Source: an uncultured Verrucomicrobiae bacterium (GTDB taxonomy: Bacteria; Verrucomicrobiota; Verrucomicrobiia; Limisphaerales; JAFGQR01). From it: a DNA stretch of 64,000 bases. Below are positions 1 through 64,000 of this stretch, piece by piece. The DNA is taken from assembly GCA_963788655.1 (NCBI GenBank), contig CAWBHS010000049.1, positions 32,001-96,000 on the forward strand. Direction: 5' to 3'. How positions within the stretch are numbered: the stretch's first letter is position 1; each line of letters starts with the position of its first letter. The notes beneath the pieces are model-generated. The model had not been told where the DNA came from, did no database searches, and worked only from the letters and a program-made list of their open reading frames with translations. The position numbers and the translations under genes are program-made.

Positions 1-1345
1 AAAAACTTGCCCGGAGAAATTGACCTTGTTGCCGTGGGTCAAATGGCCGCCGTGGCTCAGGTCCATGGTCAGCATCTTGTCGCCCGGTTTCAGAAAGGCG
101 AAATAAACCGCCATGTTGCGCCTGGCTGCCGGAATGCGGCTGGACGTTGGCGTGTTCGGCGCCGAACAGTTGCTTGGCCCGGTCGATGGCCAGTTGCTCC
201 GCCACATCCACGTTTTCACAGCCGCCATACCAGCGTTTCCCGGGATAGCCCTCGGCGTATTTGTTGGTGAGCACCGAGCCTTGCGCTTCCATGACGGCGG
301 GACTGGTGAAGTTTTCGCTGGCGATCAGCTCGATGTTTTCCTGCTGCCGCACGCGTTCCCGCTCGATCACCGCGGCAATTTCCGGATCGACGGCATTCAA
401 ATCGAGGTCCATCAACGGCTGGCTGGGTTCAAGCTTGTTGACGCGGCGTTCGTGGCGGCCGCCTTCGAATTTGGAATTGAGGAACGCTTCGAGAATGCGT
501 TGCGCCAGCTTCGGTTCGGTGCCTTTGCCGGCCAGACACAGGATGTTGGCGTTGTTGTGTCGGCGCGCGGTTTGGGCCATTTGCTCGTCCCACACCAGCG
601 CGGCGCGGGCGCCCGGAACCTTGTTGGCGGCGATGCTGACGCCGATGCCGGTCGTACATACGAGCACGCCCAGTTCGAATTGGCGTTCGGCCACGCTGCG
701 GGCCAGCGCTTGGGCCGTATCCGGGTAGTCGGTGGATTCGGTGTCGTGCGCGCCGAAATCGACGACGTCAACGTCATGTTCGCTCAGGAAGGCCTTGAGG
801 TGTTCTTTCAGTTCGTAGCCGCCGTGATCGGAGCCAAAGGCAAGGATGAGTTTATGGGTTGGCGAAGATTCCATGGGGAGGGAGCTGGAGGTTTGTTCCA
901 GAAATTTCACAACGGACGTGATGCCTTGTTCGATCTGGTTGCGGCATTGCACATAGATGTCATACGACCCGCCGATGGGATCGCCGATGTCTTTTTCATA
1001 ACTCGGTAATTCTTCATTGAATTCCCGCAGCAAAAATGTCTTTTCCGCCGCCTGCGGATAGAGCAGGGCGATGGATTCCAAGTGGCTCTGCGTCATGCCA
1101 AAGATGTAGTCCACCTGGCGCACCAGCTCGGCGGACAATTGGCGGCTGCGAATCGCGGAAATATCCACGCCCACCTGCTGGCAGGCGCGGATCGCAAATT
1201 CACTCGGCGGCAATCCCGAGGAAGCCCCGACGCCCGCCGACAAGGCCCGGAAATCCCCCCGACCCTGGAGGGCGTGCCGGAAGAGGCCCTCGGCCATGGG
1301 GCTGCGACAAATGTTGCCGGTGCAAACAAATAAAACCGTCTTCAT
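1..1345 (-). CDS. glyA: Fusion: LMW protein tyrosine/arginine phosphatase + ribose-5-phosphate isomerase B + serine hydroxymethyltransferase (3' end runs off window)
   Basis: Hand translation from ATG 1345: [20 protein letters not shown] (LMW-PTP P-loop), DIGDPIGG, then [25 protein letters not shown] (RpiB), then [36 protein letters not shown] (SHMT), with no stop between domains. A 1-nt indel near 118 precedes NMAVYF...GGHLTHG. Not in the ORF track because it has no stop inside the window. Confidence 0.92.
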
Positions 1346-1399
1346 TCCAAACCAAGCGGGTTCACTTTGGGCGCCAGGTAAAAATCGTCAACCGTGAAA

Positions 1400-2503
1400 T
1401 CACCTGGCTGGTTTGACGTGGATGACCGCCAACCCCTTGAGCAGGTCGAGCGCGCGGGCTAGAACCGGATCCTGCAACACCGGGGGTTCGGGTTCTTCAT
1501 CGGCGGGCTCGACCGGACTGAGCGTCGGCCTTTCGCTGTCAATATCCAAGCCTTCGCGATGGCGCCGCACCAATTCGGCTTCATTGAGCCGTCGAGTTGT
1601 GGTGTTGGTGCCGGTTTCCGCGTCCGGATTGGCTACCGCGTTTTCCGTGGTGGCCAGCGTACCGGGGCGCGGGATGACTTGATAGGCGTTTTCCAAATAG
1701 GTTTCTTCGTCTTCGAGGCTAACCGGCACTTCGATGTCCGGTTTCAAGCCGGTGGCGGGCAAGTCCTTGCCGTTGCCCAGTTTGATGGGCGCGGTGGCAA
1801 TCCGCAGGCGTTGGCCGTCCTTGAGTTTGAATTCTTTGAATTCGCTGGCCTGCCCGGCGGTGGGCGAACCCAGCACCAGCGCAATCCCGCCTTCGCGCAG
1901 AATTCCCGCCAACGCTTCGGCGGCCCCGGCGGTTTTGGCATTCACCAGCACGGTTACGGGCAGCCGCCAGGCGTCCTTGTTGGCCGCGGATTTCTTCATG
2001 CCCTCTCCCCAGTTGATCAGGGGTCGTTCCGTGGCGAAGAACAGGTCCGCCACCGCGGCGGTGCTCTCATAGCTGGTGCCGTCGGCGAACCGCAAATCAA
2101 TGATCAAGCCCGCCAGCGATTTCTTGGCATTAAGCTTGTCGTAGGCCTGGCGCAATTCTTTCGCCGCGCCGGGAGCGACTTCGTCAAAACGGAAATAACC
2201 GTAAGCGTTGTCCATTACTTCCGTCTTTATCACGGAGGGTGCATTGGTTTCCTCTGTCGCGGTTTGGGCTGGCGGCAGGAGCGTGACCTTCGGATAGAGC
2301 TGGTCCAGCAAGCCATTCACCGCCGCCTGATTCAAATCCGCCGCGTTGGTTCCGGTCAGGTTATCGCGCAGCAGACCATAGATTTCCTGGAAATCCGGGG
2401 TCGCGTCGCTGGGGGTCGCCCCGAGGCCCGGGAGCAGGCCGGTCAGGAGGGTGAATGCCCATACGAAACGCTTGATGTTATTCGTGATCGAATTGTAGCT
2501 CAT
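1400..2503 (-). CDS. S41 (C-terminal protease) family homolog, exported, catalytic residues substituted
   Basis: GYFRF, LIIDLR, VLVNAKTAGAAEALAGIL, GSPTAGQA, GLKPDIEV and DPVLARALDLL match the S41 pattern; signal-like N-terminus; start uncertain. Confidence 0.75.
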   Translation of the reverse strand: MSYNSITNNIKRFVWAFTLLTGLLPGLGATPSDATPDFQEIYGLLRDNLTGTNAADLNQAAVNGLLDQLYPKVTLLPPAQTATEETNAPSVIKTEVMDNAYGYFRFDEVAPGAAKELRQAYDKLNAKKSLAGLIIDLRFADGTSYESTAAVADLFFATERPLINWGEGMKKSAANKDAWRLPVTVLVNAKTAGAAEALAGILREGGIALVLGSPTAGQASEFKEFKLKDGQRLRIATAPIKLGNGKDLPATGLKPDIEVPVSLEDEETYLENAYQVIPRPGTLATTENAVANPDAETGTNTTTRRLNEAELVRRHREGLDIDSERPTLSPVEPADEEPEPPVLQDPVLARALDLLKGLAVIHVKPAR

Positions 2504-2620
2504 TTTGTTATCGTCGTTCCGGGGAACTTGCTGCCAGACGTGACAGCCCGTAGCCGGGAAGGCACCGTTTCCCGACCGCATCACTGTGTCATTCATTGCA
2601 CCCGCTTTTCACTCGCTTAC

Positions 2621-3910
2621 TCACAGTGCCTTGGCCGCAATATCTCGCCGATGCTGCGCGCCGTCGAACTTTATTTTCTCGACCGCCGCGTAAGCCTTGG
2701 CGCGGGCCTGCGCCAAATCGGCGGCCCAGGCGGTGACCCCCAATACGCGCCCTCCGCTGGTAACCACCTGGTCTTCGGATCGCGTCGTGCCGGCGTGAAA
2801 CACCTTGGTGTCGGGCAGCGCGGCCACCTCAGTTAATCCGGTAATGACTTTGCCTTTGGCGTAAGCTCCGGGATAGCCGCCCGAGGCCATCACCACACAT
2901 ACCGCGGGCGTTGATCGCCACTGGAGTTCGATCTGGTCCAGGGTGCCGTTGACACACGCATCGAACACTTCGACCAGATCATTTTCCAACCGCGGCAGGT
3001 ACACCTGGGTTTCCGGGTCGCCAAAGCGGGCATTGAATTCGAGGACCTTCGGACCGTCCCCGGTCAACATCAATCCGGGATAAATGACCCCGCGAAAATC
3101 AATTCCTTCCTCGGCGCAACCCCGCAGCCAGGGATCGATGATTTTCTGGCGCGCGGCCATCAGCTCCGCCTCGTTCAAAAAGGGCGCGGGCGAATAGGTG
3201 CCCATGCCGCCGGTATTGGGACCGCGGTCGCCATCCAAGGCCGGTTTGTGATCCTGGGACGTGGGGAACAGCCGCGCTGTTTTTCCGTCACACAGGGCAT
3301 GGAGCGAAACCTCCAATCCTTGCAGCAATTCCTGGATGACCACTGTGGCACCCGCCGTCCCAAACGCCCGTTTGACCAATATTTGCTCCAAGGCCTGGTC
3401 GGCTTGGGCCATGTCCTGGCAGATGATTACCCCCTTGCCCAGCGCCAAGCCATCCGCTTTCACGGCGCAACGTCCGCCCAGCGATGATGCAAATCGGGAG
3501 GCGTCGGCAAAATCGGTGAACGTTCCGGCCCGGGCAGTGGGAATGCCGTATTTCTGCATGAAGTTTTGCGCAAACGCCTTCGAGGCTTCGAACTGTGCCG
3601 CCCGTTGATTGGGGCCAAACGCGCGCAATCCTTGCTGCTGGAACAAATCCACAATCCCCATGGCCAGCGGATTGTCCGGTCCGACGACGGTGAGGTCCGG
3701 CTTCTTTTCCTGGGCGAACGCCAGCAACTTCGGCAAATCTTCGGCGCCAATCGGGACGCATTCCACCGCGGCTTGATTCTTCACCAGGCGTTCGTCGGCC
3801 ATGCCGGCATTGCCCGGTGCGCACCATACTTGGGTGAGGTGCGGTGACTGGGCCAATTTCCATACCAGCGCGTGCTCGCGTCCGCCTGAACCGATGACCA
3901 GGAGTTTCAT
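2621..3910 (-). CDS. purD: Phosphoribosylamine-glycine ligase
   Basis: MKLLVIGSGGREHAL, KADGLALGKGV, QDHK, GPNTGGMG, EFNARFGDPETQ, GGRVL. Confidence 0.97.
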   Translation of the reverse strand: MKLLVIGSGGREHALVWKLAQSPHLTQVWCAPGNAGMADERLVKNQAAVECVPIGAEDLPKLLAFAQEKKPDLTVVGPDNPLAMGIVDLFQQQGLRAFGPNQRAAQFEASKAFAQNFMQKYGIPTARAGTFTDFADASRFASSLGGRCAVKADGLALGKGVIICQDMAQADQALEQILVKRAFGTAGATVVIQELLQGLEVSLHALCDGKTARLFPTSQDHKPALDGDRGPNTGGMGTYSPAPFLNEAELMAARQKIIDPWLRGCAEEGIDFRGVIYPGLMLTGDGPKVLEFNARFGDPETQVYLPRLENDLVEVFDACVNGTLDQIELQWRSTPAVCVVMASGGYPGAYAKGKVITGLTEVAALPDTKVFHAGTTRSEDQVVTSGGRVLGVTAWAADLAQARAKAYAAVEKIKFDGAQHRRDIAAKAL

Positions 3911-3969
3911 GAGAGGGCAGATTGAAACAGGAATACCAGAAATCAGGAACAGAAATTTTTTTGCCCAGC

Positions 3970-4295
3970 GTGCTGCCGGCATCTGTGGGGACTAATGTTT
4001 CAGAATAGGGTATTATATTTCGCGCCGGCGTCTGGAGTGCGTCCGGCTTGCCGGCGCTTTCGGCTGAGTAACAGCGACCAAATTGTCGGACGTGCGGCCT
4101 TGAACTCTGCGCGTCCTGTTGCCATCGAAAGCGGGAGCAAGCTCCCCGCACTCCAGACGCTCCGCGTCGGTTCGGTAGCCAACGATTTTCGACATCTGGT
4201 ATCTTGCATCCGGTATCCGGCATCAAGGATCAGGCATCATTTAAGCAACCGAGCGCATCCGGTTATTCGGTTCTGCCGGCAGGATGCCGGCAGCA
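3970..4295. repeat. Nested REP-like palindrome pairs plus 7-bp tandem repeats
   Basis: Inner inverted pair 4032-4060 and 4128-4156 (TGGAGTGCG-hairpin-CGCTTT); outer pair GTGCTGCCGGCATC (~3970) and CTGCCGGCAGGATGCCGGCAGCA (~4274); GCATCCG/GTATCCG heptamers at ~4193-4240. Confidence 0.7.
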
Positions 4296-4353
4296 TGTTG
4301 CTCGCAATTATGGTTGTCAGCAGTCAATCCGCAGGAAACAATCTGCCCACCAC

Positions 4354-7300
4354 GTGAAACTTAGAGTTTTATTGCTGCTGTTGGCTGGTTTCCTGGCCAG
4401 CGAAACATCCGTCCGCGTCCGGGCGGAGGATTGGCCTTTATGGCGTCATGACGCCGGGCGCACCGCTTCGTCTTCCGAACCACTGCCGGCGTCCCTCCAT
4501 CTGCAATGGATTCGTCAGTATCCGAAACGGGTTCAGGTTTGGGACGATCCGTTGAATCACGATTTGATGCCCTACGACAAAATCCTGGAACCCGTGGTTC
4601 TGGGTACCCGCATGTTCATCGGATTCAATGACAGCGACAAAGTGGTCGCCCTCGACATCGAATCCGGCCGGGAACTGTGGCGATTTTACACCGATGGTCC
4701 CGTGCGGTTGCCGCCGGTCGCCTGGAAGGACAACGTTTATTTCACCAGCGACGATGGGTATCTGTATTGCGTCAACGCCACGGACGGTTCGTTGCAATGG
4801 AAATTCTTGGGTGGTCCTTCAACCCGCAAGGCGTTGGGCAATGGCCGGGTGATTTCCGCCTGGCCGGCCCGCGGAGGTCCGGTCGTTCGCGACGGGTTGA
4901 TTTATTTCGCCGCCAGTATTTGGCCGTTCATGGGCACGTTCGTTTATTCGCTGGATGCCGCCACCGGCAAGGTGGTGTGGGTGAATGATGGCACGGGCGC
5001 CCAATACCTGAAACAGCCACACGGCGCGCCGTCTTTTGCCGGTGTGGCGCCGCAGGGAGCGCTGGTGGCGACCAAAGATTTTCTGTTAGTTCCCGGTGGG
5101 CGCTCCGTGCCCGCAGCGTTCGACCGGCACACCGGGAAATTTCTTTACTTCCGCATCGACGAGGGCGGCAAAGGCAACGGCGGATCATTGGTGATGGCCG
5201 ATGACACCACGTCATTCGTCCACACCCGCCAACGTGGCGTGCGGGATTACGAGTTGAAGACCGGGAAGAAAGGCAAGCTGGCGATTAACGAACCGGTGCT
5301 TGGCCGACAGCATTACTACACCGCCCAGAACCATTCATCGTTCGAAGACGACAAAGTCGAGGCGGAGGCGAAAGTCGAAAGCGCCCGTTACTCTGAGTTG
5401 AAAGCGAAAAGCGAGTTGCGGGAAGCCACCGATCTGGCCGACCGGTCGGCTATCAAGAAGGCCAACGACGCTATCAAGTCGGCCCGCAAAAAGATGGCCG
5501 AAGCCGAACAAGCCATGACCAAAGCCAAACTGTCGCTGGCCACCAACTGGGCCGGCCGGTCCATTCAAGCGATTGGCCGCGACAAGAAAGTGCAGTGGGA
5601 AATAAAGGCCGACGGCACCCGCGACATCATTCGCGCCGGCAACCGCTTGTATGCCGCCGGCGCCAAGACCATCATCGCCGTGGCAATGCCGGCCCGCGGC
5701 CAACCGGCCAAGATCGTTTGGTCGCATCCGGTCGAAGGCCAGGTTGAGCGCTTGCTGGCTGCCAACGGTAAACTGTTCGCAGTTACGCTGGACGGTCGCA
5801 TCCTGGCGTACGGCGCCGAGAAACGAAAGGCGGTCACTATTCGCGAACAACCGCGTCAGTTGGAGCCCGATCCCCAATATGCCGCGCTGGCCAAGGGCCT
5901 CGTGGCCCAGGCGGGCGCGGACGATGGGTATGCCTTGTGTTTTGGCGTGGACGACGGGCGCTTGCTGGAAGCCTTGTTGGCGCATTCCAAACTCCACGTG
6001 GTGGCGGTGGATCCGGATGCCAAGCGAATTGCCGATCTGCGCCGCCGATTTGACGCGACCGGGAGATATGGCTCTCGCATTGCCTTTCATCAAGGCGAGC
6101 CAGCGACGTTCAAAGCGCCGCCCTACATCGCCAACCTCGTGTTGGTGGGTGATGATTTTGCTCCCAGTCTGGCGGATCGGCGGGTGCTCGAAACGATTTA
6201 TCAGTCCGTGCGGCCTTACGGGGGAACGCTTTGGATTTCCGCGGCCCGGATCGTGCCGTGGGAGATGCTGAAGCAACTGGGCCAGGCCGCGTTGCCCCAA
6301 GCACAATTTGCATTGGCCGAAGGCGGTTTGGCCGTAGTTCGTGAAGGACCGCTCCCCGGTGCGGCGGACTGGAACCATCAGTATGGCAACATCGCCAACA
6401 CGGTGAAGTCGGATGACGCGATTGTGAAACTGCCGTTGGGCGTATTGTGGTTTGGCGGCAATTCCAATCTGGATGTGCTGCCCCGGCACGGACATGGCCC
6501 CTCGCCTCAAGTCGTGGCCGGACGACTCTTTATTCAAGGCATGACCTGCCTGAGCGCGCGGGATGTTTACACCGGCCGCATCCTTTGGAAAGTGGGGCTG
6601 CCCGATCTCGATACGTTCGGCATCTATTACGACGACACTTACTCCAATTCACCGTTGAGCACGCAATATAACCAGCGGCACATCCCCGGCGCCAATGCCC
6701 GTGGCGCCAATTATGTGGCCACTTCGGATGCCGTGTATATCGCGATGGGAACGGCCTGCCGGGTGTTGTCGCCCATTACCGGGGAGACGCTCCGTGTCAT
6801 CGAGATGCCCAAGATTCCCGGTCAGACGGCCCGGCCGCAGTGGGGATACATCGGCGTGTACAACGACCTGTTGCTGGGCGGCGCCGGCTTTGCCCAATTC
6901 AGCCGGCGGTTCGGCGGCGCGGTCGGCAGTTCGCTGCCGAGTCTGTATGACTTGTCGGCCAGTGCCGGATTGGTGGCCTTTGATCGGCACACCGGCGAGG
7001 TTCGATGGTCGGTGAAGGCGCAGCATAGTTTTTTGCACAACGGTATTGTGGCCGGCAACCAACGGGTCTATTGCCTGGACCGCCTGCCGAAGAGCGCCGA
7101 GGACAAATTAAAACGGCGCGGAGGAACTCCGCCGACGACCTACCGGGTGGTGGCGTTTGATTGCCAAACCGGCCAACTGCTCTGGGAACAGCAACAAAAA
7201 GTCTTCGGGACTTGGCTGAGTTATTCGCAACCGCGCGACCTGCTGCTCCAGGCTGGCGCCCATGCCACGGACCGGCTCAAGGATGAAGTCGGCGAAGGCA

Positions 7301-8518
7301 TGGCCGCGTACCGTGGGGCGGACGGTTTGCTCGCCTGGACCAACGCAGTCAAATACACCGGACCGTGCATTCTGCATGACGACGTAATCATCACCACACC
7401 CAATTCTTACAAGACGTCCAGTGGCGCGTTTAACCTTGCGGATGGCAGCCCGCATTTGATTCCCAACCCGCTGACCGGCCAAAAGGAGCCGTGGCACATT
7501 TACCGCACTTACGGTTGCAACACGCCGGTTGCCAGCGAGCATCTGATGACTTTTCGCTCGGGCGCCGCCGGTTTCTACGACTTGGAATCCCAGTGCGGCA
7601 CCGGGAACTTTGGCGGATTCAAATCCGGTTGTTCGCCCAATCTGATTGCTGCCGACGGTGTCTTGAACGCTCCGGATTATACCCGCACCTGCACCTGTCC
7701 GTATCAAAACCAGAACGTCGCTGGCGTTCGTCCATACCCCGGAGGTGGAAATCTGGACTTACAATCTGTTCGGCACGGAAGTCAAAGACCACCAACGCAT
7801 CCGGCAAGTCGGAATCAACTTTGGCGCGCCCGGTGACCGGCGATCGGAAGCGGGGACCTTGTGGCTGGACTATCCGAGCGTCGGCGGCACTTCGGCGGAA
7901 GTTCCGGTTACCCTCTCCGGGAGCAAAATGAAATATTTCCGACGGCACTCGGCGCAAATCCATGGTGACGGCTTGTCCTGGGTGGCGGCATCCGGGGTGG
8001 AAGACCTGACGTCTGTGTGCATTACGCCGGATCTGGGCAAAGCCAAAACGCCACCGGCCCCGCCCAAAGGCAGCAAGGACGATGAGGATGACGACGAAGA
8101 AACCTACGGCCAAAACAGCAGCGCCAAGTCCGATGCGACCAATCATGTCAGCACGGCCAAGGCCGTCGAACCGAAGAGCAATGGTAAAACCGCCGCGAGC
8201 CAGCCGGTAATGGGATTGCCGCCCACTGTTTACACGGTGCGCTTGTATTTCAGTGAGCCGCAGGAGGTGCAACCTGGACAGCGTGTGTTTAGCGTCTCCC
8301 TGCAAGGGCAGGTGGTGCTGAACAATTTCGACATCGTGGCGGTTACCGGCAGCCAGAATCGTGGAGTGATGAAAGAGTTCAAAAAGGTGGCGGTGCCTGG
8401 GCCATTGACGGTGGCCTTTACTCGATCCCCGGCCAGCCAATTTGGACCGCTCATTTCCGGCGTCGAGCTGGTGGCGGAAGAGGACGGCTTGTCGGCCAAC
8501 GCAATCGGGGTTAAATAG
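4354..8518 (+). CDS. Large exported PQQ-like beta-propeller protein with a central methyltransferase-like domain and C-terminal malectin-like domain (1 frameshift ~7714)
   Basis: Signal peptide then AEDWPLWRHDAGRT; repeated (L)DxxTGxxxW motifs; second propeller from ADWNHQYGN; C-terminal VRLYFSEP...GQRVFSVSLQG...FDIV...ISGVEL. Removing one A at ~7714 joins ORFs 4204..7836 and 7745..8518 (YQNQTSLAFVHTPEVEIW). Confidence 0.8.
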
Positions 8519-8625
8519 TAGGGCGACATGATCGGACTATTATTCAAACTGCAAGCCAGGCGCGCATTGTCCGGACGGGTACGACGGCAACCAAGTGGCG
8601 CAAGATCGGCGGCCGCGATTGAACC

Positions 8626-8693
8626 GGAGCGCGGACATTCCTGTCCGCCCCGTCGGGCTGAGCACAGGAAGCGGACAGGAATGTCCGCGCTTC
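8626..8693. repeat. REP-like inverted doublet
   Basis: GCGGACATTCCTGTCCGC ... GCGGACAGGAATGTCCGC; each half is also self-palindromic. Confidence 0.7.
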
Positions 8694-9940
8694 GGACGAC
8701 TAGGTTTCGGAGTTTCTTATTGGCAGTGCTCGGGGGGTGTCTGGTGGGTGCCCCCGCGTGGGCGCCGGCTTGTTCGGTGCCGGTTTTCCGCTACGCCCTC
8801 GAACGATGGCACGCTGATGCCTATGAAGCCGTCGTGTTCCATCGCGGCGCATTGAAGCCGGCTCAAAAGGCGTTGGTCCATGATTTGGAGCAGAATGGCT
8901 TGGCCGGCGATCTTTACGCCAACCTCGAAGTGGAGGAGGTCGATTTGGCTGCGGACCCGGATGCGGCCCTGCTGAAACTGTGGCAGGAACATCCGGCCGC
9001 TGCTCTGCCCGCCGTGGTGTTGCGCTATCCGCGGATGTTCGACATTCCCATCAACGCCTGGTCGGGACCGCTGAACGAGACCACCATCAAACAATTGCTG
9101 GATTCACCTTTGCGCCGAAACATCGCCCGCCAGTTGGTCAAGGGAATGTCCGCGGTGTGGGTGCTGTTGGAGATTGGTGACCAAGCGCGCGACGATGCGG
9201 CGGCCAAGGTCCTGGAAACGCGATTGCAACAGCTCGGAAAAACGATGGAAGCGCCCAAACTCGATCCGGGCGATGTTGCCGGCGGGCTGGTGTCGGTGTC
9301 ACCGGAGGCCCTGAAGCCCAACTTTTCCATGGTGCGGCTCAAGCGAAATGATCCGGCGGAATCGGCCTTGGTCGAGATGCTGTTGGGCATCGAGGAGGAT
9401 TTGCACGAACTCAAGGAGCCGATTGCCTTTCCGGTGTTTGGTCGCGGACGAGCGTTGTTCGCGTTGGTGGGGAAGGGGATTGTGCCCGACAACATCGATG
9501 AGGCTTGTCAGTTCTTGTCGGGTCCCTGTTCGTGCCAGGTCAAAGAACTCAATCCGGGCGTCGATCTCCTGATGGCGGTGAACTGGGATGACGAAGTGTA
9601 CGGCAGCTTGGTCAGCACTGCGCCGGCACTGCCTGAGTTGACGGGAGTGGCGGGTTTTGCCGCCGAGACAAATCAGCTTGCTCCCCAAGCCACGGCTGAG
9701 CCGACGTTGCCGCCGGAGAATGCGGCGAAACCACCGGCGTTGGCTAACCGTACCAAGCGGGAGCCAACCGCGAAGACCAAGCCCTCCGGGGTGGTGGCCT
9801 TTCCGTTGAAGACGGCCGCCAAAAAGGAAGCCGAACCTCAAAGCGTCAACCGGGTGATGTTTAGTGTTGCCGTTGTGGGCGGAGTTGTCTTTGTGATGGC
9901 CTTGGGAGGAACCTTGTTGCTGCTGCGTCGGAAGCCGTGA
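8681..9940 (+). CDS. Hypothetical exported protein with C-terminal membrane anchor
   Basis: Signal-like start, CSVPVFRYALERW, FPVFGRGR, GPCSCQVK, C-terminal TM helix followed by RRKP; start uncertain. Confidence 0.7.
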   Translation: MSALRTTRFRSFLLAVLGGCLVGAPAWAPACSVPVFRYALERWHADAYEAVVFHRGALKPAQKALVHDLEQNGLAGDLYANLEVEEVDLAADPDAALLKLWQEHPAAALPAVVLRYPRMFDIPINAWSGPLNETTIKQLLDSPLRRNIARQLVKGMSAVWVLLEIGDQARDDAAAKVLETRLQQLGKTMEAPKLDPGDVAGGLVSVSPEALKPNFSMVRLKRNDPAESALVEMLLGIEEDLHELKEPIAFPVFGRGRALFALVGKGIVPDNIDEACQFLSGPCSCQVKELNPGVDLLMAVNWDDEVYGSLVSTAPALPELTGVAGFAAETNQLAPQATAEPTLPPENAAKPPALANRTKREPTAKTKPSGVVAFPLKTAAKKEAEPQSVNRVMFSVAVVGGVVFVMALGGTLLLLRRKP

Positions 9941-10041
9941 AGCCGTGCAAGCACATGCGGCGTTCGTGGTGGAGTGATGCGATTAATCCAGCCGCGCCAA
10001 GGGTTGACAGCGCATCCGAGTTTATGTCGGTGTTCGCCGGC

Positions 10042-10490
10042 TGTTCCCTCTCCCCGAGGGAGAGGGTCAGGGTGAGGGGGAACAGTGGATTCGACCTGCG
10101 CAGCCGGTCCACATGGAATGGCGTTTGCCCTCCGCGATTTTCAAACGTTATGGATGGCCGGACGGTTCCTTCCCCCTCACCCCGGCCCTCTCCCCCGGGG
10201 AGAGGGAGAATCGCCCTCCGCTGGTTTGAAATACTGCAAGTGCTCGGTTATTCGTACGGCTTTACCACAACCAGAGAAGAGGCGGAGATTGGAATTGTCG
10301 CTTTCGAACGTCTCGCGGCCGACGACGATTGTTCCCTCTCCCTTAGGGTGAGGGGGAACAGAGCGGGCCTCCCGTGCAGCCGGTTCGAATGGGACAGCGA
10401 AGGCGCTCCACGAATTTCTAGCGGCGCGGGTGGCAGAACGGTTCCTTTCCCCTCACCCCAGCCCTCTCCCCGGGGGAGAGGCAGAACGTT
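10042..10490. repeat. Two diverged direct copies of a REP doublet of the CCCTCACCC..CCCTCTCCC..GGGAGAGGG family
   Basis: Units at 10046-10080 and 10172-10207, and at 10334-10358 and 10449-10481; the spacers within the two doublets are recognisably homologous. Confidence 0.8.
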
Positions 10491-10553
10491 CGACGCTGGC
10501 GGAGTGGGGCGAACGCTTGACGACTATTCGTCGCGGCATTCCAAGTGGCGCCA

Positions 10554-10640
10554 GGTGGGGCGCGTCACTCCGTGCGCGCTGGTGAATTCACAGCATGCCC
10601 TTTGCTTCGTTCGCGGCGCGCAAAGGACTTCACGCCCTAG
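10554..10640. repeat. Degenerate GTRGGGCG-type REP pair
   Basis: GGTGGGGCGCGTCACTCCGTGCGCGC ... GCGCGCAAAGGACTTCACGCCCTAG. Confidence 0.45.
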
Positions 10641-10778
10641 CTTGGCAGTTCGTGGCGCGGGAGAACACTCGGCGCCTGCCGCGCGCGGCGGATGGTTTCC
10701 CACCGGAAATCCTGGTCACACCGCGCACTCTCTTCACTGGTTGAACAGTTTAACCCTCCAACCCTTTAACACTTCATC

Positions 10779-12056
10779 ATGACTCTCTGGCGTTTGGTTT
10801 GGCGTGAAATTGTGCATCGGAAGGTGAACTTCCTGTTGGGGTTGCTGTCCGTTTCGGTGGCCGTCGGTTGCCTGGTGGGAGCGGTTACGTTGCTAAAGAC
10901 CGACGAAATCCGTACGGGCCAAATTCTCGCTCAAAAGCAGAACGATGTGAAGAAAGCCGGCGCCGAATTGGAGGACTCCATGCGCAAAATCATGAAGGGT
11001 CTGGGCTTCAACATCCTCATTCTTCCGCAGGACCAGGACTTGAACGAGTTGCACCTGGAGGGCACGCTCTCCAAAACCATGCCGGAAGCGTACGTGGACC
11101 GTTTGGCCAAATCGACGATTGTCACGGTCAATCATCTGCTCCCTACGGTGGTCAAAAAACTAACGTGGCCTGAAAAGAACATCCCGATCATTCTCCAGGG
11201 TACGCGTGGTGAGGTGCCGCTGCTGCACGTGGACCCCAAGAAGCCGATTCTCGACGCGGTCCCGCCGGGCAAGATCATTTTGGGTTACCGGATTCAGCAA
11301 CAACTCAAATTGAAGCCCGGCGACAAGGTGACGTTGCTGGGCAAAGACTTTACCTATCTCAAAGCCTACGCGGAACGCGGGACGGCGGATGACAGCACGG
11401 TGTGGATTCATTTGAGCGAAGCGCAGCAACTGTTGGGCATGCAGAACCTCATCCATGCCATCCTGGCGTTGGAATGCCATTGTGCCGGCGATCGCGTGGC
11501 CGTCATTCGCGAAGATGTCACCAAGATTCTGCCCGGCACGCAAGTGATCGAACGCGGTCCGCCCGCGCTCGCCCGCGCCGAAGCCCGGAATCAAGCCAAG
11601 GTAACCGCCGAACAGTCTTTGGAACTGGAAACCGCCAACCGTGCGAAAATGCGCCAACAACATGAGAATCTCGCGGCCGTGCTGGTTCCCGTCGTGCTGA
11701 TTGGCTGCGCGATTTGGATCGGTTTTCTGGCCTTCGCCAACGTGCGCGAACGCCGCGCGGAAATTGGTATTCTGCGGGCGATTGGCTTCCGCTCGACCCA
11801 AATCCTGCGGGCCTTCCTGGGCAAAGCGCTGGTAATCGGCCTGGTGGGCGCGGTCGTGGGCATCGTCGGTGGATTGCTCGTCAGCGCCAATCTGGGTGAG
11901 GTGGCGGCGGGATCGGTCGGTTGGCGGCAATTAGTCGATGGCAACACCCTGCTTGTCGCCGCCGGTACGGCGATCTTATTGTCGGGCTTTGGCAGTTGGA
12001 TTCCAGCCGTCCTCGCGGCCCGCCAGGATCCGGCGGTGGTGCTGCAGACGGAATAA
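10779..12056 (+). CDS. ABC exporter permease (FtsX/MacB-type)
   Basis: N-terminal TM, periplasmic domain, NVRERRAEIGILRAIG, three C-terminal TMs, AARQDP. Confidence 0.9.
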   Translation: MTLWRLVWREIVHRKVNFLLGLLSVSVAVGCLVGAVTLLKTDEIRTGQILAQKQNDVKKAGAELEDSMRKIMKGLGFNILILPQDQDLNELHLEGTLSKTMPEAYVDRLAKSTIVTVNHLLPTVVKKLTWPEKNIPIILQGTRGEVPLLHVDPKKPILDAVPPGKIILGYRIQQQLKLKPGDKVTLLGKDFTYLKAYAERGTADDSTVWIHLSEAQQLLGMQNLIHAILALECHCAGDRVAVIREDVTKILPGTQVIERGPPALARAEARNQAKVTAEQSLELETANRAKMRQQHENLAAVLVPVVLIGCAIWIGFLAFANVRERRAEIGILRAIGFRSTQILRAFLGKALVIGLVGAVVGIVGGLLVSANLGEVAAGSVGWRQLVDGNTLLVAAGTAILLSGFGSWIPAVLAARQDPAVVLQTE

Positions 12057-12061
12057 GCACC

Positions 12062-12724
12062 ATGGCCCTGCTGCAACTCGAACAAGTCAGTAAAACCTAC
12101 CGCCGGCAAGGCGATGGCGAGGTACGCGCGCTCGAGGGTGTTTCGTTGTCGCTCAAGGCGGGGCAATTTATGGCGGTCAAAGGCCCGAGCGGTTGCGGCA
12201 AAACCACCTTGCTGCTTCTGGCCGGGGGGTTGCTCGAACCGACTTCCGGCCGCGTCGTCATCGATCAGCAGAATCCGTATGCCTTGCCGGCGGACCAACG
12301 CGCGCGGTATCGAGCTGCGGCCGTTGGTTTCGTGTTTCAACAATTTCATCTGGTGCCGTACCTCAGTGTGCTGGACAACGTGCTGACGCCGGCCATTGCC
12401 GCGGGCAACGCTGAGGCCCTGCCCCGGGCCAAAGAACTCATCGCGCATTTTGGTTTGGAGCCACGCCTGCATCACGTGCCAGGTGAACTGAGCACCGGTG
12501 AGCGGCAACGGACCGCCCTGGCGCGGGCATTGTTGAATCGACCCAAACTCCTCCTGGCCGACGAGCCCACCGGCAATCTCGACCGCGACAATGCGGATGC
12601 GGTCCTGCACTACCTCGCCGAGTTCGCCAAGAACGGCGGCGCCGTCTTGCTGGTTTCCCATGACGACCATGCCGTCCAACATGCGATGGACGTGATTCAA
12701 CTGCGCGCCGGTCGGCAGATTTGA
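12062..12724 (+). CDS. ABC transporter ATP-binding protein (LolD/MacB-like)
   Basis: GPSGCGKT, LSTGERQR, LLLADEPTGNLD, VSHD. Confidence 0.93.
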   Translation: MALLQLEQVSKTYRRQGDGEVRALEGVSLSLKAGQFMAVKGPSGCGKTTLLLLAGGLLEPTSGRVVIDQQNPYALPADQRARYRAAAVGFVFQQFHLVPYLSVLDNVLTPAIAAGNAEALPRAKELIAHFGLEPRLHHVPGELSTGERQRTALARALLNRPKLLLADEPTGNLDRDNADAVLHYLAEFAKNGGAVLLVSHDDHAVQHAMDVIQLRAGRQI

Positions 12725-12919
12725 GTCAATGACCATAGCGCTTTTCGACCAGCTCACACCCAACGGACGACCTATGATCCGGCTCTCGCGCAATCAAGTT
12801 TCAACGGGGGCGAAAAACGGAAATCAATTTGAGTTCGGTTGCCTTGTTTCCTCTTGAACGAATGGCCGCGATGACTTGCGACCGCTTCTTTTTAGAAAGC
12901 ACGTCGGCCATGTTGCTGT

Positions 12920-13057
12920 TCACGCCTTCGCGCAAAGCTCGCTGTCCTTTTTGGTGAACTCGCGGGACTTTTCTTCCATCCCGCTCTTTTTTAAGGCTTC
13001 TTCTTCGGCGATGCCTTGGTCTGCCGCATATTTCCGCACGTCCTCCGTTATCTTCAT
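12920..13057 (-). repeat. thiC 3'-tail-like repeat, copy A (45-aa open frame)
   Basis: Translates [45 protein letters not shown], which resembles the segment following the final Cys of ThiC. Confidence 0.75.
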
Positions 13058-13063
13058 GGCAGG

Positions 13064-13324
13064 TCAGCGGTAAACTTCGCGGCGGTGGCGCACGCGGTTG
13101 ACGCGCACGACGCGAATCTCGTCGGCAATTTCGTAAACCACGCGGTAGTCGCCCACGCGGATGCGCCAGTCGTGCTTGCTGCCCGCCAGTTTACGGCAAC
13201 CGGGCGGGCGCGGATTCGTCGCGAGTGCTTGAATCGCCGCGATGACGCGGTCGTGAATCTCGGACGAGAGGCGGGCGAGGTCTTTCTCGGCGGCGCGTTC
13301 AAGCAGGACGCGATACATGGTCAC
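13064..13324 (-). CDS. relE: RelE/ParE family toxin
   Basis: YRVLLERAAEKDL, NPRPPGCRKLAG, WRIRVGDYRVVYEI, HRREVYR; overlaps the antitoxin stop. Confidence 0.92.
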   Translation of the reverse strand: MTMYRVLLERAAEKDLARLSSEIHDRVIAAIQALATNPRPPGCRKLAGSKHDWRIRVGDYRVVYEIADEIRVVRVNRVRHRREVYR

Positions 13325-13521
13325 TTGCGGTTGCGCTCGGCGAGGTAGTCCTCCAGCGGACGATAATGGAGCGGCTTGCGGCGGGCGCGCTTGAGCCAGG
13401 CCACATCGTCAGAATCCTCCACCCGCTCCAAAAGTTCCTCGTAGTCCTTGATGGGGATGATGACGGAGACGGGTTTGCCTTTGCGCGTCACGATTTCAGG
13501 TTCGGACAATGTTGCTTTCAT
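13321..13521 (-). CDS. Phd/YefM family antitoxin
   Basis: IVTRKGKPVSVIIPIKDYEELLERVED, immediately upstream of the toxin. Confidence 0.85.
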   Translation of the reverse strand: MKATLSEPEIVTRKGKPVSVIIPIKDYEELLERVEDSDDVAWLKRARRKPLHYRPLEDYLAERNRK

Positions 13522-13541
13522 GGCCTGCAGGTTATCACCGT

Positions 13542-13676
13542 TCACGCCTTTGCGTAAAGCTCACTGCCCTTCTCGGTGAACTCGCGGGACTTTTCATCCA
13601 TCCCCTACTTCAACGCCATTTCCTCGCCGATGCTTTGTTCGGCGGCGTATTTCTGCACGTCTTCCGTGATGTTCAG
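13542..13676 (-). repeat. thiC 3'-tail-like repeat, copy B (internal stop)
   Basis: Translates LNITEDVQKYAAEQSIGEEMALK*GMDEKSREFTEKGSELYAKA*; direct repeat of 12920-13057. Confidence 0.75.
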
Positions 13677-13822
13677 GCGGCAAACGTAGTGGAATCAACG
13701 CCGACTGCAAAGGCGGGAATTACGCCCGGCGAGTCGCCGAACGCGGCAGGCAGGATGCGCTGCGCTATTTTCATTTTTCTGCTTGGCGGCATGTCCGCCA
13801 CGCCGGATCCCAGCACACAAGC

Positions 13823-16800
13823 TCAAGGGCCGACACTCGTCGTGAAATTCGCGGAGTTCTTCCCGCGTTTGTTTTCATAGCCGATGCCGGCGTGCCATTC
13901 GCCCTGACCGGTGGGTCGGATGGTGCCGTTGAAGACTCCGGGGCTTTGGCCCTTCTCCAATTGCGCGGCGGCTTGCATCGCCATGCCGGGCATGTCCATC
14001 CGCAATTCGAGCCAGACCGATCCCACATCCACCGGCTTGCCGGTGGCGTCGGTGACTTCGATGCGAATCGCGTTGTCGCCCATGCGAAGTTGCGTGCCCT
14101 CGCCAAGGACTTTGAACTGATAGGGGCCGACGGTCTGGGTGGTTATCACCGCAGTGGGTGTGGACGGACCGCTCAGGCTGTGCCACAACCACCAGCCGCC
14201 GCCGCCCAGCACCAGGGCTCCAATGACGATCGAGGCGATCAATAGCTTGCGCACCGGCTTCGCTTCAGCCGGCGGCGCTTCGACTCCGCGACTGCGCCAC
14301 AGGAAATAAACCAGCGGGACGATCAGCAGGGTAAGGATCGTGGTGCTGACCATGCCGCCGACCATCGGCGCGGCAATGCGTTTCATCGCCTGGGCGCCGG
14401 TGCCGTGGCTCCACATGATCGGCAGCAGGCCGGCGAAGATCGCGAAGAAGGTCATCATCACGGGCCGCACGCGTTGAGTCGCGCCGTCGCGGACGGCTTC
14501 CATCAGAGCGCCGTAGGTGGGTTTCGGATTATTCTTCTTGAGGTTCTTCCAGGCCTCGTCGAGATAGACGATCATCACCACGCCGATTTCGGTGGCCACG
14601 CCCGCCAGCGCGATGAAGCCGACCGCCACCGCCACGCTGAAGTTGTAGCCGAGCAGCCAGATAAGCCAGATGCTGCCCACGGTGGCGAACGGCAGCGTCA
14701 GCAGCACGAGGAACACTTCGACCGGATTTCGGAAGTTGAGATACAACAACACAAAAATGATGACCAGGGTCATCGGGACCACCAGCGCGAGGGTGGCACG
14801 CGCCTCCTGCATGTATTGATATTGGCCGCCCCAGCCGAGGAAATAGCCCGGTGGCAACTTGATGTGTTCGGCAACCAGTTTCTTGGCGCTGGTCACGTAG
14901 CTGCCCAGGTCAATCCCCTTGGTGTCCACGAAGACGAAGCCGTTGAGCAGTCCGTTTTCGTCGCGGACAAAGGCCGGCCCGGTGGTCAGATGGATGTCGG
15001 CCAACTGTTCCATCGGCACCTGGGCGCCGGTGGGCGTGGCCACGAGCACGCGGCGCAGCGCTGGCACGTCGTGGCGCAACGCCGGTCCGTAGCGGATGTT
15101 GATCGGATAACGCTCGCGGCCCTTGATTACCGTGGAAATGGTCATGCCGCCGATGGCCGATTGAATGACGTCCTCCACGTTCCCCACCGTCAGGCCGTAG
15201 CGGGCGATCGCCTTGCGATTGATCTCGAAGTTGACGTAGTAGCCGCCGGTGACCCGCTCCGAGAAAACGGTGGCCGTGTGCGGGTCCTGTTTGAGCAACG
15301 CCTCAATTTGTTCGCCGATCTTTTGAATGACGCCGACGTCGGGGCCATAAACCGTGATGCCAATCTGGCTGCGGATGCCGGTGGAGAGCATTTCCGTGCG
15401 GGTCTGGATGGGCATCCACCAGATGGCCGGCGCACCGGGAGTTCGCACCAATTTGTCCAGGCCTTCCTTGATTTTGTCGAACGTCATGCCAGGACGCCAT
15501 TGGTCCTCGGGTTTGAGGGTGATTACGGTTTCCGTCATGGACAGGGGCGCGGGGTCCGTGGCGGTGCGGGCACGACCGACCTTCCCATACACATGCTCGA
15601 CTTCGGGGAAGGTCATGAGCGCGGCGTCCTGCTTTTGCAGAATCTTCTTCGCCTCGGTGATCGAGATTCCCGGGACGCTGGTGGGCATGAACAGCAGCGA
15701 GCCTTCATTCAACGGCGGCATGAACTCCGATCCAATCCGGCTCAACGGAAACCAAGTGATCGCGAGCACCGCCAGCGCCAGCAGCAGCGTCACCCATTTG
15801 AACCGGAGCACGAAGTTGAGAAACGGCCGGTAGATCCACGAGAAAAAGCGGCTGATCGGATGCCGGTGTTCGGCGGCGATTTTGCCGCGGATGAACCACA
15901 CCATCAGGATCGGCACAATGCTCACGGACAACAAGGCCGCGAAGAACATCGAGAAGGTCTTGGTATAAGCGAGCGGCTTGAACATCCGGCCCGACTGCGC
16001 CGTGAGCGCGAACACCGGCAGGAATGACACCGTGATGATGAGCAGGGAAAAGAACAGCGGCTTGCCCACCTGTTTGGCGGCGGAAACCATCACGTCCAGG
16101 CGCGTCATGCCGGCGATCTCCCGTTCCACCTCGGTCAGGGCTGCGTCGCCTTCCTGGTCGCGTTTGGCGCGGGCATGGTTCCACCGTTCGAGCCATTTGT
16201 GGGCGTTCTCGATCATGACCACCGCGGCATCCACCATCGCACCGATGGCGATGGCGATGCCGCCCAGCGACATGATATTGGAGGAGACGCCGAGCGCCAC
16301 CATGGCGATGAAGGAAAGCAGGATGGCGACGGGCAGAACCAGAATCGCGACGAACGCGCTCCGGAAATGAAACAGAAAGAGAATGCAGACCAGACTGACG
16401 ATGATGCTTTCCTCAATGAGTTTGCTCCGGAGATTGCTGATGGCGCGCAGGATGAGATCGGAGCGGTCGTAGCCGGTGACAATCTTCACGCCGGGCGGTA
16501 GCGACGGCTTGAAAGCTTCCAGTTTGGCTTTGACGGCCTGAATGGTCGTGAGCGCGTTCTCACCGTAGCGCATTACGACGATGCCGCCCACGGCCTCGCC
16601 TTTGCCATCCCAATCGAGCGCGCCGCGGCGCAGGTCCGGCGCGAAATGGACGTTCCCGATCTGCTGGACGGTAATGGGTGTGCCATTGGTATCCACTCCG
16701 ACCACAACGTCTGCGATGTCGCTCAGGGTCTTGATATAGCCCATGCCCTTGACCATGTATTCGGTCTCGCCGTATTCGATGACCCGGCCGCCGACGTCGT

Positions 16801-17545
16801 TGTTGGAGTCGCGGATGGCCATGATGACCTTGGTCAACGGGATGTGGTAGGCCAGCAGTTTGTTCGGATCCACGTCCACTTCATATTCACGGACGAATCC
16901 TCCGATGCTGGCCACTTCGGCCACGCCCGGCGTGTTTTGCAGGTAGTAACGGAGATTCCAGTCCTGAAGCGTGCGCAAGTCGGCCAGGCTGTTCTGGCCG
17001 GTCGTATCCACCAGCGCGTATTCATAGACCCAGCCCACGCCCGTGGCATCCGGCCCCAGCGTGGGCCGAATGCCCGGTGGCAGATCGCCCATGGCCTGGT
17101 TGAGATATTCCAACACGCGGGAGCGCGCCCAATACATGTCGGTGCCGTCCTTAAAGACAACGTTTACGAATGACAGGCCGAAGAACGTCTGGCCACGCAC
17201 ATATTTGACGTGAGGTGCCGCCGACAGAACACTGACGATGGGATAAGTGATCTGGTCCTCGACCAACTGCGGATCCCGGCCCGGCCATTCCGTGAAGACA
17301 ATGACTTGAACATCGGACAGGTCGGGAATCGCATCGAGCTTGACGTTCTTGACGGCCACCACTCCGGCGACGATGAGAAACAAGACACCCACCAGCACAA
17401 GGAACTGATTGTGCGAGCACCAGCCGATGATGCGTTCGATGGCGGTTTCGTCACTGACCAGCCAAGCGGGTTTCGCGGCAGACGGACTTTCTTGCCCCGG
17501 TTTGCCGGCCGGTTCGTCCGCTTGCGTTGGTTTATCCGGGTCCAT
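13823..17545 (-). CDS. cusA: CusA/SilA heavy-metal RND permease with extra C-terminal TM and YtkA/FixH-like domain
   Basis: [60 protein letters not shown]; tail GDNAIRIEVTDATGKPV...MDMPGM. Confidence 0.93.
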   Translation of the reverse strand: MDPDKPTQADEPAGKPGQESPSAAKPAWLVSDETAIERIIGWCSHNQFLVLVGVLFLIVAGVVAVKNVKLDAIPDLSDVQVIVFTEWPGRDPQLVEDQITYPIVSVLSAAPHVKYVRGQTFFGLSFVNVVFKDGTDMYWARSRVLEYLNQAMGDLPPGIRPTLGPDATGVGWVYEYALVDTTGQNSLADLRTLQDWNLRYYLQNTPGVAEVASIGGFVREYEVDVDPNKLLAYHIPLTKVIMAIRDSNNDVGGRVIEYGETEYMVKGMGYIKTLSDIADVVVGVDTNGTPITVQQIGNVHFAPDLRRGALDWDGKGEAVGGIVVMRYGENALTTIQAVKAKLEAFKPSLPPGVKIVTGYDRSDLILRAISNLRSKLIEESIIVSLVCILFLFHFRSAFVAILVLPVAILLSFIAMVALGVSSNIMSLGGIAIAIGAMVDAAVVMIENAHKWLERWNHARAKRDQEGDAALTEVEREIAGMTRLDVMVSAAKQVGKPLFFSLLIITVSFLPVFALTAQSGRMFKPLAYTKTFSMFFAALLSVSIVPILMVWFIRGKIAAEHRHPISRFFSWIYRPFLNFVLRFKWVTLLLALAVLAITWFPLSRIGSEFMPPLNEGSLLFMPTSVPGISITEAKKILQKQDAALMTFPEVEHVYGKVGRARTATDPAPLSMTETVITLKPEDQWRPGMTFDKIKEGLDKLVRTPGAPAIWWMPIQTRTEMLSTGIRSQIGITVYGPDVGVIQKIGEQIEALLKQDPHTATVFSERVTGGYYVNFEINRKAIARYGLTVGNVEDVIQSAIGGMTISTVIKGRERYPINIRYGPALRHDVPALRRVLVATPTGAQVPMEQLADIHLTTGPAFVRDENGLLNGFVFVDTKGIDLGSYVTSAKKLVAEHIKLPPGYFLGWGGQYQYMQEARATLALVVPMTLVIIFVLLYLNFRNPVEVFLVLLTLPFATVGSIWLIWLLGYNFSVAVAVGFIALAGVATEIGVVMIVYLDEAWKNLKKNNPKPTYGALMEAVRDGATQRVRPVMMTFFAIFAGLLPIMWSHGTGAQAMKRIAAPMVGGMVSTTILTLLIVPLVYFLWRSRGVEAPPAEAKPVRKLLIASIVIGALVLGGGGWWLWHSLSGPSTPTAVITTQTVGPYQFKVLGEGTQLRMGDNAIRIEVTDATGKPVDVGSVWLELRMDMPGMAMQAAAQLEKGQSPGVFNGTIRPTGQGEWHAGIGYENKRGKNSANFTTSVGP

Positions 17546-17550
17546 GTAAC

Positions 17551-18927
17551 TCAATGCTGATGTCCACCGCCGGTCGCTGAGGTGCGAAGCTGGCTTTCGC
17601 TGTCCAGCAGGAAGTTGCCGTCCACCACGACTTTTTCGCCTTCCGTCAGTCCTTGATTCACGACCACTTGTCCGCCCTCGACATGAGATCCCAACTCAAT
17701 GCGCCGGGGAACGAAGTGTCCGCTGGTCACCTCCACAAAAACATACTGGCTGACGCCGGTGTCATACACCGCCGTCTGCGGTATCAACAGGCGTTCGCCC
17801 GCATCAACCTGGATTTCCGCGTTGGCGTAGTCATTGGGTTTGAACAGCCCGTCGGGATTGTCCATCACCAGTCGCGCCGTTGTGGTGCGGGTCTGATTTT
17901 CTGAATACGGGTAGATGAAATCCACCTTGGCGTGATAAACTTGGCCGGGATGCGCGATGGCCGTGACCTTCACGCCTTGTCCGACTTTCGCGTAAGGCAG
18001 TTCGTATTCGTAGAGCTGGGCGTTGATCCACACGGTGCTCAAATCCGCCACGCGGTAGAGCGTTTTCCCCAAGCTGACCATTTGCGCGGGATCAATGTTC
18101 TTCTCGATCACATAGCCGGTCACCGGCGCGCGGAGCTGCAGGGTGTCGGTCGGTTTGCCGGACTTCTCCACCGCGGCGATTTCGTCGTCGCTGATTTCCC
18201 AGAGTTTGAGCCGTTTGCGGGCCGATGCCGCCAGCGTCGCCGCTTCGGTCATGCTCTCCTGCCACACGACGTTGTTGGTCTGGGCCGCATCTTTCGGTGG
18301 AAGGTGTTTCAGCCGCTCACCATGCCGGTAGGCCAGCAGGTATTCGTATTGGGCCGAATACAATTCCGGGCTGTAAATGTCCATCAGCGGATCGCCCTGT
18401 TTCACGAACTGGCCCGGCTTGTCCACGTAAAGCTTCTGGGCCCAACCCATGATGCGCGCGTTCACGTTGGCCAGCCGGGTGTCGTCGTAAGTCACAATGC
18501 CCACGGTGCGAATCGTCACCACCGCGTCACCGTTCGTCACCGCCCGGGTGCGGATGTTGATGAACTGGCGCTGCGCCAGGTCCAGATCCACCGGGCTGCG
18601 ACCGGGAACAAGTTCGTTGGTGGATGCTGTCTGGCTGCTGTGCTCGCCGCCAGGCATCGGCATGTTGCCCATGTTCGTCTCACCTATGGCTGGCGTGTTG
18701 GTGGCGGCGGGTATCGGCATCTTCATGCCGGGCATGGACTGGTTCATTCCCGTCGTGCTGCCGTGGTCGGACGGCATCGTGGAAGACTGCATGTTCGTGT
18801 CCGTGTGATTGGCCTGAGCAGCGGCGTCGGATTTCTTCCGGCAACTCACAGCCGCGAGTGCCAGCGTGGCCAGGACCACGACTGCGACCGCGGCTTTCGG
18901 GATTCGATTGATACGAGGCAGCTTCAT
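17551..18927 (-). CDS. cusB: CusB-like RND periplasmic adaptor, Met-rich N-terminus
   Basis: Lipoprotein-like AVSC, GWAQKLYV, IYSPELYSAQYEYL, ADLSTVW, DFIYP, GNFLLDSESQL. Confidence 0.9.
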   Translation of the reverse strand: MKLPRINRIPKAAVAVVVLATLALAAVSCRKKSDAAAQANHTDTNMQSSTMPSDHGSTTGMNQSMPGMKMPIPAATNTPAIGETNMGNMPMPGGEHSSQTASTNELVPGRSPVDLDLAQRQFINIRTRAVTNGDAVVTIRTVGIVTYDDTRLANVNARIMGWAQKLYVDKPGQFVKQGDPLMDIYSPELYSAQYEYLLAYRHGERLKHLPPKDAAQTNNVVWQESMTEAATLAASARKRLKLWEISDDEIAAVEKSGKPTDTLQLRAPVTGYVIEKNIDPAQMVSLGKTLYRVADLSTVWINAQLYEYELPYAKVGQGVKVTAIAHPGQVYHAKVDFIYPYSENQTRTTTARLVMDNPDGLFKPNDYANAEIQVDAGERLLIPQTAVYDTGVSQYVFVEVTSGHFVPRRIELGSHVEGGQVVVNQGLTEGEKVVVDGNFLLDSESQLRTSATGGGHQH

Positions 18928-20333
18928 GGTTTTCTGACTTTCTCGGACGTGAGGAACGACGTTTCTCCGCCAACCAGTTTTTCCACCGTGGAGAAACCTT
19001 GCTCCCGATCCGCGACCGCCCGTTCGTAGGTTAGTTGGAATTCCAGCAGGACGCGTTCGGCATCAATGAGCGAGAGAAAATCGGATTTGCCTGACTCAAA
19101 CGAACGCTGAATCACTTTTACGTTCTCGTCCGCCTTGGGAATCAATGCGTCGCGGTAAAGGACAACCTTGCGCTCTGCGTCCTGGTACTGGAACAAGGCG
19201 AGTTGGAGGTCGGTGCTGAGGTGGTTCGCCCGGTCCCGGCGTTCCTGCAGCGTGGCGGCGTAACGACTCTCCGCCTCTCGCACGCCGGCGCGATATTTGC
19301 CCCACCAAAGCGGAATGTTCACTGAAAAACCAGCCACCACCGCGTCCTTGCCGCTGTCCGCCACTCCTGACATCCGGGCCGGACCGGTTTCAATGTAATC
19401 CACTCCCAGCGTCACGTCCGGATAGAATTCCTTTTTTTGCCAGCGCGATGTTCGCTTTGTCCTTCCCGGCCAGGTAATCGAGGCTCTTGAGTTCCGGGTT
19501 GGCGGCTTTCAACCGTTCGAGGAGGTTGGAGGATTCGGTGGAAAGTGTCGCTGGTACAATGTTGGTTGGAAACGACAGCGGCGCCTCCGCAGGGCGATTG
19601 AGGGCGGCGTTGAGCCGCGCCGCTGTCGGGTTCTTGAGGTCGTTAACGTGCGGAGACGGTCGCGGGTCTTGTCCAGTTCCACCTGCGCCTTGATCACATC
19701 ACCGTTCATGGCCGTGCCGGATTCATACTTTGACCGAGCGATTTCCTCGAATTGTTTGAGCAGTTCCACATTCGCTGCGGTGACGGAGATGGCGCGGCCC
19801 ATGTAGTAAAGTTCGTAGTAGGCCTGTTTGACCTCGTCGAACAACTTCAGTTTGGCGGCCTCGTATTGTTGCTGCGCGGCGTTCGCGCCTTCGAGCGCGC
19901 CCTCGCCTCGCAGTTTCAATTTGCCGAACCACGGGAACATCTGGCTGAGACCCACGCGTTGCTCCTGCGGTCCGACGCGCGTTTCGACTTCCTGAATAAA
20001 GTAACCATAGTTGAAGCGTGGGTCAGGCAGCGTGCGCGCCTGAGTGACCATCTCCAGCGCGGCTTTCCAACGATTGAAGGCCGCCTCCAGTTGCGGATTG
20101 TTTAACGCAGCGTAAGCAAGGTAATCCGGAAGGCCGGAGCTCGCGGTCAAGCTTGACAATCGGCCTGTGGCCGAGGCCCGGCTGGAGGACGGCGATGCGG
20201 TCGGCGCTTTGGTTTGCAGTTCCTTGAAAGCATGCCCCTCCTGAGATGTCGCGCAACCCACTGCCAGCAATAAACCGACACTTAGCAGCCAGCAGCGGTT
20301 CAGTTTCGTTCGACGGTTCCGTTTCCTGCTCAT
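18924..20333 (-). CDS. cusC: CusC/TolC outer-membrane factor (frameshifts ~19645 and ~19435)
   Basis: LAVGC lipobox, ARTLPDP, SQMFPWFGKLKLR, NIPLW, DFLSLIDAER; split over ORFs 19509..20333 and 18924..19415. Confidence 0.82.
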
Positions 20334-20443
20334 TTCTTGTCTGAATAAGATGGGAACGATGCAACTCCCTGGCTACCGGGGACAAGTCCTATTATCGGCT
20401 AAGAAACATTCGTAGAAAGGCAGGAAGCAGGCGGAAAATGCAA

Positions 20444-20496
20444 ACCGAAATCCGGACTTCGAATATCGAAGGAAGTCCGAAGGATCGAATTTGAAA
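20444..20496. repeat. Degenerate 7-bp tandem repeat (CCGAA/TCGAA core)
   Basis: CCGAAATCCGGACTTCGAATATCGAAGGAAGTCCGAAGGATCGAA. Confidence 0.4.
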
Positions 20497-20590
20497 ACCG
20501 CGCTCTCCTTAATAAACGTGAGGGAACGCACGCGACACTGGACAGCGTCGCGTGCGCACTCTGCGACTTCCGAGCGGGGCGTCGGCGAAG

Positions 20591-21152
20591 TCAACGGGCG
20601 GTCACGTTAATGAGGTTGGGCGCCGAGGCACTCCAACCTATGGGTTCATAGCCCAACCACACGAACTCGGACTTGTGCTGAGCCGCCTTGGCGGGCGTCC
20701 ATTTTCCTTGCAAGTGGACCGTAGTCAGTTTCCCCGCCTCGACCACCAGTGGCACCGTGACCAGGCCGTAGTCTTTTGACTTTGCTCGAACCTGATAGGC
20801 ACCTGGGGGTAATGCCACCACCGTCGGCGTGGCATCGTTCATGCCTTTGGCGTTTTGCACGTGACGCAACAGTTTTCCCTTGGAGCTGTAGATCGTGTAG
20901 GGGGTATGGGCCAGGTCGTAAACGTCGTCCTCGGCCATGAAATTGCCTTCAACAAACACCTCGCCATTGAGGTTTGTGGGAACCCGTTTCTGGCGGGCGG
21001 AATACACTTGTAGTCGCCCATCTTGGGAAGCCTGAGCATGATTACCCGGCGCCGGACCGATCCGAATCGGCCCATTCGCTTCGGTAGCGGCTCGGAACGG
21101 GCAACGCCAGCGACATTAAACCGAACGTAATCAAGCTGATAAAAACTTTCAT
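20591..21152 (-). CDS. Hypothetical exported protein (frameshift in 5' part)
   Basis: ATG 21152 gives signal-like MKVFISLITFGLMSLA; shifts into GPAPG...GRLQVYSA...AHTPYTIYS...VTVPLVVEAGK; preceded by the ECF-like motif. Confidence 0.55.
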
Positions 21153-21256
21153 AATGATCCTTTTCTTCTTCGTATTTTGAGGTTGTGACTGCTATGCACG
21201 AGACTTACATGCTCTTACTCGCAAGAGCGGTCCATGCTGGACGCTCTCAAGTTAAT

Positions 21257-21284
21257 ACTACGTTACGGGTGCCAGCATCCCTCA
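21257..21284 (-). promoter_or_regulatory. Putative ECF sigma promoter, copy 1
   Basis: TGAGGGATGC-N12-CGTAGT, same spacing as the copies at 25994 and 34522. Confidence 0.65.
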
Positions 21285-21299
21285 CGAAAACTCGAAGAA

Positions 21300-21440
21300 T
21301 CAAACGGCGGACTCGCCCTCCCGTTCCGTGCGAATCTGGATCGTCTGCTCGATCGGACACACGAAAACGCGGCCATCGTCGTTCTGCCGTGCGGCTATTC
21401 CGGAATGGCATCGAGCGCATTGGCATCCCGCCTTGGCTCC
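21300..21440 (-). pseudogene. P-II family regulator C-terminal remnant
   Basis: DDGRVFVCPIEQTIQIRTEREGESAV resembles the P-II end (GDGKIFV...IRIRTGE.G..A); the N-terminal part is missing or degraded. Confidence 0.6.
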
Positions 21441-21477
21441 TGCCCGCTTGCCGAAATTCAACAAGCCGGTTTCGGGT

Positions 21478-21705
21478 TTACCCACCCCGCAAGGTCTTCA
21501 GTTGCTCTTCGTATTGGTCCTTGGTGATTTCACCGCGGGCGAAGCGTTCCTTCAGTATCTCCTCGGCGGACGGCCTCCGGGTCGATGACGAATGCCGCGC
21601 CAGATTGATGACGAACACGACAATCGCCACCACCGCAATTACGATGAGGAGCCAGAATAACCACATCCAACCCATGCTCATTCCACTCCAGTCGTGCATA
21701 TTCAT
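21478..21705 (-). CDS. Small membrane protein with SHOCT domain
   Basis: Met/Trp-rich N-terminus, one TM, SAEEILKERFARGEITKDQY. Confidence 0.85.
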   Translation of the reverse strand: MNMHDWSGMSMGWMWLFWLLIVIAVVAIVVFVINLARHSSSTRRPSAEEILKERFARGEITKDQYEEQLKTLRGG

Positions 21706-21824
21706 TCCTCCATTTGTGACCGCAAAAGTTGAACTCTCATGTTTTGCATAGTGCTTTGTCCTTTCGTCAGTTGATGTCGCTGTCGGTTGCTTTGGGATTG
21801 GCCATTGGAGATTTTCGGAAATTG

Positions 21825-24270
21825 TCAGAGTGCCGTCTTCCGCAACCGCAGGGCGTTGCCGACGACCGACACCGAACTGAAGCTCATGGCGGCGCCGGCA
21901 ATCATGGGGTTGAGCAACAACGCCAGGAAGGGATACAGCACGCCGGCGGCAATCGGGATGCCGATCGCATTGTAGAAGAAGGCGAAAAAGAGGTTCTGCC
22001 GAATGTTCCGCATTACCGCCCGGCTCAGGTGAAAGGCCTTGGCAATGCCCATTAGGTCGCCTTTGACCAGCGTGATGCCTGCGCTCTCGATGGCCACGTC
22101 CGTGCCGGTGCCCATCGCCACCCCCACGTCAGCCGCCGCCAGGGCGGGCGCGTCATTGATGCCATCGCCAGCCATTGCCACCACGGCGCCCTGACGCTTG
22201 AGTTGTTTGACGATCTCGTGTTTCTCCTGCGGCATGACCTCGGATTTCACCTCGTCTATGCCCAATTCGCTTGCCACGGCTTCGGCGGTCTTCCGGTTGT
22301 CACCGGTACAGCATGATTATTTTGATGCCGAGTTGGTGCAGCGTCTGGATGGCTTCGCGGGTCGAGTCCTTGATCGGATCGGCAATGCCCAACAGCCCCA
22401 GGGCGTGATCGCCTTGGGCCACCCAGACGACCGTTTGGGCTTTTTCCTGGAGCGCGAGCGCGCGTTGGCTGAGTAGGTCGGTAATACTCACGCCGGCCTC
22501 ACGCAGGAACTTTTCTTTGCCCACACGCACCAGATCGCCCTGGATCTTGCCCTGCACGCCGCCACCGGTCGTGGACTCGAAGGCGTCCACGGACTCGAGT
22601 TGAATCTCCTTTTCCTTGGCCGCGTCCACAATCGCCCGAGCCAAAGGATGTTCGCTTTGTTGTTCGATGGAGGCCGCGAGCTGCAGGAGTTTCTTGTCGT
22701 CCAACTCTGCGGCAGGAACCATGTCGGTGATCTTTGGTTTGCCGGCGGTCAGGGTACCGGTTTTGTCGGTAACGAGGTGGGTTACCTTTTCAGTGCGTTC
22801 GATGGCTTCGGCGTTCTTGATCAAAATCCCCGATTGCGCCGCCCGGCCGACGCCAACCATGATGGACATCGGCGTGGCCAGGCCCAAGGCGCAAGGGCAG
22901 GCGATGATCAGCACGGACACGGCGTTGACCAGCGCGTAAGCCAGCGCAGGTACCGGTCCCCATAAGGCCCAGACAATGAACGTCAGAATGGCCGCGCCAA
23001 TGACCGCCGGCACGAAATAACCAGCGACTGTGTCCGCGAGCTTTTGAATTGGCGCCCGGCTGCGCTGCGCCTCCGAGACCATCTGGACGATTTGCGCCAG
23101 CAACGTTTCGCTCCCGACCTTCTCCGCGCGCATGAGAAACGCCCCGGTCTGATTTACGGTCGCGCCAATGACCTGGTCGCCCGCGCCTTTGCTCACCGGG
23201 ATGGGTTCGCCGGTGATCATCGACTCGTCCAGGTTGCTTATACCTTCAATGATGACGCCGTCCAACGGCACCTTTTCGCCGGGCCGGACGCGGAGTTGGT
23301 CGCCTTTCTGGAGTTCGTCAACCGGAACCTCTTCCTCCTGACCGTTCCGAACCCGGTGGGCCGTTTTGGCGGCCAGGCCGAGCAACGCTTTGATGGCCTG
23401 GCCGGTGCGGCTGCGCGCCTTGGCCTCGAGCATTGGCCCATCAACACCAACACGGTGATCACCGCCGCGGCTTCAAAGTAAAGCCCCACCTCGCTGCCGT
23501 GCCGAAATGACGCCGGAAAGATTTGCGGGAATACCACCGCCACGGCGCTGTAAAAGTAAGCTGCGCCCACGCCCACCATGATCAACGTGAACATATTCAG
23601 GCTGCGATTGACGATGGATTTCCAACCGCGCACAAAGAACAGACTGCCCGCCCACGAAGACCACCGGTGTCGTCAAGGCGAATTCGATCCATTTGGAAAT
23701 ACCCCTGGGGATGACGGCCTCCACATCAAGGCCCAACCAACCGCCCATCGCGATCAGTAACACTGGAATGGTGAGCCCCAGCCCAATCCAAAACTTGCGT
23801 GCCAGCGAGCGGATTTCCGCATCGTCCGCCGTCGGCGTAGCCACCGTCTTCGGTTCGAGCCGCATCCCGCATTTCGGACAATCTCCCGGATGGTCCTGCT
23901 CGATTTCCGGGTGCATGGGGCAAGTGTAGATGGTCCGGCGTCGAGGCGGGCGCGGGCGTTATCGACTCGAGCGCCATGCCGCATTTGGGGCAATCGCCGG
24001 GCTCATCCGAAACCACTTCCGGATGCATCGGGCAAGTGTAGCGACCTCCACTCGCCCGAGGCGGATCCGCATCCATTGCGCCGGGAAAATACTTTTGCGG
24101 TTCAGTGCGGAATTTTTCCAGGCAGTGTTGGCTGCAGAGTAGTAGGTGGTGTCCAGGTGCTCCTGAGTTCCGGCGGCATCTTCCGGCCGGATCTCCATAC
24201 CACAAACGGGATCTTTTCTGGTTCTTTTAGTGTTTGTTCCGGGTTTGGCGTTTTTCATTGATGTGCTCAT
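21825..24270 (-). CDS. copA: Cu(I)-transporting P1B ATPase with YHS and two YTCPMHP domains (several frameshifts)
   Basis: KDPVCGM, 2x [38 protein letters not shown] and MSFSS, spread over consecutive frames. Confidence 0.88.
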
Positions 24271-24504
24271 TGTTAAGTTGGGTTGCAGTCAACCTGAAGA
24301 TCATCGTTTCATAGCGCTCAAAAACGTGCGGGTACCAGCCGTCGGCCACATCTTCGCACAATCTTTGTCCCTCACGGCCCGCGGTAACGTTTTCGAATTG
24401 GTCCGCGACCATTCTTATTAAAAAGACTACCTTCTCTCGCTTGAAAAGCAAAAACCACCGCCCTCACTATCGCCGTTCCACCGCCCAATGCTTGCCGCGT
24501 CAGT

Positions 24505-25089
24505 TCAGGTGAGCAACGGGGCCAACGTCTTGCGCAATTCTATGCGGGCGCGGTAAATGCGCATTTCCACCGCTTTGGCCGTGCAGTGGAGTATCTCGCC
24601 GATTTCCGCCTGCGAATGGCCTTCATATTCGGCGAGGATGAGCGGCGTGCGCAAGTCCTCGGGCAACGCCGCCACGGCGTTCCGCACCATGGTTTCACGT
24701 TCTTCTGCCATCAGGGTTTCCCGGGGATTGGCTTGCGTTTCCGTGAGCGTTGCTGCCAGCGTCTGACCGGATCCCGGATGCTCGGCTTCGAGCGATACCT
24801 CCGGACGTCGCCGTCGCCAGCGCATGCGATCGCGCGCCAGGTTGGTGGCAATCGTGTAGAGCCAGGTCGAGAATTTGTGGCGGGGCTGATATTCGGTCCG
24901 GTGCTGATAGACGCGGACAAAACTTTCCTGGGCCAAATCGTTGGCTTCCGCCTCGTCATGCATCAGGCGCAGGAGGTAATGAAACAACCGCGGGCCATGC
25001 CGTTCCATCAAATCATTCAGGCTGGCGTCATGTCCCGCCGCCAACCGTTCCATGTCCTGCCGGTCCAGGTCCTCAATGGGCGTGGTCAT
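24505..25089 (-). CDS. ECF sigma-70 factor (CnrH-like context)
   Basis: DLAQESFVRVY, FSTWLYTIATNLARD, SQAEIGEIL, VEMRIYRAR. Confidence 0.92.
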   Translation of the reverse strand: MTTPIEDLDRQDMERLAAGHDASLNDLMERHGPRLFHYLLRLMHDEAEANDLAQESFVRVYQHRTEYQPRHKFSTWLYTIATNLARDRMRWRRRRPEVSLEAEHPGSGQTLAATLTETQANPRETLMAEERETMVRNAVAALPEDLRTPLILAEYEGHSQAEIGEILHCTAKAVEMRIYRARIELRKTLAPLLT

Positions 25090-25570
25090 GCGCGGGGGGC
25101 TCCTGACCGACGCGGGGAAGCATGGTTGGATGGGTGGGGCTGAGCGTCTGCGCTTGCATCCAGGCGAGATAACGGCGGCCTTGTTCCGGGGGCATGGCCT
25201 GGCTGACGGCAAAAAAATGTTTCAGCATCGCGGTCTGGCATTCGCGCCGCAGTTGCGCGGTTTCGCCCAGGACCTGCTCGATTTGCGGGGTCACGTTGGT
25301 CGAAACGGCCAACAACCCGGCCAGTTCGCGATTCTTCTCATCGATGCGCTGGCACATCTTGGCGCACACGGGCTTGTAGGCTTCGTGCAGTTGGCGCACG
25401 CGGGCGAAGTCAGCGTCATTGAGGTGAAATTCCTTTTTGATCCAGGCCAGTTCAACGCCGGCGTGCGCGCAGAGGGCGCGGTAGCTGGCGACGCGACTGA
25501 GGTAAATCCCCGCACCGCCGCCCAGGGCGAGCACCAAACCCAACAGCGTAATGACGCCCGAACGTTTCAT
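25073..25570 (-). CDS. Periplasmic heavy-metal sensor (CnrX/ZraP-like)
   Basis: N-terminal TM, WIKKEFHL, HEAYKPVCAKMC, CQTAMLKH, His-rich tail; lies between anti-sigma and sigma. Confidence 0.75.
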   Translation of the reverse strand: MKRSGVITLLGLVLALGGGAGIYLSRVASYRALCAHAGVELAWIKKEFHLNDADFARVRQLHEAYKPVCAKMCQRIDEKNRELAGLLAVSTNVTPQIEQVLGETAQLRRECQTAMLKHFFAVSQAMPPEQGRRYLAWMQAQTLSPTHPTMLPRVGQEPPAHDHAH

Positions 25571-25572
25571 GC

Positions 25573-25920
25573 TTAGGGCCGAAAGGCGGCGGTCGGGGTT
25601 ACCGACTGAACATACGTGGTCTGCCAAGTCCGCTCCGTCGAGTGGGCATATTCTTGGGCTTGCCAGAAGCCGACCGAAAGCCCGGCAGCCAGAAAGAGTC
25701 CCAGATAAGCCACGGCAAAGACTGGCCGCCGAACGGCCAGATCCCACCACCGGATGAGTGGTGCCAACCAACTCATGATACCGGCATTGCTCGGCGCGGT
25801 ATGGGCAATCCGGCGCCAGACATCTTGGGCAAACCGTGGCGGAAGTGGTTCATTGACTTTCCACGTTTGTAGGACCGTGCTCAGTCGCTCATCGCGGTCC
25901 ATATTATCGTTTCGATTCAT
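25573..25920 (-). CDS. Putative anti-sigma factor (CnrY-like)
   Basis: LQTWKV...PPRFAQDVWRRI, single TM, YVQSVTP; first gene of the ECF operon. Confidence 0.7.
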   Translation of the reverse strand: MNRNDNMDRDERLSTVLQTWKVNEPLPPRFAQDVWRRIAHTAPSNAGIMSWLAPLIRWWDLAVRRPVFAVAYLGLFLAAGLSVGFWQAQEYAHSTERTWQTTYVQSVTPTAAFRP

Positions 25921-25993
25921 GATTTCAGCAAACTGATCCGTTATGGTTCCCTTTCCCGTTGTCCCGCGGCCACATGGGCCGCACCGTTATATT

Positions 25994-26021
25994 TATACGT
26001 TCGCCGGGTCCAAATCACTCA
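25994..26021 (-). promoter_or_regulatory. Putative ECF sigma promoter, copy 2 (autoregulatory position)
   Basis: TGAGTGATTT-N12-CGTATA, ~75 nt upstream of the anti-sigma gene. Confidence 0.65.
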
Positions 26022-26161
26022 AGAAAGGTTTGGGTGTTTTCTTCTATAGTCTGCCACAGCCGGACTGGTTTGGCGTGATTGCCGCAGTTCGCTACGGCTA
26101 ACAGAGTCCGCTGGGAGGTATGCTTCAAGCATGGTGGTCGGCAATTGACCTTTGAAGTTCG

Positions 26162-29100
26162 TCATGCCGGCACTTCGGTCACAACCGGCGGTGGCAGTTG
26201 GGTCTGCCGCCGGATGGCCCGCGAACGCCACAGGTAATAGATCGCCGGGAAGACCACCAGTTCCATGATCACCGAGGTGACCACGCCGCCGATCATCGGC
26301 GTGGCGATGCGCTTCATCACGTCGGCGCCCGCGCCGTGGCTCCACATGATCGGCAGCAGGCCGGCAATGATCACCGCCGCCGTCATGGCTTTGGGCCGGA
26401 CGCGCTTGACCGCGCCGTGGTAGATGGCGTCGCGCAGGTCGGCCAGGTGAGCGCATCAGTCCCTTTCTGCGTCCACTCGTCAAAGGCCAGGTCCAGATAG
26501 AGCAGCATGACCACGCCGGTTTCGGCGCTGATGCCGGCCAGCGCAATGAGGCCGATCCAGACCGCGACGCTCAGGTTGTAGTGCAGCCAGTAAAGCATCC
26601 AGATCGAGCCCACCAGCGCGAACGGCACCGCCAGCAGGACGATGGCGGTTTTGATCGCCGAGCGCGTGTTCAGGAAAATGATCAGCGTGATGATGAGCAG
26701 CGTGACCGGCACGACGAGCATCAAGCGTTGCTTGGCGCGCATGCATGTATTCGTACTGGCCGCTCCAGAAGAGGTTGTAGCCGTGCGGCAGGTTGATCTG
26801 GCCTTTGGCGATGGCTTCGTTGCACGGCGTGCTGGGCCATCTGCACGTAGGTGCCGACATCAATGTCTTTGATGTCCACGTAAATCCAGGCGTTGGGCAC
26901 CGGCGCCCTCGCTCTTGATGCCCGCCGGGCCGTCCACCACTTTGAGCGTGGCCAGTTCGCCCAGCGGCACCTGGGCGCCGGTGGGCGTGGGAATGACGAC
27001 CTGGTCGCGCAAGGCCTGCGAGGTCCTGGCGGTAATCCCGGTCGTAGCGCAGGTTGATCGTGTAGCGCTCCAGTCCTTCGACCGTCGTGGTGAGCGGCAT
27101 GCCGCCCAAGGCCACGGCCAGCACGTCCTGCACGTCGCCGAGGGTCAGGCCGTAGCGGGCGATGGCGTCGCGATTGATTTCGAACTCGACGTATTTCCCG
27201 CCCATGACGCGTTCGGCGTAGGCGCTGGTGGTGCCCGGCACCTCGCGGACCACGGCTTCGATTTGCGCGCCGATCCGTTCCAGCGTGGCCAGGTCGGGGC
27301 CGGCCACCTTGATGCCGACCGGCGTCTTGATGCCGGTGGAAAGCATGTCAATGCGCGTCTTGATCGGCATGGTCCAGGCGTTGGCCAGGCCGGGGAACTG
27401 GATCGCGCTGTTCATCGCGTCCACCAATTCGTCCGGCGTGCGCCGGCGGTGGGCGATGACGTTGCCGTCGTCGTCCTTGATGTCCACTGCCGGCCATTCC
27501 TCTTCCGGTTTGAGCATGATGGTGGCTTCGATCATGTTGAGCGGCGCGGGATCGGTGGCGGTGTCCGCGCGGCCGACCTTGCCGAAGACGTGTTTCACTT
27601 CCGGGAAGCGTCTTGATGATCTTGTCGGTCTGCTGCAGCAGTTCGCGCGCTTTGGTGACCGAGATGCCGGGGAAGGTCGTCGGCATGTAGAGCAGGTCGC
27701 CTTCGTAGAGCGGCGGCATGAATTCCGAGCCGAGGTTCTGGATAGGGAAACAACTTCCCGGCCTTGAAGGCCAATTCCTTGACCGGACCATCGGGCAACG
27801 AGTCGCGCGACCAGCCGGTTCCACGGCAGGAACACCCACAGCACGGTGATCGCCGACAGCGCTGACAATCCACCAGCGCCAGCGGATCGACCCAGTCAAT
27901 CAGCGGATGATAGATCCAGATCAGAAACCGGTTGATGGGATTCTTCTCCTCGGGCGGCGATTTTGCCGCGGATGAAATAGCCCATCAACACCGGCGCCAG
28001 CGTGATGGAGAGCAAGCGCCGCCGCGGCCATCGAGTAGGTCTTGGTGAAGGCCAGCGGCTTGAACAGCCGCCCTTCCTGCGCCTGCAGCGTGAACACCGG
28101 CAGGAACGAAACCGTGATCACCAGCAGCGAATAGAACAGCGTCGGCCCGACTTCGACGCGAGGCGTCGCGGATGATCTGCCAGTGCGGCTTTCTTGCCCT
28201 TGTCGTGCTCGAGATGTTTGTGGGCGTTCTCGATCATGATGATGACCGCGTCCACCATCGCGCCGATGGCGATGGCGATGCCGCCCAGCGACATGATGTT
28301 CGAACTGATGCCCTGGCCGATACATGACCAGGAACGAAATCAACACCGCGATGGGCAGGATCACGATGGCCACCAGCGCGCTGCGGAAGTGCAGCAGGAA
28401 CAGCAATGCACACCAGCGCCACCACGAGGCTTTCCTCGAGCAGCTTTTCTTCCAGCGTCTTGACGGCGCGATCAATCAGCGCGGTGCGGTCATAGGCGAT
28501 GGTGTATTGCACGTCCGGCGGCAGCGACTTCATCGCCTGGTCGAGTCGCTTCTTCACGTCCTGGATGACCTGCGCGCGCGTTGGCGCCGTAGCGCACGAC
28601 GACGATGCCGCCGACGGTTTCGCCCTCGCCGTTCAGTTCGGCGATGCCGCGGCGCATTTCGGGTCCGAATTGCACGTTGGCCACGTCGCGCAACAGGATG
28701 GGCACGCCGTTCGCGCCGACGCCCACGGCGACTTTCCGCAAGTCGATCGAGGTTCTGGATGTAGCCTTTGACGCGCAGGATGAACTCGCGTTTCGGCCAT
28801 TTCGATCGTGCGTCCGCCGACCTCGCCGTTGCTGCGCTGGATGGCCATGCTTGACGTGCGACAACGGAAGGTTGTAGGCGCGCAGTTTCACCGGGTCCAC
28901 CGTCACCTGGTATTGCTTCACGAACCCGCCGACCGAGGCGACTTCCGAGACGCCCTGGACGGCGCTCAATTGATATTTCAAATACCAGTCCTGATACGAG
29001 CGCAGTTCCTGCAGGCTGCGGTTGGTGGAGTTGATGGAATACATGAACGCCCAGCCCACGCCCGGTGGCATCCGGACCGAGCGTGGGCGTGACGCCGCGG

Positions 29101-29466
29101 GGCAACTGGCCGCCGATCTGGCTGAGATATTCCAGCACGCGGCTGCGCGCCCAATAGGGATCGGTGCCGTCCTGGAAGATCACATAGACGAACGAGAAGC
29201 CGTAGAACGAATAGCCGCGCACCACCTTGGCTTTGGGCACGGAGAGCATCTTGGTGGTGATGGGATACGTCACCTGGTCCTCGACGATCCGCGGCGCCTG
29301 GCCCGGATATTCGGTGTAAGATGATGACCTGCACGTCCGACAGGTCGGGGATGGCGTCGAGCGGGATGTTCTTCAGGGCATAGACGCCGCCCAGCACCAG
29401 CGCCAGCGTGGCCAGCAGGACGATGAACTTGTTCTTGAGCGAAAAATCAATGATGGCTTTGAGCAT
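26162..29466 (-). CDS. cusA: Second CusA/SilA RND permease (many frameshifts)
   Basis: [75 protein letters not shown] across successive frames. Confidence 0.85.
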
Positions 29467-29596
29467 AACGGCATAGCGGCGTTCGACGTGGGTGGGGAAA
29501 GGAATTGCAGGAGTTGACGGTAGGATGGGATCCCCATGTGATCACGCACATAGGAGTGCGCACCGAAGCGGTGGCTTCCCGATTGGCGCGCCAGCG

Positions 29597-29676
29597 TTTT
29601 GGAGTGCGGCGGTCCTCTGCCGCTATTCGAACGTTGAGACGCCGTTCGAAAGCGCCAGCGGACTGGCGCAGTCCAA
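29597..29676. repeat. REP doublet upstream of RAYT
   Basis: TTTTGGAGTGCGGCGGTCCTCTGCCGCTATT (29597-29627) and inverted AAAGCGCCAGCGGACTGGCGCAGTCCAA (29649-29676). Confidence 0.8.
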
Positions 29677-29755
29677 GAACTGGCGTCGTTTGCTGGGGCC
29701 GACAGGATGCGAAAATCTTCTCGCCAAGTTTGCAGGCGTTCGCCATCCTCACCGC

Positions 29756-30325
29756 ATGCCCCAGCCCCGGACTCCTTGGCCACATGCTCCCACTCATCAA
29801 CTCTCGGTGCGCGGCACGTACTTTGTCACTGCCAGCACCTATCGCAAAGCGCATCACTTCCGGGGCACGGAGCGCTTGCGGGTGTTGCACCGCGGCTTGC
29901 TGACCGTGGCCCGGGACTTTGCCTGGGAAGTCGAGGCTTGGGCGGTGTTCTCGAATCACTATCACTTCGTCGCCCATTCGCCGCCCAACGCCCCCGATGC
30001 CACCTACCTCTCGGACGTGCTGAGTGTGCTGCACGTCAGGACGGCCGCGTGGGTCAACCAACTCGATCATACGCCCGGTCGGCAGGTATGGTTCAATTTT
30101 CGTGAGACGCGGTTGACCTACCAGAAATCCTACCTGGCGCGGCTGAATTATGTGCACCAAAATCCGGTGAAACACGGGCTGGTCCGGGTGGCCAGCCAGT
30201 ATCCGTGGGGTTCGGCACGGTGGTTCGAACGTTCCGCTTCGGCGGCCATGGTGAAAGCCATCTATCGTTTTCGAACCGATCAGGTGCGCGTGGTGGACGA
30301 TTTCGATCCGGCGCCGGAGTGGTGA
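29756..30325 (+). mobile_element. rayT: REP-associated tyrosine transposase (RAYT, Y1/HUH)
   Basis: GTYFVT, AWAVFSNHYH (HUH), QVW, LNYVHQNPVKHGLV...YPWGS; REP doublets on both sides. Confidence 0.88.
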
Positions 30326-30345
30326 GCGTGCGGCGCGCGGATGCG

Positions 30346-30444
30346 AAAGCGGCAGAGGACTGCCGCAGTCCAAAACGCTTCGCGACGTTTGAGCCGGTCC
30401 GAGCGGGCGCCAGCTTTTGGACTGCGGCAGTCCTCTGCCGCTTT
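30346..30444. repeat. REP doublet downstream of RAYT
   Basis: AAAGCGGCAGAGGACTGCCGCAGTCCAAAA (30346-30375) and its exact reverse complement (30415-30444). Confidence 0.85.
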
Positions 30445-30485
30445 CGAACATGAGCCGGGGCACCATTTCTCCAACCACGCCAATG

Positions 30486-32615
30486 TTAGTGTTGAAGCTC
30501 ATGCTCCTTGCGCCAATTCTCCTCCGCGATTTTTCCATGTTTCACCGTGCTGGTGGGCACCAGGTCCATGTCGCACTTGGGGCACTTCCCTGGCTGGTCG
30601 GAAACCACATCGGCATGGCTCGCCATCGGGCAGGTGTAGAGCGTTGGGACCGATGGATTGCTCTTTGAGTCGCCGCGCGGGTTGCCGGACTCGGAGCGGT
30701 TCAGGGGAACCAGTTTCATCCCGCAAATCGGACAATTGCCCGGCTGGGGCTGCTTTACCGAAGGATGCATGGGGCAGGAATAGATTTCAGTTTCCACTGG
30801 GGATGAGCTCAATCCCGGTTTCCAATAGGATCTTTCAAGCGCGGCGACTCCGCTTTGTCTCGTTCCGATGAAGCGGCCGGGGCCGTCAACGGCGGGGTGC
30901 TCATCACTGGAATAAGGGTCATGCCGCACTTGGGGCACTTGCCAGGTTTGGCTTCGTGTACGTCACTGTGTTCCGGCATCGGGCAGGTGTAATACAGGAC
31001 TTTTCCGCCGGGATGCAGTTTTTCAAGCGTGCTCTTCGACACAGGCACCAGCGTCATGCCGCAAATCGGGCATTTGCCGGGATGATCGTATTCAATCGAA
31101 ATGTGCTCGGGCATTGGGCACACATACACCATTGCTGCCGATTCCGAGACTGTATTCACGGGTGCCGCATTTGTGTCGGTGGACGTTACGGAGTCGGCGG
31201 TGGTGGCCTGCTTGGGTTCGATCATTTTCTGGATCGCCTCGCGGAGTTGGCTTTCGGAATCGAGCATGAACTGGCCGGACGTCACCACGCGTTCGCCTTC
31301 TTTAAGCCCGGCGAGCACTGATACATGTCGTTTTCCGCGCGTGGACCGAGCACGACCGTGCGCGGCTCAAACCGTCCGCCATCCAGCGCCACGAAGACCG
31401 TGTTCTTCTGGCCGCTGCGCAGCACCGCGGAATCCGGAACGAGCAAGCGCCGACGGCGCCAATTCGGCATGCAGCTCGACGCTGGCGAACATGCCCGGCT
31501 TGAGGAAGAAGCCGGGATTGTGAAACTCCATCCGCACCCGCACGGTGCGGGTCTTTTCATCCAGGTACGGATAAATGTAGGTGACCCGCCCGCGAAACTT
31601 GCGGTCCGGCAGATAGGACAAGGTCACGACGGCTTCCTGGCCGAGTTTAAGGTAAGGCAGATCCTGTTCGTAAATCTCCGCCTGCACCCAGACCAATCCC
31701 AAGATCGGCCAACCGGTAAATCTTCATGCCGGCATTGACCATCTGTCCTTCGACGATGCGTTTCTCAGTAACAAATCCATCAATGGGCGCGAGGACTTGG
31801 AGCGTCTTCCTAGGTTGCCCGCTCTGGTCCAGTTCGGCGATTTGCTGGTCGGAAATATCCCAGTATTTCAACTTGAGCCGGGCGCTGGCTCGCAGCGCAT
31901 CTTGGCCGGAGTCTTGGCTGGAATTCGCTTCGGAATTCGTGGTGCGACGGGCGAGCAGATACTCGACCTGGGCGCTGTAAAGTTCCGGCGAATAGATTTC
32001 GAACAGCGGATCACCGCGATGCACCTGTTGGCCGGTCGTGTCCACGTAAAGCTTCTCGATCCAGCCCTTGAACTTGGTGGTCACGTCGGCCAGCGCGGCC
32101 TCGTTATAGTGGATGGTGCCCACCGTGCGGATGACCCGGCGCAAGGGGCCGTCGCGTGACGAAGCCCGTGCGGATGCCCATGTTCTGAATGGTGACCGGA
32201 TCAATGACGATGTCGGAGGCCTCCGCGGCGGCCGCTTCATCTTCATAAACCGGCACAAATCCATGCCCATCGGGGATTTGCCCGGCTTGTCGGAGATGTA
32301 AGTCGGGTCCATGGGAGCACGCCAATACTTGATCTTGCGCTCGCCCGAAGGGGCAGCTTTCCCGCTCGTGGCCGCGACCGTTTGCCGTCGCATGGGCGTC
32401 AGGCGCATGCCGCAGATCGGGCAGTTGCCCGGGTGATCCTGAATCACCTGCGGATGCATGCCGCACGTATAGAGCGTCTTGGCTTTCTTGGTGGAGGTGG
32501 CCCCGGCGGACTCATCGCCGGCAGCCTGATTACTCGCCAACCAATAGGTGCCGGCGCCAACGAGGGCCAGCACGGGAAGTCCGATGAACAGGAATCGTTT
32601 CATGCTTGTCGTCAT
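30486..32615 (-). CDS. cusB: Second CusB-like adaptor with ~6 heavy-metal-binding repeats (frameshifted)
   Basis: YTCGMHP, APMDP..GKSPMGMDL, GWIEKLYV, YSPELYSAQ, GQFMLDSESQL, then YVCPM, YTCPM, YSCPMHP, YTCPM. Confidence 0.82.
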
Positions 32616-32754
32616 ATAGTTTTTCAGCGTTCAAGGGGCAAATGCCGTCCACGTTAGCGGAGCCGGTGGCTTGAAGCGACGAATGGCTCCAAGGCATGCC
32701 ATGGTTGTTGCTCAGTCTGCGATGGGTTGCGCCTGTTTTGACGGCCGTCTCCTT

Positions 32755-32925
32755 CCCCCTCACCCCGGCCCTCTCCCCCAGGGAGAGGGAGGGCCCTTCG
32801 CCGCGCTCGACTAGCGGCGAAACGCCCAGACCGCACGAAACGGGGCATCTCCAAACATGGATTCGAATCACAGGTGCGTGTCATCGGCTTTTCCCTCTCC
32901 TGGGGGAGAGGGGCAGGGTGAGGGG
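32755..32925. repeat. REP doublet of the CCCTCACCC..GGGAGAGGG family
   Basis: 32755-32790 and inverted 32893-32925; same family as the repeats at 10.0-10.5 kb. Confidence 0.8.
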
Positions 32926-33017
32926 AGGCGAATGAGGGCGGACGCCGGTTGCGGCAAGGTCGGCCGATACTCCCAACGTGCGTGCATGAAAGTCTTCAGT
33001 AATCAAATTCATGGTAG

Positions 33018-34418
33018 CTAGTGCCGGGCTGAAACCCTGGTTGACGCGCGATTGGCAGTCGCCGAAGGCGCCGGCAACAGCGGAGCACCGGGCGGCGCAA
33101 TGCCGGCGATGGACAGGGACAAATCCGCCAGCACGATTTCCCGGCGGGTTCGTTCCTGGATTTCCTGGAGTTGGAAATTCAGCCAGGTGCGCTCGGCGTC
33201 AATCAGGTTGAAGAAATTAATCTGCCCGGCCAGATAACCGGCCCGGGCAATCTCGAGTGACTGACGCGTCTTGGGAATGAGCCGGTTCCGCAACAGGGCC
33301 AGGTTCCGCGTGACTTCGCGGTAATCGTAAGTCCGCAGCGCGAAGTCCACCGTTAGATTGATTTGTTCGGCGGTCAACCGCGCCTGCGCCGCCCCTTGCC
33401 CGAACTGGGCGGCGGCGATTTCCGCGGCGATCTTGTCCCGCCAGATCGGCAAGGTCATGCCCGCCTGCGGACGGAACATGGTGGGCGCATTCCAGACCTC
33501 CGCCATCAGGCCCAGATTGAAGTCCGGCACCTGCGCTTTGCGGGCCAGGGCAATCTGCGCTTCGGCCAGACGCACGCCGGCGGCCAATGCCTCGAGCCGG
33601 GGATTGCGCGCGAAGGCCGTTTCCAACAAGGTGTCGCCGCTCAAATCCAGGGGCGTTGATTCAAATCGACCGGGCAGCGGCGGGTCGGACTGCTCGTGGG
33701 TCATTCCGAGCGCACCCTTGAACTGCGCAATCAGCGGATGCCGCGAGTCCTCGAGATTGGCGATTTCGGTCGTCAATCGGTCCCGCTCGATTTGCGCGCG
33801 ATACACATCCTGAAGCGTCACCTTGCCGACTTCGTTCTGCGTCCGGGCAATCATTTCCAAGTCGGACAACAACTGCTGGGTCTGGCGGTCAATGCGGAGT
33901 TTGTCCTCCAGGAACCAGAGTTGATAATAAGCGCGCTTGACGGCGAAGCTGGTTTGCAGCACGGCGTTCTCGAAGGCAAAGTAGCGGACTTGGCTGACCG
34001 CCGAGGCCACGTCAGCCCGCGCCCGCAATTTGCCCGGTCCTGGAAAAGCCTGCATCAAACCGGGCATGACGGCCGTCACGATGTTCTTGATGTCCATCTG
34101 GAACGTCAGCACGGGATCAGGCCGCGACCGCGCCACAGTGATGTCTTCAACCGAGCCCGCCCAATCAAAGTAAGCCGCTTCAATCTGCGGTTGATTGAAC
34201 ATGGCATACGTGAGGAAGTCGCCCAGGGACGAATTGGTGGTGAGCGTGGGCAACGGGGGACGTTCCCCTTGAGGCCGATAGATGCTGGCCAGCGTTTGGG
34301 TTTGCTGGCGGGCTTGCCGTTCGCTGCGGGTGGGCAGGCCCGTGCAACCAGCCAGCACCACGATCCCCAGCAGGCTTGCCCCTGGCACGAGCGAGTGAAA
34401 TGTCGTTCTTGCTTGCAT
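33018..34418 (-). CDS. cusC: Second CusC/TolC outer-membrane factor
   Basis: LAGC lipobox, ARSRPDP, FPGPGKL, TLPIWRDK, FFNLIDAER. Confidence 0.87.
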   Translation of the reverse strand: MQARTTFHSLVPGASLLGIVVLAGCTGLPTRSERQARQQTQTLASIYRPQGERPPLPTLTTNSSLGDFLTYAMFNQPQIEAAYFDWAGSVEDITVARSRPDPVLTFQMDIKNIVTAVMPGLMQAFPGPGKLRARADVASAVSQVRYFAFENAVLQTSFAVKRAYYQLWFLEDKLRIDRQTQQLLSDLEMIARTQNEVGKVTLQDVYRAQIERDRLTTEIANLEDSRHPLIAQFKGALGMTHEQSDPPLPGRFESTPLDLSGDTLLETAFARNPRLEALAAGVRLAEAQIALARKAQVPDFNLGLMAEVWNAPTMFRPQAGMTLPIWRDKIAAEIAAAQFGQGAAQARLTAEQINLTVDFALRTYDYREVTRNLALLRNRLIPKTRQSLEIARAGYLAGQINFFNLIDAERTWLNFQLQEIQERTRREIVLADLSLSIAGIAPPGAPLLPAPSATANRASTRVSARH

Positions 34419-34521
34419 TCGCGTTGTTTCAATCGTGAGTAGCTCGACCGTAATAAACGCTGGAGCCACCGTTCATTCGACCGGGAATCTTATTGTCATT
34501 GCTTCCGGTCGTTGCACGGTA

Positions 34522-34549
34522 CCTACGCCGCTGGTTGAGAAATCCCTCA
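34522..34549 (-). promoter_or_regulatory. Putative ECF sigma promoter, copy 3
   Basis: TGAGGGATTT-N12-CGTAGG, ~100 nt upstream of the second cusC. Confidence 0.65.
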
Positions 34550-34723
34550 GAAGGATTCCGGTCATGTTTTCGTGTTTCATCGCCAGCGGTTCCTCGGGTT
34601 TCGTTTTTACCGGGTAGTGTCAAAGGAACATGGCGACCTGTTAAGCCGTTCGGCGTTGGTGCGAGTCCAACCCTGGCGGAGAGTCCTGGGATATTTATGT
34701 ATGGCGGTCTGCGCTTGTTCGGG

Positions 34724-35542
34724 TCAGCGCACGGCTTGGAACACTCGCAGCAGCCCAGCGAGTAACTTGGGCATGTCTGCCAGGGGAATCATGTTGGGGC
34801 CATCGCTGAGCGCGCGATCCGGGTCCGGATGCGTTTCGATGAAAACACCATTGGCCCCCGCCGCGAGGGCCGCCCGGGCGAGCACTGGTGCGTACTGGCG
34901 TTGTCCCGCCGAACGGTCACCACCGGCTCCGGGCAACTGCACCGAATGGGTGGCATCGAAAACGACCGGACAGCCGAAACTTTGCAGGATCGGGATGGCG
35001 CGCAAGTCCGCGACGAGGTTGTTATAGCCGAAGGTGGTGCCGCGTTCGGTGAGCAGCAGACGCCGGCCATCGAAACTTTTGGCTTTGGCGACGACTTGGC
35101 CCATTTCGGTCGGCGAAAGGAACTGCCCCTTCTTGATATTCACGATTTTGCCGGTCAACACAGCCGCCTCGATCAAGTCGGTTTGTCGGCACAGAAAGGC
35201 AGGAATTTGCAGGACGTCCACGACTTCACCGGCGAGGCTTGCTTGTGCTTCGGTGTGAACGTCGGTGAGCACGGGCAATCCCAGTTCGGACCGCAGCTTG
35301 GCCAGCGTTTGCAGACCGGCGTCAAGACCGGGACCCCGCGCTGAGCGGGCCGACGTTCGGTTGGCTTTGTCGAAGCTGGCCTTGAAAACGTAGGTGATCC
35401 CGAGGCGGGCGCAGGTGGTTTGCAGGCGCGTGGCGATTTTGAAACAGAGGGATTCATTTTCAATGACGCACGGCCCGGCCAGGAGGAATAGTCGGCGTCG
35501 ATTGGTCAATTGCTTCCACAAAGCGGTCGTTGCATCTCGCAT
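34724..35542 (-). CDS. kdsA: 3-deoxy-8-phosphooctulonate (KDO8P) synthase
   Basis: AGPCVIE, KASFDKANRTS, QIPAFLCRQTDL, KKGQF, ERGTTFGY, DATHSVQ. Confidence 0.96.
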   Translation of the reverse strand: MRDATTALWKQLTNRRRLFLLAGPCVIENESLCFKIATRLQTTCARLGITYVFKASFDKANRTSARSARGPGLDAGLQTLAKLRSELGLPVLTDVHTEAQASLAGEVVDVLQIPAFLCRQTDLIEAAVLTGKIVNIKKGQFLSPTEMGQVVAKAKSFDGRRLLLTERGTTFGYNNLVADLRAIPILQSFGCPVVFDATHSVQLPGAGGDRSAGQRQYAPVLARAALAAGANGVFIETHPDPDRALSDGPNMIPLADMPKLLAGLLRVFQAVR

Positions 35543-35829
35543 GGGCGCAGCCTAAGCAATCGCGCGAGGAATGCAAAGACTCGGATGGGAGCCGGGGATT
35601 TACGGAGCCGTGGAGGGTGGATTCGCCGAAGGTCCGAAGCGGGGAATTCCCAATTTTCAAATATCGGATTGCGGCGATGTTAAGAGCAATCGGTTGGAAA
35701 ACCCTAAAGCTCTTTGAAATGTTGCGGCCAGTGCCGGTGCGAGATAAGTGGAAAAAAAACGCATGGGTGCAGCGCAGGCAGCCCGGAACCCGACGCGGAT
35801 TTACCATTCAAGTTTCGTCCGATCCGGTC

Positions 35830-36140
35830 CCCTGTCTAGTTGCCCGGAGGCGGCGCACCTTCCGGCGCAAGGCTCTCAGGCACTGGCCCGCCTTTTGATT
35901 GAAGCCGGTACGCAGGATCCGTGTTCTTTGCCCTCATGATTCTTGCCGCCGATCCTGAACCCGCTTCGCCACGATCCATGGGATCGAATGTCCTCGCACC
36001 GCGACTTGGCCGTTGTTCGGCCTTCGCGAGAGATCGCCGACCATCCGACTTTACTCAGTTCTGCTGCGACGGCAGGATAGGTGTGGCTTGATGAAAGCAC
36101 GCTAACAACTACGGGCTCCCCTTCCGGGAGCCCGTTCTTC
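35830..36140 (-). ncRNA. Candidate structured RNA / orphan IS110-type non-coding end
   Basis: Dense stems in an intergenic region, two GGAA tetraloops on the minus strand, long stem CAGGATC/GATCCTG; identity inferred only. Confidence 0.4.
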
Positions 36141-36210
36141 GTGTACCGACAAAACCGCTGATGCGGCGAAAGTCGCAGGAATTCTGAGACGATTGTAAAC
36201 CGTGGCGCTA

Positions 36211-36357
36211 ACCAGAATGACCAAGGTCCAATGACCAAGGTCCAGAGAAGGCACAATTCTCAATGACCAATCTGAGTTCGACGCGCTGCCGATGCTCATT
36301 GGACCTTGAGCCTTGGCCATTTTCTGGTCATCGGAGATTGGTGCTTGGATATTTCTC
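36211..36357. repeat. Inverted arrays of 7-bp repeats
   Basis: ATGACCA AGGTCCA ATGACCA AGGTCCA on the left and complementary TTGGACC/TGGTCAT-type units on the right. Confidence 0.65.
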
Positions 36358-36405
36358 ACGTTTTCCCTTGGTTCGCGCGCGGTCGCAATCTTAGCCTGAA
36401 GGGCA

Positions 36406-37146
36406 ATGCCGGCGACCGGAACCAGCGCTGATCCACTGACACGATTGGCGGTCTTTCAAGCGTCCGGCCTTACCAAGGTGTATGCCATGGGTGAGGTCGA
36501 AGTGCCGGCGTTGACGGGCGTGGACCTGGAGTTGTACGAGAACGAATTTGTCGTGTTGCTGGGGCCTTCCGGGAGCGGCAAATCGACGTTGTTAAATATA
36601 TTGGGTGGATTGGATGTGCCCACGAGCGGGCAGGTTTATTATCATCGGGAGGAACTGACCGCCTTCGATGACGCCACGCTGACGCGCTACCGCCGCGACA
36701 CGGTCGGGTTTGTTTTCCAGTTTTACAATCTGATCCCCAGTCTGACGGCGCGAGAGAACGTGGCGCTGGTGACGGAAATTGCGTCCCATCCAATGACTCC
36801 CGAGGACGCGCTGCGATTGGTCGGATTGGGAGACCGAATGGATCATTTCCCCTCGCAAATGTCCGGCGGTGAACAACAGCGCGTGGCCATCGCCCGTTCG
36901 ATTGCCAAGCGCCCGCAAATCCTCTTGTGCGATGAACCGACCGGCGCGCTTGATGTGAAGACCGGCGTGCTGGTGCTTGAGGCCATTGAACGCGCCAATC
37001 GCGAATTGTCCACCACCACGGTGGTGATCACCCACAACGCCGCCATCGCCGCCATGGCCGACCGGGTGATCACGTTGTCCGGCGGTAAGATTTCGGGCGT
37101 GCATCGCAACCCGCAACGGCAGGCGCCCGCTACGTTGCAATGGTGA
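36406..37146 (+). CDS. ABC transporter ATP-binding protein (MacB/LolD-like)
   Basis: [29 protein letters not shown]. Confidence 0.93.
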
Positions 37147-37162
37147 AAAGGTTCGACGACGC

Positions 37163-39526
37163 GTGACCGCCCTGCACCGCAAACTTATTCGCGATCTCTG
37201 GCAGATGAAAGGCCAGGCGCTGGCGATTGGTCTGGTGATGGCCAGCGGGGTGGCCATGTTCGTGATGTCGTTGAGCACACTCGAATCCTTGCAGGAATCG
37301 CGGGCCAAGTATTACGACCGCCACCGGTTTGCCGACGTGTTCGCGCAGTTGAAACGCGCCCCCAATTCGCTGACCGAACGCATCGCCGAGATTCCCGGCG
37401 TGGCGCGCGTGCAAACCCGGATTGTCAAGGACGTCAATCTCGACGTGGCCGGCCTGGCCGAACCGGCGGTGGGCCGGTTGATCTCGGTGCCCGTAGGCCG
37501 CCGGCCATTGCTGAATGACCTGTACTTGCGCCGCGGACGTTACCTTGACTCTGGCCGTTCCGGCGAAGCCCTGGTGAGCGACGCGTTTGCACAGGCGCAC
37601 CGCTTGAATCCCGGGGACCACGTGCTGGCCATCATCAATGGTCGCCGAAAACGGCTGCGGATCGTGGGCATTGCTTTGTCGCCCGAATACGTGCTGCAAA
37701 TTCGCACCGGCGATTTTGTGCCGGACGATCGCCGTTTCGGCGTGTTTTGGATGGGCTACGAGGAACTGGCCTCGGCGTTCAATATGGAAGGCGCGTTCAA
37801 TGATGTCTCCCTGGCGCTGACGCCCGGCGCCACCGAAGCGGAAGTGTTGCGGCGGTTGGATCGCCTGACCGAAACCTACGGCGGACTGGGCGCCTACGGC
37901 CGTGAAGATCAAGTGTCCAACCGGTATCTCTCCGACGAAATGAAGGGACTGCGCAGCATGGGCGTTATTGCGCCGCTGATCTTTCTGGGCGTGGCGGCGT
38001 TCCTGTTAAACGTGGTGTTGAATCGTTTGATTACCACGCAACGGGGAGAAATCGCGGTGCTCAAGGCGTTTGGCTACACCCACGGCGAAGTGGGACTGCA
38101 CTATCTTGAATTCACGTTGCTGTTGGTGGCGGTGGGGGTGGTGCTGGGAACCGGAGCCGGAATCTGGTTGGGACAGAATTTGACCGAAATGTATGCCCGG
38201 TTTTATCGGTTTCCCTCGTTTGACTATCACCTCAGCCTGCGGATTTTTTTCCTGGCCGTGCTGATCAGCAGCGCGGCGGCGATGGCGGGTGTGGCCAGCG
38301 CGGTGCGGCGGGCGGTCCGCCTGCCGCCCGCCGAAGCAATGCGCCCGGAGCCGCCGGTCGTTTATCGGCCGACAATCGTGGAGCGTTGGGGGCTCCAACG
38401 GTTCTTTGCGCAGCCGACCCGCATGATCTTGCGCCACCTTGAACGTTGGCCGGTGAAGAGCGCGTTGTCGGTGTTCGGCATTGCTTTGGCAGTGGCCATT
38501 CTCGTGGTTGGCAGCTTCATGAAAGACGCCTTGGACTATATCATGCAGTTCCATTTTGCCATCGAACAACGCCAGGACATGCAGGTGACCTTGGTGGAAG
38601 CCTCCTCCCGCCCGGCGCTGCACGCCATTCGCCGGCTGCCTGGCGTTCAGTATGCTGAGCCGTTTCGGAGCGTGCCCGTGAAATTGAAATTTGAGCATTA
38701 CGCGAAGCGCGTCGGCATTATGGGATTGGAAGAAGGAGGCCGGTTGTTCCGTTTGCTGGATGCTCAGGAACAGGCTGTGACGCTTCCGCCGGGCGGCTTG
38801 GTGCTGTCCCAGAAGCTGGCGGAGTTGTTGCACGTCAATGTTGGCGAAACAGTCCTGGTGGAAGTATTGGAAGGCGAACGGCCCGTGCGGGAAATTCCGG
38901 TGACCGGTGTGGTGGAAGAGTTTTCGGGACTGAACGCATTTATGAGCCTCCCGGCACTAAACCGATTGCTTCGGGAAGGCCCCGTGATTTCCGGTGCTTT
39001 TCTCGAAGTGAATGCGGCTTTGCAGGACACGCTTTATCACACGTTGAAAATGACACCGCGCGTGGCGGTGGTCACAGTAAAGGAAGCCGCGCTTTCCAGT
39101 TTCCGCGACACGGTCGGGGAAAATTTCATGCAGATGAGATTGTTTAACATGATTTTTGCCAGCATCATTTCGTTCGGCGTGGTGTACAACACGGCGCGCA
39201 TTGCCTTGTCCGAGCGCAACCGCGAGTTGGCCACGTTGCGCGTCATCGGGTTCACGCGGGCGGAGATTTCAATGATCCTCCTGGGCGAAATGGCGTTTCT
39301 CACGCTGGCCGCCATTCCGCTGGGATTGGTGTTGGGACGGGGATTATCGGCGCTGCTCACCCGGGCGATGGACACGGAATTGTATCGCATTCCGCTGGTC
39401 ATCTACCCCGCGACTTATGGCCTGGCCGCTGCCGTCGTGCTGGGCGCCGCACTCCTGAGTGCTTTGGTGGTACGGCGCAAGTTGGATCACCTGGATTTGG
39501 TGGCGGTCTTGAAGGCGCGCGAATAA
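37163..39526 (+). CDS. ABC exporter permease with two FtsX domains
   Basis: RKLIRDLW, QRGEIAVLKAFG, SERNRELATLRVIG. Confidence 0.92.
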   Translation: MTALHRKLIRDLWQMKGQALAIGLVMASGVAMFVMSLSTLESLQESRAKYYDRHRFADVFAQLKRAPNSLTERIAEIPGVARVQTRIVKDVNLDVAGLAEPAVGRLISVPVGRRPLLNDLYLRRGRYLDSGRSGEALVSDAFAQAHRLNPGDHVLAIINGRRKRLRIVGIALSPEYVLQIRTGDFVPDDRRFGVFWMGYEELASAFNMEGAFNDVSLALTPGATEAEVLRRLDRLTETYGGLGAYGREDQVSNRYLSDEMKGLRSMGVIAPLIFLGVAAFLLNVVLNRLITTQRGEIAVLKAFGYTHGEVGLHYLEFTLLLVAVGVVLGTGAGIWLGQNLTEMYARFYRFPSFDYHLSLRIFFLAVLISSAAAMAGVASAVRRAVRLPPAEAMRPEPPVVYRPTIVERWGLQRFFAQPTRMILRHLERWPVKSALSVFGIALAVAILVVGSFMKDALDYIMQFHFAIEQRQDMQVTLVEASSRPALHAIRRLPGVQYAEPFRSVPVKLKFEHYAKRVGIMGLEEGGRLFRLLDAQEQAVTLPPGGLVLSQKLAELLHVNVGETVLVEVLEGERPVREIPVTGVVEEFSGLNAFMSLPALNRLLREGPVISGAFLEVNAALQDTLYHTLKMTPRVAVVTVKEAALSSFRDTVGENFMQMRLFNMIFASIISFGVVYNTARIALSERNRELATLRVIGFTRAEISMILLGEMAFLTLAAIPLGLVLGRGLSALLTRAMDTELYRIPLVIYPATYGLAAAVVLGAALLSALVVRRKLDHLDLVAVLKARE

Positions 39527-39533
39527 CCGAAAA

Positions 39534-40736
39534 ATGAAAGTAACCAAAGGTCATTTGTGGGCGGGGCTCGTTGCGCTGATCGTCGCGGGTGCGCTTGCCT
39601 ATGCTTTTTGGCCGAAACCGGTTCCGGTCGATTTGGCCTCCGTGGTGCGGGGATCGCTCCAAGTGACGGTCGAGGACGATGGCAAAACGCGCATCAAGGA
39701 ACGCTACGTGGTATCCGCGCCGGTGGCGGGAAGATTGCAGCGCGTGGAATGGAAGGAAGGCGATCCCGTCGAGGCAGGCAAGACCTTGCTGGCGGTGATC
39801 GATCCGTCGGACCCGGCGCTGTTGGACCCGCGGGCCCACGCTCAAGCCGAGGCGCAGGTGAACGCGGCGGAAGCCGCTCGCAAACAGGCGCGGGCCAATT
39901 TGGACCGGGCCCGGGCCACTGAACAACTCGCCAAGGCCGACCTGGCCCGCGCCAAAAAACTGTTGGCCCAGGGAGCGATGTCCCAACAGTCATTCGATAG
40001 CGCCGAGGAACGACAAGTCTCCGCCACCGAGAACACGAAAGCCGCCGATTATGCCGTGCGCATCGCGGAGTTCGAACTGGCTCAAGCCCAGGCGGTGTTG
40101 CGGCGCGTTCAGCCGCAGTCTTCGGCGGCTGCCGATCCGCCGCGGTTCGAAATTGTCGCCCCGGTAAGTGGTCTCGTGCTGCGGCGCTTCCAGGAGAGCG
40201 CGACGCCGGTGACGCCCGGCATGCCTTTGGTCGAAGTGGGCGATCCGGCCGACTTGGAAATTGTCGTCGATGTGCTTTCCAGCGATGCGGTCAAAATCCG
40301 TCCCGGAATGAAAATGTGGCTCGAACACTGGGGCGGTGGACAGCCATTGCTGGCGCGGGTGCGGCGGATCGAACCGGCTGCGTTCCTGAAAGTCTCCGCG
40401 CTGGGTGTTGAGGAACAGCGTGTCAATGTGATCGGAGATTTCGCCGAGCCGGTGGAATCGCGCGCCACCCTTGGCGATGCCTACCGTGTCGAAGTCCGCA
40501 TCGTGATTTGGGAAGGAGAAGACCTGCTCACAGTGCCTGCCAGTGCCCTGTTCCGGCATGATGAACACTGGGCCGTCTTTCAGGTCGTTGCCGGACGCGC
40601 ACGCCTGCGCCGGGTCGAGATCGGCCACCAGAACGGCCTCCAAGCCGAAGTGCGGTCCGGTTTGTCAGCCCAGGATCAAGTGGTGCTGTTTCCCGGCGAT
40701 CGCATAAAAGACGGGATCAAAGTAGTTGGGCGCTAA
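39534..40736 (+). CDS. HlyD/MacA-type periplasmic adaptor
   Basis: N-terminal TM, VSAPVAG, coiled coil, APVSG, SALGVEEQRV. Confidence 0.9.
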   Translation: MKVTKGHLWAGLVALIVAGALAYAFWPKPVPVDLASVVRGSLQVTVEDDGKTRIKERYVVSAPVAGRLQRVEWKEGDPVEAGKTLLAVIDPSDPALLDPRAHAQAEAQVNAAEAARKQARANLDRARATEQLAKADLARAKKLLAQGAMSQQSFDSAEERQVSATENTKAADYAVRIAEFELAQAQAVLRRVQPQSSAAADPPRFEIVAPVSGLVLRRFQESATPVTPGMPLVEVGDPADLEIVVDVLSSDAVKIRPGMKMWLEHWGGGQPLLARVRRIEPAAFLKVSALGVEEQRVNVIGDFAEPVESRATLGDAYRVEVRIVIWEGEDLLTVPASALFRHDEHWAVFQVVAGRARLRRVEIGHQNGLQAEVRSGLSAQDQVVLFPGDRIKDGIKVVGR

Positions 40737-40836
40737 GCAGACGCTGACCAAGCAAGTGTGGGGGGAGAACGTATTTGGTGAACCAAGTCCGAGCGGCAGG
40801 AATCGAGGGAAAAACGAAACGAAGAACCGCGGCCAA

Positions 40837-41643
40837 CTATTTGCCCAGGTTGTAGTACCTGTCAACTTGCTTCGTTTGCATGTCGTCCACAAAGTCGCTG
40901 CTCAACGCCTCGATGTGGCCGTCCATGAAACTGATGTTGACTTTCCCCAGATGGGGGACTGGCGAACCTTTGGCGGAGGCAGATGACGGTACAAATCCGG
41001 CACCGCACAGTCGTTTCGGATCTTCGTTGACCAGCAAAACCTTATGCACGGGATTGAAGACCGCCGTGCTCAACACACCTCGTTTTCCGACGTAAGAATC
41101 TCCAAAAGGTTTGCCAGGATCCAGCCACGCGTTCGCCGCGTAGTTCACGCGCAACGCTTCGCCGAGTCGGCCCGTGCTGGGACAACGGTAAACCGGATAC
41201 ACTTCCTTGAATTTTTCGTCGTAGTCCATTCGCTTCCGGCTCATCACGTAGGGAAACAGCGATCCTGCCTCCGCGTGAAAACCGAACGAAGCGTCATTCC
41301 ATCGCTCAGGACTGGACAAGTCGGTTGCCGGTTGTCCTCCCGCGCACCAGTCCGGTTCGTAATACTTGTTGTGATTGGCCCGATCCGGTTCACCACCGGG
41401 CCACGGGTAGTAATCGCCGTTTTCGTCGGCGTACATGTTGAACGCCAAACTGAGTTGCCTCATGTTGCTGCGGCACATGACTGCCCGGCTTTTCTCCTTG
41501 GCACTTTGCAACGCGGATAGCAGCAGGGCCGCCATGATCCCAATCACGGCGATCACGACGAGGAGTTCAATCAGGGTAAAGCCTCTCTGCCACCTTGGTT
41601 CCCAAGGATAACCACGACCGGTTTCCGTGGTTGCTATTTGCAT
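40837..41643 (-). CDS. Prepilin-type N-terminal cleavage / H-X9-DG domain protein
   Basis: GFTLIELLVVIAVI, CRSNMRQL, CPS, HLGKVNISFMDGH. Confidence 0.9.
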   Translation of the reverse strand: MQIATTETGRGYPWEPRWQRGFTLIELLVVIAVIGIMAALLLSALQSAKEKSRAVMCRSNMRQLSLAFNMYADENGDYYPWPGGEPDRANHNKYYEPDWCAGGQPATDLSSPERWNDASFGFHAEAGSLFPYVMSRKRMDYDEKFKEVYPVYRCPSTGRLGEALRVNYAANAWLDPGKPFGDSYVGKRGVLSTAVFNPVHKVLLVNEDPKRLCGAGFVPSSASAKGSPVPHLGKVNISFMDGHIEALSSDFVDDMQTKQVDRYYNLGK

Positions 41644-41998
41644 TTGTTTCTGTCTTCGGTTGTTAGGTGTTCGCGCTAACTAAGAAACTGAACCATTTTG
41701 CGGGGAAGATGCAAGCCAATTTTGCAGATTTTTCCGATGGCTTGTGAAACCTTTCTGGGTGCTTAGAAAATAAGACCTAATTGACTATTGGTGAACAGCT
41801 TATTCAGGGCGAGGTGAACGTAAAACCGGTCGCCATCGCCTTGTTCACCTTGTGCTAACAGGTTGTCCACACATAGTATGTTGGCAGAAATCGGTCGGTT
41901 CCCGAAACCATTGCCGGGAATCCTGCAACGGCGCTCCAGTAATAAATCCCAGCAGTTTTTGGTTCCCCACTGGCGACGGCTTAACTTAGATTCCTGCC

Positions 41999-43456
41999 AT
42001 GCGAAGCTATCCAAACTTTATCAACGGGGAATGGGTTCCTGCCCAAAACGGAAAGAAATTCCAAACCCGCGAGCCCGCGGACCAACGGGCAGTGGTTGCA
42101 GAGTATTCGGAAAGCGGTAACGCGGACGCCCGGAAGGCGATTGAGGCGGCGCGTCAGAGTTTTGTCGGTTGGGCGGCGATGACTCCAGTGTCGCGAGGAC
42201 GAATTCTTAGCCAAGCCTCACACATTCTCGAAACGCGCAAAAGTGAACTGGCCGAACTGCTCACCCGTGAAGAGGGCAAAACCCTGGCGGAAAGTAACGG
42301 TGAAGTGCAACGCGCAATCGATATCTTCCGTTTCTTCGGCGGATTGAGCTATGTTCTGGGTGGTCAGACCATTCCGCACGACCTGCCGCACAACCTGCTT
42401 TACACGGTGCGCCAACCGTTGGGTGTCGTGGGCTTGATCACCCCTTGGAATTTTCCGATTGCCATTCCGGCCTGGAAACTGGCGCCAGCCTTGGTGTCCG
42501 GCAATACGGTGGTCATCAAACCCGCTTCGCCGGCACCGGCGATGACGTTCGAACTGGCCAAGGCCTTCGACGAAGCGGGATTGCCCAAAGGCGTGTTGAA
42601 CGTTGTCACTGGCGATGGACGTTCGGTGGGCAGTGAGATCGCGGGACATCCTGACGTGGTGGGCTTGTCGTTTACCGGTTCGTATCCCGTGGGGCAGGAA
42701 ATCTACCAACGACTCGCGCCCCGGATGGCTCGGGCCCAGATGGAAATGGGCGGCAAGAATCCCACCCTGGTTCTGGCGGACGCCGATTTGGAACTGGCGG
42801 CGACATTGGTGGCCCGGGCGGGATTTGGTCTGACCGGCCAGGCATGCACCGCCACCAGCCGGGCCATCGTAGAAAAAAGCGTTCGAGACGAGTTCACGGA
42901 CAAGCTTATTGCCAAGGCGCGCACCTTGAAAGTCGGCAACGGATTCGATGCCGGCATCGGCATGGGTCCCGTCATCAGTCAAAAGCAATTGGATGGTAAC
43001 CTGGCCCACGTGGAACAGGCAGTTAAGGAAGGCGCTCACCTGGCTTTTGGCGGCAAACGTCTGACGAACGGTGACCTGGTCCACGGCTTCTTCATGGAGC
43101 CCACCGTGCTGACGGACGTTACCCCCCAAATGGCAATCGCGCGTGAGGAGGTGTTCGGTCCTGTCATTGCGGTCATGTCGGCGGAGAATTTTGAGGACGC
43201 GCTACGGTTGGGTAATGGAGTCGATGTCGGCTTATCGGCGTCGTTGGTCACGCGCGATTTTAAGAAGGCCATGCTTTACAGCGAGCGCATTGAAGCCGGC
43301 GTCGTGAAAGTCAACCAGATCTCCACCGGCCTGGCTTTGCAAGCACCGTTTGGTGGTGTCAAAAAATCGAGCACCGATTCTTTTAAAGAACAAGGTGCCG
43401 GCGCCATTGAGTTTTACACCAAACTGAAGACGGTGTACCTGGATTACTCCACCTAG
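41999..43456 (+). CDS. Aldehyde dehydrogenase (alpha-ketoglutaric semialdehyde dehydrogenase-like)
   Basis: ITPWNFP, FTGS, EMGGKNP, GQACTATS, EEVFGPV, PFGG; substrate inferred from the neighbouring gene. Confidence 0.9.
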   Translation: MRSYPNFINGEWVPAQNGKKFQTREPADQRAVVAEYSESGNADARKAIEAARQSFVGWAAMTPVSRGRILSQASHILETRKSELAELLTREEGKTLAESNGEVQRAIDIFRFFGGLSYVLGGQTIPHDLPHNLLYTVRQPLGVVGLITPWNFPIAIPAWKLAPALVSGNTVVIKPASPAPAMTFELAKAFDEAGLPKGVLNVVTGDGRSVGSEIAGHPDVVGLSFTGSYPVGQEIYQRLAPRMARAQMEMGGKNPTLVLADADLELAATLVARAGFGLTGQACTATSRAIVEKSVRDEFTDKLIAKARTLKVGNGFDAGIGMGPVISQKQLDGNLAHVEQAVKEGAHLAFGGKRLTNGDLVHGFFMEPTVLTDVTPQMAIAREEVFGPVIAVMSAENFEDALRLGNGVDVGLSASLVTRDFKKAMLYSERIEAGVVKVNQISTGLALQAPFGGVKKSSTDSFKEQGAGAIEFYTKLKTVYLDYST

Positions 43457-43546
43457 GCCGTCGGTTCTCCGATCGTCGTCGCAGGCGTAAAACCGCGGCG
43501 GCTCTCCTGGATATTTTGCGATCTCAATCAATCATCACGTTCCACC

Positions 43547-44401
43547 ATGAAACTCTGCCGCTTCAAAACTTCGCGAGACCGCATCGGCGTCGGTCTGATC
43601 CACAAAGACGCCGTCAGTGATCTCGGCGGGGTGGGCCTCGGGCAACTGAGCACGTTGTTGGAAACCGAGGATCTGGTGTCCCGCTTGCGGGTGCTCGCCG
43701 ACAGCACGTTGCCGCATTACCAACTCGCCGACGTGCAATTGTTGCCGCCAATCGAACGGCAGGAAGTCTGGGCCGCCGGGGTGACCTATTTACGCAGCAA
43801 AGCCGCCCGCATGGAGGAATCCGACTTCAGTGCCAATGCCTACGACCGCGTCTATGACGCCAAACGTCCTGAACTTTTTTTCAAATGCCTCTCGGAAAAA
43901 GTCGTCGGCCCGGGTGCGGCCGTTGGCATTCGGAAGGATGCCCGATGGAACGTGCCGGAACCGGAACTGGCCTTGGTCCTGAATTCGCGCGGGCAAATTG
44001 TTGGCTACACCATCGGCAACGATATGAGTTCCCGCGACCTGGAAGGTGAGAATTTGCTCTATCTGCCACAAGCCAAGATCTACGATCGCTCGTGCGCCCT
44101 CGGCTCCGCCATCGTGGTGGGCGTGACCGAATCGGTGGCGCGCACTTGGACCATCCGGTTGCGTCTCGAACGCGCCGGCGCCGTGGTGTTTGCCGGCGAA
44201 ACGTCCGTCGGTCAGATCAAACGCTCCTTCGACGAACTCGCGGCATATTTGTTTCGCAGCCAGAAGTTCCCTCACGGCGCGGTGCTACTCACCGGCACCG
44301 GAATCGTGCCACCGGATGAATGCAGTTTGCAATCCGGGGACCAGATTCACATCGAAATCAATGGCATTGGCGAGCTGAGCAACTTCGTGACGGAAGTCTG
44401 A
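43547..44401 (+). CDS. Fumarylacetoacetate hydrolase family, 2-keto-3-deoxy-pentonate dehydratase-like
   Basis: QEVWAAGVTYLRS, RPELFFK, VPEPEL, GNDMSSRDLEGENLLYLPQAK, TGTG. Confidence 0.85.
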   Translation: MKLCRFKTSRDRIGVGLIHKDAVSDLGGVGLGQLSTLLETEDLVSRLRVLADSTLPHYQLADVQLLPPIERQEVWAAGVTYLRSKAARMEESDFSANAYDRVYDAKRPELFFKCLSEKVVGPGAAVGIRKDARWNVPEPELALVLNSRGQIVGYTIGNDMSSRDLEGENLLYLPQAKIYDRSCALGSAIVVGVTESVARTWTIRLRLERAGAVVFAGETSVGQIKRSFDELAAYLFRSQKFPHGAVLLTGTGIVPPDECSLQSGDQIHIEINGIGELSNFVTEV

Positions 44402-44666
44402 ACCGAATGCCGGCAGATTAATCAGCCACCAAGCAATATCATCACCTCGAATGTCGATATTGAGGTCTGGGCCTTGGTGCGAACGCAATCCGCTTCGCCG
44501 TGACGTCAATTCCAGAGCTCAGCCTGGCGGGTTTGCTGCTGGTTCTGGTCCAGATATCGCGCAAAGTTTTTGCGAATCACCTTATTCTTCTTCTGCTTCC
44601 CTCCCTTACTCGTTTACATTTTAGCGGGCGTTGATTGTGGTACTGCCGTGTGGTGTGAACTCCAGC

Positions 44667-45629
44667 CTAATTGGTTTCCGCCAGCACAATCCTAAAACCA
44701 TAATAGTCGTTCCGCATGTCCGGCACGTTGGGGAACCGGTAGGAGGACATCAGGCAGGTGATGCAGTCGTTGTTCCAGGTGGAGCCGCGCAGGACTCGAA
44801 ACTCGTGCGGCGCATCCCACCAGTCTTCACACCACTCGGCGACGTTGCCTGCCAGGTCGCACAGACCCAGGAAATTCGGACGGAAGCTGCCCACGGGCGC
44901 GGTGTGAGCAAACGGGTCCAGTTCAAGATCGGCGGCAAAGTTGCCGGTCAACGTCGTGGGCGGCCAATTGGTGCCCCACGGAAAGACGTGACGTATCCCC
45001 AGGAATTTTTCATGCGGGGTGGAACCTGTTTCGTTGGTTAGTCCCACCGCCAGGCTCCATTCCGCGTCCGTTGGCAGGCGATAAAGTTGGGTTGCCGCAA
45101 GCTGGCCGGAACCGCGTTCCTGGCGGGTAAGCCAATCACAAAAGACGCGCGCGTCCTGCCAGTTCACGCCCACAACGGGATGCTCGTCGGTTTGGAGGAA
45201 ACCGGGATGCTGCCAGTTAAATCCCGTGCGCAATTCCCAGTTGGTGGATCCCTGGACATACATGGACTTGCCCACGGCGTAACCACTGGCCCTGACAAAG
45301 GCGCGGAAATCGCGAACGCGAGTTTCCCAGATACAGAAGCGCACGCTGGTGCCGGGCACCGCTACGAAGACCAAACCGAGGTGGTTGGTGAAGCGCGGTG
45401 TCGGAAAGGTTTGACCGATAACCTGTGTGTGCTCGTTTGGCGGTGACGGTTTGGAAACCCCGAAGCAGCCCAGGGTCAATCCAGCCAGACTGGCAACCAG
45501 CAAATTCAAACTTAAAGGTCGGTATCCGTTTAACAATGAAAACGAAAACCGTCGCCGCCCCGGATGGCCAGGAAGCGCGTCCACGCTGCCGGAAGCGACG
45601 GATTGGCGCGGCAAGCCTACGGCCATCAT
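44667..45629 (-). CDS. FGE-sulfatase (SUMF1) domain protein, possible lipoprotein
   Basis: HPVVGVNWQDA, YRLPTDAEW, APVGSFRPN, GNVAEWC, RGSTW, GFRIVL; ATG overlaps the upstream TGA. Confidence 0.85.
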   Translation of the reverse strand: MMAVGLPRQSVASGSVDALPGHPGRRRFSFSLLNGYRPLSLNLLVASLAGLTLGCFGVSKPSPPNEHTQVIGQTFPTPRFTNHLGLVFVAVPGTSVRFCIWETRVRDFRAFVRASGYAVGKSMYVQGSTNWELRTGFNWQHPGFLQTDEHPVVGVNWQDARVFCDWLTRQERGSGQLAATQLYRLPTDAEWSLAVGLTNETGSTPHEKFLGIRHVFPWGTNWPPTTLTGNFAADLELDPFAHTAPVGSFRPNFLGLCDLAGNVAEWCEDWWDAPHEFRVLRGSTWNNDCITCLMSSYRFPNVPDMRNDYYGFRIVLAETN

Positions 45630-47320
45630 TTTTTGGCGGGGGTGGCCGGTCGAATGGGCGTTGGCGGTCTGACCGCTGGCGACGGGATTGTTCCGGGCGC
45701 GGCTCCTGGAGTTGCTGGAGTCGTGACTCCCGGCGTTGACTTGCCACGCATGGTGCGAACGGATGCCCGCTTCTCTCGCAAGCTGAGTCGGCTGACCAGG
45801 AATTCCGACGTATTCAAAACCAGACGAAAATCCGCGCCGCGGTTTTGCGTGTTCAGTAAGCGTGCCGCCGCCAGGTGGAACGTGGCCGTTTTCCACGATT
45901 TGCTGCCCGTGAGCGTCACCGTTTGATCGCCGAAGTGTAGGCGCCGCTAAAGGGTGCTTCCAAGTCGCTCCCATCGGTACTCGACGCCAAACGTGCCCGG
46001 CGCGGCATCGAAATAATCAACCTCCAGCAGCGCGTCCATGACCGGCGCCCATTTGAAGGAATCGTCCACGGCGAAGTACATATAGTGTCCACCCAAGGTG
46101 TTGGGTTTCATCGCCTGCGCCATTCGCCCTGCGGCCATGGCCGGCGACGTCAGGCCGTCCTCGTTTTCGATTTGGGTGATGCCGTTGGGGGCATTGGTTG
46201 CGGCCAACACAATGGACACCGATTTGGCTTTCGAGAAAGGTCCCCGGGGCCACTTGGGGGTCCAGCCGCGTTTGAAGAGACTGGCGTATTTGTGGGTCAA
46301 GTCGATGTATTGGCGGCCATGCTCCCGGCTGTCGGCGATATCGGTGCCTTCGTGAAATTCATTCCAGGTTTCCACCATCACCAACTGCGACTGGCGGCGC
46401 AGAAACTTCAGCCACTGCTCCTCATAGAATTTGCCATCGCGGCGGTCCACGACCAGAGGTTGGCGGCCCGGTACCGCGGAATGATCGTAGCCGGGCCCGA
46501 GCGACGCCACGCCGGGATTCTTGAAACCCAGCGCCCCGCCCCACGCGTATTTGGCGTCGGCCTTCACGCGCCAGGAGACTTCGGCGGCAATCCACGGTTC
46601 TTTCCCGCCAAAATCCTTGGCGAATTGTTCCTTGGCATAATCGATGACCTTCTGATTGTAATTGCGGGCGAAGCCGGAGGAATACAGCAGGACAATCGGT
46701 TTGCCGTTGAGCATCGCCCAATGCTCGGGCGGAATCATGGAAAAGAAATCGCGGATCGTGGCGTAAAACCAGCGTCGGCCGTAGTCGGTGGTCAGGTCGA
46801 TGTGTTCATCCCAGGAATTGTATTGCAGCGTGCTGGTGTCGTAGAAAAGCCCGATGAGCGGTGGCCGTTTATGGGCGCGCAGCAATTCCTCCCGCGCCCG
46901 GACCAGCGGCGGCAACCCGGCGTAACTCCAGTGCATGCGGCTGTTGGTGGCTTGCTCGGAAGGTGCGCCCCAAAACACGGGCAGCAGCACATCGATCCGG
47001 GCATCGATCATATCGCTCAACTGCTGTTTGTGCCACGCCACCGAGCGGTAGGCGAAGTCCTCCATGCTCGCGGGATGCGTGGTCAACGCGTCGGTCCCGT
47101 CGCCGTTGCGCAGGTGTTCGCCGGTATGGACGTTATACCAATAAAAGTAATAGGTGCCGACGAAGTGGTCCCGGGGGCCAAAGGACCGCAGCCCGGCGAA
47201 ATCCAGCGAACGCAAGTTGATATTGGGTCCGTAGGCCAACGGAATCTCGTGCTGCGCCGGGAGAACTACGGACGCGGAAGTGATCACCAGCAGGCCGGAC
47301 AACAAAGCGCGAATTTTCAT
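45626..47320 (-). CDS. DUF5010-like exported glycoside-hydrolase-type protein (frameshifts ~45980 and ~45920)
   Basis: GTYYFYWY, IGLFYDT, GPGYD, VETWNEFHEGTDI; C-terminal beta domain continues in ORF 45626..45919. Confidence 0.7.
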
Positions 47321-47372
47321 TGCCGGCATTTGAGCGTAAGGCCACGCGATCCGCAAGTTTGTTCGAAGGACT

Positions 47373-48491
47373 TCAGGGGCTGGTGACGGGCAGGGTGCCG
47401 CCTACCGGAGTCGCACCGGAAATGGCTGCTCGCCGCCCTTCATTCGCGGCAATGGTGTTCACAAATTGATAGAGAATCTGTTCCCCGAAAACCGCCAGTT
47501 TGCGGTAAAAGACAAACGAAACATAGACGATGTCTCCTTGCTCCAATCGCACGTCCGGCAAGCGTCCCTGGGTGATGGCTTTGTAATCGACAAACGCAAT
47601 CTTGGGATACGAAATGGAGCCACGCACAATCGCCACATGCGCCACCCGTGCATAATCGATGGGACCGCCGGCATTGGCGATGGCCGACAGCACGGTGAGT
47701 TGGTCCGAATATGGAACGATGGTCGGCTGGGCCACCGCCCCCAGCACATAGACATTCCGGACGGTCGCCGAACGCAAATAGATGAAGTCGTCGGGTTGGA
47801 GATAGATGTTCTGGCTCAAATCACCGGCGCTGAGTAATCGGTGAAAATCCACTCGCAAAGGCCGGCCGTGACGCAACAAGAAACTATTTTGTAGGTCGGG
47901 AATGCCCGACTTGGAACCGGGTGCCGCCGCAGTTCCGCCAGCCGCGGATAAGGCTTCCAGGATGGTCATTGGGGTTGCCAGGGAATATACGCCGGGAGCT
48001 GCGATAGCGCCCAGAATCCAAATCCGTTTGCTAGCCACGCCCCGCAGAGTCAGGGAAACCACCGGTTTAACCCGCAGAAATTTGGCGAGTTCATTCTCCA
48101 ATAAATCACGGGCTTCGGCCAGGGTTAATCCCCATACGAACGTGCCGGGCAGCAGACTGTAATAGACTTTGCCGTCGGGGCCAACCACCACCGTCGATCC
48201 CGAACCTCCTTCCCCGAGAATCTCGATCTCGAAAGTGTCCCCCGGACCCAAGGTAAAGAAATCCTTGGGCGGCCGCAGCCAATCCGATTGGATATTGTTG
48301 GTGGAGTTGATGGACGCAAACAGGCTCGCTTCCAAATCCACCGGATCGGGATAACGAGTCGTGGTGATTCCTTGTTTGACCTCGGCCGAAGTGGTCTTGC
48401 GGGCGTCGAACATCGGCCCATGGCCGCGGCAGCCGACCAGACACATTCCGGCCAAGATCCACGTTCCGATTGATGAAATGGCTTTGCTCAC
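47373..48491 (-). CDS. Polysaccharide export lipoprotein (Wza/SLBB)
   Basis: LVGC lipobox, LGPGD, VGPDG, LEALSAAGG, LQPDD, VYVLGAV. Confidence 0.87.
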   Translation of the reverse strand: MSKAISSIGTWILAGMCLVGCRGHGPMFDARKTTSAEVKQGITTTRYPDPVDLEASLFASINSTNNIQSDWLRPPKDFFTLGPGDTFEIEILGEGGSGSTVVVGPDGKVYYSLLPGTFVWGLTLAEARDLLENELAKFLRVKPVVSLTLRGVASKRIWILGAIAAPGVYSLATPMTILEALSAAGGTAAAPGSKSGIPDLQNSFLLRHGRPLRVDFHRLLSAGDLSQNIYLQPDDFIYLRSATVRNVYVLGAVAQPTIVPYSDQLTVLSAIANAGGPIDYARVAHVAIVRGSISYPKIAFVDYKAITQGRLPDVRLEQGDIVYVSFVFYRKLAVFGEQILYQFVNTIAANEGRRAAISGATPVGGTLPVTSP

Positions 48492-51400
48492 TTTATCCAG
48501 GGCTCAGTAATAAACGGTCCAACGTGCGCTCCCGTGTAAGCCGTGACAAACGAGCGAGCAAACGTGAGCGTTGCCATTTCCAACAACTCCTCCGCCCGGG
48601 CAAACGGACGGGAGTGGATATAAATGATGTCGCGGTTGTGCAACGGGAAATCCGGACCCCGGGCTGCCAAAATGTCGGCGGTGTTGACCACAAACGTTTG
48701 GGGCCGGTTGAGCGATCCCCGCACGACCAGCACCCGGCTTTTGTATGCCCGGGTGGTAAATCCGCCGCGGCTAGTAATTGCACCCAACACGGTCATCTCC
48801 TTGGCAAACGGCAGGGCACCGGGGCCATTCACTTGCCCCAGCACATAGACTTCCTGCAAGTCCAGCGGCGGAAAGAACAGGTAGTCATCCGGCGCCAACG
48901 GAAGGTTCTGACTCAAATCTCCACGTTCGAACAATCCCTCAAAATCCACCGACACCCGGCCGAACGATCCTTCCGATCCGCGTCGCACCAGAAAACTATG
49001 ACCCAGGTCCGCCTGCGTGAGGCGATTGCGATATTGCTGCGAGGTGACGAAGCCTCCCGAACGAGCGATGGCCTCGATAATCGTAATGGGACGGTCGAGC
49101 AGGAAAATGCCTCGCTGGTTGACGTTCCCCAGCAGGTAGTACTTCTTGCTGGTGTAGGCCGAGGGATTGATGATTACCCGCGGAGAAAGCCGGAACTTAC
49201 TGAGGACCTCTTCGAGTTTGGCGCGCAATTCGTCCACCGTGAGGCCGGCGGCCATCACGTCGCGGGCCTCCAGATAGTTGAGCCGGCCGTCGGGGCCAAT
49301 GAACAGGCCCGCCTTCATCGTGTCGGGTTGCTCGTACAAATTAATACTGAACGAATCCCCCGGTCCCAACGTGAGATGTTTCTGCCACGCCGCCAAGTGC
49401 TCCGGCCCGGTCACCGTCAACGAACCGGTCGGCACTTGATTGGTGGCCAATCCTTCGGGAGGTGCCGCATATTCTGGTTGGGTTGGCGGCGTGGGTTCTG
49501 TTGGTTGAGGCGCTTCAGGTGGGTTGGCCGTTGCCGCCGGTTGGGCCTCGATTGGAGGTGAAGCCAAGGTTCCGGCCATCAGCAGAATTGCGAGCAGAAC
49601 CCTGGAGAAAGCCCGCCCGCTTCCCACGGCGGCGCGATTGAATACCGCGCCCACCCAGTTGGTTCGCAAGCGACTCAAAACATCCAAATGAGAACGCGTG
49701 TCAGTTTCCCTCGCCATGTTCTTTCGGCTCAGCCATATCAAATTGGGCAGATGCTCGGCAAGCAGAAACGCTTCGGGCGTCGAAACCGGCGGCAGTTCGA
49801 CCAGGATCGCACACCGATCCAACGCCGCCCATTGTTGCAGGGTTTCCTCCCATTGTTCGCGGCAATCGATGCTCCAAGTCCAATTTCTGACCGGCCACGG
49901 TCCCATGGCTTGCAGCGAACCCGACACATCCATAAGAACGTCGTCCGACACCTCGGACGCGTCTTCGCCGAGTTGACGCGTCGTGTTCGGCTCAGTCGCG
50001 TTGGGGGCACTCTGGTAATCCAGGGTTGGCCGAGCTGCCGTAATCGTGAAGACCCGGTAACCTTGTTGCCGCGCCGCCTCGGCCAGCAATTGGATGAAAG
50101 TGGACCGGCCTTCGCCATGCTGCAGCGACGCCACCCCGCAGATCAATGTTCCCGCTTTGGGGAGATTCGTGCGGCTTTGGATGATGATCAGCGTATGCAA
50201 CGCCCACAGCAAACGTGCCGAGGCATTCATCGGTTCCAGATCGTCCAGCGACGCGATCACCGGCAATTGGCTGGCGCGCCGGAGATCGGCTTCACTGCGA
50301 ATGCGGCCATCGAATCCTTCGAGCAGGAGAAAAACCAGCGTCGTAAACAAGCCGCCCAAAATGCCGCCCGCCGCGCCGTACCAGGTCGCGGCCTCCAATT
50401 TCGGGGTGGCGTCCAATTCTCCGACCGACGCGGGACGCAGGATTTGCAGCGGCGCGGTGGCTTTGGCCAATGGCAATTGTTCGAAGCGGCTTGCCAGCAG
50501 AAACCGCTCGTCCCTCAGCGCCTGATAACGGGATTTGATCTGCACGTACTCGACGTGTTTGGCCGGCAATTCCGGGACGGCTTCGTTGAGCTTCGCCATT
50601 TGCAGATTTGCTTCCTCGATTTGCCGGATCAAAGAAATGCGTCGCGCACGCAACTCGAGGACGTTCGCGTACAAATTGGCAGCGGTCGGATTGCCCCACC
50701 CGGAAATGTCCGGCTCCTTCTCGGAGTCTTTCTGGGCGAGTTGCGCCTCGAGCGACGCCAATCGGGCGCGCAACTCCTTCACGTGGGGGTGCTGTTCCGT
50801 ATAGATGTTCAAAGCCTCCCCCAACGCTTCCCGAGCCGCCACCAACGCGGGCGTTTGCTTGCGGATTTCCACCAGCATCCGGTCGATCCGCCGCTCCAAC
50901 TCACCCAACTGATTGCGGTCATCCTCGGCCTGGCGCTCCAACTCCGTTCTCGCTTCCAGCAGTTTGGCTGGGTCTTTGTCGAGGCGCAGCCCCGGAATGC
51001 TCTGCTGGAATTGCACCAGTTCGGCACTGGCGTGCTGCAACTCCTGGTCCAAGGCGCGTAAACGTTGCTGCCAACGCTCGCCCGTTTCCTGGAGTTGTTC
51101 GCGCTGCACCTTCGCCGATGCCCGGACCGCTTCTTCGGCATAAGCATTCGCCTGTTCCACGGTGCGGTTTGGAGATTGGCTTCGGCATTGCAACACCGCC
51201 AAGTCGGTGCTTGGCAACAGTGACATCTGGAAGTCCGATGCGGGCGAATGGCGGTGTTGATCGACATTGGTAGCAGCCGTCGTTTGCCCAAGCACCGCTC
51301 CCGAGCGAATGAGCTCGATCAGCGTGTTGCGCGCCAGGGTCGGGGGGGAAGCAGTTTCGCGGTCGCCCAAATTCAGTTCGTTGCCATCCCTGCCATTGCT

Positions 51401-51562
51401 GCGGAATCCCAATAAAACTCGGGCTGAATAATCTCCGGTGGCATAACCCCAGAGCCCGGCGAAGAGTCCGGCGAGGATGCCTCCCACCATGAGCGTCGGC
51501 CAGCGCCGCGCCAACACCGCCGCGCCGCGTCGCGGATGACAAGACCATTTCAGTTTCTTCAC
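48488..51562 (-). CDS. Wzc/GumC-like co-polymerase fused to a Wza/SLBB export domain
   Basis: TM, coiled coil with YTEQHPHV, TM, DGRIRS, GEGRST, a hydrophobic segment, then LGPGD, IGPDG and AIARSGG repeats in one 1024-aa frame. Confidence 0.8.
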   Translation of the reverse strand: MKKLKWSCHPRRGAAVLARRWPTLMVGGILAGLFAGLWGYATGDYSARVLLGFRSNGRDGNELNLGDRETASPPTLARNTLIELIRSGAVLGQTTAATNVDQHRHSPASDFQMSLLPSTDLAVLQCRSQSPNRTVEQANAYAEEAVRASAKVQREQLQETGERWQQRLRALDQELQHASAELVQFQQSIPGLRLDKDPAKLLEARTELERQAEDDRNQLGELERRIDRMLVEIRKQTPALVAAREALGEALNIYTEQHPHVKELRARLASLEAQLAQKDSEKEPDISGWGNPTAANLYANVLELRARRISLIRQIEEANLQMAKLNEAVPELPAKHVEYVQIKSRYQALRDERFLLASRFEQLPLAKATAPLQILRPASVGELDATPKLEAATWYGAAGGILGGLFTTLVFLLLEGFDGRIRSEADLRRASQLPVIASLDDLEPMNASARLLWALHTLIIIQSRTNLPKAGTLICGVASLQHGEGRSTFIQLLAEAARQQGYRVFTITAARPTLDYQSAPNATEPNTTRQLGEDASEVSDDVLMDVSGSLQAMGPWPVRNWTWSIDCREQWEETLQQWAALDRCAILVELPPVSTPEAFLLAEHLPNLIWLSRKNMARETDTRSHLDVLSRLRTNWVGAVFNRAAVGSGRAFSRVLLAILLMAGTLASPPIEAQPAATANPPEAPQPTEPTPPTQPEYAAPPEGLATNQVPTGSLTVTGPEHLAAWQKHLTLGPGDSFSINLYEQPDTMKAGLFIGPDGRLNYLEARDVMAAGLTVDELRAKLEEVLSKFRLSPRVIINPSAYTSKKYYLLGNVNQRGIFLLDRPITIIEAIARSGGFVTSQQYRNRLTQADLGHSFLVRRGSEGSFGRVSVDFEGLFERGDLSQNLPLAPDDYLFFPPLDLQEVYVLGQVNGPGALPFAKEMTVLGAITSRGGFTTRAYKSRVLVVRGSLNRPQTFVVNTADILAARGPDFPLHNRDIIYIHSRPFARAEELLEMATLTFARSFVTAYTGAHVGPFITEPWIK

Positions 51563-51817
51563 AAACGCTCCATCTGCTCAACACGTCTCCGGCAGCCCAC
51601 GTCGTTAGCCTGCCTGGAACTACCGCAGGGCCAAGTGCCAACCATTTAACGCGCGACCGCTGGAAATACCAAGCGATTCTTTTACCATTCCCGATGGAGT
51701 TGGAGTGGGCTTTTGGTTTTGAATTACATTGCCGCTCGGTCACCTTGAGGCACAATGGCCATCACATTCTCAGGTGTGATGAACTGTGCCCGGCGACTTG
51801 GTTACTTGGAATTCATA

Positions 51818-52426
51818 ATGAAATCGTTGCAACGGAATATAGTGGTTTCCGTGGTTTCCTTGCTCGCATGCCAGGGGCTCGAGCTAATTGGTCACGCCGC
51901 GGCATTCGACTTCGCTCGGGCCTCGCGCGCCGTCCCCAAGCCGCGCGAGATCTGGCCAATGGTTAAACAGTTTACGGTGCCGCTGGAGTTCACCGTCATT
52001 TCCGATGAAATCGTGGTTAGCGATACTGATCCCTCCAAACGCTTGCGGAAGGTGACCGCCCATTTCTGGAGCCAGAAACTCGCGGGCAAGAAATGGGGGC
52101 ATCGCTGTGTCATCTTCCTGCCGGCAGACAATTCACCAAACCTCACCCCAAAGCGGAAAGGCAAGGTCGCGATCATTGGTTCGCCACCTTACGCCTATTT
52201 CCCGGTTCACGTGGATAAATACGGCGAAACGATTGCCGCCCGAACCGGCTATCCCACGATGGTTCTTTCGAATCCTGGCGAATATCCGGATGGTTCCGCC
52301 ATCGAACACGACATCGGCGTTTTAAACCGTTTGCGGAAGGAAACGGGCGAGAATTACTACCACATGAATTGCCAGTTGGCCGTCGTGTACATCCAGGCCA
52401 TGAACGGCTTTCAACAGTTCCTCGGC
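51818..52426 (+). pseudogene. Truncated PqaA-like alpha/beta-hydrolase-type exported protein
   Basis: Signal peptide, WGHRCVIFLP, IQAMNGFQQF; the frame runs into the duplicated segment at ~52427 before any nucleophile motif. Confidence 0.5.
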
Positions 52427-53132
52427 TGCGATCGCCTCGCCATTCCCATCCGGTATCCAGTATCTGGCATCCAGCATCCAATATTCGTCCCTACTTCAAT
52501 TCCGCCAAAATCTTCTTGGCGTCGGCCACGTAAGGAGCGTTGGCATCCAAGGTCACGGCCTTTTGCAGGGCGGCTTTGCTGTCGGAGGACTGTTTGAGTT
52601 GGTAATGGGCCATTCCCAGATAGTACTGCAGTTCGCCGTCGGTGCCGCGTTGCACGGCGGCTTGCTTCAGCAATTGGGCGGCGCGTTGGTAATCTTTGCG
52701 CTGATAGACGGCGAGGCCCAGAGCTTTGGCAACCTCCGCGTCGCCGGCGTAGGCTTCGCGAGCTTTGGAGGCATGCTCGAAAACCTTGTCGTAGTCCACT
52801 GGCGGTTGGAGGTAAAGCAAGGCCAGTTGCTTGTTGGCCGGGGTGAACAATGGGAAACGCGCCAGCGCCTGCGCACAGGCTTGTTTGGCGGCGTCCAGGT
52901 TGCCCTGCTGCCGGTAAATCGTCGCAGCCGCCATCAGTGCCGGGACGTAGTCCGGTTGCTCCTTGAGCGTGGCCCGCACCTGGGCCTGGCCGGCGACCGC
53001 TTTGGCGGGGTCGGCCGCGAGTTCGTTCATCTGGAGAAAGCTTTTGGCGCTTTCGGCGCGCGCAAAGTTCGGATTGGTTTCTAACGCGCTTTGCATTCGA
53101 TTGGTGGCGTCCGACACCTGCCCGATGCTGTA
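52427..53132 (-). repeat. Diverged duplicate of the TPR-gene 3' end and its downstream flank (orphan fragment 52491-53135)
   Basis: Direct repeat of ~56741-57452; near-identical in the middle, diverged toward 53130. Confidence 0.92.
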
Positions 53133-53204
53133 CATAATAAATAAAGTGACAGGTTCAAAGTTATTGACAACTTACGCTCGCTTCCGGCACATTTGAGATC
53201 ACCT

Positions 53205-54172
53205 ATGAGATTGGCACGAATCAAAGTTCACGGGCGAAGTGCGGTGTATCACTGCATGTCGCGAGTGGTGGCTGGACAAGCCTTGCTGGATGACCTCGGC
53301 AAGGAGCAGCTCGTTCAAATCCTCTTTACGCTCGCCACTTTCTGCGGGATTGAGGTCATTACTTACTGCATGATGTCCAATCACTTCCATATCCTCGTCC
53401 GGTACCGGAGAAGCAGAATCCATCCGACCAGGAATTGGTCGAACGAATGGAGGCATTGTACGGCCCGAAAGGCACTTTGGTGCAACTCGCCAAGAAAGGG
53501 CTGGCAAATCACGGCTGCGTGGACCAAGACATCCGAGAAGGAATGTTGGAGCGGATGGGGGACGTATCGGCGTTCATGAAGGAACTCAAACAGCGGTTCA
53601 GCCGCTGGTATAACCGACAGACCGGACGTTTCGGCACCCTGTGGGCCGAGCGGTTCAAAAGCGTTTTGGTAGAGGATCAGCCCAGCGTCGTCGAAACCCT
53701 GGCCGCCTACATTGACTTGAATCCAGTGCGCGCCGGATTGGTGAATGATCCCAAGGATTATCGTTTCTGCGGCTATGCGGAAGCCTTGGCGGGAAATAAA
53801 GCGGCGCAGGCAGGTTTGCTGAGTTTTCAAAAGTCCAAAGAATGGAAACAGGCCAGCGCCGAGTATCGGCAGCGATTGTTTGTGGGAGCCGGTACGGCAG
53901 GACGAAGTGATAAAGCGTTGCTGGACCGGGAACAAATCAAGCGCGTGTTGGCCCAAGGCGGAGAATTGAGCTCAGCGCAGATCCTGCGGTTACGCCTTCG
54001 TCATCTGACGGATGGGGCGGTACTGGGCTCGAAGTCGTTTGTGAACGAGATTTTCGCATTACACCGGGAAAGATTTGGCGCAAAGCGGCGGAGTGGGGCA
54101 CGACCGATTCGGGGAGTGCCATTGGCGCACCTGAGCGTTTTGCGTGATCTGCGCGTTGGCGCGATCACATAG
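53205..54172 (+). mobile_element. Y1/HUH (IS200/RAYT superfamily) transposase, long form (frameshift ~53401)
   Basis: VYHCMSRVV, YCMMSNHFHILV, FMKELKQRFSRWYN, GTLWAERFKS, YIDLNPVRAGLV..PKDYRFCG; TTGACA at 53164. Confidence 0.88.
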
Positions 54173-54330
54173 GTCGAGGCGAGCAAGGCGGAGCGCGCCG
54201 CTACTCTCGGATTTGGCCGGATTTCGTGGTTCATACTTGGGCCTTCTTGGTTCGTCGTCCTTCGCTCATCCTACTACATCCTCTGCACATCCTCTACAGA
54301 TACCAGATACCAGATGCTGGATGCCGGCGG

Positions 54331-54510
54331 GTAGGGCGAGACTCCCGTCGAGCCCAAACTTCTCCTCATCATTGCCAATCATCCAAGACCATGAGCGCGG
54401 GAAGTGTTGGTATTTCAAACGTCAGGGATCTCTCAGGTTCAAGCCATACGTATTGGAAATGAGCGTGGAGAATCAGGGAGAAATCAGGGCTCGACGGAGT
54501 CTCGCCCTAC
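54331..54510. repeat. REPIN-like hairpin element, copy 1
   Basis: GTAGGGCGAGACTCCCGTCGAGCCC ... GGGCTCGACGGAGTCTCGCCCTAC with a conserved core. Confidence 0.9.
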
Positions 54511-54577
54511 CGGCACCCGGAGGAAAATGAGATGCCGGATGCCGGATACCGGACGGCGGATTTTAAAACAATAATGC

Positions 54578-54615
54578 TTGGCAGAATGATATGTCAGGCA
54601 TAGTTTGTCTGACAT
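54578..54615 (+). promoter_or_regulatory. TA promoter and operator
   Basis: TTGGCA-N17-TAGTTT overlapped by the inverted repeat ATGTCAGGCA..TGTCTGACAT. Confidence 0.6.
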
Positions 54616-54889
54616 GAAAACGCTTACCATGCGAGATTTGAACCGGAAGACAGCGGGGGTGCTGGACGCACTGGAGCGGGGCGAGACTTTTGAACTGCAC
54701 CGGAACGGCAAAGTCATTGGCTATCTGACGCACACCGCGCCGCCTCCGGAACGGAAACCCGATTGGCAAGCCCACCTTGATTGGCTGAAGCGGCAGCCGA
54801 AAGGGCGCGGCAAGCATTTGGTGGCTGAGTTTGAAGCCGACCGCCAGCGTCTCCGCGCTCGTGAAGAGGGAGTGGGTGGCGTCCAATGA
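54614..54889 (+). CDS. Phd/YefM-type antitoxin
   Basis: MKTLTMRDLNRKTAGVLDALERGETFELHRNGKVIGYL. Confidence 0.85.
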   Translation: MKTLTMRDLNRKTAGVLDALERGETFELHRNGKVIGYLTHTAPPPERKPDWQAHLDWLKRQPKGRGKHLVAEFEADRQRLRAREEGVGGVQ

Positions 54890-55359
54890 AATTCGCGGCC
54901 GACTCCAGTGTCCTGGTCCGATTATACCTCGACGCCACCAAAGCGGACGCCATTGCACGTTTTCTGGCGGATGCCGCCAGCGTGGTCAGTGTTTCCGACC
55001 TGGCGCGAATCGAAGTGCTGAACGTGCTGCTGCGAGACCCGGAACTGGGTGCGGCCGCCAAGTTTGAAGAGGACCTGGCCGAAGGGATTCGCCTGCGCTC
55101 AGAACCGGTGGTTTGGCCGGACGTTTTTCAGCAAGCCGAGAGCCTGGCGAGGCGATTTACGCGCACGCTCCGTCCGGGCGGGCACGACTTGGTGCTGGTG
55201 GCGGCCGCAGTGGTGATGGGGGCCACTTGGTTTCTGTCCTTCGACCGGAATTCGCGCCAACGTCCGCTAGCTGGCGCCGCCGGACTGCACGTTTGGCCGG
55301 CACTGGACAAAGATGAGAAGGGCTTGATCCGGCACGCCTCGCGGCAGGCAACGAGCTGA
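54886..55359 (+). CDS. vapC: VapC/PIN toxin
   Basis: ADSSVLV, EVLN, HDLVLVAAA, FLSFD; ATGA overlap with the antitoxin. Confidence 0.87.
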   Translation: MKFAADSSVLVRLYLDATKADAIARFLADAASVVSVSDLARIEVLNVLLRDPELGAAAKFEEDLAEGIRLRSEPVVWPDVFQQAESLARRFTRTLRPGGHDLVLVAAAVVMGATWFLSFDRNSRQRPLAGAAGLHVWPALDKDEKGLIRHASRQATS

Positions 55360-55424
55360 CGTGGGGGCGAGGTGGGTTGATGCCGGATAGCGGGTGCCGG
55401 ATGCCAGTTGGCGGGTGGCGGCGG

Positions 55425-55594
55425 GTGGGGCGAGACTCCGTCGAGCCCAAACTTCACCTCATCGTTGCCAACCTTCCGAGACCGTGAGCGCGGGAGGTGT
55501 TCGCGTTTCAAACGTCAGGGATCTCTGGGGTTCACGCCAAACGTATTGGGAATGAGCGCAGGAGAAATCAGGGCTCGACGGAGTCTCGCCCCAC
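55425..55594. repeat. REPIN-like hairpin element, copy 2
   Basis: GTGGGGCGAGACTCCGTCGAGCCC ... GGGCTCGACGGAGTCTCGCCCCAC. Confidence 0.9.
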
Positions 55595-55639
55595 CGGCGA
55601 ATGGAGGCTGATGAGCGAAGGAAACGACTCGCACCGTCA

Positions 55640-55677
55640 TTGACAACCTGAAGTTGGTGAATCAAGATTTGATTCAC
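55640..55677 (+). promoter_or_regulatory. TA promoter and operator
   Basis: TTGACA at 55640; perfect palindrome GTGAATCAA-GAT-TTGATTCAC (55657-55677) just before ATG 55679. Confidence 0.7.
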
Positions 55678-55678
55678 G

Positions 55679-55936
55679 ATGAAGACAGCAAGCATTCGCG
55701 ATTTGCGAACCCGGTTTCCGATGTTGGAGGCCTGGCTGAAGAACGGCGAGCAAATCGAGATCACCAAGCGCGGCGAACCGGTGGCCCGGCTGGTTCCGTC
55801 GGCCCGAGGGAAAAAATCCAAGTTGGTCAAACCGGACATCATGGCGCGGTTGAAGATGACGTGGGGAGATCGCGTATTTTCCACCGCCGAAGTGGCCGAA
55901 ATGCGAGCCGCGGAAGGGGAGGGTGAGGAAGGATGA
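55679..55936 (+). CDS. Phd/YefM-type antitoxin
   Basis: MKTASIRDLRTRF...GEQIEITKRGEPVARLVP. Confidence 0.88.
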   Translation: MKTASIRDLRTRFPMLEAWLKNGEQIEITKRGEPVARLVPSARGKKSKLVKPDIMARLKMTWGDRVFSTAEVAEMRAAEGEGEEG

Positions 55937-56384
55937 TTGCCTTTCCGGACACTTCCTTTCTGTGTGCCCTCTATCGCCAACAAAGCAATTCCCGCCTGGC
56001 GGCAAATCATTTCGCCGCCATGACTGAACGACTCCACGTCTCGGCGCTGCTGCTTTTCGAATTTCGACAATCGATTCGGTTTCAGATTTTCCGCCACCAA
56101 CAGAAACCCACGGTCGGATTCGCACAAGGAGAAGGGACCAAGGCCCTGGCCGATCTGCAATCGGACTTGGCTGGTGGTGCTGTGGTTGTGGCCGCAGTGG
56201 ACTGGACAGATGTGCTGGCGCTTGCGGAGAGGCTTTCCGCGCAGCACACGTCGGCGCTGGTCACCGGAGCCTGGATATTCTGCACGTGGCGACAGCGTTG
56301 CACCTGGGCGCGCGAGAATTGCTCAGTTTCGACGCCAACCAACGACGGCTGGCCACCGCGGAAGGGTTGGTGGTCAAGCCTTGA
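55933..56384 (+). CDS. vapC: VapC/PIN toxin (frameshift ~56260)
   Basis: PDTSFLCALY, FEFRQS; restoring one G gives GHRSLDILHVATALHLGARELLSFDANQRRLATAEGLVVKP*. Confidence 0.85.
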
Positions 56385-56550
56385 AATGCGGCGTTTGACA
56401 CAACGGCCAGATAGCTTTCCAAAACGCCGGGTTGCAACGGGAAGGGCTTTGTACAGCACGCTTCGGAACAGGAAACGGGCTGACGAGGATTACGTGAGAT
56501 GCTGGATATCGGCTGCTGCACACCGGATTCCGGATGGCAGATGCCGGCAG

Positions 56551-56723
56551 GTAGGGCGAGACTCCGTCGAGCCGAAATTGTTCCTCATCATTGCCATACC
56601 ATCCGAAACCGTGAGCGGCGGGAGGTGTTCGCGTTTCAAACGTCAGGGATCTCCCAGGTTCACGCCAAACGTATTGGGGATAAAGCGTAGGAGAAATCAG
56701 GGCTCGACGGAGTCTCGCCCTAC
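56551..56723. repeat. REPIN-like hairpin element, copy 3
   Basis: GTAGGGCGAGACTCCGTCGAGCC ... GGCTCGACGGAGTCTCGCCCTAC. Confidence 0.9.
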
Positions 56724-56810
56724 CGAAGTCTTTATGGTGGTGCAATCGCCTCGCCATTCCCATCTGGTATCCAGTATCTGGCATCTGGCATCAGCATCCG
56801 ATATTCGTCC

Positions 56811-59800
56811 CTACTTCAGCTCCGCCAGAATCTTCTTGGCGTCGGCCACGTAGGGAGCGTTGGCATTCAGGGCCACTGCCTTTTGCAGGGCGGCTTTGCT
56901 GTCGGAGGACTGTTTGAGTTGGTAATGGGCCATCCCCAGGTAGTACTGCAGTTCGCCGTCGGTGCCGCGTTGCACGGCGGCTTGCTTCAGCAACTGGGCG
57001 GCGCGTTGGTAATCTTTGCGCTGATAGACGGCGAGGCCCAGGGCTTTGGCCACTTCCGCGTCGCCGGGGTAGGCTTCGCGGGCTTTGGAGGCATGCTCGA
57101 AAACCTTGTCGTAGTCCACTGGCGGTTGGAGGTAAAGCAAGGCCAGTTGCTTGTTGGCCGGGGTGAACAATGGGAAACGCGCCAGCGCCTGCGCACAGGC
57201 TTGTTTGGCGGCGTCCAGGTTGCCCTGCTGCCGGTAAATCGTCGCAGCCGCCATCAGCGCCGGGACATAATCGGGTTGCTCGTTGAGCGTGGCCTGCACT
57301 TGAGTCTGGCCCGCCACAGCTTTAGTAGCGTCGGCTGCAAATTCGTTCATCAACAGAAAGCGTTTGGCGCTTTCAGCACGCCCAAAGTCCGGTTTGGTTT
57401 CCAGGGCACTTTGCATCCGGGTGATGGCATCGGCCACCTGTCCGACGCTGTAGTGGGCCATGGCCAGGTCATACAACATGCCCGGGTTGCCGGTGAGTTT
57501 TAGCGAGCTTTCTTGGAGCAGACTGAGCGCCCACTTGTAATCCTGCGCCAAATACGCCAGGCGGCCCAGGACATAGGCCACGTTGGGATCGTCCGGCGCC
57601 AGATCACGGGCGGTTTTCGCCAGTTCCAACGCTTTCTTCGGATCCTTGAGCGGTTGGGCGTACAACCTCGCGAGTCGCATAACTACTGCCACGGCTTTCG
57701 GATTGGCCTTCAGGGTCGTTTCGTAAGCCGTGCGGGCTTTGTCCCAGTCACTGGCTTTCTCGTAAATGGCCCCCAAGCGCAGGGCCGCAGCCGGGTCGGC
57801 GGGTTGTTCCTTGAGCATCTGCTCCAGCAGGGCTGCGGATTGGGGATCGGGCGCATTGGCATCGAGGGCGAGCACTTGCAAACGCTTCTGAGCATCGGCC
57901 TTGCCTTTGATCTCCGGCGACGCTTGGACGGCTTTTTGCAGAGCGGTTTGCGCAGCCTTTTCCTGGCCGGCCATATACAGCGCCATGCCCAGGTGGAATT
58001 GCACCTCTGGTTCCTTTGCCAGCTTTTGTGCGCTCTCCCGCAGTAACGTCACCGCCGCCGGATAATCACCACGCTGGTAATACAACCACCCGAGCGTGTC
58101 GGCCAATGCAGTGTCGTTGGGGTTTTGCTTGCGGGCGTCCTGGGCCAGTTCAAAGGCCTTGTTCGGTTCGTTCAAATGTTCCGAGAGCAGATAGGCCAGG
58201 TTGTTTTGGACGGAGCTCATGTTGGGATTGATCGCCAGCATGGCCTCATAGGTCTTTCTGGCCTCGGCGAACTGTTTGAGCCGTTCCTGGATCAACGCTT
58301 TCCAAAGCATTGCGTCCAGATCTTTGGAGTTCTGAGCCAACCGGGCGTCCAAGGCGGCCATGGCTTTTTGATCCTGGCCGGCTTTCATATAAAGTCCGGC
58401 GAGCTTTGTGTGCGCTGCAGAAAGCTCGGGATTCAATTCGATGGTCTTTTTGAGAGCAGCCTCCATTTCCTGGTTCTTGCCGGCGGCCTCGTAAACATTG
58501 GCGAGCATCCAAATTAGGTCAGCGGACTTGGGCTGTTTGGCCAGGTGGCTTTGGAGGCGTTGGATGGCCGCGTCGTAATTTTTTTCATCCACGTCCATAC
58601 CCGCCAATTGATTGAGCGCCGGCAGGAAGTCGGGCGAGAGTTTCAGTGCCTGTTCGAACGTTTGCCGGGCCTGCGATTTGAAGTTGGCTGCCTGGGGCGA
58701 CCCTTCGACCGCCTTGGCTTTCTGCCGCAGCACCACTCCGGCCAGCAGCGGCACTCTGGCGTCCTTAAGACCCCGGTCCATTAGATTGCGACAAAGGGCC
58801 AGCGCTTCATCGAACCGGTCCATGGATTGGTACGCCTGGGCCAGCAGAAACTGGGCGCGGGGCGCGTTGGGATTATTCTTCAGGAACTCCACCATCAGCG
58901 TGACAGCGGACGCGGGGTCTTTGGTGCGATTCTCCAACTCGGCCAGCAAATAGACCGCATCGGCATAATTCGGGTACATGGCGACAAGCTGCTTCAGGTC
59001 ACGGATGCTTTTGTCCACTTCATTGGCTACCAGGTAGGCGACGGCCCGATGGTAAAAGGCCATCACCGCCCCCGGGTATGTTTCCAGCAATTTGCTCAGT
59101 TGGTCGATGGCTTCTTTGGTTTTGCCTTCCGCCAGCTTGAGCCGTGAATTGAGCATCATGGCCTCGAGATTGATCGAGTCCTGCCGCAACACGTTGTCCA
59201 CCCACTTCGCGCACTCGGTGTAGTTGGTTTCAGACAAATAGGCGTTGGCCAACTGGTTGATGGCCGGCAGGTAATCCGGCACCTTGTCCACGATCTCTTG
59301 GAGCACCTGCTTGCCGCCTTCCATGTCGCCCGAAATGATTTTGTATTGGGCGTAGTTCAACCGTTGCGGGGAGCGATACGGCGTCAATGCTTCGGCCGCT
59401 TTGAATTCTTCATCCGCCTTGACTTGGTTGGTTTGCGACAGATACACGCTGCCCGCGCCCCAATGGGCGGCGGCGGATTTGGGGTCCAATTTCAACGCTT
59501 GTTGATAGGCAGCGCCGGCTTGGGTGAAGTCTCGCGTTTTGTAGTAGAGTTTGCCGAGCGCGACTCTGAAAAGCGGCGGTGTTCTCGGCTTGCGGCCGAA
59601 GGGCTTCCAGTCGTTGCTTGACCAATTCGAGGTGTTGGTGCTGTAGATCGTGTCGGGCAACAATTCGAAGCGCCTCCGGCTGGGTCGGCTGTTTTTGCAG
59701 GACATAATCCACTTCGTTGAAGGCATTGGTGAACTCGCGGTTGGCCAAGTACACTTGGGCCAGCTTCACCCGCGTTTCCAAGTCATCCGGCGTCAGTTCC

Positions 59801-60084
59801 TTGGCCTTGGCGAGAAAGGCGTAGGCCTTGGTGATCTTGCCTTGGGCTTCGTACATGATGCCCAGGTTGCGAATGACCTCGGGGATTTCCTTGTTCGCCA
59901 ACCGGAGCAGGTTGATGTATTCCAGTTCCGCCTTGTTGTATTCGCCGTCCTGGAAATACTTGTCCGCCCGCTCGCGGAAGCGAGCCATCTTGGCTTCGCG
60001 CGATTTGCACCCGGCACCCGCCAGCCACAGCAGGCTCAAGGTGAGAACCAGAATTAATGGACGCTGAAAAGCAATCGTTTTCAT
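56811..60084 (-). CDS. Large TPR lipoprotein (PrsT-like; frameshifts ~59570-59675)
   Basis: LAGAGC lipobox, continuous TPR motifs, NNLAYLL, DTLGWLYY; ORFs 59410..60111 and 56811..59726 join. Confidence 0.87.
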
Positions 60085-60479
60085 GTTGCTTGAGATTTTT
60101 CCTGTTTTCATTGTTCACTGCCTCGTAAGCAGCGGTGTATCACCAGACCCAACATTGAGCCCCAATTGGCAGCATAGGTATCGGCACCAGGAATTCAACC
60201 AAATTTGTTGAGGGCTGTCGAGCAGCAAAGAAAACGAAGCAGTAAATGCATATAGGCGATGACGGAATACCGGAGTCATCCGTTTGCCATGCAATACCCA
60301 CGCCCAGCATCAGGCTCTTCGACGGTTGCCATTATCCGCAGGCCCGAGGGCGGTTTGAGCAGTCTGCCGATTGGGAAGTTTGCGACACGTCAGGTTTGGA
60401 GATCGGCGCAATGATTTCCGCATGTGAGCCCCAAGTGCAGTCTTGGCAGGAAGACTATTTTCAATCCACACTGCGCCCG

Positions 60480-63400
60480 ATGAAGCTTGCCACGTTCACC
60501 ACGGTTGCCGTCCTGCTGTTAAACGCCTTCACGGTAATTCCCGCTGATGCCGAGGATCCGTTTTCGGTGCCCGCGCCTTCCGGCGCGTTGTCTCTGATTC
60601 CGTGGCCGAAGTCGGTTGAAATGTTACCCGGCTCGGTTCTCCTCGACCCGCAAAGCCGGATTGTGGCCGGCGACGTTCAATTGCATCCGCTCGCGGAAAT
60701 CCTGGCCGAAGAAATCTTCCTGGCGACGGGCCTGAAGCTGGCCAGCACCGTAGCCCGCCCTGCTGCGGGGGACATCGTTCTGCAAATCGATCCGCGACTG
60801 AACGGTGAAGCCTACACGCTGAAAACCGGAACGTCCGTAGAGATCCGCGGCGGCAATTTTGGTGCCGTCGCCTGGGGTACGGTTACGTTGCTCCAGTTGT
60901 TGAGCGCCGAGAGCGACCAGGTTTCGCTCCCGCGTCTATCAGTGATCGACGCCCCGGCCACCGAGTTCCGCGGGTTGCTGGTGGATGTGGCGCGCCGGTA
61001 TCATTCGCTCGAGAGCCTCAAGCAGATGGTGCGGTTGTGCCGGCTGTACAAGATCCGCTATTTGCAACTGCACCTGACCGACGATCAGTCCTTCATGTTT
61101 CCGTCCCGCGCCTTTCCGCAACTGGCTACCAAGAATGAAAATGGAGGGAAGACCTATAACCTTGAGGAATTGAATGACTTGGTCACCTTCGCCGACGCGC
61201 GCAACGTGACGATTATTCCCGAATACGAAGTGCCCGGCCACTCCGCCGCCGCCAACCGCGCTATGCCCGATCTCTTCCTGATCAAGGGCACCAAGCCTTA
61301 CGTGCATCATGCCTCGATCAACTTCGCCAAACCCGAGGTGATGCAGGCGGTCGCCACCATCGTGGGCGAGATGTGCGAGGTGTTCCAGTCCAGTCCCTAT
61401 TTCCACATCGGCGGCGATGAGGCGGACCTGGCCTTTGCGAATCAGAACGAGGATTTCCAGGCGGCCTTCAGGAAATTCAACCTGCCCAATCAGCACCAGC
61501 TTTACCGAAAGTTCGTCGCCGACATGAACGAGATCGTAAAGAAGAACGGCAAGCAGATGATCGTCTGGGAAGGCTTTGGCCGCGAGCCCAAGTCACCGGT
61601 GCAAATTCCCAAGGACATCATCGTGATGGCCTACGAAATTCGTTTTTACATGCCGGACCAACTGGTGCAGGACGGTTACCCGGTGATCAACGCTTCCTGG
61701 ACGCCGCTGTATGTCGTCAATCGCGGGCGGCCGCCGGAGGAGATTTACGCCTGGCAATTGCGCCAATTCAAACCCTACGGTGCGAAACCAACCGACCACG
61801 GCGTGATCGTGCCACCGGACGCCCCGGTCTTCGGCGCCCAGATGTGCGCGTGGGAGCAACCCGAGGCGGTGGAACTACCCAACGAGCGCCTGCGCCTGGC
61901 CGCGATGAGTGAGCGGATTTGGAATCCCGCGGCGGGCAAAAGCTATTCCAACTTTGCGCGGCGCCTCGCGGTTACGGACAAACTGCTCGACCGGCTCGTG
62001 CATCGGTTCACCGTTCACGCGGATGGATTAATCCGTTTAGGTGAATATCGAGTTGACCAGCCGATCACGTTGACACTGGCCCTCGCTCCGGAGACGCACG
62101 GCACCCTCCGCTACACGCTGGATGGCCAAGCGCCCGGTCCCGGCTCGGCCGCCTACACCGGCCCGATTCACTTGACGACGACCACGGATTTCAAGGCGTG
62201 TGTCTTCGATGAGGCCAACCGACCGCTTGGCTATCCGCGGTCCACGCGTTACGAATTCCATCCCGTCCACGGCGAAGCACATGGGCTGTTCGCGGACAAT
62301 CGCGTTTCCGAGCCGCTCACGCTGACGTTGAAGTCCACCACGAATACTCAATACCTCCTGTTCAATCGCGCGCCGGGGCAGGGGATGAATCAAAGCATTC
62401 CGGCGACGCTCGGGCGTCAGCAGTTTGCGGACGTGCTGGCCCACTTCCCCAACCGTCCGACGGCGCGGATTCAGACGGGCCTGAGCTATGTCTTCTCCTG
62501 CTTCCGCACGCCTCCCGAAACCACCCTCGAGGCGCTGCGGATTTTTCTGGAGGCCGCCGAGCAGACGGACACACCGGTCCTGGTGCAAATCGATACGGAA
62601 CATTGGTGGGAAGCGCGGCCCGACCTTTGGAATTGGTGGGACCCAGCGCAGCCAGGTTACAACCCGGCCAACCGGGAAAATGTGGAATGGACCGCGTGGT
62701 CGCCCACCAACGCCCTCAAGCTTGCGTGGCGCAATTGGGGCCGGCAAATTCGGGTGCTGCCCCCGCCCAACCTGGCCAGCCCGCGCTACATGGCCGCGTG
62801 CCGGGAAGAAATCCGGCGATTGGTGTCCGACGTCATGGATTGGCAGGCGCGGTTGCCACCAAACAAGAAACACCTGCTCATCGGTATCAAGCTGGGCCAT
62901 GAAACCTCGATCGGCGTCAACTCCTACCATTATCCATCAGGTAACAATCTGCTCCCCCGGCCAGCCTCGGCCGACCCGGTGCGGGCGTTGAATACCGAGG
63001 ATGTTCTGGCCCGGGGAATGGCTCAGATCGGCTACGCCGCGCTGACTTCCTCCGGCATCCGGACCAACGGTGTGCCAACTGAGAGTGAACTGCGCGATGT
63101 GGCCCACCGCTACCTCGAAATGCTCTGTCGCACTGCGGCCCAGACCGGAGTGCCGCGGGAACGTCTCTTCGCCCACGGCGCCGGCTGGAAGGAAGGCGAG
63201 CTGATCTACGATGTGCCGGTCAATCGTTACGCGTGTCCCGGATGGAGTTTCTATAAACACGCTGCCGATCCGCGAAAGGACGCCGGGGTGCAGCGCAATC
63301 TGGCGAAATCTGATGCGCCTTACTGGGCGGCGACCGAATGGCTCTTTCAGGGCAAACGGAAGACTGCCGCCTGGCGGAACGCCCTGGCCAACACGTTGTC

Positions 63401-63512
63401 CGACCCGCGCTGCCGTTACGTCTGCGTTTTCAATTGGGAAAGCATCCGCTCCAGCGAGGCCGTCCTGAAAGCCATCACCGACCTGGTCGAAGCATCCACT
63501 CCTGGGAACTAA
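60480..63512 (+). CDS. GH20 beta-N-acetylhexosaminidase with FN3-associated domain, fused to an uncharacterised C-terminal domain
   Basis: LIPWP, FRGLLVDVAR, LHLTDDQ, IPEYEVPGH, FHIGGDE, RYTLDG; a further ~390 aa from ~62340. Confidence 0.88.
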   Translation: MKLATFTTVAVLLLNAFTVIPADAEDPFSVPAPSGALSLIPWPKSVEMLPGSVLLDPQSRIVAGDVQLHPLAEILAEEIFLATGLKLASTVARPAAGDIVLQIDPRLNGEAYTLKTGTSVEIRGGNFGAVAWGTVTLLQLLSAESDQVSLPRLSVIDAPATEFRGLLVDVARRYHSLESLKQMVRLCRLYKIRYLQLHLTDDQSFMFPSRAFPQLATKNENGGKTYNLEELNDLVTFADARNVTIIPEYEVPGHSAAANRAMPDLFLIKGTKPYVHHASINFAKPEVMQAVATIVGEMCEVFQSSPYFHIGGDEADLAFANQNEDFQAAFRKFNLPNQHQLYRKFVADMNEIVKKNGKQMIVWEGFGREPKSPVQIPKDIIVMAYEIRFYMPDQLVQDGYPVINASWTPLYVVNRGRPPEEIYAWQLRQFKPYGAKPTDHGVIVPPDAPVFGAQMCAWEQPEAVELPNERLRLAAMSERIWNPAAGKSYSNFARRLAVTDKLLDRLVHRFTVHADGLIRLGEYRVDQPITLTLALAPETHGTLRYTLDGQAPGPGSAAYTGPIHLTTTTDFKACVFDEANRPLGYPRSTRYEFHPVHGEAHGLFADNRVSEPLTLTLKSTTNTQYLLFNRAPGQGMNQSIPATLGRQQFADVLAHFPNRPTARIQTGLSYVFSCFRTPPETTLEALRIFLEAAEQTDTPVLVQIDTEHWWEARPDLWNWWDPAQPGYNPANRENVEWTAWSPTNALKLAWRNWGRQIRVLPPPNLASPRYMAACREEIRRLVSDVMDWQARLPPNKKHLLIGIKLGHETSIGVNSYHYPSGNNLLPRPASADPVRALNTEDVLARGMAQIGYAALTSSGIRTNGVPTESELRDVAHRYLEMLCRTAAQTGVPRERLFAHGAGWKEGELIYDVPVNRYACPGWSFYKHAADPRKDAGVQRNLAKSDAPYWAATEWLFQGKRKTAAWRNALANTLSDPRCRYVCVFNWESIRSSEAVLKAITDLVEASTPGN

Positions 63513-63543
63513 CCTATCTGTGCGTCCACCTTGGCTCGCCGGA

Positions 63544-63720
63544 TTAATTACTCCTCGCTCCAGGGAAGCGTTTCAGCTCGGCCATGACAATCCTTTCCAC
63601 CTGTGCTTCGTCGGTCTCCTGACGTTCCTCCCAGAGCCCGCAGTGCCGCAGAATTTTCTCCGTCAGTTTTCTTGCTTTGGGCCAGCCCAGCACTTCGATG
63701 CTGGTTCGGCGTAAAGGATG
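63544..63720 (-). pseudogene. Possible IS91-like (Y2) transposase C-terminal remnant
   Basis: EKILRHCGLW resembles the C-terminal motif of IS91-like transposases; nothing else of the enzyme is visible. Confidence 0.35.
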
Positions 63721-64000
63721 AGGGGGGCAATCCGTTGGTGCTGATGATGGCTTCTGCCATGGGTTGATTGCCGACAATGACGACGCGTCCCGATTGACCG
63801 AGGTAGTTGGTTGTGTTGGTGCCGTCTGATTGTTGGCGCACGCTTCCGGCGATGTTCACGCGGATGAATTTGGATGATTGGTTGGTGTGGGCGGTGAAGT
63901 TTGGGCAGGCAACCTGCTGGTGGCTCAATGTGCCCACAAGTAATCCAGGCGCAGAGGGTTTCCTGATGAAAATGGCTCGCGATATGTTAGGGGATGGCAA
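63720..64000 (-). other. Fragment of an extracellular-type protein, disrupted or partial
   Basis: Asn/Thr-rich frame ...QSGRVVIVGNQPMAEAIISTNG running into the remnant above. Confidence 0.3.

Follow-up and report, generated by a model that had tools for sequence, protein, structure and literature searches.

Repeated thiC 3' ends around a toxin-antitoxin pair, and thiC-tail cassette arrays in Verrucomicrobiota

Integrons hold rows of small cassettes that are tightly packed, mostly co-oriented, rich in toxin-antitoxin and defence genes, and separated by a repeated element. In complex class 1 integrons with ISCR1, cargo lies between a full and a partial copy of the 3' conserved segment, an arrangement explained by a circle and homologous recombination. 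An earlier report on insertion with long target duplication is said to come from Helicobacter pylori. In the part of their account available to us, Furuta, Abe and Kobayashi (2010, PMC2853133) describe such restriction-modification inserts of <20 kb with repeats of 46 to ~420 bp, some of which overlap the 3' end of a gene; the inserts hold no integrase or transposase. These authors proposed a cycle of insertion, amplification via the repeats and release; the mechanism of insertion, by the same account, is still unknown.

The locus described here lies in a 64-kb stretch of DNA (the window), in which two direct repeats of the 3' end of thiC enclose a toxin-antitoxin pair. In related genomes, similar tails stand in rows behind thiC with cargo between them. 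Like the inserts of PMC2853133, as the available text reports them, these are small defence-type inserts with long direct repeats and no integrase or transposase. Where that account has repeats of >30 bp, the window has 139 nt at 80% identity and its relatives have 24 to ~255 codons; where it has inserts of <20 kb free of integrase and transposase, the window has 484 nt occupied by the toxin-antitoxin pair only. Its target stands once, at the same place, in genomes that lack the insert; in the relatives, 50 of 73 loci have a single thiC 3' end, though none was recognised as an uninserted version of an occupied site. The arrays differ from the inserts that this text describes in that one housekeeping gene is targeted repeatedly across a phylum, copies stack to four with repeats up to ~255 codons, a recurrent motif (m1) is present, and the cargo includes toxin-antitoxin pairs and many defence genes that are not of the restriction-modification type. 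The window differs from them in that the target gene is no longer adjacent.

Two further systems concern the target. In tycheposons, going by the accessible portion of the preprint (bioRxiv 10.1101/2020.12.28.424599), entry at one site pushes older units outward and there is a row of partial target-gene copies and degraded remnants, much as in the thiC arrays; tycheposons have tyrosine recombinases and tRNA targets, whereas the thiC arrays have no adjacent recombinase, a protein-coding target and repeats of variable length. In Streptomyces coelicolor, a pSAM2-like element that encodes plasmid functions and a serine integrase is inserted in thiC itself (PMC2440964, in the excerpt at hand). There too thiC is the target of foreign DNA, but the element brings its own serine integrase and belongs to another phylum. 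Searches of the literature on thiC as an integration or defence hotspot, or as the attB of an integrase or genomic island, yielded no published description of thiC-tail cassette arrays.

What process could build such arrays, and how might a piece of one come to lie apart from thiC? We lean, if only slightly, towards reading positions 12801-13724 of the window as a fragment, decayed and displaced, of a thiC-tail cassette array that would have arisen through homology-anchored insertion with long target duplication.

The repeats and the genes they enclose

The two direct repeats, at 12920-13057 and 13542-13676 on the minus strand (copies A and B), are about 80% identical: 79.9% over 139 nt by blastn (E 5e-31) and 71% over 45 amino acids. 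Their similarity ceases a few bases beyond a common TGA. No third tail copy was found in the 64 kb, where the next blastn matches have E values of at least 0.29. A first-pass annotation, made from the sequence, had noted these repeats, their distances of 20 nt and 6 nt from the neighbouring genes and the internal stop in one of them, and the coordinates are confirmed.

It had also taken the encoded peptide for the C-terminus of ThiC, which database comparison bears out. Residues 1-35 of copy A match residues 512-546 of the Arabidopsis ThiC structure 4s25 (phmmer, E 5e-5). In blastx against a full Verrucomicrobiota ThiC (locus L020), copy A aligns from position 620 and copy B from ~606, both to 664, so that both fall within the last 45-59 residues; ThiC positions are numbered here on a 664-residue reference. 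To judge from these alignments, both repeats are the ThiC C-terminal segment that follows the Cys-rich cluster motif. The window has no thiC, as had been claimed: ThiC_Rad_SAM has no match among the 60 window ORFs, and tblastn of full ThiC against the window finds the two tails and no thiC body. The repeats are thus fragments of ThiC that lack the radical-SAM core, and not genes.

The two copies are in different condition. Copy A (12920-13057, minus strand), taken from the ORF list, covers ThiC positions 621-664 plus one extra codon and the stop. It is an intact 45-codon ORF with an ATG start, deviates from a 50-sequence tail consensus at three near-invariant columns, and abuts the toxin gene without any upstream trace of thiC. 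Copy B (13542-13724, minus strand) has a core at 13542-13676, delimited by translation, alignments and blastx, that covers positions 621-664 and the stop. It is a pseudogene fragment: its frame is interrupted by a TAG, Leu replaces the first Met, and it is one codon shorter than copy A. Upstream, at 13677-13724, it probably continues for ~15 more codons, strongly degraded, to about position 606: the blastx alignment to full ThiC spans positions 606-664 at 62% identity, and ~14 of the 23 bases just before the core match thiC when counted on an alignment with relatives' thiC. The two copies had been said to begin at the same codon and end at the same TGA. They do end at the same TGA; given the degraded extension of copy B, the common start holds only roughly.

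Between the tails lie 484 nt that hold the toxin-antitoxin pair alone. The antitoxin gene, of the Phd/YefM-RelB type (13321-13545, minus strand), has a GTG start that overlaps the stop of tail B; an alternative ATG at 13521 lies 20 nt downstream of that stop. Its product matches Pfam PhdYeFM_antitox (E 7e-7, 29.3 bits against a cutoff of 29.8), a RelB-like family (E 1e-5) and NCBIfam phd_fam (27.6 bits, cutoff 20.8). The 86-codon toxin gene (13064-13324, minus strand) starts 4 nt inside the end of the antitoxin gene, overlapping its stop, and belongs to the RelE/ParE superfamily; it matches Pfam ParE_toxin over the full profile (E 3.8e-14) and, below that family's cutoff, NCBIfam RelE_StbE (E 3e-5). 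The genes are adjacent, co-oriented and overlapping, the antitoxin comes first and both have family matches, as in a type II toxin-antitoxin system; the pair is predicted to be one and appears intact. The RelE-type module that had been placed between the tails is therefore supported by both profile collections.

The stop of the toxin gene is followed after 6 nt by the ATG of copy A, and the stop of copy A after 8 nt by a stub of ~36 codons (12801-12911, minus strand). The stub is a probable 5' fragment of a vsr (very-short-patch repair endonuclease) gene: it matches positions 1-28 of the Pfam Vsr profile (E 0.0055, 17 bits against a 27-bit cutoff) and had no match among solved structures. It looks like the remnant of a further cassette of the restriction-modification type, and its place behind tail A fits with locus L025, where a complete Eco29kI/C5-methylase (Dcm)/Vsr cassette lies behind an orphan thiC tail.

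Read on the minus strand from 13724 to 12801, the order is thus degraded stretch, tail B, antitoxin, toxin, tail A and stub. Upstream of tail B begins a 20-kb metal-resistance region, at whose edge the first-pass annotation correctly placed the module: a cusA-type gene of 1243 codons, with its stop at 13823, ends 98 nt before tail B. On the downstream side, a gene for an ABC ATPase converges on the stub. Base composition shows no step at the tail patch or at the borders of the metal island, and the search for a tRNA att site at the far end of the island gave one marginal Rfam match (29.4 bits), unconfirmed by ARAGORN. A comparison of the window flanks with the surroundings of thiC in relatives showed no synteny; the matches were confined to generic ABC and RND paralogues. 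The string TTGCAG-N16-TACGTT, proposed as promoter-like, is present upstream of copy B; a consensus scan of 12600-14000 found no promoter-like site, and the proposed promoter is a weak one.

Could the tails be debris of a dead thiC locus, or a local segmental duplication, with no bearing on mobility, between which a toxin-antitoxin pair simply landed? Copy B is a pseudogene fragment, thiC is not nearby, and broken genes are common in the region (a split cusA paralogue, a split P-type ATPase and a split outer-membrane factor), all of which would suit such a history. The affinities of the tails argue against it. Copy A has 91.7% nucleotide identity to the thiC tail of locus L003 and copy B 85.6% identity to tails in L002 and L003, so that each is closer to the tails of other genomes than to its neighbour (80%). 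The junction from tail to antitoxin is also found elsewhere: window positions 13461-13692 match L009:21-245 with 80% identity over 232 nt. In L009 the thiC frame runs open to the contig edge, and behind it stands a homologue of the window antitoxin, of which the first 28 codons are present; other genes come after the junction, and the row ends in motif m1 and a thiC fragment. The cargo junctions in the window (6, 8 and 20 nt) are as tight as those in the arrays of relatives, and ordered arrays with cargo occur in 23 of 73 relatives' loci. We regard the debris explanation as quite improbable. In another locus, L073, a homologue of Phd (69% identity over 51 residues) lies 1.4 kb behind thiC and adjoins Zeta-like genes.

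The rows of tightly packed, repeat-separated, defence-rich small cassettes recall integrons. They differ in that there is no IntI, attI or attC-type imperfect hairpin, and the repeat of the thiC arrays is a coding fragment of a housekeeping gene. Single-strand folds of both window tails, on both strands, gave z-scores of -0.9 to -1.4 and no end-to-end hairpin. An integron was ruled out on two grounds: no IntI in the window and no attC-type fold.

thiC-tail arrays in relatives

A scan of one genome per species gave 530 confirmed matches to the thiC tail, and the best 80 of these, in 73 loci, were kept. The genome of the window is not among the 73; the best identity is 89%. Nearly all of the loci are in genome bins labelled Verrucomicrobiota, or in mislabelled bins. 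In 23 of these 73 loci, drawn from the best 80 of 530 matches, the thiC 3' end is present two to four times, and all copies of a locus share one strand. As L013 and L017 are almost the same sequence, ~22 of the multi-copy loci are independent. The other 50 have one thiC 3' end each. The first copy, wherever it can be followed, belongs to a full thiC or to a frame that runs open into the contig edge; L043 has orphan tails only, as does the window. Contig breaks inside thiC are frequent, often near position 500, as would be expected if repeats halt assemblers.

The later copies are truncated at the 5' end, and the repeat length ranges from ~24 to ~255 codons. Their starts include ThiC positions ~410, 424 (twice), 468, 487, 492, 499 (twice), 502-503 (six times), 534, 544, 563, 582-583 and 605-641, with clusters near 503 and 621. 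The repeated unit is therefore a thiC 3' fragment of variable length, and the idea of a fixed 45-codon tail unit has to be given up. What does hold is the prediction of variable cargo: thiC, cargo and thiC tail follow one another in the 23 multi-copy loci. The first-pass annotation had named two grounds for abandoning its interpretation, a peptide that did not match ThiC, and the existence of these two copies alone together with relatives in which no variable cargo lay between tails; the peptide matches ThiC, many more copies exist and the cargo varies.

What do the arrays carry? The 391 ORFs scanned across the 73 loci comprise 138 from loci with several copies, 132 that lie close behind single tails and 121 others, of 200 codons or more, located farther out up to the locus ends. 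The DNA between or behind the copies holds mostly restriction-modification, toxin-antitoxin and other defence genes. The first group comprises N6/N4, C5 and D12 methylases, EcoRV, Eco29kI with Dcm and Vsr, type I subunits, BstXI-like proteins, Mrr, GmrSD with HEPN, and RAMA; the second Phd-PIN, PIN and Zeta-like genes; the third an OLD-family nuclease, AAA_13, Schlafen-like, DUF4238, NOV_C and YhcG genes. For the 91 tails that have 700 nt or more of sequence behind them, a crude count gives a co-oriented first sizeable ORF in 58 cases, an opposite one in 29 and none in four; 30 of the 58 co-oriented ORFs begin no more than 40 nt past the thiC stop. A few kilobases beyond the tails, housekeeping genes predominate. 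A DUF4256 gene is a recurrent far neighbour, found in seven loci.

At least some units of elements that bear their own integrase encode a tyrosine or serine recombinase. Such a domain (Phage_integrase, Resolvase or Recombinase) was seen in none of the 391 ORFs in the 73 loci and in none of the 60 ORFs of the window. The sole mobility genes among the relatives' ORFs are one DDE transposase (L024) and the IS200-like Y1 transposases of L003, L059 and L063. Cargo between a full and a 5'-truncated copy of one segment is what the arrays have in common with complex class 1 integrons; they differ from these in having no ISCR/IS91-type gene, only the IS200-like Y1 genes in 3 of 73 loci and in a second case in the window, described below. 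A partial copy with its upstream motif, run against phage and plasmid collections, matched through its thiC-coding part only, and we saw no circular form, empty site, or plasmid or phage vehicle.

The upstream motif, m1, is a conserved sequence of ~70 nt (for example L003:3075-3164) that contains two short direct repeats. It was located 18 times, in 14 loci; all occurrences are co-oriented, and most immediately precede a partial thiC copy. Of 14 adjacent copies, 13 keep thiC in phase with the open frame of m1, the exception being L062. The motif is absent from the window, and Rfam gave no match to it in L003, L029 or L044; the one clear Rfam hit in these loci is the TPP riboswitch that is expected before thiC, in L044. 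An origin of m1 from ThiC is not supported: the two show no similarity. The boundaries of the copies also recur. About seven partial copies begin at or near ThiC position 503, and four distinct junction contexts fall exactly at Met 621: window copy A, L043:7714, the L043/L051 type and L059. These regularities, together with m1, suggest either selection that keeps displaced fragments translatable or an element end that is handled by an enzyme encoded elsewhere. Translatability is perhaps kept to avoid polarity on the next cassette.

Might the tail instead be a gene in itself, a peptide of 44-45 residues or a longer C-terminal ThiC fragment that is kept because it is expressed and useful? Copy A, with its ATG and intact frame, would fit this. 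When a protein collection was queried with copy A it returned 516 short proteins of 24-79 residues, and 58 of the best 120 are exactly 44 residues long with the same Met start; others have an unrelated N-terminal sequence fused to the ThiC tail. Twenty-three of the 41 listed partial copies, a set that includes four pieces of frameshifted full genes and the window's own two, have no stop or indel, and the phase of m1 with the truncated thiC points the same way. A 44-residue ORF, however, is what a gene caller puts out whenever the frame breaks upstream of Met 621. In the window, one copy has a stop and has lost its first Met, and the other has a one-codon insertion and departs from the consensus at near-invariant columns. 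We know of no activity for a ThiC fragment without the radical-SAM core, and hold this explanation to be highly improbable. The arrays themselves explain many of the 44-residue ORFs called "phosphomethylpyrimidine synthase" and many of the contig breaks inside thiC.

Homology arms or a recombination site

One line of evidence on how the arrays arise is the mosaic structure of the thiC 3' ends. A tree of 67 copies over ThiC positions 505-660 splits into two major clades, with an SH-aLRT of 95 on each branch, and in L003, L004, L034, L044, L048, L022 and L029 the copy that is part of thiC belongs to one clade and the distal copy to the other. Identity profiles along thiC break near position 503. 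Between L003 and L034, identity is 0.97, 0.93, 0.99 and 0.885 in four bins over 201-502 and 0.80-0.87 after 503; between L044 and L046 it falls from 0.91-0.93 to 0.81, while that between L044 and L003 climbs to 0.95. From the identity breaks and the split between clades, we conclude that lineages have swapped their thiC ends. The distal copy has the look of the resident thiC end, now displaced. The tails of the window follow the same pattern, each resembling tails in other genomes more than it resembles its neighbour.

A single crossover would produce this pattern. In the model that we slightly favour, the incoming DNA would join cargo to a thiC 3' fragment, and would probably arrive as a circle that had looped out from between a pair of donor repeats. 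It would cross over once with the resident thiC inside their common 3' segment. The full thiC would be restored, with an end that now comes from the incoming DNA, and the resident end would be displaced behind the cargo as a truncated copy. Repeated rounds would stack cassettes. In the window, tail B with the Phd-RelE pair would be one unit, and the next would begin with tail A and the vsr stub; whatever stood upstream of tail B, be it the thiC body or older units, would have been lost, as would the remainder of the vsr cassette. We infer the recombination route, the circular intermediate and the arrival of the fragment between cusA and the ABC-transporter gene, as well as movement as tail-cargo-tail units.

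The single-crossover model fits the mosaic thiC ends, the variable repeat length and the lack of local recombinases. Starts of partial copies scattered from ~410 to 641 suit homology arms better than a fixed att core. The DNA of the thiC 3' coding region is ~80% identical even to enterobacterial thiC, and with such conservation it could serve as a widely common homology arm.

The competing idea is that the thiC 3' end is the att site of a recombinase encoded elsewhere, that the cassettes are mobilised in trans without an integrase of their own, much like integron cassettes or cis-mobilisable elements, and that tails A and B are att-type sites on either side of one cassette. It would account for the recurrent boundaries (near 503 in about seven copies and exactly at Met 621 in four junction contexts), for the position of m1, with its two short direct repeats, immediately before a partial copy in most of its 18 occurrences, and for cargo that starts only a few bases after the thiC stop, within 40 nt in 30 of 58 co-oriented cases. 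The serine-integrase, pSAM2-like insertion in S. coelicolor thiC is a precedent (PMC2440964, as excerpted). The expected enzyme, however, is encoded by 0 of 391 array ORFs and 0 of 60 window ORFs. One and the same end of m1, the 3' one, meets thiC at five or more different positions, unlike the fixed architecture of a site; m1 is missing from the window; the tails form no attC-like hairpin, their folds scoring as given above; and the same architecture is found at an unrelated TPR gene in the window. We consider an att site unlikely, though still a serious rival. General homologous recombination fits the data at least as well as a recombination site for a dedicated enzyme. Of the first-pass proposal that a housekeeping-gene tail was reused as a cassette boundary or recombination site, the cassette boundary is what stands, in 23 of 73 loci, and the dedicated-enzyme site finds no counterpart among the 391 ORFs.

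Several observations, besides the missing circular forms, empty sites and vehicles, count against insertion by homology. No thiC body adjoins the window tails, and a later rearrangement is needed. The recurrence of boundaries near 503 and at Met 621 exceeds what illegitimate joining would be expected to give. By abutting so many partial copies, m1 could be the arm of a recombination site. And cargo right after the thiC stop, as in most loci, looks more site-specific than random.

A broader form of the homology model may be put forward tentatively, and we judge it possible with the balance against it. The thiC-tail arrays would represent phylum-wide capture of cassettes without an adjacent recombinase, with the thiC 3' end as a portable arm; every insertion would repair the gene and store its former end beyond the cargo, and the displaced fragments would be kept translatable, through an in-phase m1 leader or an internal Met, so that defence cassettes are expressed with thiC. 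The many cases at hand (530 genome matches and 516 short orphan ORFs) can be compared by their junctions, mosaic ends and m1, which makes the mechanism testable. The 3' flank of thiC is also a place to seek new defence systems in Verrucomicrobiota.

A repeated TPR gene end in the same window

The second case lies at 52.4-59.7 kb in the window. The last 213 codons of a TPR gene (56811-59726, minus strand) are repeated at 52491-53135 on the same strand. The repeat includes at least 50 nt past the stop, and so occupies 52440-53135. The two copies have 92% amino-acid identity (E 9e-134); their DNA is nearly identical in the middle of the repeat and ~80% identical at its 5' edge. The intact parent gene lies next to the repeat, which is also the case in the thiC arrays.

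The TPR case argues for a process that is general and not tied to thiC, of which it would be a fresher instance than the thiC tails. If the portable-arm reading is true, the same process acts at other genes as well. Between the TPR copies lie a frameshifted IS200-like gene and two Phd-like/PIN pairs, arranged in three repeat units of ~1.1 kb.

A motif joined to truncated thiC copies

In related loci, where 5'-truncated copies of the thiC 3' end accumulate in arrays behind thiC, a conserved motif roughly 70 nt long, here called m1, mostly stands directly 5' of such a copy. It occurs at 18 places in 14 loci (for example, L003:3075-3164, L001:4691-4740 and L029:7320-7387). At least five different positions in thiC are joined to m1, and the frame of the motif is in phase with that of thiC in 13 of 14 adjacent copies. 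A comparison of m1 with Rfam returned no match, and the motif was not found in the window.

Four related loci on long contigs (L040, L023, L047 and L073) were treated separately from these partial copies. Their thiC alignments are split into multiple frame-shifted pieces, a pattern that may reflect either genuine pseudogenes or errors in long-read assembly.

Duplication of the end of a TPR gene

The architecture of thiC tails and cargo recurs in the window at a second gene, a TPR gene (52440-59726). The parent lies at 56811-59726 on the minus strand; a second copy of its last 213 codons, with 92% amino-acid identity to the parent, occupies 52491-53135 on the same strand. The sequence between the two includes an IS200-like Y1 transposase gene that carries a frameshift (53193-54172), together with two Phd-like/PIN pairs, one at 54605-55359 and the other at 55679-56400. 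Within this interval, at 54300-56750, a unit of about 1.1 kb is present three times in tandem, at spacings of 1093 and 1128 nt. REP-like palindromic repeats separate the units, and each unit surrounds a small antitoxin/PIN-type pair.

The metal-resistance region and its borders

Of the two cusA paralogues in the metal-resistance region (13823-34469), one is intact (13823-17554) and ends in a YtkA-like C-terminal domain; the other is broken into at least four pieces (26019-29273). A P-type ATPase (21825-23433) and an outer-membrane factor (18924-20333) are split, and heavy-metal-binding-domain repeats are present in several copies. Stretches of the region that are paralogous to one another, some 12 kb apart, share 70-84% identity.

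At the far end of the region, a marginal tRNA-like match (34608-34679, plus strand; 29.4 bits in Rfam against a gathering score of 29), at which ARAGORN reported nothing, could be what remains of a tRNA or of an att site. Short G+C-rich repeats (families D7 and D13) flank the region on either side, at 10069-10486 and 32742-32791.

Follow-up and report, generated by a model that had tools for sequence, protein, structure and literature searches.

In sedentary chromosomal integrons, hairpin-forming repeats of the Vibrio type alternate with small co-oriented operons, some of which are toxin-antitoxin (TA) modules with regulatory sequences of their own. HUH enzymes of the ISCR/IS91 and Helitron type also move adjacent passenger genes; they belong to another HUH class, act by rolling circle and have ori and ter ends. 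Among REP-associated systems, both a GTAG on the 5' side and a mismatch in the stem are required by the RAYT of E. coli (PMC3333891), clusters of REPINs adjoin each RAYT in P. fluorescens SBW25 (PMC3116915), and REP dimers have a reported spacer range of 20-100 bp (PMC3733652). PMC3333891 further describes 24 E. coli strains in which hicAB stands in place of the REPtron at the yafL-fhiA site.

Here, we describe a 3.6-kb block within a 64,000-nt stretch of DNA (hereafter the window) in which a Y1/HUH transposase gene is followed by three co-oriented hairpin units alternating with two unrelated Phd/VapC-type operons. The parts named in an earlier note on this DNA were all located where it placed them, to within a few bases. 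Its component calls stand (a RAYT-like Y1/HUH enzyme, GTAG-tagged REPIN-type hairpins, two different Phd/VapC-type modules), but the integron-like capture and shuffling drawn from them finds no support. The locus is probably a REPtron-like REPIN cluster accompanied by two addiction modules in a recombination-prone islet, i.e., an ordinary patch of selfish DNA with no dedicated cassette system.

Anatomy of the block

The features of the block and its flanks, in window coordinates, are:

52427-53132, no strand assigned: left copy of a 712-bp direct repeat, with a 214-codon 3' TPR fragment (52491-53135, minus strand; TPR Pfam matches)
52445-52484, inverted orientation: heptamer array in the left repeat copy
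53205-54172, plus strand: gene for a Y1/HUH transposase from a RAYT-like clade of 322-aa proteins, both halves matched by Pfam Y1_Tnp
54297-54327, plus strand: heptamer array, CAGATAC/CAGATGC type, abutting unit 1
54327-54514, plus strand: unit 1, two GTAG-tagged REPs joined head to head across a conserved spacer of ~100 nt
54530-54561, plus strand: GATGCCG-type heptamer array separating unit 1 from TA operon 1
54614-55359, plus strand: TA operon 1, antitoxin 54614-54889 and PIN/VapC toxin 54886-55359, 4-nt overlap
55378-55421, plus strand: heptamer array abutting unit 2
55421-55598, plus strand: unit 2, REP dimer, 39-nt arms, 87% complementarity, GTGG tag with its CCAC counterpart on the opposite arm
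55679-56384, plus strand: TA operon 2, Phd antitoxin 55679-55936 and PIN/VapC toxin 55933-56384
56497-56546, plus strand: heptamer array abutting unit 3
56547-56727, plus strand: unit 3, REP dimer, 36-nt arms, 86% complementarity
56741-57452, no strand assigned: right repeat copy, which includes the 3' terminus of the TPR gene, intact here at 971 codons (56811-59726, minus strand)
56759-56793, inverted orientation: heptamer array in the right repeat copy

Several genes of the window are split, and one other than the Y1 and second toxin genes carries an in-frame stop, as read from ORF coordinates.

Both operons have the arrangement of type II TA modules, a small antitoxin gene overlapping a downstream PIN toxin gene. 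In TA operon 1, the antitoxin gave a weak Phd match (E 0.012) and the toxin a PIN match (E 1.5e-9). The antitoxin of TA operon 2 scored 29.2 bits against a Pfam Phd cut-off of 29.8 and above the cut-off of NCBIfam phd_fam. Its toxin gene is frameshifted near 56259-56262, which had previously gone unmentioned, and the PIN domain is found in two pieces, an N-terminal one followed in another frame by a C-terminal one corresponding to PIN positions 91-118. The modules had been described as different and co-oriented; consistent with this, their PIN proteins gave no BLASTP alignment and their antitoxin N-termini are 31% identical. Each module had also been credited with its own promoter, but a consensus scan returned no plus-strand promoter upstream of either operon. 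Palindromes read from the sequence overlap or adjoin both start codons: TGTCAG-N11-CTGACA at 54592-54614 for TA operon 1 and GTGAATCA-N5-TGATTCAC at 55657-55677 for TA operon 2. We consider that the two operons would be independent, self-regulated addiction modules that settled at the same permissive spot.

Heptamers of the GGATRCCRGATRCC type gave 25 matches against 3.0 expected, grouped in seven arrays of which six lie at this locus. As the earlier note had observed, one array directly precedes each of the three units. The heptamers flank TA operon 1 on both sides and are absent upstream of TA operon 2, a distribution that defines no consistent cassette boundary. This bears on the interpretation first offered for the locus, in which the folded units are cut by the Y1 enzyme and the segments between them are captured, excised or put in a new order, in the way that IntI uses attC, with the TA modules acting as stabilising cassettes. 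The regular succession of hairpin, module, hairpin, module and hairpin beside an HUH gene, all co-oriented and with unrelated modules, speaks for such a system, and the E. coli RAYT can recombine between REP sites in vitro (PMC3333891). However, only two modules are present, and a literature search on HUH, integron-like and cassette gave only work on group II introns. A scan of 48 ORFs of the window detected neither IntI nor any other integrase domain; this is not decisive alone, since a CALIN-type array would lack one. The attC core sites RYYYAAC and GTTRRRY are likewise absent from both strands between 54200 and 56850.

Hairpin units and their REP family

The three units are direct copies of one element, as had been claimed; they are 178-188 nt long and 86-94% identical over 64 nt in the repeat families, with spacers that are 84-90% identical among the three copies. 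Unit 1 carries a 1-nt insertion in its left arm and a 9-nt insertion in its spacer. A 20-nt core word occurs three times in 64 kb (0.02 expected) and an arm 20-mer five times (0 expected), a sixth arm having the 1-nt insertion. All six arms read GGT(A/G)GGGCGAGACTCC(C)GTCGAGCC and begin with GTAG or GTGG; their sole difference is compensated, as GTAG/CTAC in two units and GTGG/CCAC in one. A single arm folds into 3-5 plus 3 base pairs around a 2x2 internal loop with a stability no better than that of shuffled sequences, which we count against the REPtron-like reading. Paired with each other, the arms (36-39 nt, 86-87% complementarity) turn each unit into a long hairpin, and unit 2 folds with z -7.2 as DNA and -8.3 / -7.1 as RNA relative to shuffles. 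The units thereby match GTAG-type REPs, defined by GT(A/G)G 5' of an imperfect palindrome with unpaired stem bases and by two inverted REPs forming one long hairpin; the REP arms and REPIN-type hairpin of the earlier note are borne out by tagged, inverted arms that can fold as one structure.

Each unit lies just 3' of a plus-strand gene or operon (Y1, TA1, TA2), and the RNA is predicted to fold very stably (-104 kcal/mol, z -8.3). Both observations would suit fixed cis-regulatory parts of operons, either terminators or mRNA-stabilising 3' structures, that are immobile and neighbour a transposase gene by coincidence. Yet the hairpins are not followed by a T run, a terminator scan made no call at the units, and an Rfam search of the units yielded no family at gathering or at E up to 1. 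The pairs within the spacer are also often broken among the three copies, and the spread of the arm REP over 81 assemblies points to a mobile origin. We therefore regard a fixed regulatory role as quite unlikely. Under the REPtron-like reading, the hairpin 3' of each operon would probably double as a terminator or insulator.

At least 124 stretches in these 81 assemblies (counted by accession prefix), mostly from Verrucomicrobiota, contain the arm 20-mer. It occurs as singles and as doublets, and among the latter 41 distinct ones have a short spacer and 14 a long one (88-250 nt). Its nearest neighbours are ordinary genes, e.g., those for LeuRS, L28, RibBA, topoisomerase I and sigma-70, and the 138 neighbouring ORFs include one PIN, one DUF433 and one NYN protein compared to 0 of 121 in controls. 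For the REP arms we thus found the pattern that the earlier note had itself set against its proposal, namely single copies beside ordinary genes with no enrichment of cargo. At least five other REP-dimer families occupy ordinary intergenic sites in the 64-kb window, which we count in favour of the REPtron-like reading.

Some observations run the other way. Within the window, the complete unit occurs only three times, always at this locus, as a cassette system would have it. The copies occupy three consecutive intergenic gaps in one orientation, an order beyond that of random REPIN scatter, which counts against the REPtron-like reading. The 100-nt core was found at none of 123 REP loci elsewhere and is unique to this locus in all sequence searched, a further point against the REPtron-like reading: dispersal is seen for the arm REP, not for this particular unit.

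The genome L019 encodes a short classical RAYT (REP_Tyr_transpos E 7.7e-17) with this same REP on both sides, while 1.12 Mb of REP-bearing loci contained no homologue of the long-form Y1. Both results weigh against a cassette system. The L019 arrangement, the SBW25 REPIN clusters and the hicAB replacement (PMC3333891) serve as precedents for the REPtron-like reading. The L019 arrangement, the ordinary neighbours of the REP, the missing integrase domain (48 ORFs) and the missing attC core motif leave the integron-like interpretation unsupported and, in our assessment, very unlikely. A related proposal is that the long-spacer REPINs and heptamer arrays are recombination sites, with the RAYT-like Y1 excising and reinserting single-stranded hairpin-gene-hairpin segments and so gathering TA modules and other small selfish operons beside the enzyme gene. 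We consider this highly improbable; if true, the HUH-driven gene-cassette array would be a counterpart of the integron that works on single strands and is made of REP components.

In the REPtron-like reading, the units would be REPINs, each consisting of two inverted GTAG-tagged REPs, palindromes made imperfect by an internal mismatch, on either side of a 100-nt spacer specific to the lineage. As non-autonomous elements, they would depend on a RAYT-type Y1/HUH enzyme that binds the folded REP, cuts and rejoins ssDNA and copies the single-stranded hairpin. Copies would then accumulate near the RAYT-like gene as they hop locally, with the heptamer arrays next to each copy as their probable targets.

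The Y1 gene and the flanking direct repeats

The Pfam Y1_Tnp matches to both gene halves agree with the Y1/HUH transposase called earlier at this position. A G run between codons 66 and 67 has lost one base, at 53402; in a tblastn search with the homologue P0002, residues 1-66 and 67-322 fell into different frames, gene and homologue being otherwise collinear. The gene is 82-84% identical to the 322-aa homologue. Y1 homologues made up 7793 of 8000 scored candidates, with full-length relatives of 320-323 aa. The HUH motif (HFH, codons 60-62) and the Tyr motif (YIDLNP) are invariant in 26 homologues.

The NCBIfam model REP_Tyr_transpos (146 positions, cut-off 80 bits) scored 44.1 bits and covered only profile positions 71-146, and the protein is about twice as long as known RAYTs; by score and by length (near 146), it falls outside that model. 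In a structure model of P0002 (mean pLDDT 70.8), the best fold match was 4ER8, the E. coli RAYT bound to a REP hairpin (TM 0.72 normalised to target, E 2e-6), and the enzyme is accordingly modelled with a RAYT-like fold comprising HUH and a single Tyr. A PDB profile search gave a weak match to ISDra2 TnpA (E 4.5e-4). The gene ends 155 nt upstream of unit 1, and REPINs are found only downstream of it; the 72 nt between its start and the repeat junction at 53132 hold no hairpin, and an upstream REP flank may have been lost in a rearrangement. The sub-cut-off score, the double length and the one-sided REPINs all count against the REPtron-like reading. The acting enzyme could be the adjacent long-form Y1 or a short RAYT encoded elsewhere, the latter being slightly favoured.

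The frameshifts in the Y1 gene and the second toxin gene, together with the in-frame stop in another gene, suggest real decay, with sequencing error as the alternative. The two frameshifts count against the REPtron-like reading, and a transposase gene and a toxin gene that are broken as sequenced also speak against a cassette system.

Direct repeats of 712 bp, derived from the 3' end of the TPR gene and absent from the earlier note, form the exact borders of the 3.6-kb block. According to blastn of the flanks, 646 of 712 positions are identical (91%), with a mismatch-free central run of ~157 bp; 39 differences are synonymous and 18 non-synonymous (pN/pS 0.14). Given this identity and pN/pS, the copies are diverged alleles rather than a fresh duplicate. 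Because they bracket the block, we infer that it was gained or lost as a whole by homologous recombination between them, and not by the HUH enzyme.

The same repeats could carry a simpler account, in which the 175-nt units and the 712-bp repeats provide RecA homology and the modules or the block are duplicated, deleted or exchanged between strains without a dedicated enzyme. The direct repeats are long and identical enough for this, and mainly synonymous differences around a mismatch-free centre are expected for a crossover between diverged alleles. Such a passive modular array nevertheless leaves the origin of three unit copies between unrelated modules unexplained, and we regard it as unlikely. 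Repeat copies resembling alleles of different strains, in a window with several split genes, might also reflect a chimeric join of two strains during metagenome assembly, which would have created the duplicated TPR end and the island. However, 91% identity over 712 bp should be distinct enough for an assembler to separate the copies, both junctions are clean, and the question does not touch the units and TA modules within the block; we consider an artefact very unlikely. The REPtron-like reading, with the block moving by recombination between the repeats, remains the one we prefer.

Comparison with described systems

The locus resembles sedentary integron arrays in that hairpin repeats alternate with small co-oriented operons. 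It differs from them in lacking an integrase domain (48 ORFs) and RYYYAAC/GTTRRRY sites, in units of 178-188 nt, and in arms that belong to a dispersed REP. With IS200/IS605 TnpA (IS608, ISDra2), it shares the predicted Y1 HUH fold, these being the second-best structural matches (TM 0.5-0.66 normalised to target), but the gene is much longer here and has no flanking left-end or right-end hairpins. Movement of passenger genes by an HUH enzyme would recall ISCR/IS91 and Helitrons, although nothing like their ori and ter ends was noticed here.

The closest resemblance is to REPINs and REPtrons (PMC3116915; PMC3333891): a GTAG tag 5' of a mismatched palindrome, inverted REPs forming one hairpin, a compensated arm change, and a cluster of units adjoining a RAYT-like gene whose modelled fold is closest to 4ER8. 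Unlike described REPINs, the copies have a spacer of ~100 nt, at the top of the reported range (PMC3733652), are each abutted by heptamer arrays, and are separated by whole operons instead of being tandemly reiterated. The enzyme differs from RAYTs in its length of 322 aa, in having an insertion plus an extended C-terminus, and in its score below the RAYT model cut-off. Here, moreover, REPINs lie on one side of the gene only. As at the E. coli yafL-fhiA site (PMC3333891), a RAYT/REP locus and type II TA operons compete for or share one chromosomal spot. At the E. coli site, the TA operon takes the place of the RAYT and its BIMEs, whereas the present locus combines the gene with two TA operons that are interleaved with the REPINs.

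Hairpin units, heptamer arrays and toxin-antitoxin operons

The earlier note had named the components of the locus correctly, and the sequence confirms a Y1/HUH transposase gene, three direct hairpin units, heptamers and two toxin-antitoxin (TA) operons.

Features of the locus and its surroundings (window coordinates)
51755-52450, geneX, upstream of the left 712-bp repeat
52427-53132, left copy of the 712-bp direct repeat
53205-54172 (+), long-form Y1/HUH transposase gene (Y1 gene)
54327-54514, unit 1, direct copy of the hairpin repeat
54614-55359 (+), TA operon 1 with toxin gene PIN1
55421-55598, unit 2, direct copy
55679-56384 (+), TA operon 2 with toxin gene PIN2
56547-56727, unit 3, direct copy
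56741-57452, right copy of the 712-bp direct repeat
56811-59726 (-), TPR gene, 971 codons

The three units are 178-188 nt long, and each folds into a long hairpin whose arms measure 36-39 nt and are 86-87% complementary. The predicted folding energy of unit 2 was -54 kcal/mol for DNA (z -7.2); for RNA it was -104 kcal/mol on one strand and -95 kcal/mol on the other. A 20-nt word of the core occurs three times in the 64-kb window (0.02 expected), and a 20-mer of the arm occurs five times (0 expected), always at units 1-3, the sixth arm differing from it by a 1-nt insertion. Each arm begins with GT(A/G)G and continues as a short, imperfect palindrome that folds with a 2x2 internal loop, which is the layout of GTAG-type REPs. 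The E. coli RAYT binds and cleaves only where the GTAG tag and the mismatch in the stem are both present (PMC3333891). A pair of such REPs in head-to-head orientation, with a conserved spacer between them, constitutes a REPIN or HH dimer; for these dimers, PMC3733652 describes conserved spacers of 20-100 bp, and it reports GTAG repeats in the verrucomicrobium Opitutus terrae. The sole arm difference across the units is compensated (GTAG/CTAC in two, GTGG/CCAC in one), and predicted pairs within the spacer are often broken among the copies. No target-site duplications were seen in the sequence at the unit ends. An inverted pair at 54258-54279 and 55601-55622 (22 nt, 82%) was rejected, being equal in quality to many chance pairs.

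Heptamers of the GGATRCCRGATRCC type gave 25 matches in the window against 3.0 expected. They form seven arrays, six of them at the locus, and in all three units the left arm adjoins a heptamer array. The sole array elsewhere in the window (4191-4239) lies 31 nt from another REP dimer (4028-4160), and heptamers and hairpin repeats may associate in the source lineage. At least five further REP-dimer families, with arms of 22-38 nt and spacers of 22-125 nt, occupy ordinary intergenic sites in the window; the long hairpins of this kind are at 4028-4160, 8624-8695, 10045-10354, 30344-30446 and 32756-32925. The source genome is rich in REP-dimer-like elements.

Between the units, TA operon 1 consists of a PIN gene (E 1.5e-9) and an overlapping ORF with weak similarity to Phd (E 0.012), and TA operon 2 of a Phd gene (NCBIfam phd_fam, above cut-off) overlapping a PIN gene that is frameshifted by a 1-nt loss at about 56260, its last 40 codons matching PIN profile positions 91-118 in another frame. 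PIN1 and PIN2 gave no BLASTP alignment with each other, and the N-termini of the two antitoxins are 31% identical. The earlier note had given each operon its own promoter; a consensus scan found no plus-strand promoter before either one. A palindrome can be read in the sequence at both start codons.

The REP family in other genomes and the cassette reading

Species-representative genomes, scanned once with the 20-mer of the arm, gave at least 124 stretches from at least 81 assemblies, counted by accession prefix; full flanks came with 80 loci. Among the matches listed, most labels were Verrucomicrobiota, with a few Victivallales/Lentisphaeria, Armatimonadota, Acidobacteriota and Planctomycetota, and neither the source genome nor any close relative was present. 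The 20-mer is unchanged across assemblies labelled with several verrucomicrobial orders and a few other phyla. Such a taxonomic spread seems broad for one REP family; bin contamination could explain the labels from outside the phylum. The REP string was not found in the literature searched. As a by-product, a REP 20-mer identical in at least 81 assemblies, mostly Verrucomicrobiota, is possibly worth more than the locus itself.

At up to three mismatches, the 123 REP-bearing loci contain 148 sites. Of the distinct doublets, 41 have a short spacer and 14 have one of 88-250 nt. Certain spacers recur in different genomes; none resembles the core of the window's units. Heptamers accompany none of these 148 sites and were therefore rejected as part of the REP element; they are a trait of the source lineage. 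With blastn, the window gave three short matches to the 123 loci, none from a close relative. With tblastn (E 1e-5), neither the two Y1 halves nor both antitoxins, PIN1, the first PIN2 piece or geneX found a match there.

The nearest ORF on either side of each site yielded 168 neighbour entries (165 distinct), and 138 ORFs from the first 79 loci were scanned, leaving out four long ORFs (by size) and 23 ORFs of short loci without flanks. The earlier note would have counted against its own reading a unit scattered singly between ordinary genes, without enrichment of single-cassette cargo. Elsewhere the REP arms do lie beside ordinary genes; one PIN, one DUF433 and one NYN were the only TA-like ORFs among the 138, as compared with 0 of 121 control ORFs whose nearest REP site was 4 kb or more away, so that no TA enrichment near REP sites is detectable. 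This holds for the arms, as the 100-nt core had no match in the 123 loci.

Further arrangements were seen at individual loci. At one contig end of a Victivallales MAG (L012, 1-560), a segment starting with the REP 20-mer is repeated in four tandem copies with a period of 167 nt. In another MAG, two long doublet spacers (L011, 4805-4957; L080, 301-458) are built of GGAT-containing heptamer-like repeats with inverted halves and are 84% identical over 118 nt. At L046 (10001-11510), a REP doublet and a further REP enclose an NYN-domain (PIN-like) gene together with a 102-codon ORF; among the matches listed, no second case of a small nuclease module enclosed by the window-type REP was seen outside the window.

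The components of the locus had been assembled in the earlier note into a cassette-capture system in which a HUH enzyme and REPINs replace integrase and attC sites. If true, gene-cassette arrays would have a second route of origin, based on a HUH enzyme. We find the proposal unsupported and consider it very improbable. No integrase domain occurred in the 48 window ORFs scanned, and neither RYYYAAC nor GTTRRRY was found on either strand of 54200-56850. Module boundaries are inconsistent as well, with heptamers on both sides of TA operon 1 and none upstream of TA operon 2. Rfam, run over the whole window at the gathering threshold, gave no match at the locus, nor in 53000-57000 at E up to 1, and PADLOC assigned no defence family to the C-terminal part of Y1, both antitoxins, PIN1 or the first PIN2 piece. 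The 3.6-kb block found no related DNA in plasmids and phages in distant mode, and the literature search returned no relevant report of a HUH-based integron-like cassette system.

The long-form Y1 transposase and candidate enzymes

Pfam Y1_Tnp matches both halves of the transposase ORFs. Aligned with a 322-aa homologue (P0002; identity 82-84%), the gene is collinear in two frames, residues 1-66 in one and 67-322 in another with a one-base overlap at 53402, and hence a single base lost in a G run is its only defect. The family is large (7793 of 8000 scored candidates at E <= 0.001). Close members of the clade are 320-323 aa long, those named are from Verrucomicrobiota, and the names given by some sources are RayT or transposase. 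The closest homologues of the Y1 (P0002, P0004, P0005 and P0007) have 80-84% identity. All of 26 clade members compared keep the HFH and YIDLNP motifs without change. A sequence search of the PDB with one homologue gave no match, and a 26-sequence profile gave only a weak match to ISDra2 TnpA. In the AlphaFold model of P0002 (mean pLDDT 70.8, poor beyond residue 225), the fold is closest to 4ER8, a structure of the E. coli RAYT in complex with a REP hairpin (target-normalised TM 0.72, E 2e-6), followed by IS608 and ISDra2 TnpA. Against the RAYT sequence model, the Y1 gene scored 44 bits with a cut-off of 80. Matches of the protein in 13 plasmid records all fell below 60% identity and 80% coverage and were therefore useless for context.

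No hairpins of its own were found at the ends of the Y1 gene. A small GTAG-like palindrome just after its stop codon (54187-54204) was rejected as an element end, since it has no second copy in the window and folding of the flank does not surpass that of shuffled sequences. As a by-product, a RAYT-like clade of 322-aa proteins with thousands of members and without a known substrate may outweigh the locus in value.

The enzyme acting on the units would be either this adjacent Y1 or a short RAYT encoded elsewhere. For the adjacent Y1, adjacency, the REPIN cluster and the 4ER8-like fold bring the probability close to, if slightly under, one half. The absence of long-form homologues (E 1e-5) from 1.12 Mb of REP-bearing loci argues for the short RAYT, as does L019, and we give it marginally better than an even chance. 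At L019, a 201-codon ORF with the window-type REP family on both sides matches positions 9-145 of the 146 in the NCBIfam REP_Tyr_transpos profile (E 7.7e-17, below cut-off). This REPtron of another verrucomicrobial MAG spans 9960-11215, with the short RAYT at 10035-10640 (-); the locus holds two more nearly identical REP-containing segments, 434 nt apart. A related RAYT at L055 is flanked by a different REP.

Direct repeats and a REPtron-like cluster

The interval singled out in the earlier note is the exact insert between the two 712-bp direct repeats. The left copy corresponds to a 3' fragment of a TPR gene, 214 codons long, and the right copy to the 3' end of the intact one. They are identical at 646 of 712 positions (91%), with about 94% identity in the left part, no mismatches over about 157 bp at the centre and about 80% on the right. 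The changes comprise 39 synonymous and 18 non-synonymous ones, and the pN/pS of 0.14 indicates that the copies diverged as working alleles and not as a fresh in-situ duplicate. By sequence, they look like a crossover between diverged alleles of the TPR gene 3' end.

GeneX, which has no Pfam match, ceases to resemble its relatives at residues 223-232, where the left repeat starts; five of seven homologues compared run on for at least 100 residues, and no part of the window contains the missing portion. The gene thus seems cut off near codon 223-232, which points to a rearrangement breakpoint that coincides with the edge of the left repeat or falls slightly within it. On weak evidence (3-4 matching residues), both repeat copies may keep geneX coding sequence in their first 12-24 nt.

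Several window genes are split into consecutive same-strand ORFs: an outer-membrane efflux gene (18924-20333, by an in-frame stop judged from ORF frames), a P-type ATPase (21825-24205) and an RND transporter (26480-30538). Together they resemble a second metal-efflux cluster in decay, and the RND gene at 13823-17554 is intact. The frameshifts at the locus may accordingly be real decay, or alternatively sequencing error in G runs.

We read the locus as a REPtron-like cluster. A RAYT-type enzyme would copy REPINs as single-stranded hairpins, copies would build up beside the RAYT-like gene, two self-contained TA operons would have come to occupy the same spot, and the whole block would move by homologous recombination via the 712-bp repeats. 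Here the REPINs are presumed to be mobile, with the heptamers as a probable preferred target and the units as putative terminators. Should this ordinary reading hold, the locus would clearly exemplify, outside the Proteobacteria, a combination of three features: REPINs clustering beside a RAYT-like gene, TA modules settling in the same hot spot, and diverged direct repeats marking how islets move between strains. In P. fluorescens SBW25, a REPIN cluster lies beside each of three RAYTs (PMC3116915). In 24 E. coli strains, hicAB took the place of the REPtron (PMC3333891); on the ordinary reading, the TA operons between the units would parallel this use of a shared hot spot.
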